The notes below the pieces were generated by a model that was given only the letters and a program-made list of their open reading frames with translations, did not search any database and was not told the origin of the DNA. Made by a program: the position numbers and the translations under genes. Below, one piece after another: positions 1-64,000 of a stretch of DNA of 64,000 bases. Origin of the DNA: Lytechinus pictus (taxonomy: Eukaryota); the NCBI RefSeq assembly GCF_037042905.1, contig NC_087255.1, positions 2,170,001 to 2,234,000 on the forward strand. The letters run 5' to 3'. Positions within the stretch are counted from its first letter, which is position 1. Each line of letters begins with the position of its first letter.

Positions 1-2569
1 GTTTTAAAGAGCGGCAGCTTCTCACAATCCTTAGAGGGGGATGGATGGGGGGAAAGGCGGCTTGGAGGGAGGCGGAAAGGGGCTGCATAGGGAAAGCAAT
101 CCGTGGAGTTCAGAAGGTATCTTAAGACAGGGGGCAACCGGCCCGCGAGCTACCCGATCGCGTTTCATTACCTCTCCAATCATAGTATATCATACCCAGA
201 GAACCGGTGAAAATGAAGCAAGGAATTGAGGTGGAAGAAAGGCCCACAATCCGCCCCCATCGATGGTACTGTAAGCGCGTTCTGAATGTCATTTTTCAGG
301 AACAAAAGACCCGCACCGTTTTTAAAAACCTCTTCCAGTGCGGACACAGAATGGGAGGTAGGATAGTTTTCATTCGCGCTCCTATTCACAAATGTACTTC
401 AAGAAAAGACCTTATTCAAAAAGGGTATCCACCGGAGCGGGGTCTCCCCAACTCACTTGTTTTCCACCTTTCTTTCCTCTCCATCTCTTGCCTTGTTCTC
501 TTATGAACTCGAACTTGGGGAGTGCTATCGTGTAACTCGGTCGGTTTAAGAGAAACTGTTTTGGTTCCTATTTTGTTTTGTTTTCTCAAACTCATTGGTT
601 TCCCCCGCCCCGTCTGTCTAGCGAGGGGTATGTATTTCGTTCCATTCATGCTAGGATTCTGTATCATGTTGGTGATATAGGGGATCACTTTCAGCCATCT
701 CAGTCTACTTCAGACCCGACAGAATTTTGGCAGGAGTTGTCCTCTACACCCAATGTCTACATCTTGACCCTACCTTTACCATGTTTACCCTTATGCTGCC
801 TGCTGCCCTTTTTTAACCCTTTAAAACATACTTTAGTTTTTTTTTCTTATCATGTATATTTCTATATGTGATATTTTCATTTTTCTGCTTTTTAAATGTC
901 TGTAGTCTCAGAGAAGACCAACCACTTTTGCAGGAGAAGACCTAATCTGCCCAAATGTGGAGAATTGAGAAATATAATAAATGAAACAATCTCTTTCTCC
1001 CACCCTCAAAATTGCCGTCGCTCACCATGCTCACTTTATGAATTCATTCATTTAAATAAATATCATGGACAAACGTCAATATCTCGTGTACCTGTATGCA
1101 CATGAAGGTTTTCAACTGCGGTTGGAAAAAAGAAGACATTTTGTAAATTGACAAGTTTACAATTATTAAACAATGACAAAAAGTATACTCAATTAAAAAT
1201 ATTTTGTAACAAAGGAAACGTATCAGAATATGAAATACAAAAAAAATGTTCTTGTCACCTTGATAGAAAAAAGCAAACAGGGGTGAGAAAATAGAGTTCG
1301 ATGGTTTGAATAGACAAAATTATTCTTGCATGATCGCATCTCAATATAATTGTAGCATTGTAATTAGTTTTAGTGATTGTTTTTATTTGTTCGTTGTTAT
1401 GTTGTTTATGAAATCAATGAAACGTTTGATAATATGAAAAAAATGTACAAATAAATGAAAGACATTTTAATCTACAAATGAACGAAAGACATTTTGAAAA
1501 GAAATGAAAAGAAATGTTTCTGGAACATAATTGCCCTCACTATTTACTCTTATTTCTGCACAGCACACTCTTTAATCCCACTCCTAATATTATTGACAGA
1601 AAATAATGTGCCATGAACTTTATAATGTTACGAAGCATCGCTGATGCTATGATTTTGTTAGTTTTTTTTTTACCATGCATATTATTTTTTTTTCGGCTGT
1701 TGTGAGGAAATCATTATGCCCTGGATAAGGGTGAAAAGTTAAGTTGGTTTGACACAAAATTATGAACATTTTGCTGAACCATTTTATGTGTAAAGATTCC
1801 CCCCATCTCTTTTCTAACAACTTAAAAGCATGCAATTCATTTAATCATTGCAACCAGTAGGAGCGAAAGATGTTTGCAACACATGAATTATGGTTATCTC
1901 TATATTATTAATTGAATTATCCTTGTCATAGCTATGATAGCTGGATTGACATTTTGCTTTGTTAATTTTAAAAAAGATCTATTTATATAGACGTAAAACC
2001 TGAAGCTGCAAAATCATTTTTAAATCTTTATAATTAAACTCTTTGAAATCTTTAAAATTTCACTGATATAATTGCTTTACACAATACCATGATCACGATG
2101 ATACGAGTTCTAATGACGTTGTATTTTGTTCCATCTTAAGTCGAACAATCCAAAACTCTTTCCTTCTCACGAAGGTGTATACATGTAGTTTAAAGCATGT
2201 GGGTCTGATAAGCAGGATAAAGTGTATATAAAACATGTAAAAAGTCTCTGGAGAGATTTCTGTGCCAGAAGCGTTTTGTTAGATTGACCCAAATTTCATA
2301 TTTTGTCATTGTTGAAAAAATGCCACCAGTTTTCCTGTTTTCTCTGTTAATGGAACTTTTACTGCTTGTTTTCTATATAAATATAAACTTATATTGCCCT
2401 TAGAAATTCTCTTCATCATTCCTTCCGCTCTTTCATTTTCTGTCCTGTTTACCTAACATTCAATAACATTATTTACTCAACTTCTTTCCTTTTTATCTCC
2501 TATTATTGTCTTCATCATTCTGTCTACCACAATCCCTTCCTTCTCACCCCACCCCCCCCCCATGTACAG

Positions 2570-2696
2570 GGTGAGGTATCCGTGGTCGACGAGTCACGAC
2601 GGGTCATCGTTCAGGCGGTCCATGAACTCTATGATCGGGAGGTCACCACAACCTGGCAAGACTCAGAAACAAGAACTTGTACCATCGTCTTTATAG
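2570..2696 (+). CDS. ZNG1: Penultimate coding exon of a CobW/COG0523 zinc-regulated GTPase metallochaperone (ZNG1/CBWD), CobW_C domain
   Basis: Pyrimidine tract + CAG acceptor (2567-2569) and GTAAG donor at 2697. Translates to GEVSVVDESRRVIVQAVHELYDREVTTTWQDSETRTCTIVFI(G), closely resembling (from memory) vertebrate CBWD/ZNG1 [30 protein letters not shown]...RTNRLVLLG. Confidence 0.92.
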
Positions 2697-3042
2697 GTAA
2701 GAACTACATCAAATACCTCTCAGTATATTGTTGGGTGTGCCTTGAAAGGAAAGGGGGAAGAGCAGTTCCGAAAAGGATACATATATTTCATTCAAAGCAC
2801 AAACGGTACAGTACAGATTATATCATCTTTACCATAAAGAAAAACCGATTTGAAAATGACCGTATGATGTAGATACTTCTTCATGTCAGGCAAGATTTTC
2901 CAGATTATCACTTTAAAAAAAAATAATTGCCATGATTACTATTGACGATTTGTGTCTCCATTTGCCTATTCACAATTAAAACAAGGGTCAGTGTGTACTC
3001 TGAATTCACATCTGAATAGAATGTACCACCCCCCCCCAAAAA

Positions 3043-3082
<40 letters not shown>

Positions 3083-4029
3083 TAAATCACATGATTCTTT
3101 CAATTCTGTTTCAAACAATTAGTCGATTTGACAGTCCAATAGGCTCAATACACCAACCTAGAAATGTTCTTTCCGATGAAGTTTTTTTCTTGATTCGCGT
3201 TCATATGGGGTCCTAGAACAAATTCAGCTTGGTTGCCCAAAGTTGCCGTTTGGGCAATTTTGCTAATTTGCATAAATCCAAAATGGCCGCCAGATGCCAT
3301 CTTGAAAACCTAACTTTCGAACCCCTTTTCCCAAAATGATAAGTAATGACTCTTTTTAGGGGTTTAGAGGTGTGTAGAACCGATATCTGTTATCATTTTT
3401 GCAATATAAGGTCATCTTCAGGTCAAATCCAAGATGGCCGCCAGATGCCATCTTGAAAAATTGACTTTTGATCCCATTGCCCCAGAATGACTAGTAATAC
3501 CTCTGTTTAGGGGTTTTGGGGGGTGTAGAATCTCTTTCTGCTTTCTATTTTGAAATGTAATGTTATCTTCAGGTCAAATCCAAGATGGCGGCCATATATG
3601 ACGCCATCTTGAAATATCAACTTTTGAACCCTTTGCCCCAGAATCATGAATAATAACTCGATTCGTGAGTCATTTGGTATGTTGATTAAATTAATGCTGT
3701 AATTTTGCATAAAGGATAAACTTCAGATCAAATCCAAGATGGCCGCCAACCGCCATCTTGAAAAAAATGTTTTCCGAGGCTTATACGTGTAAGAGCTAAT
3801 GTAAAGGGATTTCAGTAAGAACACTAATTTCTTTTAATTATCAAGTTTTTAGATCAAGGTGATGTTACATCTTAGATGTCAGATTTTGACATTAACTGCT
3901 CACCTTAGAATGAATCCTCTTTAAGTTTGGGCTATGATCCATTTCGCGTGTATTTTTATTTTTAGAGTCTTATTTGAATTTGAAAGTGTTTTCTCAATAT
4001 TATTTTTTTTCTAAATCAATGTGTTCAAT

Positions 4030-4990
4030 GATTGGTAGGCATCAGTTCGCCTTAAAAGACGATGGTGTAGCGCTAGGTCTTACATTCTCGAGAGTGACTG
4101 TAGAGCTCCACTCTAGAGTGGCAGTCTCTAGAGCAAATCTGTACAGGAGGAGGATGGCGCTGAGACAGGTTTATATAGAGATTCTGCCCTAGCCTTCCTC
4201 CTAGGTCTTTGGTCTGCCATTTTAGCATTCCGATTATTACCTGTACTATAGTAGCTCTCCATAGAATGGCGACTATCGTCTACATCTTCATAAGTGTTAG
4301 TGTCTATGCCGGCAAGTTTTATGTCACATTTGCAGTTGTCTCTATAACGGAGGTGTGATCTACCGATGGGAGTGAGACCAATCACACAGCTCACCTTACC
4401 TTGGCGAATCCAAGAAGGGATTCGCCAAGGTTACCTGCGGCGAACATGCCCCAACCACTTGAGGTGCCTTTGGCTAAGGAGCGAGAATAAGCTTGGGATG
4501 CCAGCACGTACGCTGAAGAGCGTCTGTATTTTTCACGTTGTCCTGCCATTTAATGTGCATGATACGTCCGAGGCAGCTGACATGGAAGGTGTTTAGCCGC
4601 TTTACTTGGTCGGCGTACGTTTTCCAGGACTTACTTCCGTTCAGGAGCTTGGCCATGACTGTCACAGATTTTACTATCCAGGGGGCCGTTTCATAAAGCT
4701 GTTAAGTTAAGAGTGACTATAAGAACGACTGGTGATTCTTTCTTGCGGTAAATGATATCAACCATTGGTGATTATTTAGCATGTAAGAAAGGTTCACCAA
4801 TCATTCCTTAAGTTGCTCTTAACTTTGTTGAAACACCCACCTGGTGGGTGAGAGGCAGGGGCGACATCGTTTCCGTACAACATTTTACACATGAGAACCA
4901 TCCTGACCATGGAACAGTCTTGGGGGCCTATCTTCTGCAGGAGGCTAAATAGTGCACTCCTGCTGACCAAGTCGATGGCTCTTGTCAGGG
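4030..4990 (-). pseudogene. Degenerate, internally deleted RTE-clade LINE (reverse transcriptase and C-terminal fragments)
   Basis: Minus-strand pieces LTRAIDLVSRSALFSLLQKIG (DLxKAFDxV motif region, ~4920-4990), LNTFHVSCLGRIMHIKWQDNVKN, HLKWLGHVR, GRSHLRYRDNCKCDIK and terminal RDCHSRVELYSHSREC. These are characteristic of RTE ORFs. Frameshifted and interrupted by a MITE. Confidence 0.8.
4679..4843. mobile_element. MITE (CAGGGGGC...CCCACCTG family), inserted in the LINE relic
   Basis: Palindromic arms TTTCATAAAGCTGTT..TAAGAGTGACT..GAACGACTGGTGA. Homologous to the copy at 24026-24218. Confidence 0.8.
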
Positions 4991-7900
4991 GGAAAAGTCC
5001 AAAAGTCCAATAATAATAATAAAGGAATTTGATAAGTTAACTAATTTTTTGAAAAAAATACGGAGAAATCAGTTTTTGATTCAAATAATACTTTAAAGTC
5101 CTTTCACTAGAAAAGTATGGTTGAACAGAACTAATAAAACGATTAGAACTCCCAAAATCATAGCCCAAACCGTGAATGGTTTCATTCTAAAGTAAGCGGT
5201 TAATGATGAAATCCATCAACCATCTGACAATATTAGACATGACTTGACCTCGAACTAAAAATGGGGTGATTAAAAGAATTGAATCATTTTCACTGAAATC
5301 CCCTTACATGAGCTCCCACACATAATGGTATCCTTATTAGGGAGAGTACTTCTTCAAGGTTTAATAGTCTCGGGAAATAGTTTTTTTTTAATATGGGGTT
5401 TTGCGGCCATGTTGGATTATTTTGACCTGGAGATGATCCTATATTGCAAAATTATTGACAGAAATGGAATCAACGTACCAAATAATTGACGAAAAGAGGG
5501 ATTATTCATGATTTTGGGACAAAAACTTAAGAATTAATAAAAGAAATTCTTACTGAAATCCCTTTACATTAGCTCTTACATGTATAAGCCCCGGAAAGTA
5601 ATTTTTCAAGATGGCGGTTGGCGGCCATCTTGGATTTGATATGAAGATTATTCCTTATGCAAAATTACAGCATTAATTTAATCAACATACCAAATGACTC
5701 ACGAATCGAGTTATTATTCATGATTCTGGGGCAAAGGGTTCAAAAGTTGATATTTCAAGATGGCGTCATATATGGCGGCCATCTTGGATTTGACCTGAAG
5801 ATAACATTACATTGCAAATTAGAAAGCAGAGAGAGATTCTACACCCCCCAAAACCCCTAAACAGAGGTATTACTGGTCATTCTGGGGCAATATGGATCAA
5901 AAGTCAATTTTTCAAGATGGCATCTGGCGGCCATCTTGGATTTGACCTGAAGATGACCTTGTATTGCAAAAATGATAACAGATATCGGTTCTACACACCT
6001 CTAAACCCCTAAAAAGAGTCATTACTCATCATTTTGGGAAAAAGGGTTCGAAAGTTAGGTTTTCAAGATGGCATCTGGCGGCCATTTTGGATTTATGCAA
6101 ATTAGCAAAATTGCCCAAACGGCAACTTTGGGCAACCAAGCTGAATTTGTTCTAGGACCCCATATGAACACGAATCAAGAAAAAAACTTCATCGGAAAGA
6201 ACATTTCTAGGTTCGGAAAATGTCAAATCGACTAAATAGTCATGCTCGGCCATTATGATAGTATTTCCGCCCTCAACGTTAAAGTATAGTCAATGCAATC
6301 GGTATCGCAAGGGTTTTTTTTTCTTCTTTTTCATTTATAATCTCTGGCAAAGACAGTGATGAGTGTTATGTTGATCAGCAGTTCAAGTTTCATTGTTCCA
6401 TAATAAAATTTTGCTGTAGATTCAACACAATGACACAATCGGATGGGAGGGGGCTCTAACGAATGCAAGACAAGTGTCTTGACATAGTTTATAGTTACTA
6501 TACATACTTATTTGTGTTGAGGAAGTTCACAATTAACCTTTGTGCCAAGATATCGTGAACACAACGCTAATACTTCTAAATGATTTGTCGTACAACATTT
6601 TGTTAGAGATAATCAAATAATTGTAGGCTTATGGGTAACTGTGTTTCTTGACTTTTCCCCTATAATTTTGATCGGGGGGGGGGGGGGAGGGGGGTGCCTC
6701 CTTTTGGAACAAACACGATGTGCGTTATGGTATGTGGGGACTCTGTACCAATTTCAGATGGTTACTGATTGTACGTGGAAATTATGAAAACTCATTGTGA
6801 GTTTGTTCTATTATCGTTTATATGACAACTCTGAATTGCTAGAAAAAAATGAATTATTGATCAATGATCAAGTTTAAAGGGTTTGCAGGGTATTTTAAGG
6901 TTATTGTTGTTTCACTGCGATGGAGTGTAAGTAATCTGCTCTTTCTTGCTCCATTCAGAACCAGAAGAAAACGATAGCTCGACATGCTCGAGGTTCTATT
7001 AGAAGTTTTCTCATCATAACTTTTGTAATTGTTGGTATTTTATTTTTTATTTGGATTTTTGTTTTAGTTCTAATTTCATTATCTTCGGAAGATTTGATAC
7101 TGGATGTCATTCATGGTCATAAGATAAGTTGTATAATTGATAAAGATTGACTTTGATTAGCAGTTGATATTTACGTCTAGAGTTATGAGGGACTCGTTAT
7201 TTTGGTGATTGAATCTATTAGTTTTCAGGGCGTATTAATATCGGGGTAAACAGAATGCCTATTGGCACCCTCAAACTTGTTATCAGATAGGGAATGTTTT
7301 TAATTTGAAGGATGTTTGGTTTATGATGTAAGTATATCTAGAACAAACAATTATCTCCTAATTATACCGAGGTAGTTGGCCTAATTCTAAACAGGAAAGA
7401 GTGAAAATGACAACATCCAATGTGATAATATCGTTCATTTTACATCAGACAAAGCCGGCAGACCCATGTTTTCGTTTTCGATCAGATTCTTGTAACTGTT
7501 TTCCGTTGTTTTATCCGAACGGTATCAGCACATAATCCCTTTGGTTGGCCGCCATATCCGTCCATCCATCAGCGGAGAGGGACTTAGCCGATCTGGGACT
7601 CTTTCTTCGCCGTCTCTCTCGGCGTGCAATCGTCCTGACGACCGCCTCCAGTGTAGAGGGCCCGCGTGCAGTCGCTCGAGGTGGGGTTTTACGCAGACTC
7701 ACAAAAAGTGGATGAATAAGAAGACAAGGAGCAAAGCACCCGCTGTGTTTGCCGAGCGGATTAGCGGCCAACCAAAACTTGTTAACGGGGGATCAGCCGG
7801 CTCGGAAGTAGCGCTCGATAGGGTTACTGCCAACAAAGTTTCAGCAGGGGTTCCTACCGATTATCTCGTTATATTCACACCTGCGTGATAAAGGTCTTAG

Positions 7901-10900
7901 TTGTGATAAGATAAAACTTTTTTGATGGACGTAAAAGACGCCGTCCTATCTGTCTGTGCCTCGGTAACCCCTCACAGAGTGATTCGTTCATTTGCATCAA
8001 AGCACTAACAAAAACTATTTTGACAAGCTTTCAAAACAAAAGAGAAGACTCGCGCGTTTGTAATCAAGATGGGATCAAAACACCATTTCTGTTTGATGCC
8101 GCTGTGTTGCGGTAAGATTATTATGTTGCTTTGTAGGCTTATCATTGCTTTAACTGATGTAATCAAACAAAATACCGTTCATTTACAACGGCTTGGCTAA
8201 CCGCTGTTGACAAGGTACTTGTGTTTGCTACTTTAATGGTTGGTTTTTATAGCGGGTTGTTGTGAAGCACCCATTAATGATAGTGTCTTTGAAACAATAT
8301 CAAATTGGAAGACAGACTTCAGTGAGTTCATTATGTCAAATTGTTTTTTTTAAATATATATATTAAAACACAGGGAAACCTAATAAAGAGTCATCAATAA
8401 TTGATAAACTTCAACCTTTATTTCTTTAAAATTTTGAGGAACTTTAGGAAGGCTGATTTGGGGTCTCGATCTCTGGTGATGTGTTGTTGCTATGCAGGAG
8501 CACAGGGGTTAAATGTTGTGATTATTGTTTCATAATCCCACACTGGTTGAGGACCTTGGGCCTAGTTGGGTAATCCTCCCACCCGATCCCTCATCAATCG
8601 ACTCTCCCTATCGTACATGACTAATGTAACCCCAATGTAATTTAACATGAACCTACATCCTTCGTGAAAGTAGGCCTAATCCTCTATGCTGAAAGTATGA
8701 CGTCTCTTTCATTTTTGGTTTTTCAGTTGTATCTTTGTTATCTAATAATTGGCCAGTTAATCTCCTTAGATAAATAAATTATGGAATAAATCATGTATTA
8801 ATTTCATAGTAAACACTCAAGATGTAATAAATGCGTGCACAAATAAATGTTATTCTTACCCCGTGAAAGGTGTTCCCTCTAGGTCTTTGGGTTGCTCATA
8901 AATTCATTCTTTAAATAGTTTACTTTAGACAAGATTTGTCCAATCCAACCTAATCATAATAGTTGATATCATCAGATAAAGTTCACACTTCCTCCCAAGT
9001 AACGAGCGTTTTAGGGTTGTTATGCAGGTGACAAAACCGTGTTATCAAGAAGAGCGAAAACGAAACATTAGACATAATTATCGAGAACAAATAATTGTTT
9101 GAATATTGTTAAGATGTCATAGAACCAAGGAGAAACAAGGAACGTTTATAACATTTCCCTAAATGGTTTATCCTCATTTGGCATATTTTCAGTTGTTCAA
9201 AGATCATTTGATAAGAACAATAGCATTCAGAATGATCGCACACACACACAAGCATTTTATTATTTTGAAAAGCTTTAATTTTTAGTTACTCACTATGTCA
9301 ACGAAATCATGATTAATAATTTAGATAATCTAGCTTTTTTATCTTTGCATTATTTTTTTTATATTTAGTTTCGTTAGTCGTCTTCAATACGCAAATTTAT
9401 CTGGCAAAATGTTCTTAAAACATAATAATTACCACTCTTTCTGTTCTACCGGTAAACTGTAGAAATTTCTCAGTAATCATTTCAAATATCCCGTAAAAAA
9501 TATTCGAGTGACCTTGAATAAACTTGACTTTGATCGACCTACTTCTGTCGAACCTCATCGAAATCCCCGTCAGAGGAACCAATCAAATATGTATGACGAA
9601 TCGCAAGATGAATATCCCATTCATTTTATTTCTCTCAATCTTCTTCTTTTATCGATGCGATGGTCAAGCATTCATAGCTGAGATTCTCAAGTGCCCTTTA
9701 ATCATATACAATAGTTTATGAATTTATTTTTGGGGCTTGTCAAGAAGTGATTGACATGTTGTATAGCTTGTTGAATAGTGAGAGCACTGGCCTACCATAC
9801 CGAGAAGGAAGGGGGGGGGGTGGTCCAGAATTTGGAGGGTATCATGTTGCATCCATTGTATGTCTTTCCTGAGCAATTCGACTTGAACTAGACATACCTG
9901 TAACAACTGGTGTTACGCCTAGTCTGAAGAATCAAGCGCCTTAAAGAGAAAAAGAAGCTAAAGAAATCGTGCAATTTCATTAATGGTGAGATGTATACTT
10001 ATTCAAAGGGAATAGGGGTGTACTTTCATTAACCCCCTCTCTTCTTTTAAAAAAAAATGTGTCACTCATTAGACACTTTTACGTTCACCCATCTGCCCAT
10101 CATGCCCCTATACTCATATAGATCCCCCGTATACCCCACCCCCTTCAAAGGTAATAAAGACATTTCTTTAGCCATTTAGAAGGGATGTGCGCAGTTGGGT
10201 GATATACCTGACAGGTAGATGAGCCTTTACCGTGCAGTCATGAATTATTGTGAGTTAATTATGTAAGAGGGGAAAGAATTAGGAGGAAGAATGGGCGATG
10301 AAGGGGTACAAAAGAACCACCCCTATCACTTCCATATTCAATATAACCGAAAACATGACAAAGACCAACCTCTCCTAGAAAGTGGTCTGCAGATAAGACG
10401 TTTGCTCATCACAGTGGCCATTGAACTCAACAGGATTTTGACAGACAGTTTAGATGTGCTTCAAAAAGTGACCATTATTGAAATGATAAGCTAAGATTTT
10501 TGAAATGGATGACGCGGGGAGTGTAACATGTCTCCTCGTAAATGAATATTTCGAAAAATTCGTCACATAATGCGCGTCTTCCATAATTTCGCGTCGTTTT
10601 GTTTTACAGCTGTTAACATCGCAGCATTGCTGTAAGTGAGTGTTCCAAAAGATTTATGACTCAGATGAAGTGTATTCAAAAGATTAGATTTGTTTGTCCC
10701 TCACTTTCTCTCGTTTTGTTTCCTGATCTTGTTCATCATTCACTCCTCAAAGTTCTTGTCCTAATTAGCAGCGACCCGCAAACGCGTTTTTCTCGCACAG
10801 TATCGCATCGCAAACAAAATATTGCCGCCCTTTTCCCGGGCGAAACAATTTTCAAGACCTCCACACACAAAAATGTACAGCGGGAGAAAAGGCCTATCTG

Positions 10901-13900
10901 TCACCACGCCCTAATTCTCTCATTTTCTCCTTATTGCTCGGTATTGTTTTACCTCAATTTCAAATCCTATTTTGTCCAACGCCTGTGGGAGAGAGTTTTC
11001 TTGTCATCTCTTTGTTTTGTTCTAATAACCTTTTCTTGAAAAAGCAGACTGTCTCTAATCTCTCTTGTTTTGCATTCCAAATGGGTCATTGGTACCTGTG
11101 AAGCTAAATTTGAGTTGTTTTTCTTTCCATTTAGGGTCTCATTTTCTCTTTCTTTCTTTTGATACTTTATACCAATGACCATAAGGGTTGAACCAACCCC
11201 TAAGGAACATGAGGGCAGGAGAGTGGGTAAAAAACCCAGAATAATATACACGGTACTGAATCATACAGGAAGTTGTGAGTTGAAAATATCGCTCAGAAAA
11301 TTCTGATTGTAAATCCAAGCTAATTAGTTGTTGATAAAATATATTATTTGCAAATATGTGGTTCATTGCGACGCATCCATATTGTCAATTAAGTAAACAT
11401 ATTATGCTACCTAAAGGCAATTATAACTATGTATAGTAAAAAGGAATTTTAGTAGAGATATTGTAGCATTTATATTTCAGGTAAAATGAATAGCACTTTT
11501 TTGCAAATTTATTTTATTAACAATTAAATCGGCTCGAATTTGATGTATTTATATTTTCAACGATATTTTCCAAATTTTTTAATATAAACTACAGTATGTT
11601 TCTGCAGCAACAACATTGACCTAGCATTTTCCCAAATCACTCCAGCACGTTGCGCAATATTTGCAAAGTTGAAAAATAGAAACACATACAATTCTCTCTG
11701 AAGTTTGATTACTATAAAACCTTTAAGAAAATTGCAATAAAGGTAGGTTTTAAAAAAGGCATTTGAGAAAAAAAGAGTGGGTAGAAAAGAAAGAGCAACT
11801 TATGTTATCGAGAAAGAGAAAGGATTCGAAGAATGGTGAGGAGGGCGGGCGGGCCGGGGGGGGGGGTGAGTGGGTTGTTTCTAAGGTACGATCATAAGCA
11901 AAACATGTCACTGATCCACCCACAATCCGCAATAAAAGGGTATCAATTCCCCCACAACAGCCCGTGTGGAAGAAAACCTCATCTGCAATCGGGAGTGTAT
12001 TCCCCCCCTTGTCTTTTATCTTGCCCCGTCCAGTGCTTGTTCAGTCTCAGTTTACGATCAGTTACACCAAGTAAGCGGGACAATGCAACCGCTACATTTT
12101 ATGAAGTGTACTGAAAAACTTTAGCCTCAAGCTGGTGGAGAAACGAAAATGTTAAGAGGCGTTAATTCGAGAACAACCATTCAAACAATAGGCGAGGTAA
12201 CGCTTTTTATGCCAGAGCTATATACCTCCACCCCTCACTATTCCTAACCTTTCTATTACACCAGCGTTTGACGGCTTGGGGTATTATGGGGGGCTCGTGG
12301 TGTTTTTAAGAAAACTGCTTCTTTGCCGTCTTTAAAAAACATTTGTGTAACTGGAGAAATTAAGGCGATTTATTCTAAAGCGTTTGTTATCATTGTTTTA
12401 TACATTATCGCATTATCGAATAGCCATCAGCTATCGGTTGTGTGTAGTCGTTCCGCCTGGCTCTCTTAAGAAAATCAAGTGCAAAATAAAAAGGTGAACT
12501 TTTATCAGACAGACGATTTAGCGTATGGTGATATGTTAAAAATATAAGAAAATTGAAAAGAAAGTGATAAAGAAGAAGAAAGTTTCACAGAAAGTTAAAA
12601 GTTGCGAAAGATTATGCCAAAATTACATGATTTACTTACAGTATACGAAGACAAGAGAAAAGAAAAAAAAGTATGAGGCTAAAACCATTTTATATTCATT
12701 ATAATCATAGAAAAATTCCGAATGTCACATCAAATTATCTTGTCATTCCTGTAAACATTTATAATAAGTTTACTATAAGAAAACAGGTTATTATTATTTT
12801 ATACATAATAGATGATTAGATGTCAAGTATATTTCAACACAGGCTTGCAGTCGTAAAAATTATCATTTATTCGGTCAAAATGATGGACGAAATGACAATT
12901 TAAAAATCAGTAGGCATGCTAGATGCAATTCGTTAGATTAAATATGTAGTAAACAAATGAGCGTGGAATGCTTTTTGAATATGTAAATAAATGGTTTCTA
13001 ATCAGTTGTGCATATAAATTTATAATTACATAATCGCGTTAATTGCTCTATTGGATTCCCTATGATTTACTTCCTGTTGTATGAATTAGTTTCTTTTCAA
13101 TGTTGATCCCTTTTCTTAAGAATGTTTGCAGTTTACTCTTCTCTCGAATTCTTATCAAAATATAAATGTCTGAACATGTGAAAGTCCGAGGTTTTGCGCT
13201 GCCAATAAATTTCAAGCAAGAAATCGTTTTGTCATCTTAAATCTTTTAATTTTATTTTCATTCATCATGTTCATAGTTTACTTTCCTCTTTTTATCTGTG
13301 TTATTCGCGTGCAGTATCGGCAAAAGACATTACAATCTAAAAGCTTGTTCGACGCCCAATTTTGTTACTTATCTTCGTGCCCTGATAGTCTCACATAAAG
13401 GCACGGGTATTATTTTCAGTTGGAGATGTAGTTGATAACTCAGATCCAACCACCTTTCCACTCCCCATCAACCATTGGCCATATGTCACTCTCTACATCT
13501 CCACTATCATTACAAATTTGCATACCTGCAATCCCCAGTTCTTCACGGAAGCATTGAGCAGTTTGAAAGGTCTATTTGTTGATCCGAGACGCTTGCTAGC
13601 GACTTTTATCTGTTTCTTCTACCCTAGACATCAGCCATCAAACGACTGAAGAACGCCCTACCAACATGGTTTCATTGAGAAAGCAAGAGAAATCTGAGCT
13701 GTATCAGTAACAGAGGAGACGATAGACACTTAATTTTTCAATAGCATGCAGCGAAAACTAATATTTTCCTCCCGCGCATATGTCTTGTTTTTTAGGGGGC
13801 GGGTGAAAGGGTGTGACGATTGCCCGCCGTCGTCCTCATAAAAACCGGGAAAGGAAAGAGTGATGTGATTGGGAAGAAAATAGAAGAGATAGCGACTGAG

Positions 13901-14822
13901 TAGGAAGTATGAAAGCATGATTTTGAGGCGAAAATCATTGAAAAGGGTACTCCGTAAATTATTATATTTTGGGTGAAGGTCAGGTTGATTGCGAGGGGAG
14001 GTTTGTAACTGCGAAGCATTAAGCGTGTTAAGGGGTTGTTCGCTTCGACAACCAAGGCTGGCGCGCTTTTTTTTTTGGGGGGGGGGGGGGTGGTGGTAAT
14101 CGTCAGCCTCTATTCCTCATTGTCTGTGGGAAGCTATTTTTCTATTCAATCTTCGTCATACCTTCAGTCAATCAAGGTATACGGTTTCTTTTCTCTTGAT
14201 CAGCCAGTTGAATGAAGTTAGCTGCATTTGTGTGGCAAGATTGAGTTATACAGCTACTCGAAACAAAAATCGTTTTACATCTTTCCACGTCCATCAGGGT
14301 GAGACGAAAAGAGGGATTCGTCACAGCCGAAGACAGCATCAGTCTGTTGTTGGTGTCACTCCATTCTTCCACCACATCCAGTGGAAGTACACATACGTTT
14401 ATTGGTCTGCTGTTATCATAAGTGGGTTTTTTTCATTTTTATGATTTTGTTGTAGATATTTATTTCTTAAATCAACAATGATTACTTCTATCACCCCCAT
14501 ACAGTATTCCCTTGGCATACATGTATATCTGCGTCGCTGTAGATAGTTGTAAAGTATTGTAAAAATATTTACGAGATTGGCTATAAAAAGATGTTCAGCC
14601 TTTCCAAGCAAATTATTACGGTTACAAGAAGGGTTGCTGATGCTGACAAAAATAAATCTTTAAAGTGTTTATTGATATAGAAGTCTGATAGTCATGGTAT
14701 AGTAGAGTAAGGTGTATAGGCACTGGATACGGGTAGAGGCTTATTACTCTGCTTAATTTTTAAGATTGACCTCTCAATATTTGTAAGGTCCAGGTAGTCG
14801 AAAATGGCTTGGGCAAAATTAA

Positions 14823-15425
14823 AGGACAAGTCCACCCCAACAAAAACTTGATTCGAATAAAAAGAGAAAAATTCAACAAGCATAACACTGAAAATTTCAT
14901 CAAAATCGGATGTAAAATAAGAAAGTTATGACATTTTAAATTTTCGCTTCATTTCACAAAAGAGTTATATGCACATCCCGGTCGGTATGCAAATGAGGGA
15001 CCTGATGACATCACTCACTCACTATTTCTTTTGTATTTTATTATATGAATTATGAAATATTTTGATTTTCTCGTCATTGTCATGTGAAATGAAGTTTCAT
15101 TCCTCCCTGAATACGTGGAATTCCATTATTTTAACATTTTGTGGTTCAGGCAAGGAGGTCCTAATCGTCAAATTCGTAAAAATTGAAATATTGTATAATT
15201 CAAACAATAAAAAACAAAAGAAATAGTGAGTGAGTGACATCATCGACTCTCTAATTTGGATGTAACTGGCTCGTTCATATAACTATTTTGTTAAAAATAA
15301 GCGAAACTTTGAAATGTCAGAACTTTCTTATTTTACATCCGATTTTGATGAAATTTTCAGCATTGTGCTTGTCTGATTTTTCTCTATTGATTCAAATCAA
15401 CATTTTGTTGGAGTGGACTTGACCT
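14823..15425. mobile_element. Kolobok-like MITE (TTAA target)
   Basis: TTAA TSD (14819-14822, 15426-15429). TIR AGGACAAGTCCACCCCAACAAAA / TTTTGTTGGAGTGGACTTGACCT with long imperfect inverted arms. Same family as 41492-42095. Confidence 0.85.
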
Positions 15426-16101
15426 TTAAGAGAACGGGGACGGATTGGAGCAGCAGTATAATATAAGAACTATCAAATGGATTGATGTTTGCATTCCTAT
15501 TTGATTAAGTTAGACTTAAGTCACTTTTCTACCTTCCAAAAAAAGTCTTTTTAAATCTGTTTTGTTTTTACATGACTGAGGATTGGTGATGTGTAATCAC
15601 TTTATTTCTTTAAGCCAGTCATTTGGCTCAGATGGACGACACAAAAGAAAACGCCGTTTTACACATCAAAACATGTGAGCTATTCAGTTAAGAAATAGAG
15701 TACCAGACCGATGATATCTTTTGAAGGACGATAAGATACTATGTAGTGTCGCCCTTGATTGAATCCCGAAGATGAAAGCGTTTAGAAAGTGAAGGTTGGT
15801 GTGTATATACTATCTATGATTTCTTACATTTCCACTCGGTCGCCCTGTTCACTCGCATCGAGTATAGAGCCTCTTAATTACCCCCTTCTATGCACGATAG
15901 GAAAGTTGTTATTTGTATTACTTATTATGGAGCGTTGCGAGAATCTTACACCCAAGAACTCCCCAAACCGAGCGTAATGGGGGCAGTGCAAGAAAGGTGT
16001 GCCCGTTAAAAGCAGATTTACTGCAAATTTTTGTTCGATCAGTTTACTTTCCCTTGATTTGAACTTAAGTTTCTTGCAACGCGCCATTATTCTGTGTTTT
16101 C

Positions 16102-16143
<42 letters not shown>

Positions 16144-16567
16144 ACCAGCCTTCCTTTAACAGTTCAACCATGGAGCTATGGTTCAACATTTGGAAAGTAA
16201 GAATCTCCTATAGACTGAACTACTTGGGAAGGATGTCTGTAACCTTTAAGCGATATGAACCCTGGTCTCGCCGCCGAAAAGTACGCTCTAAATCCAGAAT
16301 GACATCCACTGTAAACAAATAAATCTAGGGTTTTTCTACAAGTAGGCTGGTAGATGCTGAACTCAAATCGCTTTTGATGTATCACTCCCCACATCCAGTT
16401 CAGACGGCATAATATGAAAAGGAAATCTTTGAAATATAACGTCCATTAAAGGCCTACCTTTCCTGTTTTTCTTCTGACTGCGGAGATTGTTTCAGAAGGG
16501 GGAGGTGTCTTCTGGAACGTCTTCAAATATTCATTAGCTATTTGAATTTCAAACAACGGGCGATCTG

Positions 16568-16696
16568 GGTCCCGTAACACAAAGGTTAGCGATTAATCGT
16601 ACGCTTGATTCTCACGATCAATTGTACATTGTAGTCAATGCAATCAATCGTAGAAAAATGTTCTACGATTATTGTCTAACTTTGTGTGACGGGCCC
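16568..16696. mobile_element. Short PIF/Harbinger-like MITE
   Basis: TIR GGTCCCGTAACACAAAG / CTTTGTGTGACGGGCCC, 3-bp CTG TSD on both sides. Confidence 0.8.
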
Positions 16697-18239
16697 CTGG
16701 TTAGGAGATGTTCTTAATCTCTGTTGCCAAACCATGCATTAAGTAGCTTTGCCAATTATGTATGAAACATTTGTATTAATAAGATAAAGTTGTTATTCAG
16801 TCCCCCAAGATTAATGTTCTAAATCTGTCATGTAGGACTATAGGGGACTACTATTGAAGATTTTATGAAAGACGAAATTGCAACGCTGAAATACATAGCA
16901 AATTGAACTTGACGTCGTCGACAAAGGATACACATTGTGAACTGTTTAGCTCTTTCCTAGGTTTCATTAGAAAATACTGATCCATGGCATCATTAAATAT
17001 TTTTATATGAGTGAAATATTGTGGAAAAAAACTCCATCCCTTCGCCCATTTTTTTTTACAATAAAACTGATAGTTGTTTTGAATGTATTTTTAGATTGTG
17101 GATGTTGTCTTTCACGGATTAAGTCTTGAAATGGATAAAGTCTTGAAATGGAGACAGAGACGGCCCTCTACGACGAGTATCGGGAAGATGAAGACTTGAT
17201 CATGTTGAAAGGGAAGAAAGGAAGCGATTAAAAGAGAATTACACAGTGGACATGATAACAATTCTGATGAAAGATGAAGTTAGTCTGCCAATATATATTC
17301 GTAATTAAAGATATGTCTGTGAGATTTGTTTGTCAATAATTCAGGGAAGCAATTTTTTTTCGGCGTCTGAATACTATATGAAAATCAAAAATGGCAACAA
17401 TATCGAGAATTAAACCCGTACGCTATTATATATTAGTTTATGGTTATTTAATCATTAATAGATCATTTACATTTTAAAGGGTGTAAACTCGATTTCCAGG
17501 CTGAATCTCGCGGAATCACCCATATGAAAACCTCATCTCATACAGCATATGTAATAAACATTTCTGATCGTTGATGACTAAATAATTAATCAGGAAAAAT
17601 CACTTTTGTTCGAGGGCAATTTGATGTTATTAATGCCCTCGTATGTTATCGATAAGTAAAAGGGAGATGATTATGTTGTCTGTGCTTAGTTTGAGCTTAA
17701 TGGTTAGCCTTTAACTGGCCTCTGGAGATTAAGATAAATGGAATGAAGACCCCTCGAGAGCTAGCTACGTCTTGCCCCATCTCAACCAACATGACCAATT
17801 GGATTGGATGCTTTATTTTCCTTCTTTTTCTCTTTGTTGCCTATTGCAATTTGTGTTTTATTGCTCCGGCGGAGCTGACTGACATTTGGACTGGATACAT
17901 CAGGGGCAATTATCTGAAGACACAAATCAACCGTCGTAAAAACAACATTTGCCACATTAACCCAAATATCGGGGCCCATCCAGCGAAGTGCACCGACGAT
18001 GTCTCAAGTCGTAGACCCACCACGACTTCACGAGCTTACCCGTGTCCACTATCTGGGTTAGCGACATCAACCATAGCGAGCAAGACGATCGGTGAACGTA
18101 CTGTTGGGTAGACGTTAACCAACGTCAGGAATGTTTTTATACAGGGTAGATTTACGGAATAGAGGAGACAAGCATGATAGGGTGTGTAGGGGGGGGGGAG
18201 AGTAAAGGAATAAGAGGGAAAATGGAAAAGGGGAAGTTA

Positions 18240-18335
18240 CAGAAAAGAGGAGAAGAAGAAGAAGAAGAATAAAGAAGAGGAAGAAGGAGAAGGAGGAGGA
18301 GGAGAAAAAGAAGGAGGAGTAGAAGAAGAAGGGGG
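18240..18335. repeat. GAA/GGA purine-rich simple repeat
   Basis: (GAA)n/(GGA)n run read directly. Confidence 0.85.
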
Positions 18336-19194
18336 AAGGGTGTCGATGAGAACGCGGAAGAGGAAGGACGGGGCGGGAAGCGGGGGAGGGGGTCGGTGTG
18401 GCACATTAATGTATACTATTTTCTTTTATCTCGTCTGACCCTGCAACTACTTCACGACCTGGTAATAAAAACATGATTAAGCTTAGCAGTTGCATTTCTA
18501 CGAATGATTGCATCGATTGTCAGCTCCATTGTCATTTACGAAGCTTTATCATATAAAGGGGGCTGATCATGCCCTCCTCTACCACCCAAAGCCCCCATTT
18601 TCACATTCTCATTCCAGTACAACTGATGTAGAGGAGGTTGATAGCTTGACCAACGGTTCAGGCGCCATGTGTTAACTTACAGAGATGGTTTGGGTTTCGG
18701 CAGGGCTGGGACGGGGCAGGAACATGGTTGTTTGTTTTCTTTAGGGTTTTTCCGGTAACCTTTATTAATAAGATATCCTTACAGTGTAAAAATAATGTAA
18801 TACAAACAATCCTAGCACGTTATCACGGAGCATCTTGTATGTGCCTCATATGTTGTGCGTGCCATGAAAATCGTCCCTGATGTCTATTTCAATATTTATA
18901 AGTCATTTCTGGATTGTATTCCCTTCAAAGGAGCCCTTCTAAGATGGTCCCAAGTGACATAATGGCCTACTGACCGATAACAACTGAAAAAAAATTATCC
19001 CATAATTCGAGCAGGTAGAATGCTACCTACAAAGTCATACTGGTATTGATTTGAGAGAATAAATATATGCAATATAGTAGCGTTTGAATCAAACATTGTT
19101 TTAACTGATGATGATACTTGGTTGAAATTCATGCTTTAATTACGAAAGAAAAAATCATGTTACCAATTAGAACCAGAAAAAAAACTTTATCGTC

Positions 19195-19500
19195 GACTAT
19201 ACCTACTGCTNNNNNNNNNNNNNNNNNNNNNNNNNNNNNNNNNNNNNNNNNNNNNNNNNNNNNNNNNNNNNNNNNNNNNNNNNNNNNNNNNNNNNNNNNN
19301 NNNNNNNNNNNNNNNNNNNNNNNNNNNNNNNNNNNNNNNNNNNNNNNNNNNNNNNNNNNNNNNNNNNNNNNNNNNNNNNNNNNNNNNNNNNNNNCTACTA
19401 TTACTAATTATAGTACTACTACTGCTACTATTATTACTGCTACCACTACTATTACTACTACTACTACTACTTCTTCTTCTGCTGCTGCTGCAGCTTCTGC
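19195..19500. repeat. (CTA)n microsatellite with assembly gap
   Basis: CTA/CTG/CTT triplets flank an N run. Confidence 0.85.
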
Positions 19501-22500
19501 TTCTTTCCCTGTATACTTCTATCATTATCGCTGCGTCTACGATGCCACCACTATACGACCACTACTTCTACATCTACTACTGATAATGATTGTAGTATTA
19601 GTGATATTCTAGGAATTTAGTACTGGAAAGTTATGATGATGATAATAATAATAATAGGTATTTATATAGCGCCATCTATATAGAAAAATAATCTATTCCG
19701 AGGCGCATTGTTATTTTTACCCCGATTAGGGTACTTCGATCCTAAAAGCGTCCGATGTTTGCATACCTCCCATGGGGGGGGGGAGGGGGGGGGGGGCAGA
19801 ATAGTCAACGAACATTTCAAACACCTGTTTGAACTGTGAACAACTGCATTATTCATACCGTAAAAGGCGTAAACAGCCCCGTGTAAAACTTTTAAACAGC
19901 ATACTGCGCAGAAAACAAGCGAGTGTATACACTTTGTACCAAAAATTATTTTAAATGGTTAGGATAAATGACAAAATAAAATAAAGAAAAATCCTCTGTA
20001 CATGTTTGTTTATGGATAGTAAGGAATAATGCAATTAATATTATTCAGAGTGTGGCTAGTTCAAGAGTAACTGTTAGGGAGTAACTATTGGCTGTAGATG
20101 CACGTCCGGTTTAGGATTAGAAACTTTCTACTTGAAATGAGAATCGATTTATTAGATTTAGAATAAAATGAAGTCGTGTAACGGGGATAGAGTTTCATTT
20201 GTCTTTGGAAACAGGTAGATTGATTAGAAGACCACCGCATTGCCGTTCCTCTCCTATCATACTCAGTTTGACAATAGACGAGCAGACCTGTGCCCACAAA
20301 TTGCAAGCTGTCTAATAGATTGATACAAGATATTCCCCTTTTTAACCCGAGCGAAAAATGAATGACTTCTGTTTGATGAAATGACCATGAGTTGTCTAAA
20401 GTCTTTAACTCTATTTTTTCAAAAAAAAAAGAAACATCCACTGCTCTCCTTTCTCTCTGTCTCTCTGTATCTATCTTTCTCTTTCTCCGTGTATCACTTT
20501 GTCTCTCTTTGTCCTAGTTTCTCCCATTCTCTGTGGACGTCTCCCTACCCTCTCTCTCCCACTTCTCTACCCCGGACTCTCCTCTATATCTCGTGTGTAT
20601 AGTGATTGGTAATGCGATACAGCAAACGTATGAGCCTCCAGAGATGGATTGCCCCCATTTCTGAAAATTACAAATCACAACATTATTGCGTCTGGCCTGG
20701 GGAGGGAGAGGGGATGGCACAAAGTGGGACAAATCACGTGGGTGGACAGACCTTACCTTTAAAGAGAGAATCTCCATCATCTATTTCAAAAGAATCTACA
20801 ATAAAAGAATGCTCCGAGCGAGAGGAACACGCCGGTTCAGGATATCATTCGAATCGGCAGAATCATTTAAATAGATCGTCTTTACTTTGGTATACATGAA
20901 ATTTATGAAAGATTTTAATCTTTCCAACCCTAGATACATGTAGCTGTGTTCGAAATGACCACTCATTCCATTTTACATTTCAAGTGGGAGTGAACAAGAG
21001 GAGGTAAATTGAATGAATATATTCATCGAATGTCTTATTTGCATTATACTGTGAAATGTTCTGAACTGTAGATTCATCTTCGTTTGGTGAATTTTGAACA
21101 ATCTCTTGCAAGTTGATTCTTTGATCAGCTTGATTGAAGATTTGTCTGCAGGTCTATATTAGATGAGCTTTGAGTTGCAATAGACCAGTAATGCCCCCAT
21201 TATACGCAATTTGCTTCTGTCTCCATTTTCCCTATTCTTTGAAAAATTATAAATTGAGTGTAAACGATTTTTTTTTACATTTTCATTCCTTTTCCTCACC
21301 ACAATTTATGTACATCTTAAAAAATACCCCTCTAAAATTATTTCCCCCCTTTTTGACGGGGATGGAATTATTATCCTCGATGTAATTGAAAGGTGTTCTA
21401 TTGTCGTGATTGTGTTTGTGTATATATGACACATCTTAGCCATTGAAGGTCAACTTTCTGAATTTGTCCATACTGAAATATTAATAAATTATGAATGAAT
21501 GAAATGATAAACGAATTAGTCAATAAATTGATACATGAATAAATTGAATAAATAGATAAGCACTTAAATAGATGAATAGATAATTTAATGAATATCTCGA
21601 TAATAGAGCTTTGAAGAAAAATATTCTAGTGTATCTTTAAGGTCTTACAGGGGGTGTATATTATCGCAAATCTGACGTATCTAGAGCGCGCAGTATACCG
21701 TACGGCATAGAAACATGTTTTGCCTATTTGAATCCAATAAATCAGACATAACTTTGAACTTCTGCGGGATGCGATCTCTTTTCTTTCAATCTATTATTAT
21801 AGCCATGCACTTTTCCGTGGGGCAGTCAGTCCACATTTCCTCTCGGCTACTAATTCATTCCAATTAATCACTGCAATCCAACGGCCGTATTTGATAGATC
21901 TTGGGCCTTGTTTCAATTCAGGTCTCATAATTCTAAGATTAGGGGCTTCGAAGAAAGTTAACACTTGCTTTCGTTTGCTTCTGTCCTCAGCTGGGATTCG
22001 AGAATTTAGGTTAGGGCTTATTTTTTATCCAGTCGCAATCTCAGAAGTCCAGTTTTTAAAAAGGTTCACGGGGGACTTGACTTGTTAAGCATTTAACATT
22101 CTTAATATAAATCAACTAATAAATTTGCTTGGGGTGATACCTATCCTGTGGGGTTATAGGATTCATTTTGTTAAGCTTTGAGTATTCGTAAATCCAGTAA
22201 TAAATTGCCGTTTTCTTTAATTTGATTGTTTTATTTTGACAAAAAGTAACACTGTAAATGAAGACTGTCTAGACTCGACATGCTCGATGCTATATTTGAA
22301 AGGGAACGATACATTCGAAGATTATACATACTTTTTCATGATCAAGTAAGTGAGTTGAGTAGGATTAAAGGATTAGTCTCTCACGTCTCGTTTGTAATCA
22401 ATCCATCAATTAATCGTGAAAGTTCGATTACAAAGTCGGTCAAATCTGCAGTTCATGTCTCATTTATAAGTAGGTCACGTTGAAATCGTCGTAAGGTTAT

Positions 22501-22877
22501 ACAATGGTTAATGTTTCTCATGTTACTGCCAAATTTGTGTTGATAATTTTAATATATATGTAATGGTGGTGATTTTTACCTAGTTGCGAAGGAAGCATAC
22601 TCGTAAAGTATTGTTACCATTGGCCTTTAATTATTTTGTCGCTGATCTTGTATTCCTCAATTACGACATCAGTCAAGATTCCATATCGTATCATAGAACC
22701 TGTAACATGGTGCCTGCCCCCGTATTAAGACGATCCATTGTCCGCCTTTTTTCAGAAGTGGACCCTTGATTTATTACATTAAGTTTCCAATATTTGTAAG
22801 AGACAAATTGGTGATAGCAAGATAGCCCTTTACCATCTCAGTCCCATTCCGATATCTATATGTTAATAATAATATTA

Positions 22878-23160
22878 ATTATAATAATAATGTGGTCCAT
22901 TTATATAGCGCAGCTACTAGAATTGCATATACTCTACTGCGCTAGATACTTGGTATCATATTACTACCCCGGCTGTAGCTGAACCGCCATATAGGCGCTA
23001 AAGCATTCAAGGAATGAATCATACCGGGTACCCATTCCCCTCACCTGGGTCGATTGCAGCACAGTGTGGGTACATTTCTTGCTGAAGGAAAGCACGCCAT
23101 TGCTGGGATTCGAACCCACGTCCCTCTGATTAAAAGACAAGAATCGTAACCACTAGACGC
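22878..23160 (-). mobile_element. tRNA-derived SINE
   Basis: Minus strand: A-box-like TCTAGTGG, B box GGTTCGAATCC, conserved core CCCAGGTGAGGGGAATGGGTACC, (TTA)n tail. Homologous to 35576-35860 and 62674-62988. Confidence 0.85.
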
Positions 23161-23867
23161 CCCCCACGACGCCCTCACGTTATGTTACTACCGCTATTTT
23201 ATCCGAGAGGGCGCTTGCCATCCTGTCATAGGTGCGCCATCTCTTGTCATGGATCTCCATTGAGTTACAGTGTTACGGGTGACACTGGCCTTCTGCTTGA
23301 CACCACCCAAGACGTGTAAGACCCCTGGTTGACAGTGAGGACGATCCCATAAAAAACAACAGTGATCATGGTGAAAGTTTGCTTGTTGGAGTCGTGGAAC
23401 TGTAGTTCAATGTTGACAGATATCCTATACGCTACGTTGAGAGGCTAATATTTGAATGCCGTAAACACGGGTTTCAGCTTACGCATCGCTAACGTCCCGA
23501 TGATGTTATGTTATAGAGTCACGGAGGCCATGTCAGGTTTATGTGGCAATTGGGGCGGAGGGAAGCATAGGGGCATACCATCTTGTCTCGTACCTTATAT
23601 TATTGTAACACAGAAGATCGGATGGATGCAGCTCATGATAAAGACATCAATGTCATTATGAGAGAATATCAGGAGAGAGCTATGTCGAATGTTTTCTTTG
23701 TCAATGGTCAAGACTCATGTCAAGACCAAATTGTCACATTTCTGTCACATATCCAAACTACCTTCAATAATGGTTTACATAGTAATTACTTTTGAATATA
23801 TTCACAATATTCATTTATCTTTTCTTGACCCACATCTTTCCCCTCTCCCAACCCTTACCTGATACAG

Positions 23868-23947
23868 GTCGCAACTTGAACGAAGATGCTTTGAAGAAAG
23901 CCTTTAACAATCTACTGGAAGGGCAGGACGAGACTATGGCTCACTGA
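23868..23947 (+). CDS. ZNG1: Terminal coding exon of ZNG1/CBWD
   Basis: Pyrimidine tract + CAG acceptor at 23865-23867. The phase-1 junction with the 2570-2696 exon rebuilds G|GT and reads GRNLNEDALKKAFNNLLEGQDETMAH*, completing the CobW_C 'VFIGRNLD' motif. Stop TGA at 23945-23947. Confidence 0.9.
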
Positions 23948-24025
23948 CATCCACGCTTCACCATTGGTCATTAGTTACCCTCAACGTCGCTTCTTTTAAT
24001 GTCATCTACAAGACAATTCCTAGAC

Positions 24026-24218
24026 CAGGGGGCGGTTTCATAAAGCTGTTCGTAAGATAAGAGCGACTTTAAGAACGACTGGTGATCCTTTCTTGTGGTA
24101 AATGATGTTCACCATTATATATTCATTGGTGATTATTTTATTAGCGCATAAGAAAGGTTCACCAGTCGTTCTTAAAGTCACTCTTAACTTACGAACAGCT
24201 TTATGAAACACCCACCTG
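24026..24218. mobile_element. MITE in the putative ZNG1 3' UTR
   Basis: ~65-bp inverted arms (GTTTCATAAAGCTGTTCGTAAG..AAGAACGACTGGTGA). Starts 79 bp after the stop codon. Same family as 4679-4843. Confidence 0.85.
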
Positions 24219-26435
24219 TGCTACAAAGAGTATAGCAATTTAATATTGTTCTCACGAATACGATACTGACGAAAGTCACTGACGACAAATTAATAGCCGC
24301 ATATCTGTGTGGCAGCGGTGGGCTATTTCATAAGGCTGTTCGTAAAGCTACAGGTCACTTTAGGACGAGATTCTGAACTACCTAATTGTGAACCTACATT
24401 TGTTTTCCTTCAGCTTTAAAGTGTGAATATTTTTCAAATAATCTCGTCTGAAATGTGGCAAACGATTGATTCGCATTAAGAAATTTATGTTAATAGTGTT
24501 ATCATATTCCAACTCTTGCTTTTGCGATTTAATATAAATAAAGGCCTGCGTGGCCTGCCATAATCCAGTCTTTCTCAAAGTTATGTGTAAATTTACAAAC
24601 GATGCCCCGAATCCTTGTTATGGGAACTATATCTCGGTTATTTCAAATTATCAACCATGTTTGAATAACTGTCGCCCCAGATAATGTCGTTGCATAACTT
24701 GTGAAGGAGGTATGGATTCATGTAACTATCGTCAGGAATTAAAGAAGGAACATTGTCCTCAGAGTTTACGTGGATCGTAGCAATGGTTGGAGATGCAGGA
24801 TTAGAAGTTTTAATAAGTCCCTTCATTCAAAAGTCAACAAAGTGTGCGCGATTCGCCTTCTATTTATTTTATGCCCTTCGTTCGCACGACAAACGTGACT
24901 CTCTTTGGCCATTACCCCCGTTTCACAAAACTTATCAGTACGTTTATATTTTCCTCATACATAACAGCAGTTGTTCATGGTCAATCAAATTTTGGTGAAT
25001 TATAACAATTTCTTGTAATTTTTCATTGCATCATGTTTTGTGAAGCAGGGTCCATGATGCAGTATAGACCAAGTGTAACCAGGGAAGTCCCATTTCCCTG
25101 GTATATAACCTACTTCAACATGCATTTGCATACCTAATACTATGAATTTCACAATCGATAATCTCCCATCATCTGATCATGTTCAAATAACAAGTAATAT
25201 GCAATGAAATTAGGGGTAGGAAAAGATAGTGTTAATCAAGATACGACAAGAAAAACATGTATTTATTTCTTAATTATGTTCTAAAATTCCCCTTTTTTTT
25301 TCATTTTCTTTGACAATGTTTTGGGAACTGCGCTTACACAAGGCCACTTGGCTTTATTTATGCAGTTCCCCATTTCATTTTTACTCTTGCTTGTAAATAT
25401 ATTGTTTATCATACCTTGCTTTATAATTGTTTTTATCGAGAATGAAATAAATGCAAATTGAATTGAATTGAAAAAAAAACACAATGAAGGTTATACATGC
25501 TATACAAGAAAGATGAAACCTTGCCGCATTCCACAGAAATGTAGACTAAATTCGTATCAAGTCTATACTTAAATCTGTTATTGCTTTCAAAGAAAAATAC
25601 ACAAGAGGTTTTGATTTGCAGCAGCATGATCAAGTATCCCATGGAAAATGATATTTTTCCATCATCTGCCGGGTGTACTTTGAACGCTTCGACTTATTTT
25701 CAGGACTAAATACCATAAATAAATATTTATTCATGTCAATTCAGCACAATCTTCTCCATCATTGTATCTTATGAAACAAACCATTTTGATAAAATAACAA
25801 TTACTCAATGGTTTGAGCTATGGACCATTAGAAGGGCAATGACCCGATAGGTCGCACACCGAAGCTCTAATAGCCCCATGGGAATATTCGTTTAGTATTA
25901 ACTCAAATGTATACGTTCATTAAGTCAAATTACTGAAGGTAAGCGAAGGAGGGTGATTAAATCATTGATGTCTAACGTTATTTGGATATTTTCTCACTTG
26001 TGTTCATCGATAGGAACCCCTGATTACTTCAATATTTTATTCTGCAGCATTGTATAAGCACAGTGAGACAGATTCAGTCATTATTGTACCCCATTCATGG
26101 CCTTCCCTCAAAGACCAGACTGACCAAGCGAACCCTAGCCATGATCTGTAATAGCTCCATGCTTTATACCCTATCCATAAATATTGGGAATAGTGCGTCC
26201 ATTCTATTTGTCATGAATGTAATATATACAAATGTGTTACATATGCGTGATTATTTCTGATGAATAAAGACTTTTATAGAAAATAAACATATTTATCTTG
26301 TAAATAGTATGTGGGTCGTCAATTATTTTGTGTTTCTTGGCATCTTTCTCTTCCATTTGTGACAAATATATCGATCCTGCGCATTGTAGTTCAATTCCCG
26401 ACACATCGAAGTCAATATTTGGCACCATAGTGTTA

Positions 26436-26620
26436 TATGATGATGATGATGATCAGGATGGTGGTTATGATAATGATCAGGATGATGATAATGTTGATGA
26501 TGATTGTCATGATTGTGATGATGATGATGATGATGATGGAGGTGGTGGTGATGTTGATATTGGTGGTGTTGATGACGGTGATGGTGAAGATGATATAATG
26601 GAGTACGATGGTGAACAATA
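26436..26620. repeat. (GAT/GGT)n microsatellite
   Basis: Degenerate GAT triplet run producing the poly-Asp pseudo-ORF. Confidence 0.85.
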
Positions 26621-28699
26621 ACATAAGTTTATTATTCTTGCTGACTTGTTGATTTATTCATATTTGTCATCTCATTTGTAAACTCCATTTCCTTGTAAGC
26701 ATTATTTTGTATTTGTAATGCACCAGTGAAAGGCAAATTTCCCGTCAGGGGATAACAAAGTTATCAATTATGAATTATTATTATTAAGACACAGCAATAG
26801 ATAATTTAATGTAACTATATAAGAATAGATCAAAAAGATTTGTTTTCAAGAAGAAAAGAAGACACCCACCGCCCCTCCCCACTTTCACTAGCCTTTGTTT
26901 AAATCATCCTCTCAAATATATTTTCATGAAACTCGTAAGAAGTTTGAAATACCTGTCCAAATTATGGACAGGTACCTGTAAAATGAGTTCATTGTTTGAA
27001 ATGTATACATGGCTAAATGCATCCAGTACCTACACTGATCATCATAAAAAAGGGTAATAGGAGATTTTTATGAGAATCATAAATCAAAAATCGAGGCAAT
27101 ATTTTTACAGATCGCCCACTGTTGGCGAATAAATTACTGTGGATACCGGTAACCTTGTTCGAAGCGAGCGATTTATGATTGGAGAAAATATGGCGCGAAC
27201 ATCTTGAATTGTGATCAAAACGCCACCATACTCAAGGTGAAGAACATAAATACCTCATCCACTGGGTCCCCCATTGGTATGGTATTAGTCTCAATATTTG
27301 AACCGCTGACATTAAAGTTACGATAACCAGACAATCTTTATTTAATTCATCAATGGGTTGAGGGCATGCAGCAGGGGCGTCTACTTCCATATAACAACAC
27401 CCCCCCCCCAAAAAAAGAGAGCTTATAGGGCACATGGCAAACATCGGGGGAAAACATTTCGTAAGTGTTTGCTAATAACCGTAACAGTGCTGTTTTTGTG
27501 ACGTTTGGGTTCTAGGCCTATATTGGAACTTAAACGATATAGGGTTCAAAATGTTAATATCTACGAAACTTTTAGGCTTAATCATTGTAGAAAAAACGGA
27601 GATTTGATATGAATATAGCTTCCTGGAAATTGTATTTGGCAAATCCTGATATGATTATTTGAGAATGAGCCAAAATATATAAAGGACTATTTTTTTCGCA
27701 AAAGAGATAGAGGGTCATTTAAAAAATGAATTAAACAGAGGACCTACTACACATGAATAGGGGGAATGCGTCAACATCAAAGAAAAATGACATAAGAAAT
27801 TTGATATTTTTGTTTGATTATTAGGTCAAAACCTATCCAGTACTTCATTATTTCTTTTTAAAGGCCAAAATATTGCTCGCTCTTAGCTTTTCATAAATTT
27901 TGCTCTAGTGACGGCATTTGTTCCCCACTGAGTAAAAACAGGGAGTTCTATCTCCCAACTCCCTGGTGAAAGGGTCTACATGTAAATTCTAACTATCACC
28001 GTGTTTGATCAAGGGGTGTGACGATGGGGTCCCTAACGTCACGACCCGATATTTCTATACACCGGTCATTAAAACCCTGGTAGGTCGTAAAATAGAAGGT
28101 AAGCACCACAAAATATAAAAAAGATTGGACGATGGTCAGTATAGATGACCGATGTGCATGTCCGCTCCAAGATTTATGTCTACAGGGTCGAATGTTGACA
28201 AATTTTGAGATGATTTACATGATAGGTTTTGGTACAATTGTAAATAAAAGATGACGTTCAAGGTCGCATTGCTTTTGAAAGGCTTTTGGCTAAGATTTCG
28301 TTTGGCAGTGAACGTGGCATAAAATGGAGCAATAAGACTGGAATTTTGAAGTGGTACGGCATGGCGTATGTGCATGAGGGAACAAAACCAGTCTCGATCT
28401 TTTAAAATGAAAATGGATTTTGACCTAATGTTCAGAAAAATATTTTCATATTTCACGCTTTTCCTTTCCATATTTTGGTCATGGAACTGAAAGGGGTAGA
28501 GTACGCCACCCACATACACCTATATACACCAGATAATATGGAGATATATAATGTAGGGGTATTAAGTGAAAAGGTCAATCCTACAAGTAAAGTTAGCGCG
28601 CATTCTAACATGATCGACTCACTCGTTTTCACATCACCCTTAGCAAGTACATCACTTGTAATGTGCCGTTTCAAATTATAAATGTTATGCTCGAGAATC

Positions 28700-28790
28700 A
28701 GAAAAAGAAGAAGGAGGAGGGGGAGGAGAAGGAGTAGAAGAAGAGGAAGAAGAAGGAGAAGAAGAAGAACAACAACAAAAACAAGAAACA
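28700..28790. repeat. GAA/GGA simple repeat
   Basis: Read directly. Confidence 0.8.
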
Positions 28791-29131
28791 AAGGATATTA
28801 AAAATCACTATTCTACATAGCCATTGACAAACCTCAATAAAAGTTGAATAATCGATGGTACTGATCAAAGCAGATCAAAGAAAAAGTGTTACTGCTTATG
28901 AGTTATCAATGTATCGACTATTTTGTCGAGACATGATATTAATTCACCTTTTGTATTATATTCTGTTCTATAACAAAAATAAAAAATCACTAAATACAAA
29001 AAGCAATGTCACAATATGACAAAAATTTTGAGGGACTGAAATTAAAATTTTGTGAGCGGTTTTGGAAATATACGAGCAAAAGAAACGATCTAGCCGAAAA
29101 TGTTTAAATTAATTTTCAAATTAATGTACAG

Positions 29132-32100
29132 GATGCAGACATGACGAGATCAAAGATCTTTTTATCTGATCATCTCTCCCAGAGGATGTAGACATGACAG
29201 ATCTCGTCATCTGATCATCTCTTCTAAAAGATGTAGACATGACGAGATCACAGATCTTGTCATCTGATCATTTCTTTTAAAAGATATAGACATGACGAGA
29301 TCACTGATCTTGTCATCTGATCATCTCTCCCCGGGGATGTAGACATGACAGATCTCGTCATCTGATCATCTCTTCTAAAAGATGTAGACATGACGAGATC
29401 ACAGATCTTGTCATCTCTTCTAAAAGATGCAGACATGACAAGATCACTTATCTTGTCATCTGATCATCTCTTCTAAAAGATGTAGACATGACGAGATCAC
29501 AGATCTTGTCATCTGATCATTTCTTTTAAAAGATATAGACATGACGAGATCACTGATCTTGTCATCTGATCATCTCTCCCCGGGGATGTAGACATGACAG
29601 ATCTCGTCATCTGATCATCTCTTCTAAAAGATGTAGACATGACGAGATCACAGATCTTGTCATCTCTTCTAAAAGATGCAGACATGACAAGATCACTTAT
29701 CTTGTCATCTGATCATCTCTTTTAAAAGATGTAGACATGACGAGATCACTGATTTTGTCATCTGATCATCTCTCCCCAGGGATGTAGACATGACAGATCT
29801 CGTCATCTGATCATCTCTTCTGAAAGATGTAGACATGAGGACATCGCAGATCTTGTCATCTGATCATCTCTCCCAGGGGATGAAGACATGACAGATCTCG
29901 TCATCTGATCATCTCTTTTAAAAGATGTAGACATGACGAGATCACAGATCTTGTTATCTGATCATCTCTTTTAAAAGATGTAGACATGACGAGATCACTG
30001 ATCTTGTCATCTGATCATCTCTCCCCGGGGATGTAGACATGACAGATCTCGTCATCTGATCATCTCTTTTAAAAGATGTAGACATGACGAGATCACTGAT
30101 CTTGTCATCTGATCATCTCTCCCAGGGGATGTAGACATGACAGATCTCGTCATCTGATCATCTCTATTAAAAGATGTAGACATGACGAGATCACTGATCT
30201 TGTCATCTGATCATCTCTCCCCGGGGATGTAGACATGACAGATCTCGTCATCTGATCATCTCTTCTAAAAGATGTAGACATGAGGACATCGCAGATCTTG
30301 TCATCTGATTATCTCTCCCAGGGGATGAAGACATGACAGATCTCGTCATCTGATCATCTCTTTTAAAAGATGTAGACATGACGAGATCACTGATCTTGTC
30401 ATCTGATCATCTCTCCCAGGGGATGTAGACATGACAGATCTCGTCATCTGATCATCTCTATTAAAAGATGTAGACATGACGAGATCACTGATCTTGTCAT
30501 CTGATCATCTCTCCCCGGGGATGTAGACATGACAGATCTCGTCATCTGATCATCTCTTCTAAAAGATGTAGACATGAGGACATCGCAGATCTTGTCATCT
30601 GATCATCTCTCCCAGGGGATGATGACATGACAGATCTCGTCATCTGATCATCTCTTTTAAAAGATGTAGACATGACGAGATCACTGATCTTGTCATCTGA
30701 TCATCTCTCCCAGGGGATGTAGACAAGACAGATCTCGTCATCTGATCATCTCTTCTAAAAGATGTAGACATGACGAGATCACAGATCTTGTCATCTCTTC
30801 TAAAAGATGCAGACATGACAAGATCACTTATCTTGTCATCTGATCATCTCTTTTAAAAGATGTAGACATGACGAGATCACTGATCTTGTCATCTGATCAT
30901 CTCTCCCAGGAGATGTAGACATGACAGATCTCGTCATCTGATCATCTCTTCTAAAAGATGTAGACATGACGAGATCACAGATCTTGTCATCTCTTCTAAA
31001 AGATGCAGACATGACAAGATCACTTATCTTGTCATCTGATCATCTCTTTTAAAAGATGTAGACATGACGAGATCACTGATCTTATCATCTGATCATCTCT
31101 CCCAGGAGATGTAAACATGACAGATCTCGTCATCTGATCATCTCTTCTAAAAGATGTAGACATGAGGAGATCACATAGCTTGTCATCTGATCATCTCTTC
31201 TAAAAGATGTAGGCATTACGAGATCACAGATCTTGTCATCTGATCATCTCTTCTAAAAGAGGTAGACATGACGAGATCACTTATCTTGTCATCTGATCAT
31301 CTCTTTTAAAAGATTTAGACATGACGAGATCACAGATCTTGTCATCTCTTCTAAATGATGTAGGCATTACGCGATCACAGATCTTGTCATCTGATCATCT
31401 CTTCTAAAAGATGTAGACATGACGAGATCACTTATCTTGTCATCTGATCATCTCTTTTAAAAGATGTAGACATGACGAGATCACTTATCTTGTCATCTGA
31501 TCATCTCTTTTAAAAGATGAAGACATTACGAGATCACTGATCTTGTCATCTGATCATCCCTCCCAGGGGATGTAGACATGACAAATCTCGTCATCTGATC
31601 ATCTCTTCTAAAAGATGTAGACATGACGAAATCACAGATCTTGTCATTTCTTCTTAAAGATGCAGACATGACAAGATCAATTATCTTGTTATCTGATCAT
31701 CTCTTCTAAAAGATGTAGGCATTACGAGATCACAGATCTTGTCATCTGATCATATCTTCTAAAGATGTAGACATGACGAGATCACTTATCTTGTCATCTT
31801 ATCATCTCTTTTAAAAGATTTAGACATGACGGGATCACAGATCTTGTCATCTCTTCTAAAAGATGTAGGCATTACGCGATCACAGATCTTGTCATCTGAT
31901 CATCTCTTCTAAAAGATGTAGACATGACGAGATCACTTATCTTGTCATCTGATCATCTCTTTTAAAAGATGTAGACATGACGAGATCACTTATCTTGTCA
32001 TCTGATCATCTCTTTTAAAAGATGAAGACATTACGAGATCACTGATCTTGTCATCTGATCATCTCTCCCAGGGGATGTAGACATGACAAATCTCGTCATC

Positions 32101-32390
32101 TGATCATCTCTTCTAAAAGATGTAGACATGACGAGATCACTTATCTTGTCATCTGATCATCTCTTTTAAAAGATGTAGACATGACGAGATCACTGATCTT
32201 GTCATCTGATCATCTCTCCCAGGAGATGTGACGAGATCACATATCTTGTCATCTGATCATCTCTTCTAAAAGATGTAGACATGACGAGATCAAAGATCTT
32301 GTCATCTCTTTTAAAAGATTTAGACATGACGAGATCCGATATCTCGTCATCTCATCCTTTTCCCTATGAGAGATGTAGACATGACGAGAT
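29132..32390. repeat. Tandem satellite of 53-bp and 45-bp palindromic monomers (~65 units) with higher-order repeats
   Basis: Consensus GATGTAGACATGACGAGATCAC(A/T)GATCTTGTCATCTGATCATCTCTT(C/T)TAAAA. Monomer starts at 29230, 29283, 29336, 29381, 29426, 29479. The 249-bp block 29230-29478 is repeated at 29479-29727. Confidence 0.95.
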
Positions 32391-35300
32391 AATTATATGA
32401 ACATCTGGTTGGCACTTTAAGCTTCCATAGAAATGGTCGTATCGGTCAGATATTAGAGTAAATTTGGTCCAAATTTTGATGCTGCAAAATGAAAAATATG
32501 TTAGGGTATTGTATTATCAAAGAACATTTTTTTTTATTGTCGAATGAACATAAGATGCGCGTGACAAAAATAATATTCATTGACGAAAATAGGCCCTATA
32601 TCCTATATGCTATCAATTACACATACGTTCAAAAGGGGCCTCTATCCAGTTGACGGAGGTGAGGTTAATGATCCCCCTTCTCATTTTGATTTCATCGGAC
32701 ATTGAACCCACCATTGGTTACCAGGAGGTGATAAAACAAGGTACACTATATACCTTCAGCGGGTGGCAACACTTCAGACAATGCATATCCACTCATCGCC
32801 TAGCCTCCCCCACCCCTAACCCCCGACCCCCATGATGCCAATGTCTTGTACCTACAACAAATATTATAATTGCTTATTCCATGTTATGATAGATTTATGG
32901 CGTAGGGGACAACTGTTTTCCTACTTCATTACAATTGATTTACGAGTTCCATTTACGCGCTAGGAAAACACTTGTTAATTGAGCCACTGCGGGTCACGTG
33001 ATCACGATTAGCCGCCCTCATTATTATGTTTAATACACTCTTTAAATGGCGAGCAGTACATTTTCCGAAGAATATTATCTTATTTATGTATCGCTATTGA
33101 CGTATTGTCTCATCTTTAAATGGATCAAGATTAAGACTATTGACTAAGACTTTTGTTTCACCTAGCCTACAATCAACTTGAACTCATTTCATAAATTATA
33201 TTTTCTGACTCTAGACTTATTCCAGCAGCTGAACAATAATCACAATATTACAGAATAATTATAATTTCTGTCGCGTAGAAACAAAGTTATTTCATCTATT
33301 TAGAGAATGTGTGATTGCATCATTAGAATTTAATCGCAACAAGTCTGTTTATCCTGATCTATATTTACAGCAGATAACACACAATGATATTTCGATTTGT
33401 TTCCTAATGTATAACTGGTGATAACAATAAGGCATTGCAATTATGGAAAATACCTCTTCAATCCCCGGCACGGTCAAATCCTAACCTACTCGGCCAATGA
33501 GGTTAGAGGATTTACCTGAAATGGGCCCCTCTCTGAAAGTTGATTTCTTCAAATCACGCTAAGTTTATGTTAGTTTTCAATAATCGTTGGTCTTTGAGTG
33601 AACCGACAAAGGCAAATCTTTATAAATAAACAACAGGCTATTTGAAACGTAAAACAAACTGTAAATATCGATGATCATATTTACACGGATTACATTTCTA
33701 AGTTATCATCCATGGCCGTGCGATAAGACTGCAGTATTAAATCCTCCCGGTCGGTAACTTTGAAGTTTAAATACCTTCAGTGGAATCAAACAGACAAAAA
33801 AAGGTCAGGATTAGGAACGATGAAGAAAGAGGGGGGGACAAGGGGATGAAGAAGTTTGAACAAATATGCAATCAAATTTTCTTATCACTCATTGCCAGCC
33901 CATTACCCCTGGCAAAATGCGTAATAATAGATCAAGAAATATACCGCAGAGACAGACAGTCTCGCCGTTACAGGTATACGAGGAGAAAGACGGAGAGAGA
34001 GAGAGAGAGAGGGAGGGGACGAAGGTGAGGTCTGGAATTACAGGGAAGAGGTTGACCGGAAATTCCTCCCCGGGGAATCCCCATTTGCACAACATGGGGT
34101 CCGCTCGTTATCCCATTTCCATCTCGACACTGAATATTCCACCAACAAATGTTTTACTGGAGATTATGTTGTGATTGATATTATTTGTGTGTTCTTTAAA
34201 CAGAATTTCGTTATGAGGAATTATCCCCAGCTGGTTTATAGCGAATTAATCGATGGAAAAGTCATTATGATAAACTTATTACAGAAGGGATAAAATGTGA
34301 GACAATAGTTCTAATCATAATAGGTCAATGGGTTTGTAATAAGTCCATGGTCTAATGTAGACGCAAAAGAAGAATAAAATCTACCCGATCTATCATTCTA
34401 TGGTAGTTACGATGTGTCGAAGCCAAATGTATACATACAGAAAGCATAAATTGAAAACAATAAAGAAATAGGAGCAAAAAGACAATATGAAAGAAAAACC
34501 CACATCAATAAAATCGAATGGTCGTCTGTAAATCAAGCATAATTTGGAGCTACATGGAGATATTTTTGTTGTCTATAAATCCATGTGTTACATCAGTAAC
34601 AGAATTGTGATATTCTGAGTTCGAAAAGATTTTTAATCCAACATGTTCCAGAGGGCAAATTTGGCACCTCCAATAAATTACTTAATTGGGTATTAGGTTT
34701 AAGGGCGTTCAAGTGGGATTTAGGGGAGCCGTTGCCATTTAACCCCCCCCCCGTCTCGATGTTCCCTGTCCCATCCTCCTACTACACCTTGTGCCCCCCC
34801 CCCCCCCCCAGCCAGGTGAATTTACCTGAACACCCCCTTTGGGTGACCAAATGATGACCTCATCGGCCAAGTATGTACTGTAGATATCCTATTTCACGTG
34901 CGCCCATCGAGGGACATCGACCCCAGTCTAAATAAGATTGGGCAGAGAGCAGCGGGTTGATGATCGAACAAATGAACGGAATAAAGGATAACGAGGTAAT
35001 TTACTTTGTCTGGAAACAATTGTGTTCAGTCGCAATTTGTTTCTGTCTATCATGGATACGAAACACATAAAAATGTATGAATTAAAAAGTAACGACAGCG
35101 CCAGCTATTGTCGCGAGAGAATTACAAATTCTTTCTAGGCAACACACCACGAAATATTTCTCCATAGACTCATGTGTTAAAAATGAGAATTCATATTAGA
35201 TCACTAAAAAGAAGTGTTAATAATGACACAATTCATACCTATGCCATTAAGAGTTCATCAAATATCCTTGATTTTCTGAGAATATGATGATTATGTTTTC

Positions 35301-35518
35301 CAGATCCTTTTTTTGGTAGGGGTCTGAAACCCAGACTACAACAGTGATGATAGGTGTTCTTGGGCAAATAATAGTCCCCATCATGATACTACCTAAAATG
35401 GACTTATCTGAAGCAGTAATAGTCCCAATTTATTTTCATATGATAAAAAGTTCTCAGAGATGCATCATTAATTTTATATGAGTTTATTTATATGAATGAC
35501 GTCATTTTAGGTATGGGG

Positions 35519-36019
35519 CAGGGGCGGATCCAGGATTAAAAAAAGGGGGGGCACATTTTTCCGATGAAAAATTTACAATAATAATAATAACATGTCCATT
35601 TATATAACGCAGTTACTATGTGCATATACTCAACTGCGCTTTGATACTTGGTATCATATTATTACCCCGGCTGTGAGCCGCCATATCCATGGGCGCTACA
35701 GCGTTCAAGGAATAAATCCCACCGGGTACCCATTCACCTCACCTGGGTCGAGTGCAGCACAATGTGGATTGATTTCTTGCCGAAGGAAATTACGCCATGG
35801 CTGGGATTCGAACCCACGACCCTCTGTTTCGAAGTCCGGAGACTAATCCACTCCACGCTCTGAACGTTCCACAAGCAATAATAAAAAAGGGTCATATTTT
35901 CAAAAGGGGGCACACTTGGGTTAAAACGGTATATTTACATTCCAAATTTTGATCATGGCTCTCAAAGGGGGGGGGGTGGCACGGGCCGGTTGTGCCCCCC
36001 CCCCTTTGATCCACCAGTG
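35519..36019. mobile_element. hAT-like MITE (CAGGGGCGGATCCAG family) interrupted by a SINE
   Basis: Left end CAGGGGCGGATCCAGG, right end TTGATCCACCAGTG. No clear TSD. Confidence 0.6.
35576..35860 (-). mobile_element. tRNA-derived SINE
   Basis: B box GGTTCGAATCC on minus strand, core CCCAGGTGAGGTGAATGGGTACC, (TTA)n tail. High similarity to 62674-62988. Confidence 0.88.
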
Positions 36020-38869
36020 GGTTAGAATGGTAATGCGATAAATCCTCTGACTTTCAATTGTAAAAGTGTCAGCTGTTGCATCGTTTTACCTTTGTCGCAT
36101 ACAATATCACCAACACGTGTTGCCACCAGGCCCACTTCAACTACTACCACTACCATCATCGCCGTTGCCTGCGCCAATACGACCTTCAAAATCCTTCCCA
36201 GCTTCATCATCATCATCTCCTCCTCCTCCTCTTCCTCCTCCTTCTTCTTCCTCTATTTTTGAATAGATTTTAGACGGGTTTACCTTTTCTGAAGTCCAAG
36301 TCCTTTTATCTGCTTTTCTTTGTCAAAAGGGAGAAAGAAAAAAAAATATTTTGAAAATACGTTTCTATCTAAAAATCAAATGAAATACCGATAAAAGGTT
36401 TTTTTTTAATGAACAATGAATGGCGATGTAACAAATCGCTCAAAGACTCAACTTTCATTCACACATGACCAAATAGGGAATAACGGTGTCGATTATGAAG
36501 AATGGATTTTACCTTTAAGAGTCATATACCTGCCCCAGGGGTGGATCCAGCTCCCGCCAATAGGGGGGGGGGGTGGGGGCGAATTTTTTTTCACCCATAT
36601 TCTCCCCGATCGCCGGCTCAAAATTGATTTTTGTTTGTTTCTTTGAAGGTGTTGTTCCAGTGGCATAATGAGCTAACAATTTTGAGGGGGCTCGATACGG
36701 CGTATCGCATTAAAATTCATAAAGAAGTTGCGTGCGAGCGATTTTTTTTAATTACAAAATCAAAGTTTGTGATAGATTTTGACATAACATTTGGAAAATA
36801 ATAGGGCTATATTTCATCCTTATGCCTTTCCTTTTTTTTTTTTTCTTGGTCGTGAAAAATTTGGGGAGGGGGGGGGGGCAAAACGCCGATGTCCTTACAG
36901 TCATTTCTTAGCTTTATTGTTATAAAACAACATAAGAAAGTGTAATAATCTCATAAGCCCTATTTAAGTAGTGCGAGCTGAAAATTTTTGGAATTTCATG
37001 TATTCTGTCCTTAATATTGAATATTCTGGGCAATGTTTATGAACCTGAACAAGATGCGTATATGTAACTAGAAATTTTTAATGTGGGTTCTGATTTGATC
37101 GAAAAGGGACCTGTTAAGGACAACTTGCAGTTACATATTTCAACTATAAAATAATGTGAGCGCGAAGCGCGAGCAGATTTTTTTTTGACATTCCGACATA
37201 AAAAATTGAAATTCTAAGCACTTTTTGTAACATCATGAACGGTATAGGTATAAAACCAAACAATTGATGCGAGCGGAAAAAAATGAGATATCAGACCTAA
37301 AAATGGGACACTTTATTCATGTTTTGTAAATCATGACAAAGGATGGGTAATTTGGTATCTTCCTACATTAATAATGCGAGCGCAAAGCGCAAGCAGAAAT
37401 TGTTTGATATTCTGATCTGAAACCGGTTAATTTTAGCACGTTTTGAATAAATACCCAATGTCACCTCTGTTAGCCTCTTCAAACAAGAGGTACAGAGCAT
37501 CCTGCTTCTCTAAGAGAGGAGCATGGTTTTTTTAGCTGCACTTAGTAACTTTTTAGAATATTTTAAAATTGCACTGTACATACTCCACACCAGGCCTGCC
37601 AAATATAGTACGATGATACATCAGTCAGTGGACTGTACTTTATCAGAAGAAGAAGAAATATCAAGCTGCGTATTTCATTTAACATGTGTGCGCGTGTTTT
37701 AGAGTTAGACAGAAACTGGGCACTCTGAATACATTTCATTTTTTTATCATGGAAATCAATAATGCGAGCCGCGAAGCGCGAGCGGAAAATACTTGATATT
37801 ACGGTATGAAAAGGGTGAATTTAAGCACTATCTAAAGCACTGTGTAGGGAAATTGTGAAGTGGATGAGGATAGCACTTAATAAATGATGCGAGTGCGTAG
37901 CGCGAGGTGATATTTTTATTATTATTTTGACCTAGGACCTGGACATTCTAGGCCTATATAAGGACATTTTGTCATCATATGAAAATGATGACTATCTTCC
38001 CATTCCTCTTCCTAAGCGCGATATGAAACTTGTCGATATTCCTTTCTGAAAAAGGGGCAATTTAGTTATTAGGAATTCATGAAATTTTTATTATCATATT
38101 TAGTAATGTGATAAGCCTAATGAGTGAGTGAAATTTGTTGACATTGATGCCTTAAAACTGGATATTTTAAGCACTTTTGTAATCATGAACAGGATTTATG
38201 AGTTGATACATTTTCAACAATAATGCGAGCACAAATCGCGAGACGAAATTTTTGATAAGCTGCCATAAAAGGGAGATTTTAAGTAATTTGTTTTTGAATT
38301 AATATATATATGTAGAATCTTATGGAACAAACAAAGACAATATGTAGGCCTGCTTGGAAAATCACATAATGCGAGCGCACAGCGCAAAAAGCTGCAAACG
38401 ATATTCATATAATAAAATAACATTTTACAGAGCACTTAAAAAAAAAAAAATTTGTAAATCAAACAAAATAGTGAAAGCTCGATGTCCGAGCTGAAATATG
38501 CTTTACATATTGATTTTAAAACTTGATATTTTAAGCCACATATCAGCCTATTGAGCAAGATATGTATCTCATCGAACAGGCTATGCGAGCGCGAAGCGCG
38601 AGCGAAAATTTAATAAATAACGTGTTTACACTTAATCGGCAATTGGTTCTGAACCAAATGCCGATGCAGAATCGGCATTTGGATTGTGTTTACACGTTGT
38701 TACAGCTCGCGGTTCAGAACCGCGAGCCGATGCAAAAACCTGAAATGATACGCATACCTACAATATACGTCATAATAAAGACAACGCTGGATCAGTGCGC
38801 TTACAATTACGTCACAATGGTAAAGTAATTGAAATGCGCACAAATTGCCGGTGCAGAATCGGCTTTCTG

Positions 38870-39026
38870 GGGAGCGTTTCATCAAGATTTTTGTCCGACA
38901 AGTTGTCAGATCTGACATCTTTCCTTGATTTTGGTTGGCTGTGAGGCACTGTTACTATGGGAACTGTCGGATAAAACATAACTTGTCGGATAAAACGTCC
39001 GACAAGTCCTTTCATGAAACGCTCCC
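38870..39026. mobile_element. PIF/Harbinger-like MITE
   Basis: TIR GGGAGCGTTTCAT / ATGAAACGCTCCC with CTG TSD. Confidence 0.8.
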
Positions 39027-39170
39027 CTGTTTACACGTAGTAAAAAAGCCGATTCTGCATCGGCTCGCGGTTCAGAACCTACTACTTTGGTGGTGCAAAT
39101 TGCCGGTTCTGAACCGCGAGCCGATTCAAGTTGCTCGCGTTTACACGCTATGAAAAAGCCGATGCTGAAT

Positions 39171-39487
39171 TAGCCTCTTGTCGAGGCCCTGGCGGCTGCT
39201 TCCCGAGCGAAGCGAGGGATTCCCTAATTCGCGAAGCGAATTAGGCCTGGCGCGAGCCAGGGCCTCTTGACATCTGAACTGAATTATATATTCATGAGGA
39301 ACGTCTTCCTAATGAATATACATGAGTCATGATATTACTGGTCACCGAGTAAACCAATGAAATGTCAGAGCTGTTTCGTTTTGGGTTCGGAATACTATAT
39401 AGTATAGTAGTCCATTATTCTGCAGGGGATTCATTTAATTGCGGGACACTAAAGGGGATATAACCTGCAAAATGCTACAAGTAGTGG

Positions 39488-39518
<31 letters not shown>

Positions 39519-40096
39519 GGCCGTAACAGACCCATCACCGCCCCGAAACTTCCCGGGAGATACTGCTCAGCCGCTGGTCAGACTCGAGTCAACTCCCAGC
39601 AACTCCACCCCAGCTTCCCTCACTGCACTGCACAGCGGAGATCGATAATCGACGCCCCGGTTCGACCGGTGGAATCGCATGAAAGATTTTTCCATATCCT
39701 GTGGGTAGATTTACAAAATCATCTCGTCCTTTCAGTGCAGAGTTAATTTTATCGACTTGCAAATCCTTAAATCGGTCAATATTCAGCATTTTAGAGGCAT
39801 ATTCAATGCTCTTTGATATTTCGTCGTCATTCTTCGCCAAGAATCCACGGGTCGCCATTCAAGATGAGCTCATGAATATTCAATATGACGTCATAGCAGC
39901 CCGCGCTCTCATTGGATGATTTTCACCGACCAGTTTTTGGTCGGTGAATTGGTAAAAACAACAAAAAACAAAAGAAAGTCGGTGAAATTCGGGTCAGATG
40001 TCCAGAGGCCCTGTCTCGCGGCGCTCTGCTTCGCTCTCTCCCTTGCTTTGCCATGTTCGCTCGGAAAGCAGCCGACAGGGCCTCGACAAGAGGCTA
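39171..40096 (-). mobile_element. Non-autonomous AcademH-like DNA transposon
   Basis: Perfect 21-bp TIR TAGCCTCTTGTCGAGGCCCTG and exact 9-bp TSD ATGCTGAAT (39162-39170, 40097-40105). Carries a RecQ-like helicase N-terminal fragment. Confidence 0.85.
39680..39858 (-). pseudogene. Truncated RecQ-like SF2 helicase (motif 0/Q and Walker A) of the AcademH-like element
   Basis: ORF 39589..39858(-): ...FKDLQVDKINSALKGRDDFVNLPTGYGK matches the RecQ pattern F/L-K-x-x-Q...L-x-G-R-D-V-F-V-x-L-P-T-G-x-G-K-S. Homology is lost after GK. Confidence 0.82.
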
Positions 40097-41166
40097 ATGC
40101 TGAATCGGCTCGCGGTTCAGAACCGCGAGCCGATTCAAGTGTAAACACGGTAAAAGTGACATGAAATATATTGCTTAATCATTTTCCAAGTCTTCCCGTG
40201 ACCTTATTTTATTCACTCGTCTCCCTCCTCTTATTTTTCCTCTTCCCTTTTCCTACTTTCTTTCCCCTTCTTTTTCTTTTTTTCTTTCTTTCCCCCTTTT
40301 TTTCATTTTTTTTGCTCCGCCAATAGGGGGGGGGGGGCGGGACCCCTCGGGCCCCCTGGATCCGCCTATGCTGCCCATCGTCTGTCCTAGTATTCGTAAT
40401 ATCATGACCCTATTCTAACATACATCCACACCAAGCATTTAAAATCAACACTGCTCATGGCGTTCAAGGAATAGTAGTTTAAAAAGCACAATCATTTTGA
40501 GGTGATTGTTTCGTTTACCTGGAGGCGGCATACCATCTCATTGGCCCAGATCTCATTTACTTGGGATTTGTTGAAGTGTCTTTTGATAGTCAACTATACA
40601 AACATGAGGATTTAGAAGAACTCAGATGATGAGCCCTCTCCAACCTCATCGTATTCATCGTCATCATCGTGGGATTGGAAGCCGGTTTGGTTTACTCGTG
40701 TTTAATCATCATCATACAGGTCTTAAAGAGAAGATTGACCTCTGGGATATACGACATCCAATACGGATAACAGAGCTTCTAATATTGGGTTCGGAAAGCA
40801 TCATATACCCTACACAGATGCCCCTCACCCTCCCTCCAAGACCCCTATACCGAAAAGAAACAAATATCTCCTTTCACACAAATGTGATGATAAACACTTG
40901 ATTTGAGTCAAGTAACAACCCTAATTGGTCAAAGAACAAATGCAGATTTTGCTATCGATGAAAGTTTCAACCGTTTCATTGATTATTTCAATTCCATTCA
41001 AAGAAAATGTCATCACAACATGGCATGTATGGGTTGACTTCGTGCCAAATTTGAGAATGTCTATGAATAAAAAGAACATGGCGAGAAAGCACAAATCTTG
41101 ATCTGATTAATGATGAACAGATCAGGGAAGGTAAAGATGCTAAAATGTCAGAATACGATCTCGTCT

Positions 41167-41491
41167 TTAAGGGGAAGATATCCACCGTCTCCGCCCAGTC
41201 ATCTCGTCCCCTGGTGCCCTAGACCCTGGGGGTGATGTCCAAAGTAGTATAGCTCCATGGTAGTATCATGATCCCACTCCCCGTCACTGTCCCGTGGGGT
41301 CGATCCTTAAAGTGATGTCTTCTAGGGATTCCTCAAGGGAGATCAACCTGTATGCATATGAGATGTGTACCGTATTTGACGACTTTGGAATGAGAAAATG
41401 TCACCCATCATGATTATAAAGTTGCAAATGAGTAAGGGGAAAGGTTACTAAGATAAAAGATGAACCTTGACCATGTTGACGTTGTTTTTAA
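41167..41491 (+). repeat. Direct duplication, copy 1 (TTAA to TTAA)
   Basis: Aligns with 42096-42384 apart from a few substitutions and four short multi-base indels. Confidence 0.92.
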
Positions 41492-42095
41492 AGGTCAAGT
41501 CCACCCCAGTAAAGCGTAGATCTGAATGAATAGAGAAAAAAAAAAAACTAGCATAACACTGAAAATTTCATCAAAATCGGATGTAAAATAGGAAAATTAT
41601 GGCATTTTAAAGTTTCGCTTATATTTCACAAAACAGTAATATGCACAACTCAGGGACATGCAAATGAGTCAGTCGATGATGTCCATCACTCACTATTTCT
41701 TTTGTTTTTTATTGTTTGAATTATACAATATTTAATTTTTTATAGATTTGACAATAAGGACCAACTTGACTGAACCATATAGTATTAAACAATGCTAATT
41801 CCACATGTTCAGGGCGGAATTAATTGTTGTATCACTTACCAATGAGGAGAAAATTAGAATATTTAATATTTCTCATAATAAAATACAAAAGAAATAGTGA
41901 GTGGATGACGTCATAGTCTCCTCATTTGCATACCAGCCAGTATGTGCATATAACTGTTTTGTGAAATTAAGCGAAACTTTAAAATGTCATAACTTTCTTC
42001 TTTTACATCCGATTTTGATGAAATTTTAAGTGTTATGCTTGTTGGATTTTTGGCTTTTTATTCAAATCAACTTTTTGTTGGGATGGACTTGTCCT
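41492..42095. mobile_element. Kolobok-like MITE (TTAA target), inverted relative to 14823-15425
   Basis: TTAA at 41488-41491 and 42096-42099. TIR AGGTCAAGTCCACCCCA / TGGGATGGACTTGTCCT. Confidence 0.85.
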
Positions 42096-42384
42096 TTAAG
42101 GGAAGATATCCACCGTCTCCGCCCAGTCATCTCATCCCCTGGTGCCCTAGACCCTGGGGGTGATGTCCAAAGTAGTATCATGATCCGTGGGGTCGATCCT
42201 TAAAGTGATGTCTTCTAGGGATTCCTCAAGGAAGATCAACCTGTATGCATATGAAATGTGTACCGTATTCATGGTATTTGACGACTTTGGAATGAGAAAA
42301 TGTCACCCATCATGATTATAAAGTTGCAAATGAGTAAGGGGAAATGTTACTAAGATAAGAGATGAACCTTGACGTTGTTTTTAA
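42096..42384 (+). repeat. Direct duplication, copy 2 (TTAA to TTAA)
   Basis: Aligns with 41167-41491. Confidence 0.92.
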
Positions 42385-42903
42385 GGTTACACTTCGTAAT
42401 TCCGAAGGTTCGTAATTCCGAAACACGCAAATTGCCTATATATACCTCGATGTTCGTTAATCCGAAAACGTAAAAGGGTTCGTTAATCCGAACATTTGTG
42501 GCGTTATTCCGAAGGTTCGTTATTCCGAAGGTTCGATAATCCGAAAACGAAATAAGGTTCGATGTTCCGAAGGTTCGTTAATCCGAAAACGAAATAAGGT
42601 TCATTGTTCCGAAGGTTCGTTTATCCGAAAACGAAATAAGGTTCATTGTTCCGAAGGTTCGTTAGTCCGAAAACGAAATAAGGTAAGTTAATCATTTAGT
42701 TTTCGGACAAACGAACCTTCGGAATTACGAACCTCATTTCTTTTTCGGATTAACGAACCTTCGGAATTACGAACCTCACTTTGTTTTCGGACTAACGAAC
42801 CTTCGGAACTACGAACCTTCGGAAATACGAACCTTCGGAATAACGAACCTTCGGAATATCCGAACCTTCGGAATAACGAAGCTTCGGAATTACGAATGTA
42901 TGC
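42385..42903. mobile_element. Foldback-type element built from ~15-bp TTCCGAAGGTTCGT(A/T)A subrepeats in opposing orientation
   Basis: Left half repeats TTCCGAAGGTTCG, right half repeats CGAACCTTCGGAA. Ends TTCGTAATTCCGAAG / CTTCGGAATTACGAA. Confidence 0.75.
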
Positions 42904-42932
42904 GGTTTTGGTTTGTCCATCCTTAACCCAAA

Positions 42933-43318
42933 TGGTAAATTGCCAATTCGTCTATTGCCAACTCGTCCACCCATCACATGGTCTACCTTGATGCCATTCA
43001 GTCCATCAACATTTCGTCTATCAACCATTTGACCCAGCTACCATTTGGTCCATTCATCACTTCGTCTAATCACCAGTTCATCTATGACCATTTATTATCA
43101 TAACCAGTTGGTCTAATACACATTTTATTTTCGTCCATTTCGCCCAATAAACGCTTAGTCCAATGAGACCAAATGGTATATGGCTATCAGATCAACTGGT
43201 TATTAGACGGAATGGCATTAGACGAAATGGCAATAAGACCATGTGGATAGTGGACGAACTGATGGAAGGTCAAGTAATAGTAGACGCGTTAGTACTTGGG
43301 TGAATTGACATTATACCA
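42933..43318. mobile_element. Degenerate MITE with short GTCTA/TAGAC subrepeats
   Basis: Imperfect TIR TGGTAAATTGCCAATTC / GAATTGACATTATACCA. Periodic GGTCTA/CGTCTA motifs switch to TAGACG/TAGACC in the right part. Confidence 0.55.
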
Positions 43319-44605
43319 ATTGAAAATAAATCCTATTCGATCGATAGTCCTTCACCTTTCTGCTTGTAATGTGAAGGAACAACACAATGATTCGCGGTTA
43401 CTTTTTGATCAGGCTTCCACATGGATGGTCATGAAAACTGAAATGTGAAAATAAATGAGGTTTTATTAGTGACACAATAACAGGCCAATTATGAGTTATA
43501 CAAACGTTTATTCATACAATAAACGTGAGAAAATTAGCGGTTTGCTTTGATGAGTTTGTTGGTTACAGGATCCAGATCAACTCTTTCAAAACATTGACTT
43601 TTTAACGGTTTCGGATTGCTCTAAATATTAGAATTTTTATCCTACATAAAACAAATGGGATAATTATTTAGGATTTAAATACGGTAGCGATTACCTACTG
43701 CAAAAGGATTTTTTTCATAAGGGTACACTCAAAATCTTACTGATTGTAATATGGGGTAAATAAAAATCAATAATTGGAATGAGAAATCAACTACATTGGT
43801 ATATCCCGTACTAGGTTTTTTTATATATGTATGTGTGTTTGGGGGGGGGGGGAGGGTGGGTTCACGTCATAAGTTTGGTTATCGTCGACATCAAATGATT
43901 ATCAACATATGTCCACATTTCAGTCCCAGATAATCTTACTAAAGGGGGGGGGGGGGTGCACCCCTCGAATGCTTCGTTTGTAGGGCTCTGTTGATAGTTT
44001 ATATGTCTCTTTATCATTATTCCGTCCTTATCGACCTGAAAAGGTAATAGTTTTAAACTAAATTTATGCGGTATGTTTCATATACAATTCAAATACTGTA
44101 TTGCAGATACTAAAAAAAACACATACATTTTGAATTGTAAATCATGTTCCAACCTATAATGTGCAAACAGAAATTATAATCTTCATTATTATCATGAGAA
44201 TAAGGATGATGGTGATGATTATCAATTATGGTAATGATAATAACAACGATAATCATTGACATTGAGCAACCAGAGAACATACAGGTATTCTCAATATACT
44301 TGACATCTATAATAAAAAAATATTTATATTTTTTTTAATGAAAGAATATAGTAGAAATGATTGATAATTGCCATAAGGTAATTAGAACTAGTATGGGACT
44401 GTGAAATCAATGTTTGTCTCTGATATCTCAGATATTTGGGCAAGGCTATTTTATCGGAAGATAATGAAAACATTCAAAAATATTCAAAGATGTTGCTCGG
44501 ACGTTTGTTACATTTGAAAAGTCGAATAATTTAGCCATCTGATTATTAAAAGTGTGATTGGTAGGGTACATGTTTTGATTGTCATGCCTGCAAAGCAACG
44601 AACTG

Positions 44606-44750
44606 CAGGGGCGGCGGAACGGTTTTGAAAGTGGTGGGGGCTGACAATGCAAAACCAATCACAAAAAGATGGTAATTATTACGTTTTGTTTTGTTTTTGG
44701 AAAAAAAGTGGGGGGCGAAGCTCACCCAGCCCCCGGTTTTGCGGCCCCTG
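44606..44750. mobile_element. Short hAT-like MITE
   Basis: TIR CAGGGGCGGCGGAAC / GTTTTGCGGCCCCTG with internal G runs. Confidence 0.6.
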
Positions 44751-47700
44751 AACTTGACTATTTACCAGGGGCAAATGACATAGGTTTATTCTTCAATCAA
44801 ATCAATCAAATCAAATCAATCAATCAATCAATCTTCAACAAATATTAAATGATTTAGGATAACTTTTAGAATATCGCTAGGGAAATTTATACGAGTCTTG
44901 TTTATATGAAATCAAAATAAATTATTGGCGATGTTCAAATGACGCGGGAAAACATTCGAATTTATCATGGATAAGACCTCTCGATATAAAATATAAAAAT
45001 AGGAATTATTTCGGTCCTTTGAAGCTAATTATGATATTAAAGTCTGATACCCTAACACGACTACTACTTCCGAATTTTACGATTAACATGCATTTTGCTG
45101 TATTCATTTCTCAGTGCGTATGACGTAACATTTTTTGTCGACATTTTTGTTTTATCGTTTTAACCGCATTTATTGAAAATCCGTCATTTGTTAATGCCAA
45201 CAACGTTTGATTTGTCGACTATTAATGTAATTCTTGTTGATTTTCTTTCAAATGTATTTTTGACATCCGTCGGACCATTTTTTTCAGCCGCACTTTTCAA
45301 CTTGAGTTTGCCTTTACCCCCTAGCCTCTTCAATAACTAACAGAACACCATTCTTTCTTTGCAGCAAGCAGTGCGGAAATATGCCAATAAAAGAAACAGA
45401 GAGAAGTAGAGGTGCGGATTTTAAGCGAACAAAAGGCTTGTATAAACGCGCCTGACACATAAAATATATCGAGTATTGTTATGGGTATGTTTAATACTCA
45501 TAAAGCAATGGCTTTGGGTTGTCTGGCCTATTGTCGCTGACCTGATTCCAGAGGGCACACTAGCGAGAGATGAAAAAATGAAAGAGATGTGGACCAGTTG
45601 AGCTTTACAGGTGCTTGTCAATTTTTTGTTTTGTCGTGGCGTGTTTATCTAAAATGATCCCACCATTTAGAAACTTCTAAAGGGGCACCGCAAAAGGTAA
45701 AGGAAATGTGGTAGCGTACTGAATGGGCTTGAGCAGCACTGTTTCGGTTGACAATTAATGTATGGTGAAGGTCATGAGGGAATTAAAAACGCCATTTTTC
45801 TTGTCTGCTTTAGATTTATATAGTGCGTGAAGAGGTGACAATCAAAAGGCAGACGATATGGTATTGAAATCGTTTTCCTCAATCGATCATCCCTATCGGT
45901 TTATGTCCCAGATCGTCTGACGTGAAAAATGGTGAAAGGGTGGTGGAAAGAAATGAGGTATTACGATGTGAAAGTTAATAAAGGAATAAGAAGGAAGGTT
46001 GGTGAGATAGAGGGAAAGGGGAGGTAACATGCAGGTCCAAATATTGACTCTGGGCTTAAAGTCAATATAAGCATGATAATGATCATGATGATTGTGTCGA
46101 AATGAGGGCATGATCAATTCAAATTGGAACGAATAATTGATTGCAAGAATATGAAAGAAAAACATAGAAATGAAGTCATTCAAAGATCATCTCATAGGGA
46201 GCGGTACAAATGGTTTTTGGTTAGAATGTAAGGATTGAGCCCCGAGGAAACGGGTTCTAATATGGGTCGGGAAGAATGAACGCGACAAAGAATCAATCAC
46301 GCTTTAAAAAAACAAGCCAAGATAAATTTCTAACACGTTGGAATAACATTATTGTTTGCTGGAGGGCGGGGGGTGGGAAGGAAAATTAGGTTTACAGATA
46401 CCGCACCATAAAGTTAGCCCCCTGATTCATCGAACATTGGAAAAAAAATTCTTGATTGGATCGAGACGAAGGCTGGAGGAAAGGCAGATGTGTCGACAAC
46501 AAGAATAGCCATGATAGCCGACAATATTTCAAGATAACCGTGTCAGGGGTGGGGGAGCATTGTTGAGACGGAAATAGGAAAAAAAATAATGATCTCAAAG
46601 TTTAGGTGTCAATCTGAAAGACCCAGGTCATGATAACGATTAATCCATGTTTACAAAAGAATAACACAAAAGCCGTCTGACCTATATTTTCACAATGGTG
46701 CTGACAAACACAAATTTACAAGGGTTTACGGGCTCAATCTCACGCTCAGACTTGTCACATATTAATGTTAATAATGTTGTTTCTCTTGCTGATCATAAGT
46801 ATTGACATAATTTATTCATTATCTATACAAACTCGTGATATTCTTCGCATTCTTTATTTATGAACAAATACCGGCACACTATGTTGTTGTTGTAAGATGC
46901 AAAGCAAAGATAATCATGGAACATAGTGATGGCATGTTCAATTGGTAGTTTTCTTTAAAGGGTCTACGGATTTTAGGTAAGATACATTACTGAAAATATT
47001 GAAATTCAATTTCTTAATATACATCGATATGTTGTTTTCCATTTCCGAATTCAGGTGAAAATAAAAACTGGTGTGATTAATTTCCAACCGCATAACCCAC
47101 TCTATCTCTACTTTCGTATGACTTTATTTGTAGACCCGTTGCCCTTTGCTAATTAAAGTTTCGTCTATTTTGCTGCTGCCCCGTTTTAAAGAGTTTGCGT
47201 TATTTCGATCAATATTGTTTAACACATGTAGACATATACATGCCATAGTCGTATCAGCGAAACCGATCAAAGACCGAACAAATGAAATACGTTATTTCCA
47301 ATGAGTCGGTTACTACTAAAACATGTTGAAAACAATTTTATAATGACGCACGTGAATCTACATTTTGCCTTAGAAGTAGAAGAAACACCAACACTTATCG
47401 TGCTTATTATATCCGTAGGAGAAACGTTTAGAGAAACAATCGTGTTTGACAAGTACCTTATCCAACATCTTGCCTCTGTAACGCACTATGCGCATTTTCG
47501 CCCTTACCCCGTTGCCTAAATACCCGTAAGCGTTTGCAATCCGCGGCGCACACATCGAGTGCTTTTGCTGCGCGCATCTTCGCTTATGCCTTCGAGATGT
47601 GAGAATACAAACGAGTTTGTAAAGTGAGGCGTTGAGAAGGCTTATGTTTGGATGAAGTTATTGAACATTGCTCTTATATTTCCTTCAATTTTCCCCACTC

Positions 47701-49238
47701 TCCTTCTGTTCTTCCCGTCTGACCAAATTGTTTGCTCTTTTAGGATGAGAGGCTCTCCGAAAACACTCGACAGTTATTTGTGTTGATGGGCTGCAGTTTC
47801 ACTTTGCAAGGAACAAAATCTTTCGCAGCATAATGAAATGGTTGAAATGATAAAAGAGCAATTAACTGCCTAAAGTATGTTTATATCAAACACAATTAAT
47901 GATTTTGGAGAGTAATAAAATTATTTTCTATTTCAGATATCCTTCAGAACTTGTGAGAAGTAAGCTTAGAGCGGAAATCTAGTCAAGGTCTAATCCAATC
48001 GTCCCTATGCTGAAGAAATGGCTTAAAAGAAACAGATGCATGTATATATAGACGAATAATCTACCTTAGTACCTTTTCCTGACTACCTTAGACCTTTTAT
48101 ATCCAACACTGAAAACATAATTGTCAAATTATCGTCACATCTAAATCGAGCGAGCTCGGTCGGTTGACCCTTATCACACGAGGCTGCATACCATTCCCTA
48201 GACGACGACGGATTCCTCGTCATCGTTGGTTGCCAATTCTTAAACGACTATCCCAATCTTGGCATCTCTGATAGCTATCGTTATAACACAGGTTTACACG
48301 ACACATCCTTTTCAAGTTCATTTATTCATTCTCCAAAATTAATAGATGATCGAGAGGTCTATTCAGCCACTCACCTCGTAAACATTACTATGTCCTCTCA
48401 CTTCCACCAAATTGTAATTGTGATTACCATTTCGATAATTCAGATCATAACTGATGTTGCCATTTTCTGAACTTTATTTATACACGGGATTCCAAGATTT
48501 AAAGTCGATATACTGTCTTAGTAATCACCAAAAAATGTAAACAATGTGGTGATATAGAATTGCTAGTAACTGCGGCGCGCAAATTGTCTGGCCCAGACTA
48601 CAGTTTTTTGCGCATTCGCAAGAAGAAGAGTACCTGTTCTGTATGAAAGAGCGTAACAACATTTTTTTCCAAACAACAGCGTCGCAATGATATACCAATT
48701 ATTATCATTTATCATCAATCGATGTTAAATTAACTCCGTGTAAACACAGCTATCATAACTTTCCTTGTAATATTTTATTTCTTCTCATCAGCGAGGGATA
48801 TTATTGACATCTAGGCCAAGTTTACCGTGGTATTTTTTCTCACTTCATGGGTCATATCTCTTGCAAACGAGGTTGAATCAAGCTCTCTTACAGAGTTACA
48901 GTGTGAGCCATCAAAAGTTCTTCCATCGGATTGTCTCTGTCATTGCTGCCTACCCATGGCTTCGCACTTTTTACCTGTTAAAAAAGTGCCCATACTAATT
49001 ATAACACATCATTCACAAACAATGCCCGTACCATAAATACATTGCTTTTGAATTAGTTTGTCATTTTTTTGTGTTTAAAAGTGTTTATTCCAGGCTTCCA
49101 CGGTCATTTTTTTGTGTTTAATGCTGTAGTGTTAGGGTATACTTTAAGTAAGCATGTTAATAGCATCATGGTGTCTCTGGGAGATCTCTGTTAGGAAAAC
49201 TCCGTTTGGATCACTGTAAGTTATCGAGTATATAGGCT

Positions 49239-50099
49239 AAACAAGTGGAACGCCTCTGGCATGCAGTCTCGCCTGCATTACGCGATTTGATATACATGAT
49301 ATAGCAGCAGTACTGACTTCGTAAACAGCTATTGAATAATTATTCACAAAAGAAAACACTCGTATGATAATGAAATACTGTGTCCATTGACCCAACATGA
49401 CCTTTGACCATGATCATGTGACCTAAGACGTGTGCAAAACGACCATTCATACTTAATTATATCTATGTTTCATGAACTACATGTGTGAATCCATACATTT
49501 TCTAAGTTATGATGCCAATTTAACAAATACCCCCAACATGGCCAATGTTCACTGACCTTAAATGACCTTTGATCTTGCTCATGTAACCTGAAACACGCAC
49601 AGGATATTCCGGGATGGCTACTCTTATGTCCAAGTTTCATGAACGAGATCTATAAACTTTTTAAAGTAATAATGACAATTCCACAAACACCCACAACATT
49701 ATCAAAGTTTGTTGACCCTAAATGACCATTGACCTCGGACATGTGACCTGAAACTCGCACAGGATGTTCAGGGATACTTATGTCCATGTTTCATGAACTA
49801 GATCTATAAACTCTTAAAGTAATGACGACAATTCCACAAATACCACAACATGGTCAAAGTTCGTTTACCCTAAGTGACTTTTGAACTTGGTCATGTGACC
49901 TGAAACTCGGGCAGGATCTTCGGTAATACACTATCACCCTTGCTTATGTCCAAGTTTCGTGAACTAGCTCAATATACTTTCCAAGTTATGATGACATTTC
50001 AAAAACTTAAACTTGGTTAAGATTTCAATGTTGACGACGCCGCCGCCGTCGGAAAAGCGGCGCCTATAGTCTCGCTCTGCTATGCAGGCGAGACAAAAA
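49239..50099 (-). mobile_element. Non-autonomous Helentron (HINE / DINE-1-like) with internal ~140-bp tandem repeats
   Basis: Sub-terminal inverted repeats GTCTCGCCTGCA (~49266) / TGCAGGCGAGAC (~50083), adjacent short inverted repeat GTCTCGCT, A/T-run ends without TSD. About four copies of TGACCTTTGACC..CATGTGACCTGAAAC..ATGTCCAAGTTTCATGAACTAG. Confidence 0.72.
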
Positions 50100-51422
50100 T
50101 GACATTGCAAGAAGGCTCTGTAAATCGTAATAACCGCGCGCTTTAGCGCTGCTTTGGGACGACCATTCCCTATTTTTATTACTCGTCTCAATTTATTTTA
50201 TTGATAGACCCTAGTCAGGACCACCTCTGTTCCAGCAAGGAGGAGTTGCCAATTGAGAGAGCGATTAATGGGAAAACACAGAGATTTTGCTGTCAACAGT
50301 AGACAATATTTAGGGTCGAGCGAACGAGGCTGACCTGACGTACAGTTCCAATGTAACACAATACTGATCATGCTGACGGTAAAGTGAGGTAAATGAAATG
50401 TGTTCAACAATTTGGATGACGGAAGAATGAGATAGGTATTACAGTTGACAACTTGTGAACCCAGTTATTGAAGGGGAATATTGTTTTTAAAGTTTTCATT
50501 TTTATTAATTTCCAGGATTATGATCACTTTGATATTTGACATTATATTACAATTATCGCGTACTCATCAGTTGAAAAAAATTAATGTATCCTATAGGCTG
50601 CATGATCGGGCTTTGTGGGCGTGAATTTCAATACACACATAAATGTGACAAAAGTGTTACTTTTTATGATTATTTGAGTCACCACAACTTTTCCTCAAAC
50701 ATGTAAAAAGTCCCTTGATTTCCAAGCTGATGCAGGTTATTAGTTAAACACATGCCATTATGGCCTGTTGAGCAAACAATATCATCAGGTCCTAAACCCA
50801 TTTTTTCGCATAAATTTAAAATTGAAACGGACCCCTCTCAATCTAAACCTTCGTCTCCATTTCACTCGAACGAACTCAAAACATGCACGGATTTGATCAA
50901 CAGTTTACTTGATTTTCTCACCTCTCTAGGATTAGGTTATTACTATTTTCATGTTTTTTGTGATTAAGAAAATAGCTGAAAAACCTCCAAGGTTATACAT
51001 TTTCTTGCCCGTCTGGACGGGCTTACGATCGTAAATCCTCGAAGTCTTTGCTTGAAAAATTCAATCATTATTTAATCTGCAACAAACTAGAAATTCTGCT
51101 TTTTTAGGGTGACTCAGTATTGATGGTGTGAGTTTGAAGAGATAACCAACCTTGAGAAGAACAGAGTTGCGTCCTTCCTCGTGAATCCATTATCAAATGA
51201 AGGGTGCGAAAAGGCGGGAAAGTGGTTAGCTGTTAATTATTTCCACCAAAACAATATCATCATCAGGTGCTATATTTACCGACGGTGAGTTGAAGCGAAA
51301 TAACAAGACTGGCTCTTTGGTGGGTTGCATTGCATCTTTGCGATTCACTTCCATTACTAACGCCAGATTGTCAAAGGCATCATGTATACGGCAGCCATCT
51401 TGAATATCATCATCTCTAGTCC

Positions 51423-51740
51423 CGGGGAGAGTTTCATGAAGAGTTTTGCCAGCGAATATAACCGAATGGTTTGTGCTCGGCCAATCGGATGGAAGTAATC
51501 CCGGTAGCTTATTTGTGGTTGAAAACCTTTTATTTTTCTTCTTTGCTTGTCAAATTTTTCGGGTACGAAATATCCTTAATTTGTGGTTGAAAACCCTTTT
51601 TTTTTGGCTTGTCAAAATTTTCATCCGAAAAATCCCCCCCCCCTTTGGAAAATCCTGGATCCGCCCCTGCTTATAAAATCTACCGGATAACATCTACCTG
51701 TGAAAATCAATGACAAATTTCTTCATGAAACACTCACCTG
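51423..51740. mobile_element. Old Harbinger-like MITE containing a hAT-like end fragment
   Basis: Ends GGGGAGAGTTTCATGAAGA / TCTTCATGAAACACTCACC resemble 38870-39026. Internal CCTGGATCCGCCCCTG at ~51654-51669. Confidence 0.55.
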
Positions 51741-51962
51741 AATTGCCCCTGATTCTTTACCCACAATGCACCATTTTGATGATAAAGCCTTATACGCCTT
51801 ATAGAATGATGTCATATTTTCCTTTCATATTACACCATTCATATCCTTAAAAAGTTGTCCTAGGACGAAACATCCCATTAAAGATAATGAAGTGACCATC
51901 GTGATTGTTATCATGATTAATATTCTATTACGCTGCATTCTTTATAGAAAGGTATGTATTAA

Positions 51963-52546
51963 ATGAGAATGAAACCCTTGAAACCAGCTGAATCCATATC
52001 AAAGAGAAAAATCAAAGAAACATATTGTTGAAAGTTTGAGGAAGATTGAATGAATAATAAGAAAGTTATGAGCATTTGAATATTGAGATCACTAATGCCA
52101 TGTAGATCCTCCTATTGGCAATGCGATCAAGATCTGTGATGTCACACACGTACAACTCCCTCATTGCTTTAGTACTTATTTCACTTATATTCTCACTTTT
52201 ATAGAATCTATCACAAGGTGAGGTGTTCTCTTTATGAGAGGACAAGTACTGAGGTTTCACAACATTATATCATTGATGAATCGTTCGTCATATGATTAGA
52301 ATGAGCAAAAAGAGATGTTTTGGGGTATATTTTCAGTGTCCAAAAGGGGAGAGTTGTTCATCTGTGATATCATAGATCTTGGTTGCGTTGCCAATGGGAG
52401 GATCTCCATAGCATTAGTGATCTCGACATTCAAATGCTCATAACTCTTCTATTGCTAGTCCTATTTTACTCAAACTTTTGTTGATCTTATTCTTTGATTT
52501 TTCTGCTTTCACAAAAGCTAACTTGCTCCAAGAGTTTCATTCTCCT
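51963..52546. mobile_element. Kolobok-like MITE, second family
   Basis: TTAA then ATGAGAATGAAACCCTTG ... CAAGAGTTTCATTCTCCT. Long imperfect inverted arms (AAAGTTATGAGCATTTGAAT / ATTCAAATGCTCATAACT). Right TSD degenerate. Confidence 0.7.
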
Positions 52547-52593
52547 AAAATAGACCAATGTATTGTTTGTAGTGTTTCATAAGCTGTTAGTAA

Positions 52594-52755
52594 TATCATG
52601 GTCACATTTGCTCTACGGCGGCCGTACGGCGAGTTGAAAACAGCCGTTTGAACATTTTTTGTATCAACTTCATATAGGTGGTTTGGATCAAGATTAATAA
52701 AACGGCTGTTTTCGACTCGCCGTACGGTCGCCGTAGAGCAAATGTGACCATGGTA
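52594..52755. mobile_element. PIF/Harbinger-like palindromic MITE
   Basis: ~56-bp arms TATCATGGTCACATTTGCTCTACGGCGGCCGTACGGCGAG.. / ..CTCGCCGTACGGTCGCCGTAGAGCAAATGTGACCATGGTA. TAA TSD (52591-52593, 52756-52758). Confidence 0.85.
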
Positions 52756-53708
52756 TAAGCTTTGCCCTACTTTATGCATGACTGGAACATGTTCTTTGGT
52801 GGAAAAAGGGTGATTTTATGAGTTTGGCATGCAATATTTATATGCATTGTGGACGTCTAAGTGTTTTAATCTGCGGGATGGAACTAGGCATTGCTCAAAT
52901 ATTTTTTCTACCATTTTCACCCTTAACTTGTATATTATATCTTAATATTACAAACCATTTTAGAGACTATATATTCAGGGGCCGAGGAACCAGGAGGAGG
53001 GACCTCTATTTTTTCAGTAACTATGTACAAAAACGTTAAATCAAATTGTGATTTCACTTTCAAATATGTTCTGCAGCCCTAGCTGATAGCGATATCAATC
53101 CTGTTTTGTTAACAAATCACCTCGGGATTGTTTCTGCATGGAACAAAAAAAAATAAATGAGTAAAAATAAAAAGTAAATAATAAAAACAAAAATAAAAGC
53201 GATTTTGAAGAGAATTCCATATCCTCTCATACTAAGATAGAAACGCGACCGGTTCAGGTGAATGTACCCCAGTAATCGAACGACCAAGTGTCGTTTGGGA
53301 ATCAATTCGAAAAGATACACGTCATGTGTTTCCAACTGGATTTATTCAAGTAAAATGTCTCTCTACGGTCGGTTAAAGACACTTGTTGCCCAGGTGTAGT
53401 TTCTTCGTGAATCCCAAGACATTTGTTAAGGATTAATGGACCTCCTTGGGTACACTTTGATTTGCATTTCACATGCTAACACTAGGATCAATACCAGAGT
53501 GTATCTATTGAGGTATCTGGCCATCCTATTACGATGCACGCCAATGGTAGATGAACTGTATCACGCCATTGATTGATTAGTATGGGTATGGACCTGCTCT
53601 TCATTAGTTTATTCTTAAGCAAGTGCCCTGTGTCATCTGAGAAAAAGAAGGAATGTTAAGGATAATAGATATAAACATTCTTAAAAATTGCTTTCCATGC
53701 AAACATAT

Positions 53709-53945
53709 NNNNNNNNNNNNNNNNNNNNNNNNNNNNNNNNNNNNNNNNNNNNNNNNNNNNNNNNNNNNNNNNNNNNNNNNNNNNNNNNNNNNNNNNNNNN
53801 NNNNNNNNNNNNNNNNNNNNNNNNNNNNNNNNNNNNNNNNNNNNNNNNNNNNNNNGTAGTAGTATTAATAGTATTAGTATTAATAGCAGTAGCACTAGTA
53901 GTAATAGTAGTAGTAGTAGTAGTAGTAGAAGTAGAAGTAGTAATA

Positions 53946-53978
<33 letters not shown>

Positions 53979-53995
53979 ATAGTAGTAGTAGTAAG
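53709..53995. repeat. (GTA)n microsatellite with assembly gap
   Basis: N run followed by GTA triplets. Confidence 0.85.
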
Positions 53996-54082
53996 TTGAA
54001 AAAAGTATTTTGAAAAAATATGCATCTCTATTTTTATCATCATCATTGTTACTTTTATCATCAATATTATCATTTACGTTAA

Positions 54083-54788
54083 AGCCTCAGTCACAATTAC
54101 GATTACGAATTGCTAAAAACGCCGTAAGAACGAATTTGGACCACTTCGTAAAAACATCGTAAGAAAAACGACAGATTTTAAAGGGTCCAGAGGCAATTCT
54201 AGATGCCACAAATTCTTGTGACGACCGTAAGAACGTCTTACGACGCTCGTATGAATGACTCTCAGAATCGTAAGGGACTCGTAAGGCGTAGGTACACATG
54301 TTTAGTTTTAGGGGGTATAAAGCCAAACGCTCGACGTTCAAATCATGGCGTTCAACAAAGGAGCATTTCCTGTTGAAGAAGTATGGGACCAAAAAGTAAG
54401 TCTCTCAAAGGAAAGAGAGCGAATGGGCTACAGTTGTAGTCTCATTGGCCCCACTGCCATCTTCAGCCTCGTAAAATCTTCTTACGAATGACTTGAGAGT
54501 AACGTGATTCGCACGCATGACCATCTTGCGACAACAAAAATCGTGAGATGGTCGTTATTCTGACAAAAGAATAACTCAAGTCCTTCTCCCAAAAAGTACG
54601 AATTCTAGGGACATTACATAACCAAAAATCATTTCTTTTCTCAAGAAGGCATTAAGTTGTTCTTGCGAGTTAATCGGCGTTCGTATGAAATTTGTAAAAT
54701 AGACCGTATGAATCTACGTCCAAACTACGAATCTGTACCAACTCCTGTGAGATTGGTACGAGCGCATCGAACCTTTGTGACCGTAGTT
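54083..54788. mobile_element. Degenerate MITE-like element rich in TCGTAA/TTACGA motifs
   Basis: Imperfect TIR AGCCTCAGTCACAA / TTGTGACCGTAGT following TAA, with many CGTAAG/TACGA subrepeats. Confidence 0.5.
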
Positions 54789-57700
54789 ATACGTAATGCA
54801 ACCAATGTCAAGCATTTACAATGATGATATTTACTTGAATTAATGCATATGAACGGAACAGAGTATATTAATGGAATATCAGTAACCTCTCTTCTTCGTC
54901 ATTCGTCCAGTCAAGCTCCCCTTCTCTGTCCACACACACGCCCCCAAAAAACTCTTAATTATCACATAATGAGAGCAAGGAAGGAGGATAATAAGATGGG
55001 CTAAAAACGTATCCGTCCTGTGGCTGCTTGTATCAACAAAACTTCAGACAAAATCGGAGCCAATTCATGATTGTCTCACTCAATAGAGGAGCGCTCCGCA
55101 CTCTGCGGTTCGAACGCGCGCGCCCAAAAAATCAGAGCAAGATAAAAGAAAATCATTTTGGATGATTCAGCCCGATAAGCCGGCTTTTGTTTTAAATGGA
55201 ACTGTGAAAACATAACCGATGAAGAAACTTGTCAACGGCCGGGATTAAGTTCCCAGACCTTCAAGTTTTAGTTTGGAGGACTTGACCCAGTTTCTAACCT
55301 CGTGGCCTATTTTTGGAAGGGCAACCTATCTAAGCAGACGATGTCCCTTTTCCCCTCTTTTTGCTCTATCTCATATTGTATGATATTATAGTGAGTTACT
55401 GTAGTAGCCATCATATTTTGCATGATAACATGAGGCTAAATCGAATTAGGAACAAGCTTATTATTGACCTTTCCACGAATTCATTATTTAAGACGTAATT
55501 TCTGAACTGAATTGAAGACATCAGCGTCGTCCTCATGCATAATTGTAACAATCAGATACTCGCCTCTGTATTTTTCTCAATCCAACCATTATTTAATCAG
55601 TCTGGTCTAATAGAAAGAAGATTTATATATGTGTATTTTCTGACTCTGATAATTTGATATTAAACTATGCAATAATATTATACTTTGTCAACTTTATCAT
55701 TCATATTTCAATGTGGAGTTATGTACCACTATTTTGTTCTTAATGCGTGTTTAGTTTTGTAATTGCATTGAACGAATTGGGTGACAGCAATAAATGTAAA
55801 ATTAGAAAACAATAAGAGGAAAAACATGAAAGATGACCGGTAAGCCTCTTGAAAACATCTTGCAAAGTTGACAAAAAGTATTACTAAAAAGATTATCATA
55901 ACATCAGCGATAAACATATGTCATACGTGATATGACGATGTCCTACATTATTTTGTCATTTTATTTGTTTTGTTTTCTTGTTATAATCATATTAACCCGC
56001 GTTTGGCATGTTGGTAGGGGGTGAGGGTAGTGTGTTCTGTGTTGACCTTTTGGTGTAGGTGCTCAGTCGGGCCGATATTCACGCTAGCACAACACCTAAT
56101 CTGAAGAGAAGTTGGTCCTGGCCAGTGTAAATATCAACGGTGCTGATCTGTACAATAATGTGATTTTGACAATTTTTGTAAACTCATATTAGATGCTAAG
56201 AAGCGCAAATGCAACAATGCTTCCTGAATTATACACCAACACCGAAGTTGAAATCACCCAGGCTATTTTTTCGGGGGGGGGGGGGGGGCTATTTTAATGC
56301 AAGGTCGTAGACAGGTAGAAGAACTGCAATCATGGCAATGTTGTATTGTTATCATTTGTGATAAGACATCAAATCACTCACGACAGCGGTCTCCTATATT
56401 TAGGTTCATTAATCTAAAGAAAGGTATATTACTACTTTTTATCATCGCTGTATATTCTTTATATTTCGACTATTTATTGTTATGAATTTCTTTATTTATA
56501 TTGTTTATGCAAATATATCGTATGCCGGTATTGTACAATAATCATGACAAGGTTAACGCAAAAGTTAAATCAAACAAACAAACAAAGCATTTGTTTTATT
56601 TATTTATTCCTTTGTTTCATTTTTTTACAAAATACGTAGAGAACATCTATAAAGGATTTATGTTCCTTGAAAAATTGATGAACTTTGGATATTAAAACTG
56701 CGTCAGTTTTGAAGCATACCAGTTTCTATTATAAAGAAAAAACTCATAAAGCAGTCTGCATATAATAATAAAGAAAACAAAGAAACATTGTGGCTCATAA
56801 AAAGAGACAAAGCGAAACGGTTTTAGTTATGTTTAACATATGATAACCCATACGAATGAAAAATTGGGGATTTAAACAACCTGTCTTGTTTCCTTTATAA
56901 AAAGCCATTACCACCTCTGGGTTGGGAACACACGCCGAAAATCCCTGCGACGAAATGGGATCCCTATGCATTTTAATACCGGCAGTATTCGGCGGCAACT
57001 CGGCAGCCAAGAATCGGCCAACATGCGGATATTCTTCAAAAACTCCATGAATAATTCAGCCTCATTTATTTTGGTTTGTTTCAGTTTTTCGATAGGAGAC
57101 GGTGGGATTAAGTGCAAATGTTTAATGAATAATTAGCCATGAGACAGATAGTCTTCAAACTAGACCTCAGATGTTGGTTAAGGCGTTGCCGAGACGAGGG
57201 TGACGAAAAAAAGTAATCCGACGCTGCCCGGCATTCGCCTCCCGTATACACTACTTGGTCGCTGTGCCAAGATTACTACGCAAGATAGCAGATCACGATT
57301 TGGTCTGAATTCAAAGGATAGAAATTATTTAATACATTTCCATGCATTAATGAACCCCTTTATTTGTTTCATTATCGAAAGGATATCGGACATAAAGCCT
57401 AATTACTGAAAGGCGGCAGCGGTGCCGAAAACGCATGGTCGCATCGAATCTCGCGCCGAGCATTTAGACCATCACCACAATAGGCGTTGGTGGTAGTCGG
57501 CAGGAGTCATCGTAGACCACGGCTTTGCAACTCTTTTCTCCTTGTATTCAACGTTGACATTTGATGGATGTGAAGCCTAGTTTCGTGGAGATATAGAAGC
57601 AGTGGAAAAAGCGGGGTGAGACGGCGAAATCGTCTCTTCTCTTCCCAGCTCCCCGAACATGCCGAATTTGCAATTAAAATGTAGGAAAGTAAAGTCAGCG

Positions 57701-59049
57701 AACGCTTCGAGAGTCGGCTCTCGAGGCAGCAACAACCAAACCTCCTAATCTCGTGCCAGAGTGATAAAATACCCGGATTTTGCAGCAACGTGATGTGCCT
57801 GGTTTGATAGTAAATCCAGCATTTGTAAAGCTGAAGGGCTTGTCATAAAGTCAAAACTAAATGTTTGATCAAATCCGTAAGTAGACAGCCGCGAATAAAA
57901 ATATTGATGTATTCAAAGACCTGAGCTGTATCTTCAAAGTCAGACTTTCCTCTGATATTTTTCATGCATAGTGATTAAGTCTTATGAAGGCTAATCCTCC
58001 AATAGCTGTTTTTATGATCTTTCATTTCTCACCCCCTTCTCGCACATTACCCATGATCCTCTCTGCGGCTCAGTAAAAGTAGGGTGTATATTTCAGATTT
58101 GGCCTCATTAACATTCAAATTATCCCCTATCGTACATTTATAGAATGCAATTTACTTTTCGACATCACGAAGACTGGTGAAACGGCAGAATGGTTGAGTA
58201 AAATGAAATAGTTGCCATGTATGTTTGTAATATTTCCCCATTTAAATCCATACGATGTAGACTCAATCAATGATTTGTTAAGACCGCTTAGAATTTTCAG
58301 AAAAATAAAATATCGTTTGTTCGTTCGTCACAATGTTCGCATATTCAATAAAGACATCATAGATTTCATGAGCACAGTTCATATTAATTTCCACTAAATG
58401 TAAATGTATATGAAAGGCAGTTATCTCCCACGTGAAACTAAAACATTTAGGATAATAGGGATATTCAAGTGACCTAAAGTGACTACGTTTCCGGGGGGGG
58501 GGGTTAAGGACTATTTCAAAAGTATTACCCCAAATGATCAGTAGTTTCTGCATAAATCACGCCTTTCCACCTGCCAAGGTAAGTTTACAAAGAATGAGGG
58601 ATCACATATCAAGAGTCATGTATATATAGTTATCCTTTTTCACTATTTATTCGATAATATAGGGCTACTGTAACAAGTTGTCACAATCACGACGATTGCA
58701 TGGGCGAAATCTTTCTGCAGTTGAGAGTTCATATCTTCGAGGCTTCCTTCGACGATTCGTTAAAACACTCGTCATGCTCGTTGGCAAAGTTCCTACAATT
58801 TTTCATCAATCAAAAATTCATGACATAAAGGATTCAAATCCAAAACATTAGTCCGTTCCGTAGCCAAACATACAGCAATGGACAACAAAACAGCGAAAAA
58901 CAATAAACAACGGCAGCAACAATAGCAACGTAAACAAAAATGACAATGGAAACACGTACTAATTATATCGAGGATAGCAATTTACAATATACAATGTTAA
59001 TTATCAGAAGCACCTGCCAATCCACTACTTTCTCGAATCCTGAGAGGGC

Positions 59050-59215
59050 ACTACATAACATAACATAACATAACATAACATGTTATTATTACCCTTTACC
59101 GTTCTGATAAGTTGAGCACCTAACGAGAAGGCAGTAGGTCCCATCTCTTTATAAGTCTCGACCGGGAATCGAACCCATGACTTGCCGTTCATGAGGCGGG
59201 TGCTTTTCCACGGTG
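59050..59215 (-). mobile_element. Degenerate tRNA-derived SINE (different family) with (TATGT)n tail
   Basis: Minus-strand B box GGTTCGATTCCC and (ACATA)n run at the tail end. Confidence 0.6.
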
Positions 59216-60607
59216 TCAACATAACCAGTTTATCGTGAAACAGTGATGATCAAGATAAGAACATTATCTAAATTTTTTTTTTAAATCAAATCAAATTGTG
59301 AATATACTAGTACGTTCACGCCACAGAGAGATATGTTCACTTTCAAAATGTTCTATATATACTTAGTTTTGGTTAAGAGATGCTTAACTGCTTTAGAGGT
59401 GAAATAACGCCTAATACTGTATAACAACTTGTACAATAACTTATTTACCCATGAAATCTCACTTTAGCTGATTTTGTATGCACTAAATGTGCATATTAGT
59501 TAACCAAAAATATTTATTTTTTTAATAAACCTTTTCTTTTTAATTATACAAGGGGTAAGAAAGGAGCAAAACAGAATAACAAAGAATGATGAAGAAGGCA
59601 GAGGAAGAGAAAGAGAAATAGAAAGATGGAACAGAGAGAGAGAGAGAGGGGGTGGGGGTGGGGGGAGATGGGGGTGAGGATGAGGAGAAAGAGGGTATAC
59701 CCATGGTATACTGAATAAGAAATGTTTGTAATTGGATAACATGTCTATCATGACGATCGGTTTAAACCCGTTACTAATGCAGATTTCAAGTGGCCTTTTA
59801 TGACTGCAGTGTTATTTATTTATCATAACAACTAACCACTTATTAAAAAGCCTGTTCGGTCATTAGAAGTGCAGTTTAAATGCTTTCTTTCCAAGACCTC
59901 TTGTTTGATCCCTATTTAATCAATTTGTTCTCACTTTAGCACACCGTCCTAACAGTTTGTCGAACACTTCACTTCCAACTTCCAACCGCGCGGAACACAG
60001 CGACAATCTTATTGCGCGTCGTACCCACTGCTTAAATTTTATCTGCGATACGTCTCGCCGCAGCCCTCCACGCAATGCGCACTGTACGATAAAAAAACTA
60101 CACGCGAAAGCGACGTTGTCCCGTCACCGATCGGACACAGCGCGTAAACATTTTGGTGGTGCGTGGGTACAGGCCCCTTTTCATCTTATGCCACTCTGTC
60201 AACCAATCGATCCACTTCAAGCTTCTGACGTCATGCTTAATTACCCCCTAATGAGGTGATCACAGGCTGTCATATTCCCTTCCATTGTTTTGTTCGATGA
60301 CAAAACGGATTATAGACTATATAAGGCGATTTAGGAGCAATAGCAGCAATCGGAAATGAAATACCAATATATGATCACGACAGTAGATACCTAAAGAGAA
60401 AATAAATACGCTGAAAGATGTAGACAAACATGGACATCAGACAAGATGAAGCTGAAAATACTCATTTAATATTACTTGAGTGAAAATTTTCGACTTAAAT
60501 ACTTTCTAACATTAACAATAAAACTTTTAAAATCATGAGAGGAGAGACCTGCGGGTCATAGTGATTCAGTTCGCTTTTCACCTCCCAGGCACAGGTGACG
60601 CCAAACA

Positions 60608-60639
<32 letters not shown>

Positions 60640-60759
60640 TAATAACAATGCCAAATAAAAAGTCTTGAAATGTGAGGTATATGATTAGTACACGTTGCAT
60701 TTTATGCTAAGTTCATTACTAGTATGTGTCAGTATCATTTTCGCTACTATTATCACCAA

Positions 60760-60980
60760 CATGGTCATCTNNNNNNNNNNNNNNNNNNNNNNNNNNNNNN
60801 NNNNNNNNNNNNNNNNNNNNNNNNNNNNNNNNNNNNNNNNNNNNNNNNNNNNNNNNNNNNNNNNNNNNNNNNNNNNNNNNNNNNNNNNNNNNNNNNNNNN
60901 NNNNNNCATCATCATCATCCTTCTCCTCCTCTTCCTCCTGGTCATCCTCCTTATCATCATCGTCATCATTTTCATCATCA
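60760..60980. repeat. (CAT/CCT)n microsatellite with assembly gap
   Basis: Read directly. Confidence 0.8.
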
Positions 60981-62673
60981 AACAGAATAACTTGTCATGT
61001 GTTGTCAAATTTCTGCTGAAGGTGCTCAAAATATATTAATGGGATAGGATTCTTTCAATTGTTTTATGAAAATGAATACATCAGACACGATGTTCCTACT
61101 AAGTCATATTACTTCTTTTTTTCTTCTTTTTTTCAACGTGGACAGCATCATTGCATCTCTATTGCCCACTAAATGTAACACAGAGTTGGTTTATAATGAG
61201 GCAAAATTATGCTTTATTGTTGTCGGTCTTATAAAGTTTATGTTTTCATTATTCCTGAACATTCAATATGTTCGTTCTGCTCTTGAACTGTTTGTTAATT
61301 GTTTATTTATGTTGTCTGCCTTTTACACAATATCATCATGTTATTTTAGTTTTTCGTTCATTACATTATTCTTATTATTTGGGTAGTTGAATTTGTTGGA
61401 AAATCAGTGTATCCAATCACAGCTCTTGTCGTGCCTACCAGCCAAATTATACAGACTTCACTCTTACTTCATTATCTTCTTTGACAGATGACAGTTAGTG
61501 AAGTTTACGGACTCAGGAGTGGGGGGGGGGGGGGGGGGAGTCCCAGCAACCAAGAGTATGGCTTTTATTGGCGCAGATGTGGCGGTTTTAGAGACCTCTA
61601 TTCGCGATTCATAGGCATTGTTTCCTCGCTCGTTGACAGGATTTTCTCAAGTGGTTTAATACATGGATGCGAGGGAGAATGGACGGGGATAGCGGGATGA
61701 CCGGAAATACCGCCTTTTAAATAGATAATACGGATTCATGCCGATCGATCGATGGAAATAGTGGTTAACCGCTATTTTATCAAATATTACAAAGAGACAC
61801 GATAATAGTTATAATGGCTAATTTGGTTTCTTTATGATTGTGTACACAATAAAGCTTTCGCATAGCTTTTAGATTATCTTTTATTGGCTGTAGAACGGCT
61901 ATCGGATCCTTTAACCCCTTCAAGATTTGCTACAATCTAAGAAAGTTTAGATCACCATCGGGAACGAATGTCACATTATTCAAATTCATAATAAGTTAAA
62001 AATTCAAATTCATAATAAGTTAAAATTAAGAACAAATGTTTTTGATGAAAACAAGTTAATGTAATTTTGGACTTGTTTGTAATGTCATAATTTAAAATAT
62101 TTTAGGCTGTTTATTATACAACATGTTGTTAATTATTAATCATCTGAGCAGGAACATTGTTGTCAATCATTTTGTATTCTCTCCAAAATGAAATCAAATC
62201 CAAAAATCTCTAACGAAAATGATTGGGTAAAATCAATGGTATGTTCAGTTGTGATTCTACACCAATAACTGCATCTAACACACATATTGTCAGCAGTTTT
62301 AGCTTAGTACACGAAATCAACAATTCAGGTTTATCAGGCATTCTTGATTAAGAATGAACTCTCTCAGATAAAATTTTGTTCATACATCCTTCATATGCAT
62401 GCAGATGGAATGGGATTGATATGCAAAATCATGGATTTTAATAATTCGAATGAATCATGATGGATGAAGTAATAAAAATCTTTAGAATAGAAAACTGTGT
62501 AATAAACAGGTCATGGGATTTCAGGACAAGTCATTATTAAAGGCAAGATTTTTATGAAAACAGTGTCAAAAAGATTTTTTTTACTTTCATGTATTTTGCT
62601 TGCAAACATGGCAGTTGAATTAACCATCTTTATAAGATCGATTTTGCTATTTCTAAAATAGAATAGAAATCAT

Positions 62674-62988
62674 GGAGCGCTGCGGCCCAGTGGATCAGTC
62701 TCCGGACTTTGAAACAGAGGGTCGTGGGTTCAAATCCCAGCCATGGCGTAATTTCCTTCGGCAAGAAATTTATCCACATTGTGCTGCACTCAACCCAGGT
62801 GAGGCGAATGGGTACCTAGCAGGCATTTATTCCTTGAAATGCGTGTGCGCTGTAATCTTAGTAATTACGGCAGCCAAGCTACAGCTGGGTAATAATATCC
62901 AAGTCCTTTGGAAGCGCATAGAGACATTATTCATAATTGTGATATGCGCTATACAAGAACTGTTTATTATTATTATTATTATTATTAT
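62674..62988 (+). mobile_element. Near full-length tRNA-derived SINE
   Basis: A box CGGCCCAGTGG, B box GGTTCAAATCC, core CCTTCGGCAAGAAATTTATCCAC..CCCAGGTGAGGCGAATGGGTACC, (TTA)n tail. Confidence 0.88.
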
Positions 62989-63252
62989 CAAATCAAAGAA
63001 TAAATGGAAAACATATACCAATATCTCAGAATGACTTTGATTTGATTTAAGAAACAGAGATGAGAAAAGTTATTAAGTAAACTGAGACTCCTGACTAAAT
63101 ATTTTCTATGAAAATGAAGGGACCACAGAAGAATAGTACATTTGACAGAAACAACATATCGATGGCTTGGTGGGGCTCCACAGAAGCGGCCCCTTTGAAG
63201 AGTAAATTACAAAATAGTGAAACGGTTCCAATCACCATTATGTTACCTTTAA

Positions 63253-63797
63253 AGGGATACCCCGGGCTGAAGATATGTATACCTAAATAAATATAGTAAA
63301 ATTCACAAAACAAAATACTGAAAATTTCACTAAATTCGGACAACAAATAATGAAGTTATTTAATTTTAAAGTTTAGCAATGTCACATCCCCCACTTTCCC
63401 TTTTCTTATGTTATTACATGAAATCATATTTTTTTAATTTTTTTTTCATAAATGTGTAAATGATGTGTCTCAATTATGATGACATAGGTTGCAGCAATAA
63501 ATAATGAGCTGGATCGGTTGTCAATCCAATTGTTTTAGTTCTTGGTAGAACATTTTTTAATAAACCTAATTTCATGTAATATAATACAGAAGAACAAGTA
63601 GGGATATGACATCATCAGCCCACCTAATGAATATTCATGAAGGCATGCCTAGAATTGTTTCACCGGAATAATACAAATCTTTAAAATTCAATAACTTTGT
63701 TATTTGTTATCCGATTTTGATCAAATTTTCAGCATATTGCTTTGTGAATTTTACTTTGATTATTGAGACATAAATATATTCAGCCTGGCGCATCTCT
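63253..63797. mobile_element. Kolobok-like MITE, third family
   Basis: TTAA TSD (63249-63252, 63798-63801). TIR AGGGATACCCCGGGCTGAA / TTCAGCCTGGCGCATCTCT. Confidence 0.78.
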
Positions 63798-63812
63798 TTA
63801 AAAAAAAATAAA

Positions 63813-64000
63813 GGGGAAGTTCACCCTGATGATAAGTGGGTTTGAGCAAAAAAATAAAAGGAGAAATATTGGTGAAGGATTGATGAAAATCCCTCAAAGA
63901 ATAACGAAGTTATGAAGTTTTAAAATTCTGAATTTGTGACGTCACAAACGAGCAACTCTTCCATATCTTGAGAAATATAAATTCCAAAAAATAAGATTTT
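63813..64000. mobile_element. Left end of another Kolobok-like MITE, truncated by the window edge
   Basis: ATAA|AGGGGAAGTTCACCCTGA start and the shared TAA(G/C)GAAGTTATG motif seen in the other TTAA MITEs. Confidence 0.55.

Follow-up and report, generated by a model that had tools for sequence, protein, structure and literature searches.

Excision footprints are a well-known legacy of cut-and-paste DNA transposons. The 5' strands are cut 2–3 nt inside the element in Tc1/mariner transposons and 17 nt inside it in P elements, and the footprint reads TA-CATG-TA for Tc1- and Tc3-type ends and TA-CAG/CTG-TA for Sleeping Beauty. Symmetric target sites are known among DDE enzymes, with nTnnnnAn for hAT elements, the 5-bp N-Y-S-R-N for phage Mu and the 5-bp GTWAC for HIV-1. 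Three excision pathways have been summarised (PMC5499845). The eukaryotic cut-and-paste superfamily that is classically defined by a 5-bp target site duplication (TSD), in combination with CAC...GTG ends, is Transib (PMC1131882). Here, we describe small insertions in a 64-kb stretch of sea urchin DNA (hereafter the window), which is AT-rich animal DNA (32–41% GC in 2-kb bins) with three N runs. While excision footprints as such are known, our search of the literature returned no description of a uniform scar class that combines a 5-bp TSD with a palindromic target, nothing on N5-CATG-N5 scars and nothing on in vivo footprints of Transib.

An exact 5-bp direct repeat around CATG (N5-CATG-N5) occurs 16 times in the window, always in a distinct context, and the sites are not mutual copies according to self-BLAST. 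The initial annotation had pointed to four places (41467–41480, 42265–42278, 41244–41266 and 49290–49303), where the quoted strings are indeed found, and had judged the position of CATG directly before a short duplication to be non-random. The window count bears this out. In 300 dinucleotide-preserving shuffles, the mean number of N5-CATG-N5 sites is 0.36 and the maximum 3, which corresponds to a Poisson P of ~3e-21 for the 16 sites, or ~1e-9 against a repeat-inflated background of 2.1. CATG ranks first among all 4-mers between 5-bp repeats, and the enrichment is confined to this repeat length: only three cases are found with 4-bp repeats and none with 6–9-bp repeats (hence neither N7-CATG-N7 nor N8-CATG-N8). 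After removal of period extensions, CATG with a 5-bp repeat and a 4-nt insert is the sole outlier over repeat lengths of 4–6 and insert lengths of 1–10. Expressed per word, N5 flanks are present at 4.6% of CATG words (349 in the window), against 0.6% for the pooled other 4-mers, a value that is inflated by microsatellites. The combination of a TSD with element-terminal bases, as seen in transposon excision footprints, is thus present in excess over chance.

The core tolerates a limited variation. At unique sites throughout, we find four cases of N5-CGTG-N5 and two of its reverse complement, N5-CACG-N5, so that 6/187 CGTG/CACG words are flanked (~0.2 expected). The remaining one-mismatch cores are around background and have low target-motif scores. 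In total, the window comprises 22 scars with a C-R-Y-G core in 63.5 kb, or ~0.35 per kb, of which 6/22 have CG at one end (Table 1). A decay of CpG in CGCG, CACG or CGTG into CATG was considered and rejected, as it predicts TGTG and CACA in equal measure; these cores are at background (n = 1 for CACA and n = 2 for TGTG in the window) with low motif scores.

Table 1. Scars of the 5-bp class, 7-bp-TSD scars and paralogous copies, with positions in the window.
Feature	Position	Strand	Remarks
Scar TTTAC-CATG-TTTAC	775..788	.	
Scar CTCAC-CATG-CTCAC	1021..1034	.	
Variant scar ATGAT-CACG-ATGAT	2089..2102	.	reverse complement of CGTG form
Scar TAAAA-CATG-TAAAA	2229..2242	.	
Scar CTCGA-CATG-CTCGA	6978..6991	.	
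Scar TTCAT-CATG-TTCAT	13261..13274	.	
Variant scar TTAAG-CGTG-TTAAG	14019..14032	.	
7-bp-TSD scar GTTCAAC-CATGGAGCTATG-GTTCAAC	16162..16187	.	sister of the scar at 41244; terminus CATGGAGCT in opposite orientation
Scar ACCAA-CATG-ACCAA	17785..17798	.	
Variant scar ATTGT-CGTG-ATTGT	21400..21413	.	
Scar CTCGA-CATG-CTCGA	22274..22287	.	
Variant scar GCCTG-CGTG-GCCTG	24544..24557	.	
Scar ATTGT-CATG-ATTGT	26503..26516	.	adjoins GAT microsatellite, hence less certain
Variant scar GTAAA-CACG-GTAAA	40141..40154	.	
Copy X	41167..41495	+	paralogue exposing the indels
7-bp-TSD P-like scar GTAGTAT-AGCTCCATG-GTAGTAT	41244..41266	.	terminus CATGGAGCT; absent from X'; not of the 5-bp class
Scar TTGAC-CATG-TTGAC	41467..41480	.	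in X; single TTGAC in X'
Fold-back MITE	41496..42094	.	between X and X'; TTAA-bounded
Copy X'	42095..42384	+	~5 true substitutions in ~280 aligned bp relative to X
Scar GTATT-CATG-GTATT	42265..42278	.	in X'; single GTATT in X
Scar ATGAT-CATG-ATGAT	46079..46092	.	ATGAT-rich context; 4/5-match CATG site 12 bp upstream (46067)
Scar ATAGC-CATG-ATAGC	46505..46518	.	
Variant scar CTTAT-CGTG-CTTAT	47394..47407	.	
Scar ATATA-CATG-ATATA	49290..49303	.	within very high-copy repeat; other copies have ATATA, then GCAGCAG
Scar GCAAT-CATG-GCAAT	56326..56339	.	
Scar CCGAA-CATG-CCGAA	57653..57666	.	
Scar CTCGT-CATG-CTCGT	58768..58781	.	

Deletion of the 9-bp inserts in silico reconstructs 22 empty sites, and these share a symmetric consensus, 5'-AC-N|N-T-N-R-N|N-GT-3'. 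Within the TSD, the second position is a T in 17/22 sites (P = 1e-5) and a pyrimidine in 21/22, while the fourth is a purine in 19/22. Outside of it, A-2 is present in 14/22 and C-1 in 13/22 sites (P = 3e-5) on the left, and G+7 in 10/22 and T+8 in 13/22 on the right. Generic CATG contexts also lean somewhat toward T2 and R4, yet the AC/GT signal is missing in the 331 other CATG contexts (28%, 16%, 18%, 34%), and the 88 other N5-x4-N5 repeats are at background for both inner positions (T2 33%, R4 50%). A classifier based on six motif positions, applied to 5-bp repeats with inserts of 0–12 nt, gives high scores almost only to CATG, CGTG and CACG inserts. A possible half-scar, ATTAT-CA-ATTAT, lies at 44218. 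The two-fold symmetry of a motif that reaches past the TSD points to a dimeric transposase or integrase with a 5-bp stagger, and it is left unexplained by models of deletion, slippage or assembly error. Like the targets of hAT, Mu and HIV-1, the scars have a symmetric consensus in which the duplicated segment carries T or Y as its second base and A or R as its last but one; these systems differ, however, in having other TSD lengths or TG...CA ends.

A paralogous pair exposes some of the scars as insertions or deletions. X and X', the only two copies of their sequence in the window, flank a fold-back MITE, and their alignment reveals four multi-base indels against ~5 substitutions in ~280 bp (as read from the alignment; an automatic count of 9 is inflated by a merged gap of 35 columns). 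Two of the indels are 9-bp N5-CATG-N5 differences, one private to each copy, in agreement with the two indels of identical architecture initially reported. A third is a 16-bp insertion in X with a 7-bp duplication. The fourth is a difference of 19 bp. As two copies alone give no formal polarisation, one might suppose that the long forms are ancestral or due to chance and that the short forms arose by 9-bp microhomology deletions, for which 5-bp direct repeats are able substrates. We regard this as extremely unlikely, because deletions offer no way to raise N5-CATG-N5 to 40 times its chance level at unique sites, because the AC/GT motif outside the repeat has no role in such a model, and because the short form is found in other copies of the repeat that carries the scar at 49290. 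This repeat has a summed contig depth of 1e4–3e5 at 49100–49499. A contig from another species (run X16) matches the window up to 49294 and continues with GCAGCAGTGCTAAC, and a contig of run X1 (49281->49363) reads AATATAGCAGCAGTGCTG. Since both contigs, which stem from runs of two species, have just one ATATA and then pass straight into what comes after the second ATATA in the window, CATGATATA at 49290 is a derived insertion. A derived long form is thereby supported at 3/22 sites, 41467 and 42265 by the sister copy and 49290 by other repeat copies. At 46505, a contig from another species (run X11) aligns on both sides of the scar, and the unaligned stretch in between is shorter by 10 nt relative to the window, which is weakly compatible with an empty site. 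An artefact of sequencing or assembly in the genome build is just as hard to credit: it would not choose a palindromic genomic target motif, nor would it occur once in each of two paralogues. In 754 kb of unrelated contigs from metagenomes, which serve as a crude control (120 contigs, retrieved with a 17-mer of a high-copy repeat and without similarity to the window), only 0.5% of CATG words have N5 flanks, several of these being one gene repeated, versus 4.6% here.

The scars appear to be young. Flanks that match at 4/5 positions occur at 16 sites against 10.5 expected, an excess of ~5 compared with 16 perfect TSD pairs, so decayed scars are few relative to perfect ones. From this ratio, the average divergence of the scars is estimated at ~3%, which is within the range of the 4–8% difference between the window and contigs of other individuals.

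The window also holds scars of other classes. The indel at 41244 had been taken as a third member of the CATG pattern, but it belongs to a separate class because it combines a 7-bp duplication and the insert AGCTCCATG with a terminus, CATGGAGCT, that is common to the scar at 16162. Both sites display the 7–8-bp TSD and the remnants starting with CATG that mark the P superfamily, which the 5-bp class does not. P-element-type footprints resemble the 5-bp scars in that their termini start with CATG and both TSD copies are kept; they differ in their 7–8-bp TSD and in the 9–12 or more nt of terminus that are retained. Given this different integration stagger, the P-like scars are attributed to a different enzyme. 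The Tc1-type scar word TACATGTA occurs five times in the window. Tc1/mariner footprints and the 5-bp scars have in common that both TSD copies are intact, that a few bases, compatible with a CA and a TG from the element ends, lie in between in a highly stereotyped manner, and that the implied 5' cut is a few nt inside the element. The target of Tc1/mariner is an obligatory TA, in contrast to the diverse 5 bp within AC-N|NTNRN|N-GT found here.

Taken together, N5-C(A/G)(T/C)G-N5 is probably the repair scar of a completed insertion and subsequent excision by a cut-and-paste DNA transposon. A constant tetramer between intact TSDs must derive from defined DNA ends, which are the termini of the inserted element. 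The initial proposal, footprints of an element that has a 5-bp TSD and ends in CA...TG, fares well in this respect: the enrichment is limited to CATG with its C-R-Y-G variants and to duplications of 5 bp, the target is palindromic and the polarised cases are insertions. By analogy with known systems, the donor is best read as an element that makes a 5-bp TSD, has CA/CG...TG ends and would have its 5' strands cut 2–4 nt inside these ends. Judging from the anatomy of the sites, a dimeric transposase would select AC-N|N-T-N-R-N|N-GT and join the element ends 5 bp apart, after which gap filling would yield the 5-bp duplication. Upon excision, the 3' strands would be cut exactly at the element ends, as in Tc1/mariner and P elements, leaving the element intact. 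Survival of the element needs this 3' cut at the boundary, and the flank therefore keeps element bases only if the 5' cut is internal. Cleavage of the 5' strands 2–4 nt within the element may then leave a 3' overhang of CA, CAT or CATG on the flank. These overhangs would be filled in, or annealed through the self-complementary AT or CATG, and ligated without nibbling to give TSD-CATG-TSD. In terms of sequence, a 2-nt CA overhang that is filled in and blunt-joined, a 3-nt CAT overhang annealed via AT and a cohesive ligation of 4-nt CATG would fit equally, although the scarcity of by-products may favour some annealing. The CGTG/CACG minority would stem from donor copies in which just one of the two ends has G rather than A as its second base.

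The initial annotation offered a sequence-biased end-joining signature as an alternative. In such a transposon-independent scenario, a host nuclease would make 5-bp staggered breaks that are filled in, while CATG would result from biased polymerase or ligation activity or from templated insertion by polymerase theta. The unusual uniformity of the scar could be counted in its favour, as could the lack of a visible donor element in the window. Still, the constancy of CATG and the symmetric flanking motif speak for specific ends and a site-selecting enzyme, and we know of no step in end joining that would add the same palindromic tetramer each time. Insertions templated from neighbouring sequence would differ from site to site, whereas the core varies only as C-R-Y-G, as element termini would. 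Moreover, CATG recurs in the two transposon-related classes, as the core of TA scars and at the terminus of P-like ones. We consider this alternative improbable.

With excision of a transposon as the preferred reading, the identity of the donor can be discussed. Searching the 64-kb window for elements that combine CA...TG ends with a 5-bp TSD gave a negative result. The scans covered CA..TG ends with a 5-bp TSD and a terminal inverted repeat (TIR) of >=10/14, any TIR with a TSD of 4–9 bp, heptamer-based CAC..GTG ends, gapped alignment of 30-nt ends including CG ends, and a target-motif filter. A perfect match at 3593–5774 is merely part of a 290-nt inverted repeat. The candidate at 48107–52338 (TCCAA, CACTGAAAA) is at chance level (~0.35 expected, by estimate), is without a notable ORF and is collinear in contigs of other individuals. 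The MITE at 39170–40098 has a TSD of 9 bp rather than 5 bp (ATGCTGAAT), and the fold-back MITE between X and X' represents another donor type, with a TTAA target and AGG...CCT ends. Longer CA...TG remnants (5–60 bp) between 5-bp repeats are not in excess (37 versus 34 expected). An element with an LTR- or Ginger-type integrase (TG...CA ends) is excluded, as N5-TGCA-N5 occurs only once, at 1/220 TGCA words; Ginger termini are TGTNR (PMC2836005). No Pfam matches were obtained for the ORFs of the window, nor did a word search with the ORF spanning the scar at 17785 return a match. A density of ~0.35 scars per kb without a nearby donor requires a very high turnover in the past.

Within the preferred reading, the donors might be Transib/RAG-like elements whose excision leaves CA and TG, for instance when the first nick falls 2 nt inside the heptamer and the flank hairpin is tipped with CA. 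This possibility, raised at the outset, appears rather unlikely. The 5-bp TSD and the CA...TG of the scars, in which just the outer 2 nt of each end survive, do fit the definition of the superfamily (PMC1131882), and a preprint reports that Transib lineages vary in both the length of the TSD and the preferred target (bioRxiv 10.64898/2026.08.26.747230). On the other hand, the published chemistry is a nick-hairpin reaction on the flank with a cut at the heptamer border (PMC4840297; PMC5499845), which leaves no element bases on the flank, and published targets are GC-rich (PMC1131882; PMC4840297), in contrast to the AT-neutral scars, whose TSDs have the genome-average GC content of 34% around an nTnRn core. 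A nick-hairpin mechanism further predicts variable junctions, with TSD-dependent P-nucleotides or nibbling. P-type junctions are, however, not enriched, and the junction is a constant tetramer; an origin of CATG from P-nucleotides upon hairpin opening was rejected on the same count, as it also needs CAxTG TSDs. Transib copies are absent from the window as well. Of the original suggestion, the TSD length therefore stands, while target composition, junctions and the donor search of the window do not lend it support. A flank-hairpin enzyme could give the same scar only if its first nick were 2 nt inside the element, and we know of no hairpin enzyme that does so. The donor-site chemistry implied by analogy would hence mismatch the sole superfamily that is classically known for 5-bp TSDs. 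Even more tentatively, the scars may testify to a very active, uncharacterised cut-and-paste lineage, either a new superfamily with a 5-bp TSD or a Transib/RAG-like one, that would target AC-N|NTNRN|N-GT and, unlike any Transib/RAG element studied, leave element-derived bases on the donor flanks through staggered cleavage within its ends or an offset first nick.

Excision scars form a fossil record of transposon traffic that outlasts the elements themselves. The present class indicates that an enzyme that integrates with a 5-bp stagger at a defined palindromic target was very active recently in the sea urchin. The scar also lets one read how this enzyme treats the donor site, where element bases are kept, as for Tc1 and P elements and unlike the published Transib hairpin. 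Together with the TA and 7-bp classes, these scars account for a considerable and predictable fraction of small insertions; in the X/X' pair, scars represent 3/4 multi-base indels, next to the ~5 substitutions. Combined, the motif and the scar make it possible to search for the donor family with precision. Should the donor turn out to be Transib/RAG-like, the scar would be informative on the handling of donor flanks by RAG-type enzymes in vivo. If an uncharacterised lineage is indeed responsible, ~0.35 scars per kb would correspond to a few hundred thousand events in each genome, which would make it a major source of small insertions in sea urchins.

Besides the 5-bp class of probable excision scars (N5-CATG-N5 and its CGTG and CACG variants), two further scar types occur in the window. 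The Tc1-type TACATGTA words (n = 5) are rarer there than the 5-bp class. Two micro-insertions flanked by 7-bp target-site duplications (TSDs), at 16162-16187 and 41244-41266, share the terminal word CATGGAGCT and are classed as P-like scars. A third occurrence, AGCTCCATG at 26153-26161, has no clear duplication around it. At 44218-44229, the sequence ATTAT-CA-ATTAT scores high for the target motif of the 5-bp class (AC-N|N-T-N-R-N|N-GT), and it may represent a half-scar of the same process in which only one element end was kept. In runs X1 and X2, which come from two other individuals, the contigs lack the 12 nucleotides at 48108-48119. This gap lies at the left-hand terminus of the CACTGAAAA candidate, a chance-level hit in the search for a donor element of the 5-bp class.

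For the MITE at 39161-40107, a 5-bp TSD was rejected, as the duplication measures 9 bp. TSDs of AcademH-type elements are 9-10 bp long, a length that this MITE would fit. The 89-aa ORF of this MITE has no Pfam match. The long inverted repeat is made of units bearing the palindrome CAAGATGGC..GCCATCTTG. In two runs of organism A, the repeat at 49100-49499 reaches a summed contig depth of 1e4-3e5. It also occurs in runs of two other species, and most of its copies miss 4 nt at 49259.

Scar words, repeats and arrays in the window
Feature	Position	Description
TACATGTA word (n = 5)	2180, 5577, 14518, 20935, 27977	Tc1-type TA-CATG-TA scar
Long inverted repeat	3400-5968	arms 3476-3765 and 5602-5891, 97% complementary
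Satellite-like array	29000-32400	self-hit depth up to 63
MITE	39161-40107	TIR TAGCCTCTTGTCGAGG, 9-bp TSD ATGCTGAAT
Short array of GGTTCGTTAATCCGAAAACGAAATAA-type units	42390-42800	tandem and inverted; directly after segment copy X'
Tandem units of ~165 bp	49100-49499, continuing to 50000	very high-copy repeat

A segment of ~300 bp is present in direct repeat on either side of a TTAA-bounded fold-back MITE (41167-42384). Its two copies, X and X', differ by ~1.8%, and over this divergence they acquired, besides a 19-bp indel, three transposon scars. Scars thus rival substitutions in this segment pair.

What the first reader, a model, noticed from the sequence alone, without database searches (positions are those of the whole stretch)
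41167..42384. 'Giant target-site duplication': a TTAA-to-TTAA ~300-bp segment duplicated on both sides of a Kolobok-like MITE
Seen: the structure is TTAA-X-TTAA-[MITE]-TTAA-X'-TTAA. X (41167-41491, 325 bp) and X' (42096-42384, 289 bp) are homologous, and both begin and end exactly at the element's TTAA target motif. Established: TTAA-specific elements normally duplicate only 4 bp. Inference: either the two transposon ends attacked two different TTAA sites ~320 bp apart (e.g. on sister chromatids), or two alleles carrying the MITE at neighbouring TTAA sites recombined through it. Either route is a transposon-driven way of duplicating host non-coding DNA.
Basis: partly seen in the sequence, partly recalled or inferred. 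Interest (0 to 1): 0.72.

Follow-up and report, generated by a model that had tools for sequence, protein, structure and literature searches.

The report
Transposon-flanking 300-bp duplication bounded by TTAA
A unique ~300-bp stretch of non-coding sea-urchin DNA is present twice, once on each side of a small TTAA-inserting jumping gene and cut exactly at that element's TTAA target on all four edges, which is best read as a rare mis-aimed transposition of a kind already known from fly P elements and maize Ac, here unverified by reads.

Summary
X (41167-41491) and X' (42096-42384) are homologous: 280 aligned bases, 5 substitutions, 5 indels. Both run from TTAA to TTAA and flank a 604-bp foldback MITE (41492-42095).

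The MITE belongs to a family with at least 4,754 copies. It has AGG termini and TTAA duplications, the Kolobok / T2-MITE hallmarks. It was active very recently: copies at unrelated loci differ by only 0.3-1%. None of 37 other copies has such a flank repeat.

Best reading: transposase joined the element's two ends to two TTAA sites 321 bp apart. The most likely route is hybrid-element (sister-chromatid) insertion of a resident copy. A single widely staggered integration gives the same product and cannot be excluded.

The chimaera test gave no support for recombination between two insertions. The dating test is not decisive.

This is a new example of a known kind of event, of moderate interest. 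The CATG scars that distinguish X from X' were noted before by this scan.

The parts
41167..41170 (.). TTAA(1), outer left boundary of the duplication
   Evidence: Homology between X and X' begins exactly here.
41171..41487 (.). X, left copy of the duplicated unique non-coding segment
   Evidence: Only two copies in the 812-Mb genome. No ORF of note and no Rfam match.
41488..41491 (.). TTAA(2), left target-site copy abutting the MITE
41492..42095 (.). M1: 604-bp foldback MITE with AGG termini and an 18-nt terminal inverted repeat; Kolobok/T2-like
   Evidence: 8,758 first-look candidates. 4,754 exact genome matches to TTAA plus the 18-nt left end, against 0 for the control. TTAA on both sides in 26 of 29 copies. 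Inverted arms shown.
42096..42099 (.). TTAA, right target-site copy abutting the MITE, which is also the start of X' (copy of TTAA(1))
42100..42380 (.). X', right copy of the duplicated segment
   Evidence: 84% identity over the full length with gaps counted; 98.2% at aligned positions.
42381..42384 (.). TTAA, outer right boundary (copy of TTAA(2)); directly abuts a second MITE
42385..42904 (.). M2: unrelated foldback MITE built of 16/42-bp arrays, from a family that makes 8-9-bp target duplications. It is neighbouring context, not part of the duplication.

Best explanation
The duplication is real and was made by transposase. The two ends of the Kolobok-like MITE were joined to two different TTAA sites 321 bp apart, so the DNA between them, with both TTAAs, now lies on both sides of the element.

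Most likely route (inferred):
1. A copy was already resident at one of the two TTAAs.
2. After replication, transposase paired its left end on one sister chromatid with its right end on the other.
3. This 'hybrid element' inserted at the neighbouring TTAA.
4. One chromatid received U-TTAA-X-TTAA-[MITE]-TTAA-X-TTAA-D. The other received the reciprocal deletion of X.

This is hybrid element insertion / sister-chromatid alternative transposition.

Shown: the anatomy, the uniqueness of X, the TTAA specificity and the recent activity of the family. Inferred: the route.
For: - All four boundaries are the element's own target motif, arranged exactly as the model predicts.
- X and the DNA to its left are single-copy in the genome, so X is host DNA and not a repeat.
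- There is one MITE only, at the junction, and none at the outer ends. This is the criterion used to separate alternative transposition from unequal recombination in maize (PMC3744419).
- The family is TTAA-specific.
- The family was still moving when X/X' (1.8% apart) arose. Copy pairs at unrelated loci are 0.3-1.0% apart and their flanks are unrelated.
- Target TTAAs are close by, at 41107, 41167, 41307 and 41488. Nearby targets would fit the local insertion known for P-element hybrid insertion (my recollection of Gray 1996 and Preston 1996; not read here).
- The MITE copy is 5.3% from the family consensus against 1.8% between X and X'. This is compatible with an older resident copy.
Against: - This is a single case. 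0 of 37 other copies examined has a flank repeat, so nothing shows the process is recurrent.
- Hybrid insertion has not been shown for Kolobok or any TTAA element, as far as my searches and memory reach.
- The product is identical to that of a widely staggered single integration.
- The age argument is weak. A cut-and-paste copy carries its old private mutations with it when it moves, so 5.3% does not date its arrival here.
- No reads, second haplotype or sister species could be consulted.
Confidence: 0.55

Rival explanations
1. True giant target-site duplication. A single excised MITE integrated with its two ends attacking opposite strands at two TTAA sites 321 bp apart. Strand-displacement fill-in then copied the interval on both sides.
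For: - It gives exactly the observed structure, including all four TTAAs (worked through).
- Rare long duplications are documented for other DDE-type integrations and for LINEs: HERV-K 111-450 bp, two of them with pre-integration alleles (PMC5488345); Dualen median about 900 bp and R9 126 bp (PMC9977147).
- The family was active at the right time.
Against: - No precedent that I could find for a cut-and-paste TTAA transposase.
- The fixed geometry of a synaptic complex makes a 321-bp stagger unlikely without looping.
- The MITE copy looks older than the duplication, although that argument is weak for cut-and-paste elements.
Confidence: 0.22
2. Homologous recombination through the MITE, between two alleles or chromatids that carried independent insertions of the family at the two neighbouring TTAAs.
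For: - It gives the same product.
- The family is abundant.
- This copy has subfamily-A states at the eight independent markers (seven substitutions and the 11-bp deletion) of the left half that define subfamily B, and B states at three sites in the right half.
Against: - The same A-left/B-right combination occurs in copy L019, and partly in L016 and L026, at other loci. It is therefore an intermediate subfamily and not a recombinant made here.
- The unusual left-arm patch is private to this copy; the best other copy matches at 91%.
- Differences from the consensus are balanced between the halves, 18 vs 17.
- The route needs two independent hits 321 bp apart, both segregating, plus a crossover within 604 bp.
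Confidence: 0.08
3. An ordinary tandem duplication of X arose first, through TTAA microhomology. The MITE later landed by chance in the junction TTAA.
For: Four-base microhomology is typical of small tandem duplications (general knowledge). The junction TTAA would be a legitimate target.
Against: It needs three coincidences: both breakpoints at TTAA, and then an insertion in exactly that TTAA. My rough estimate is about 0.1 such case expected genome-wide, using the copy number. No other local two-copy duplication of unique DNA is seen in the window.
Confidence: 0.06
4. Assembly artefact: the two alleles of X were placed in tandem around a shared MITE.
For: - X and X' differ by about as much as I would expect of two alleles in a polymorphic sea urchin (my impression).
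- Reads could not be consulted.
Against: - No N run lies near the locus; the nearest are at 19211-19394 and 53709-53855.
- A mis-join would not be expected to start X' exactly at TTAA(1). It would need the MITE at different TTAAs in the two haplotypes, the same improbable premise as the recombination model.
- No alternative haplotig holding U or X exists in the assembly.
Confidence: 0.06

Closest known systems
Hybrid element insertion of Drosophila P elements (Gray, Tanaka & Sved 1996; Preston, Sved & Engels 1996; as cited in PMC3744419)
   Same: Ends of one element taken from sister chromatids or homologues insert nearby. This leaves the element at the junction of a flanking direct duplication, with a reciprocal deletion on the other product.
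   Different: It involves a different superfamily (P, 8-bp target) and was shown experimentally. Here the element is a TTAA-specific Kolobok-like MITE, the case is a single natural product, and no reciprocal allele is in hand. The original papers were not held in the library, so the detail rests on PMC3744419 and on my own knowledge.
Alternative transposition of maize Ac/Ds: sister-chromatid and reversed-ends transposition, giving tandem direct duplications (PMC3744419)
   Same: The result is a tandem direct duplication with a transposon at the junction, no element at the outer ends, and a breakpoint at a transposase target.
   Different: The maize cases use two nearby elements or termini and span 8 kb to 5 Mb. 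Here one 604-bp MITE is involved and the duplication is 0.3 kb.
Unusually long target-site duplications of HERV-K HML-2 (PMC5488345), Dualen and R9 LINEs (PMC9977147)
   Same: Host DNA of 100-900 bp is duplicated on both sides of an insertion.
   Different: Those are retroelements with no fixed target motif. Here both edges are the element's TTAA motif and the element is a cut-and-paste MITE.
Kolobok superfamily / T2-MITEs of Xenopus (PMC6004289)
   Same: TTAA target and purine-purine (AG/AGG) termini, in a short, high-copy foldback element.
   Different: The Xenopus motif is AGGRR; here the ends read AGGTC and AGGAC. No transposase partner was identified in this genome.

Membership tests
MITE (non-autonomous DNA transposon) | Short, with terminal inverted repeats, high copy number and no coding capacity | tested here: met
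   604 bp. The 18-nt termini are inverted, with long internal inverted arms. At least 4,754 exact end matches. No ORF of 50 aa or more lies wholly inside the element.
Kolobok superfamily | TTAA target-site duplication | tested here: met
   26 of 29 close copies have TTAA on both sides; the other three have one mutated side.
Kolobok superfamily | Purine-purine (AG) terminal nucleotides; AGGRR in T2-MITEs (PMC6004289) | tested here: met
   The ends read AGGTC... and, on the other strand, AGGAC.... AGG is met; the RR that follows it is only half met.
Kolobok superfamily | An autonomous partner with the same termini that encodes a Kolobok-type DDE transposase | not tested
piggyBac superfamily | TTAA target with CCC...GGG termini (own knowledge) | tested here: not met
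   The TTAA target is met, but the termini are AGG...CCT, not CCC...GGG.
Alternative-transposition / hybrid-element-insertion product | A single element at the junction of a direct duplication of flanking host DNA, with none at the outer ends | tested here: met
Alternative-transposition / hybrid-element-insertion product | Breakpoints at the transposase's target motif, with target copies on both sides | tested here: met
   Four TTAAs sit at the four boundaries.
Alternative-transposition / hybrid-element-insertion product | A progenitor allele with the resident element and a single X, and a reciprocal deletion product | not testable with these tools
No second haplotype is in the assembly.
Bona fide target-site duplication (made at insertion) | An empty pre-integration allele with one X and no element, and no intermediate allele | not testable with these tools
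   Same limits as the row above.

The most novel reading that the evidence does not exclude
A TTAA-specific cut-and-paste transposase made a true 329-bp target-site duplication in one step, by attacking two separate TTAA sites. If so, Kolobok-type MITEs (at least 4,754 copies here, and still active) would be a direct, recurrent source of small segmental duplications of host DNA in sea urchins.
Probability: 0.2. Interest if true: 0.6.

Novelty: new member of a known kind. Interest (0 to 1): 0.38.

Why it matters
If it is real in the animal, this is a clean natural footprint of aberrant transposition by a Kolobok-type MITE. It would show that a still-active, very abundant TTAA element can copy adjacent host DNA as well as insert itself.

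The four TTAA edges make the event easy to recognise. A genome-wide scan of the several thousand copies could therefore measure how often such elements seed small duplications.

On present evidence it is one case, of a kind already established for P and Ac elements.

Tried and rejected
1. **X as a dispersed repeat or mobile element: rejected.** X has two copies only, and the left flank U has one. X also has no inverted termini (by eye).
2. **X-MITE-X' as an LTR-like or TRIM-like unit: rejected.** X is unique, it lacks TG...CA ends, and the interior is an independent multicopy MITE with its own TTAA duplication.
3. **Chimaera test.** The left and right halves at first looked like different subfamilies. 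The same combination exists at other loci, so it is a subfamily state. The left-arm patch of 10 differences in 35 bp has no donor elsewhere.
4. **Dating.** The MITE is 5.3% from the consensus while X/X' are 1.8% apart. Poisson P is 0.03 to 3e-8 against simultaneity. I do not rely on this, because a cut-and-paste copy keeps its old mutations when it moves.
5. **Family scan.** 37 other copies with about 1.0-1.5 kb of flank on most sides (three had under 0.6 kb on one side) gave no second case. Two copies sit in satellite arrays.
7. **Scar-making transposon.** I looked for a 5-bp-duplication element with CA...TG ends that could make the CATG scars. The best hit, window 3593-5774, turned out to be the inner part of a longer inverted repeat and not a transposon with a target duplication.
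8. **Original P-element papers.** They are not held in the library.

Full report
**Observation.**

Reading the window and the repeat search confirm the layout:
- TTAA(41167)-X-TTAA(41488)
- a 604-bp element at 41492-42095
- TTAA(42096)-X'-TTAA(42381)

A global alignment of X (325 bp) and X' (289 bp) gives 280 aligned positions, 5 substitutions (4 of them G/A transitions) and five indels of 1, 16, 19, 9 and 9 bp. Homology begins at the first base of the left TTAA and ends at the last base of the right TTAA. Outside those points the neighbours are unrelated. It is the only spaced local direct repeat of 70 bp or more in the 64-kb window.

**Is X host DNA or a repeat?**

- A whole-genome search of the 812-Mb assembly with X finds only these two places.
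- The 607 bp to the left of X are single-copy.
- X has no ORF of note and no Rfam match.

There is also no alternative haplotig of the locus in the assembly.

**The element (M1).**

- It is a foldback MITE with 18-nt inverted termini that begin AGG, and long internal inverted arms.
- The genome search gave 8,758 first-look candidates.
- The exact string TTAA plus the 18-nt left end occurs 4,754 times, against 0 for the reversed control.
- In 29 close full-length copies, 26 have TTAA on both sides and 3 have one mutated side.
- A TTAA target with AG/AGG termini is how Kolobok elements and their T2-MITEs are defined (PMC6004289). From my own knowledge, piggyBac ends begin CCC.

'Kolobok-like' is therefore reasonable. 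No transposase partner was examined.

**Is the flank duplication a family habit?**

I compared 37 other independent copies, with about 1.0-1.5 kb of flank on most sides (three had less than 0.6 kb on one side). None has a flank direct repeat adjoining the element. Two lie inside satellite arrays.

**Mechanism.**

I worked through the strand joins for three routes. All three give exactly U-TTAA-X-TTAA-[M1]-TTAA-X-TTAA-D.

| Route | What happens |
|---|---|
| (a) One-step giant duplication | One integration whose two ends attack opposite strands at two TTAAs 321 bp apart, followed by fill-in |
| (b) Hybrid-element insertion | The left end of a resident copy on one sister chromatid and the right end on the other insert at the neighbouring TTAA. 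This yields the duplication on one chromatid and a deletion of X on the other. |
| (c) Recombination | Crossing-over inside the MITE between two alleles that carry it at the two different TTAAs |

Route (b) is established for P elements and, in related forms, for Ac/Ds. In maize the product is a tandem direct duplication with the element at the junction and none at the outer ends (PMC3744419). Route (a) has precedents only for retroelements:
- HERV-K, 111-450 bp (PMC5488345)
- Dualen, about 900 bp, and R9, 126 bp (PMC9977147)

**Tests between the routes.**

- *Chimaera test (for route c).* This copy has subfamily-A states at the eight independent left-half markers that define subfamily B (seven substitutions and an 11-bp deletion). 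It has B states at three right-half sites. However, copy L019 elsewhere in the genome has the same combination, and L016 and L026 have partial ones. The pattern is therefore an intermediate subfamily, not a recombinant made here. The dense patch of private differences in the left arm has no donor anywhere; the best other copy matches at 91%. Differences from the consensus are balanced between the halves. Route (c) gains no support.
- *Dating.* M1 is 5.3% from the 30-copy consensus, where other copies are 2.0-5.3%. X and X' are 1.8% apart. If the copies of X had been made when M1 arrived, and M1 had been new then, 11-30 substitutions would be expected against the 5 seen. But a cut-and-paste copy keeps its old mutations when it moves, so this does not date its arrival. 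I treat it only as compatible with a resident copy.
- *Activity.* Copy pairs at unrelated loci are 0.3-1.0% apart and their flanks are unrelated. Transposase was therefore available in the period when X/X' arose.

**Non-transposase alternatives.**

- *Duplication first.* A tandem duplication through TTAA microhomology, followed by an insertion in exactly the junction TTAA, needs three coincidences. With roughly 1 insertion per 1,000 TTAA sites, I estimate about 0.1 such case per genome.
- *Assembly artefact.* A mis-join would not be expected to begin X' exactly at TTAA(1). It would need the MITE at different TTAAs in the two haplotypes. No N run is near the locus.

**Verdict.**

The event is best read as a transposase-made flanking duplication. 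Hybrid-element (sister-chromatid) insertion is the most likely route, and a one-step giant duplication is the main rival. It is a new example of a known kind of event, in a superfamily where I know of no earlier example. It rests on one locus in one assembly.

**Side observations.**

- Three of the five indels between X and X' are direct repeats around CATG. Two are the clean form, a 5-mer, then CATG, then the same 5-mer. Across the window this form occurs 16 times. The same form with 4-mers occurs twice and with 6-mers not at all, and CATG is the commonest of all 256 central tetramers. Another reader of this scan noted the same scars on this stretch. A related TA-CATG-TA scar field was reported elsewhere in the genome. 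From the window density, X plus X' should hold about 0.15 such scars of any age. They hold two that must be younger than the duplication.
- The element to the right (M2, 42385-42904) belongs to a family with 8-9-bp target duplications, but here its two flanks match at only 5 of 8 positions. 'TAA' stands next to its left end, and copy L054 shows the same oddity.

Other agents' notes call the genome a sea urchin. I did not test that.

Noticed in passing
window 41467-41480, 42265-42278, 41244-41259; also 775, 1021, 2229, 6978, 13261, 17785, 22274, 26503, 46079, 46505, 49290, 56326, 57653, 58768: Micro-insertions of the form 5-mer, CATG, same 5-mer occur 16 times in 64 kb. The form with 4-mers occurs twice and with 6-mers not at all, and CATG is the top central tetramer. 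They look like excision scars of an unidentified transposon with a 5-bp target duplication and CA...TG ends. Two clean ones, plus a 7-mer variant, are among the few differences between X and X'. That is far more than the window density predicts (about 0.15 expected).
   Followed up: partly
window 42385-42904 (M2) and locus L054: M2 is a foldback MITE made of 16- and 42-bp arrays, with 2,314 first-look candidates. Its family makes 8-9-bp target duplications. In this copy the flanks match at only 5 of 8 positions, and 'TAA' stands next to the left end where the right flank has GGT. Copy L054 shows the same TAA-versus-GGT/GTT pattern. This is unexplained.
   Followed up: partly
window 41509-41545: There is a cluster of 10 private differences from the family consensus within 35 bp of the MITE's left arm, including a lengthened A run. 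No other genomic copy shares them; the best match is 91%.
   Followed up: yes
window 42931-43330: A third, older foldback repeat (M3) lies here. It is about 80% identical to its 3,934 first-look candidates and lies 26 bp right of M2. The locus is therefore a cluster of three unrelated MITEs.
   Followed up: partly
window 14823-15425: A relative of M1, about 81% identical over both arms with a different centre, is present in the same window.
   Followed up: no
window 3560-5800: A long inverted repeat has arms that run outward past 3593 and 5774 and encloses about 2 kb. It first looked like a transposon with a 5-bp target duplication, but the inverted arms continue beyond the supposed ends.
   Followed up: partly
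window 41171-41174 vs 42100-42102: A one-base difference (GGGG vs GGG) lies immediately next to the TTAA at the start of X and X'. It may be a homopolymer slip or a trace of the joining event.
   Followed up: no
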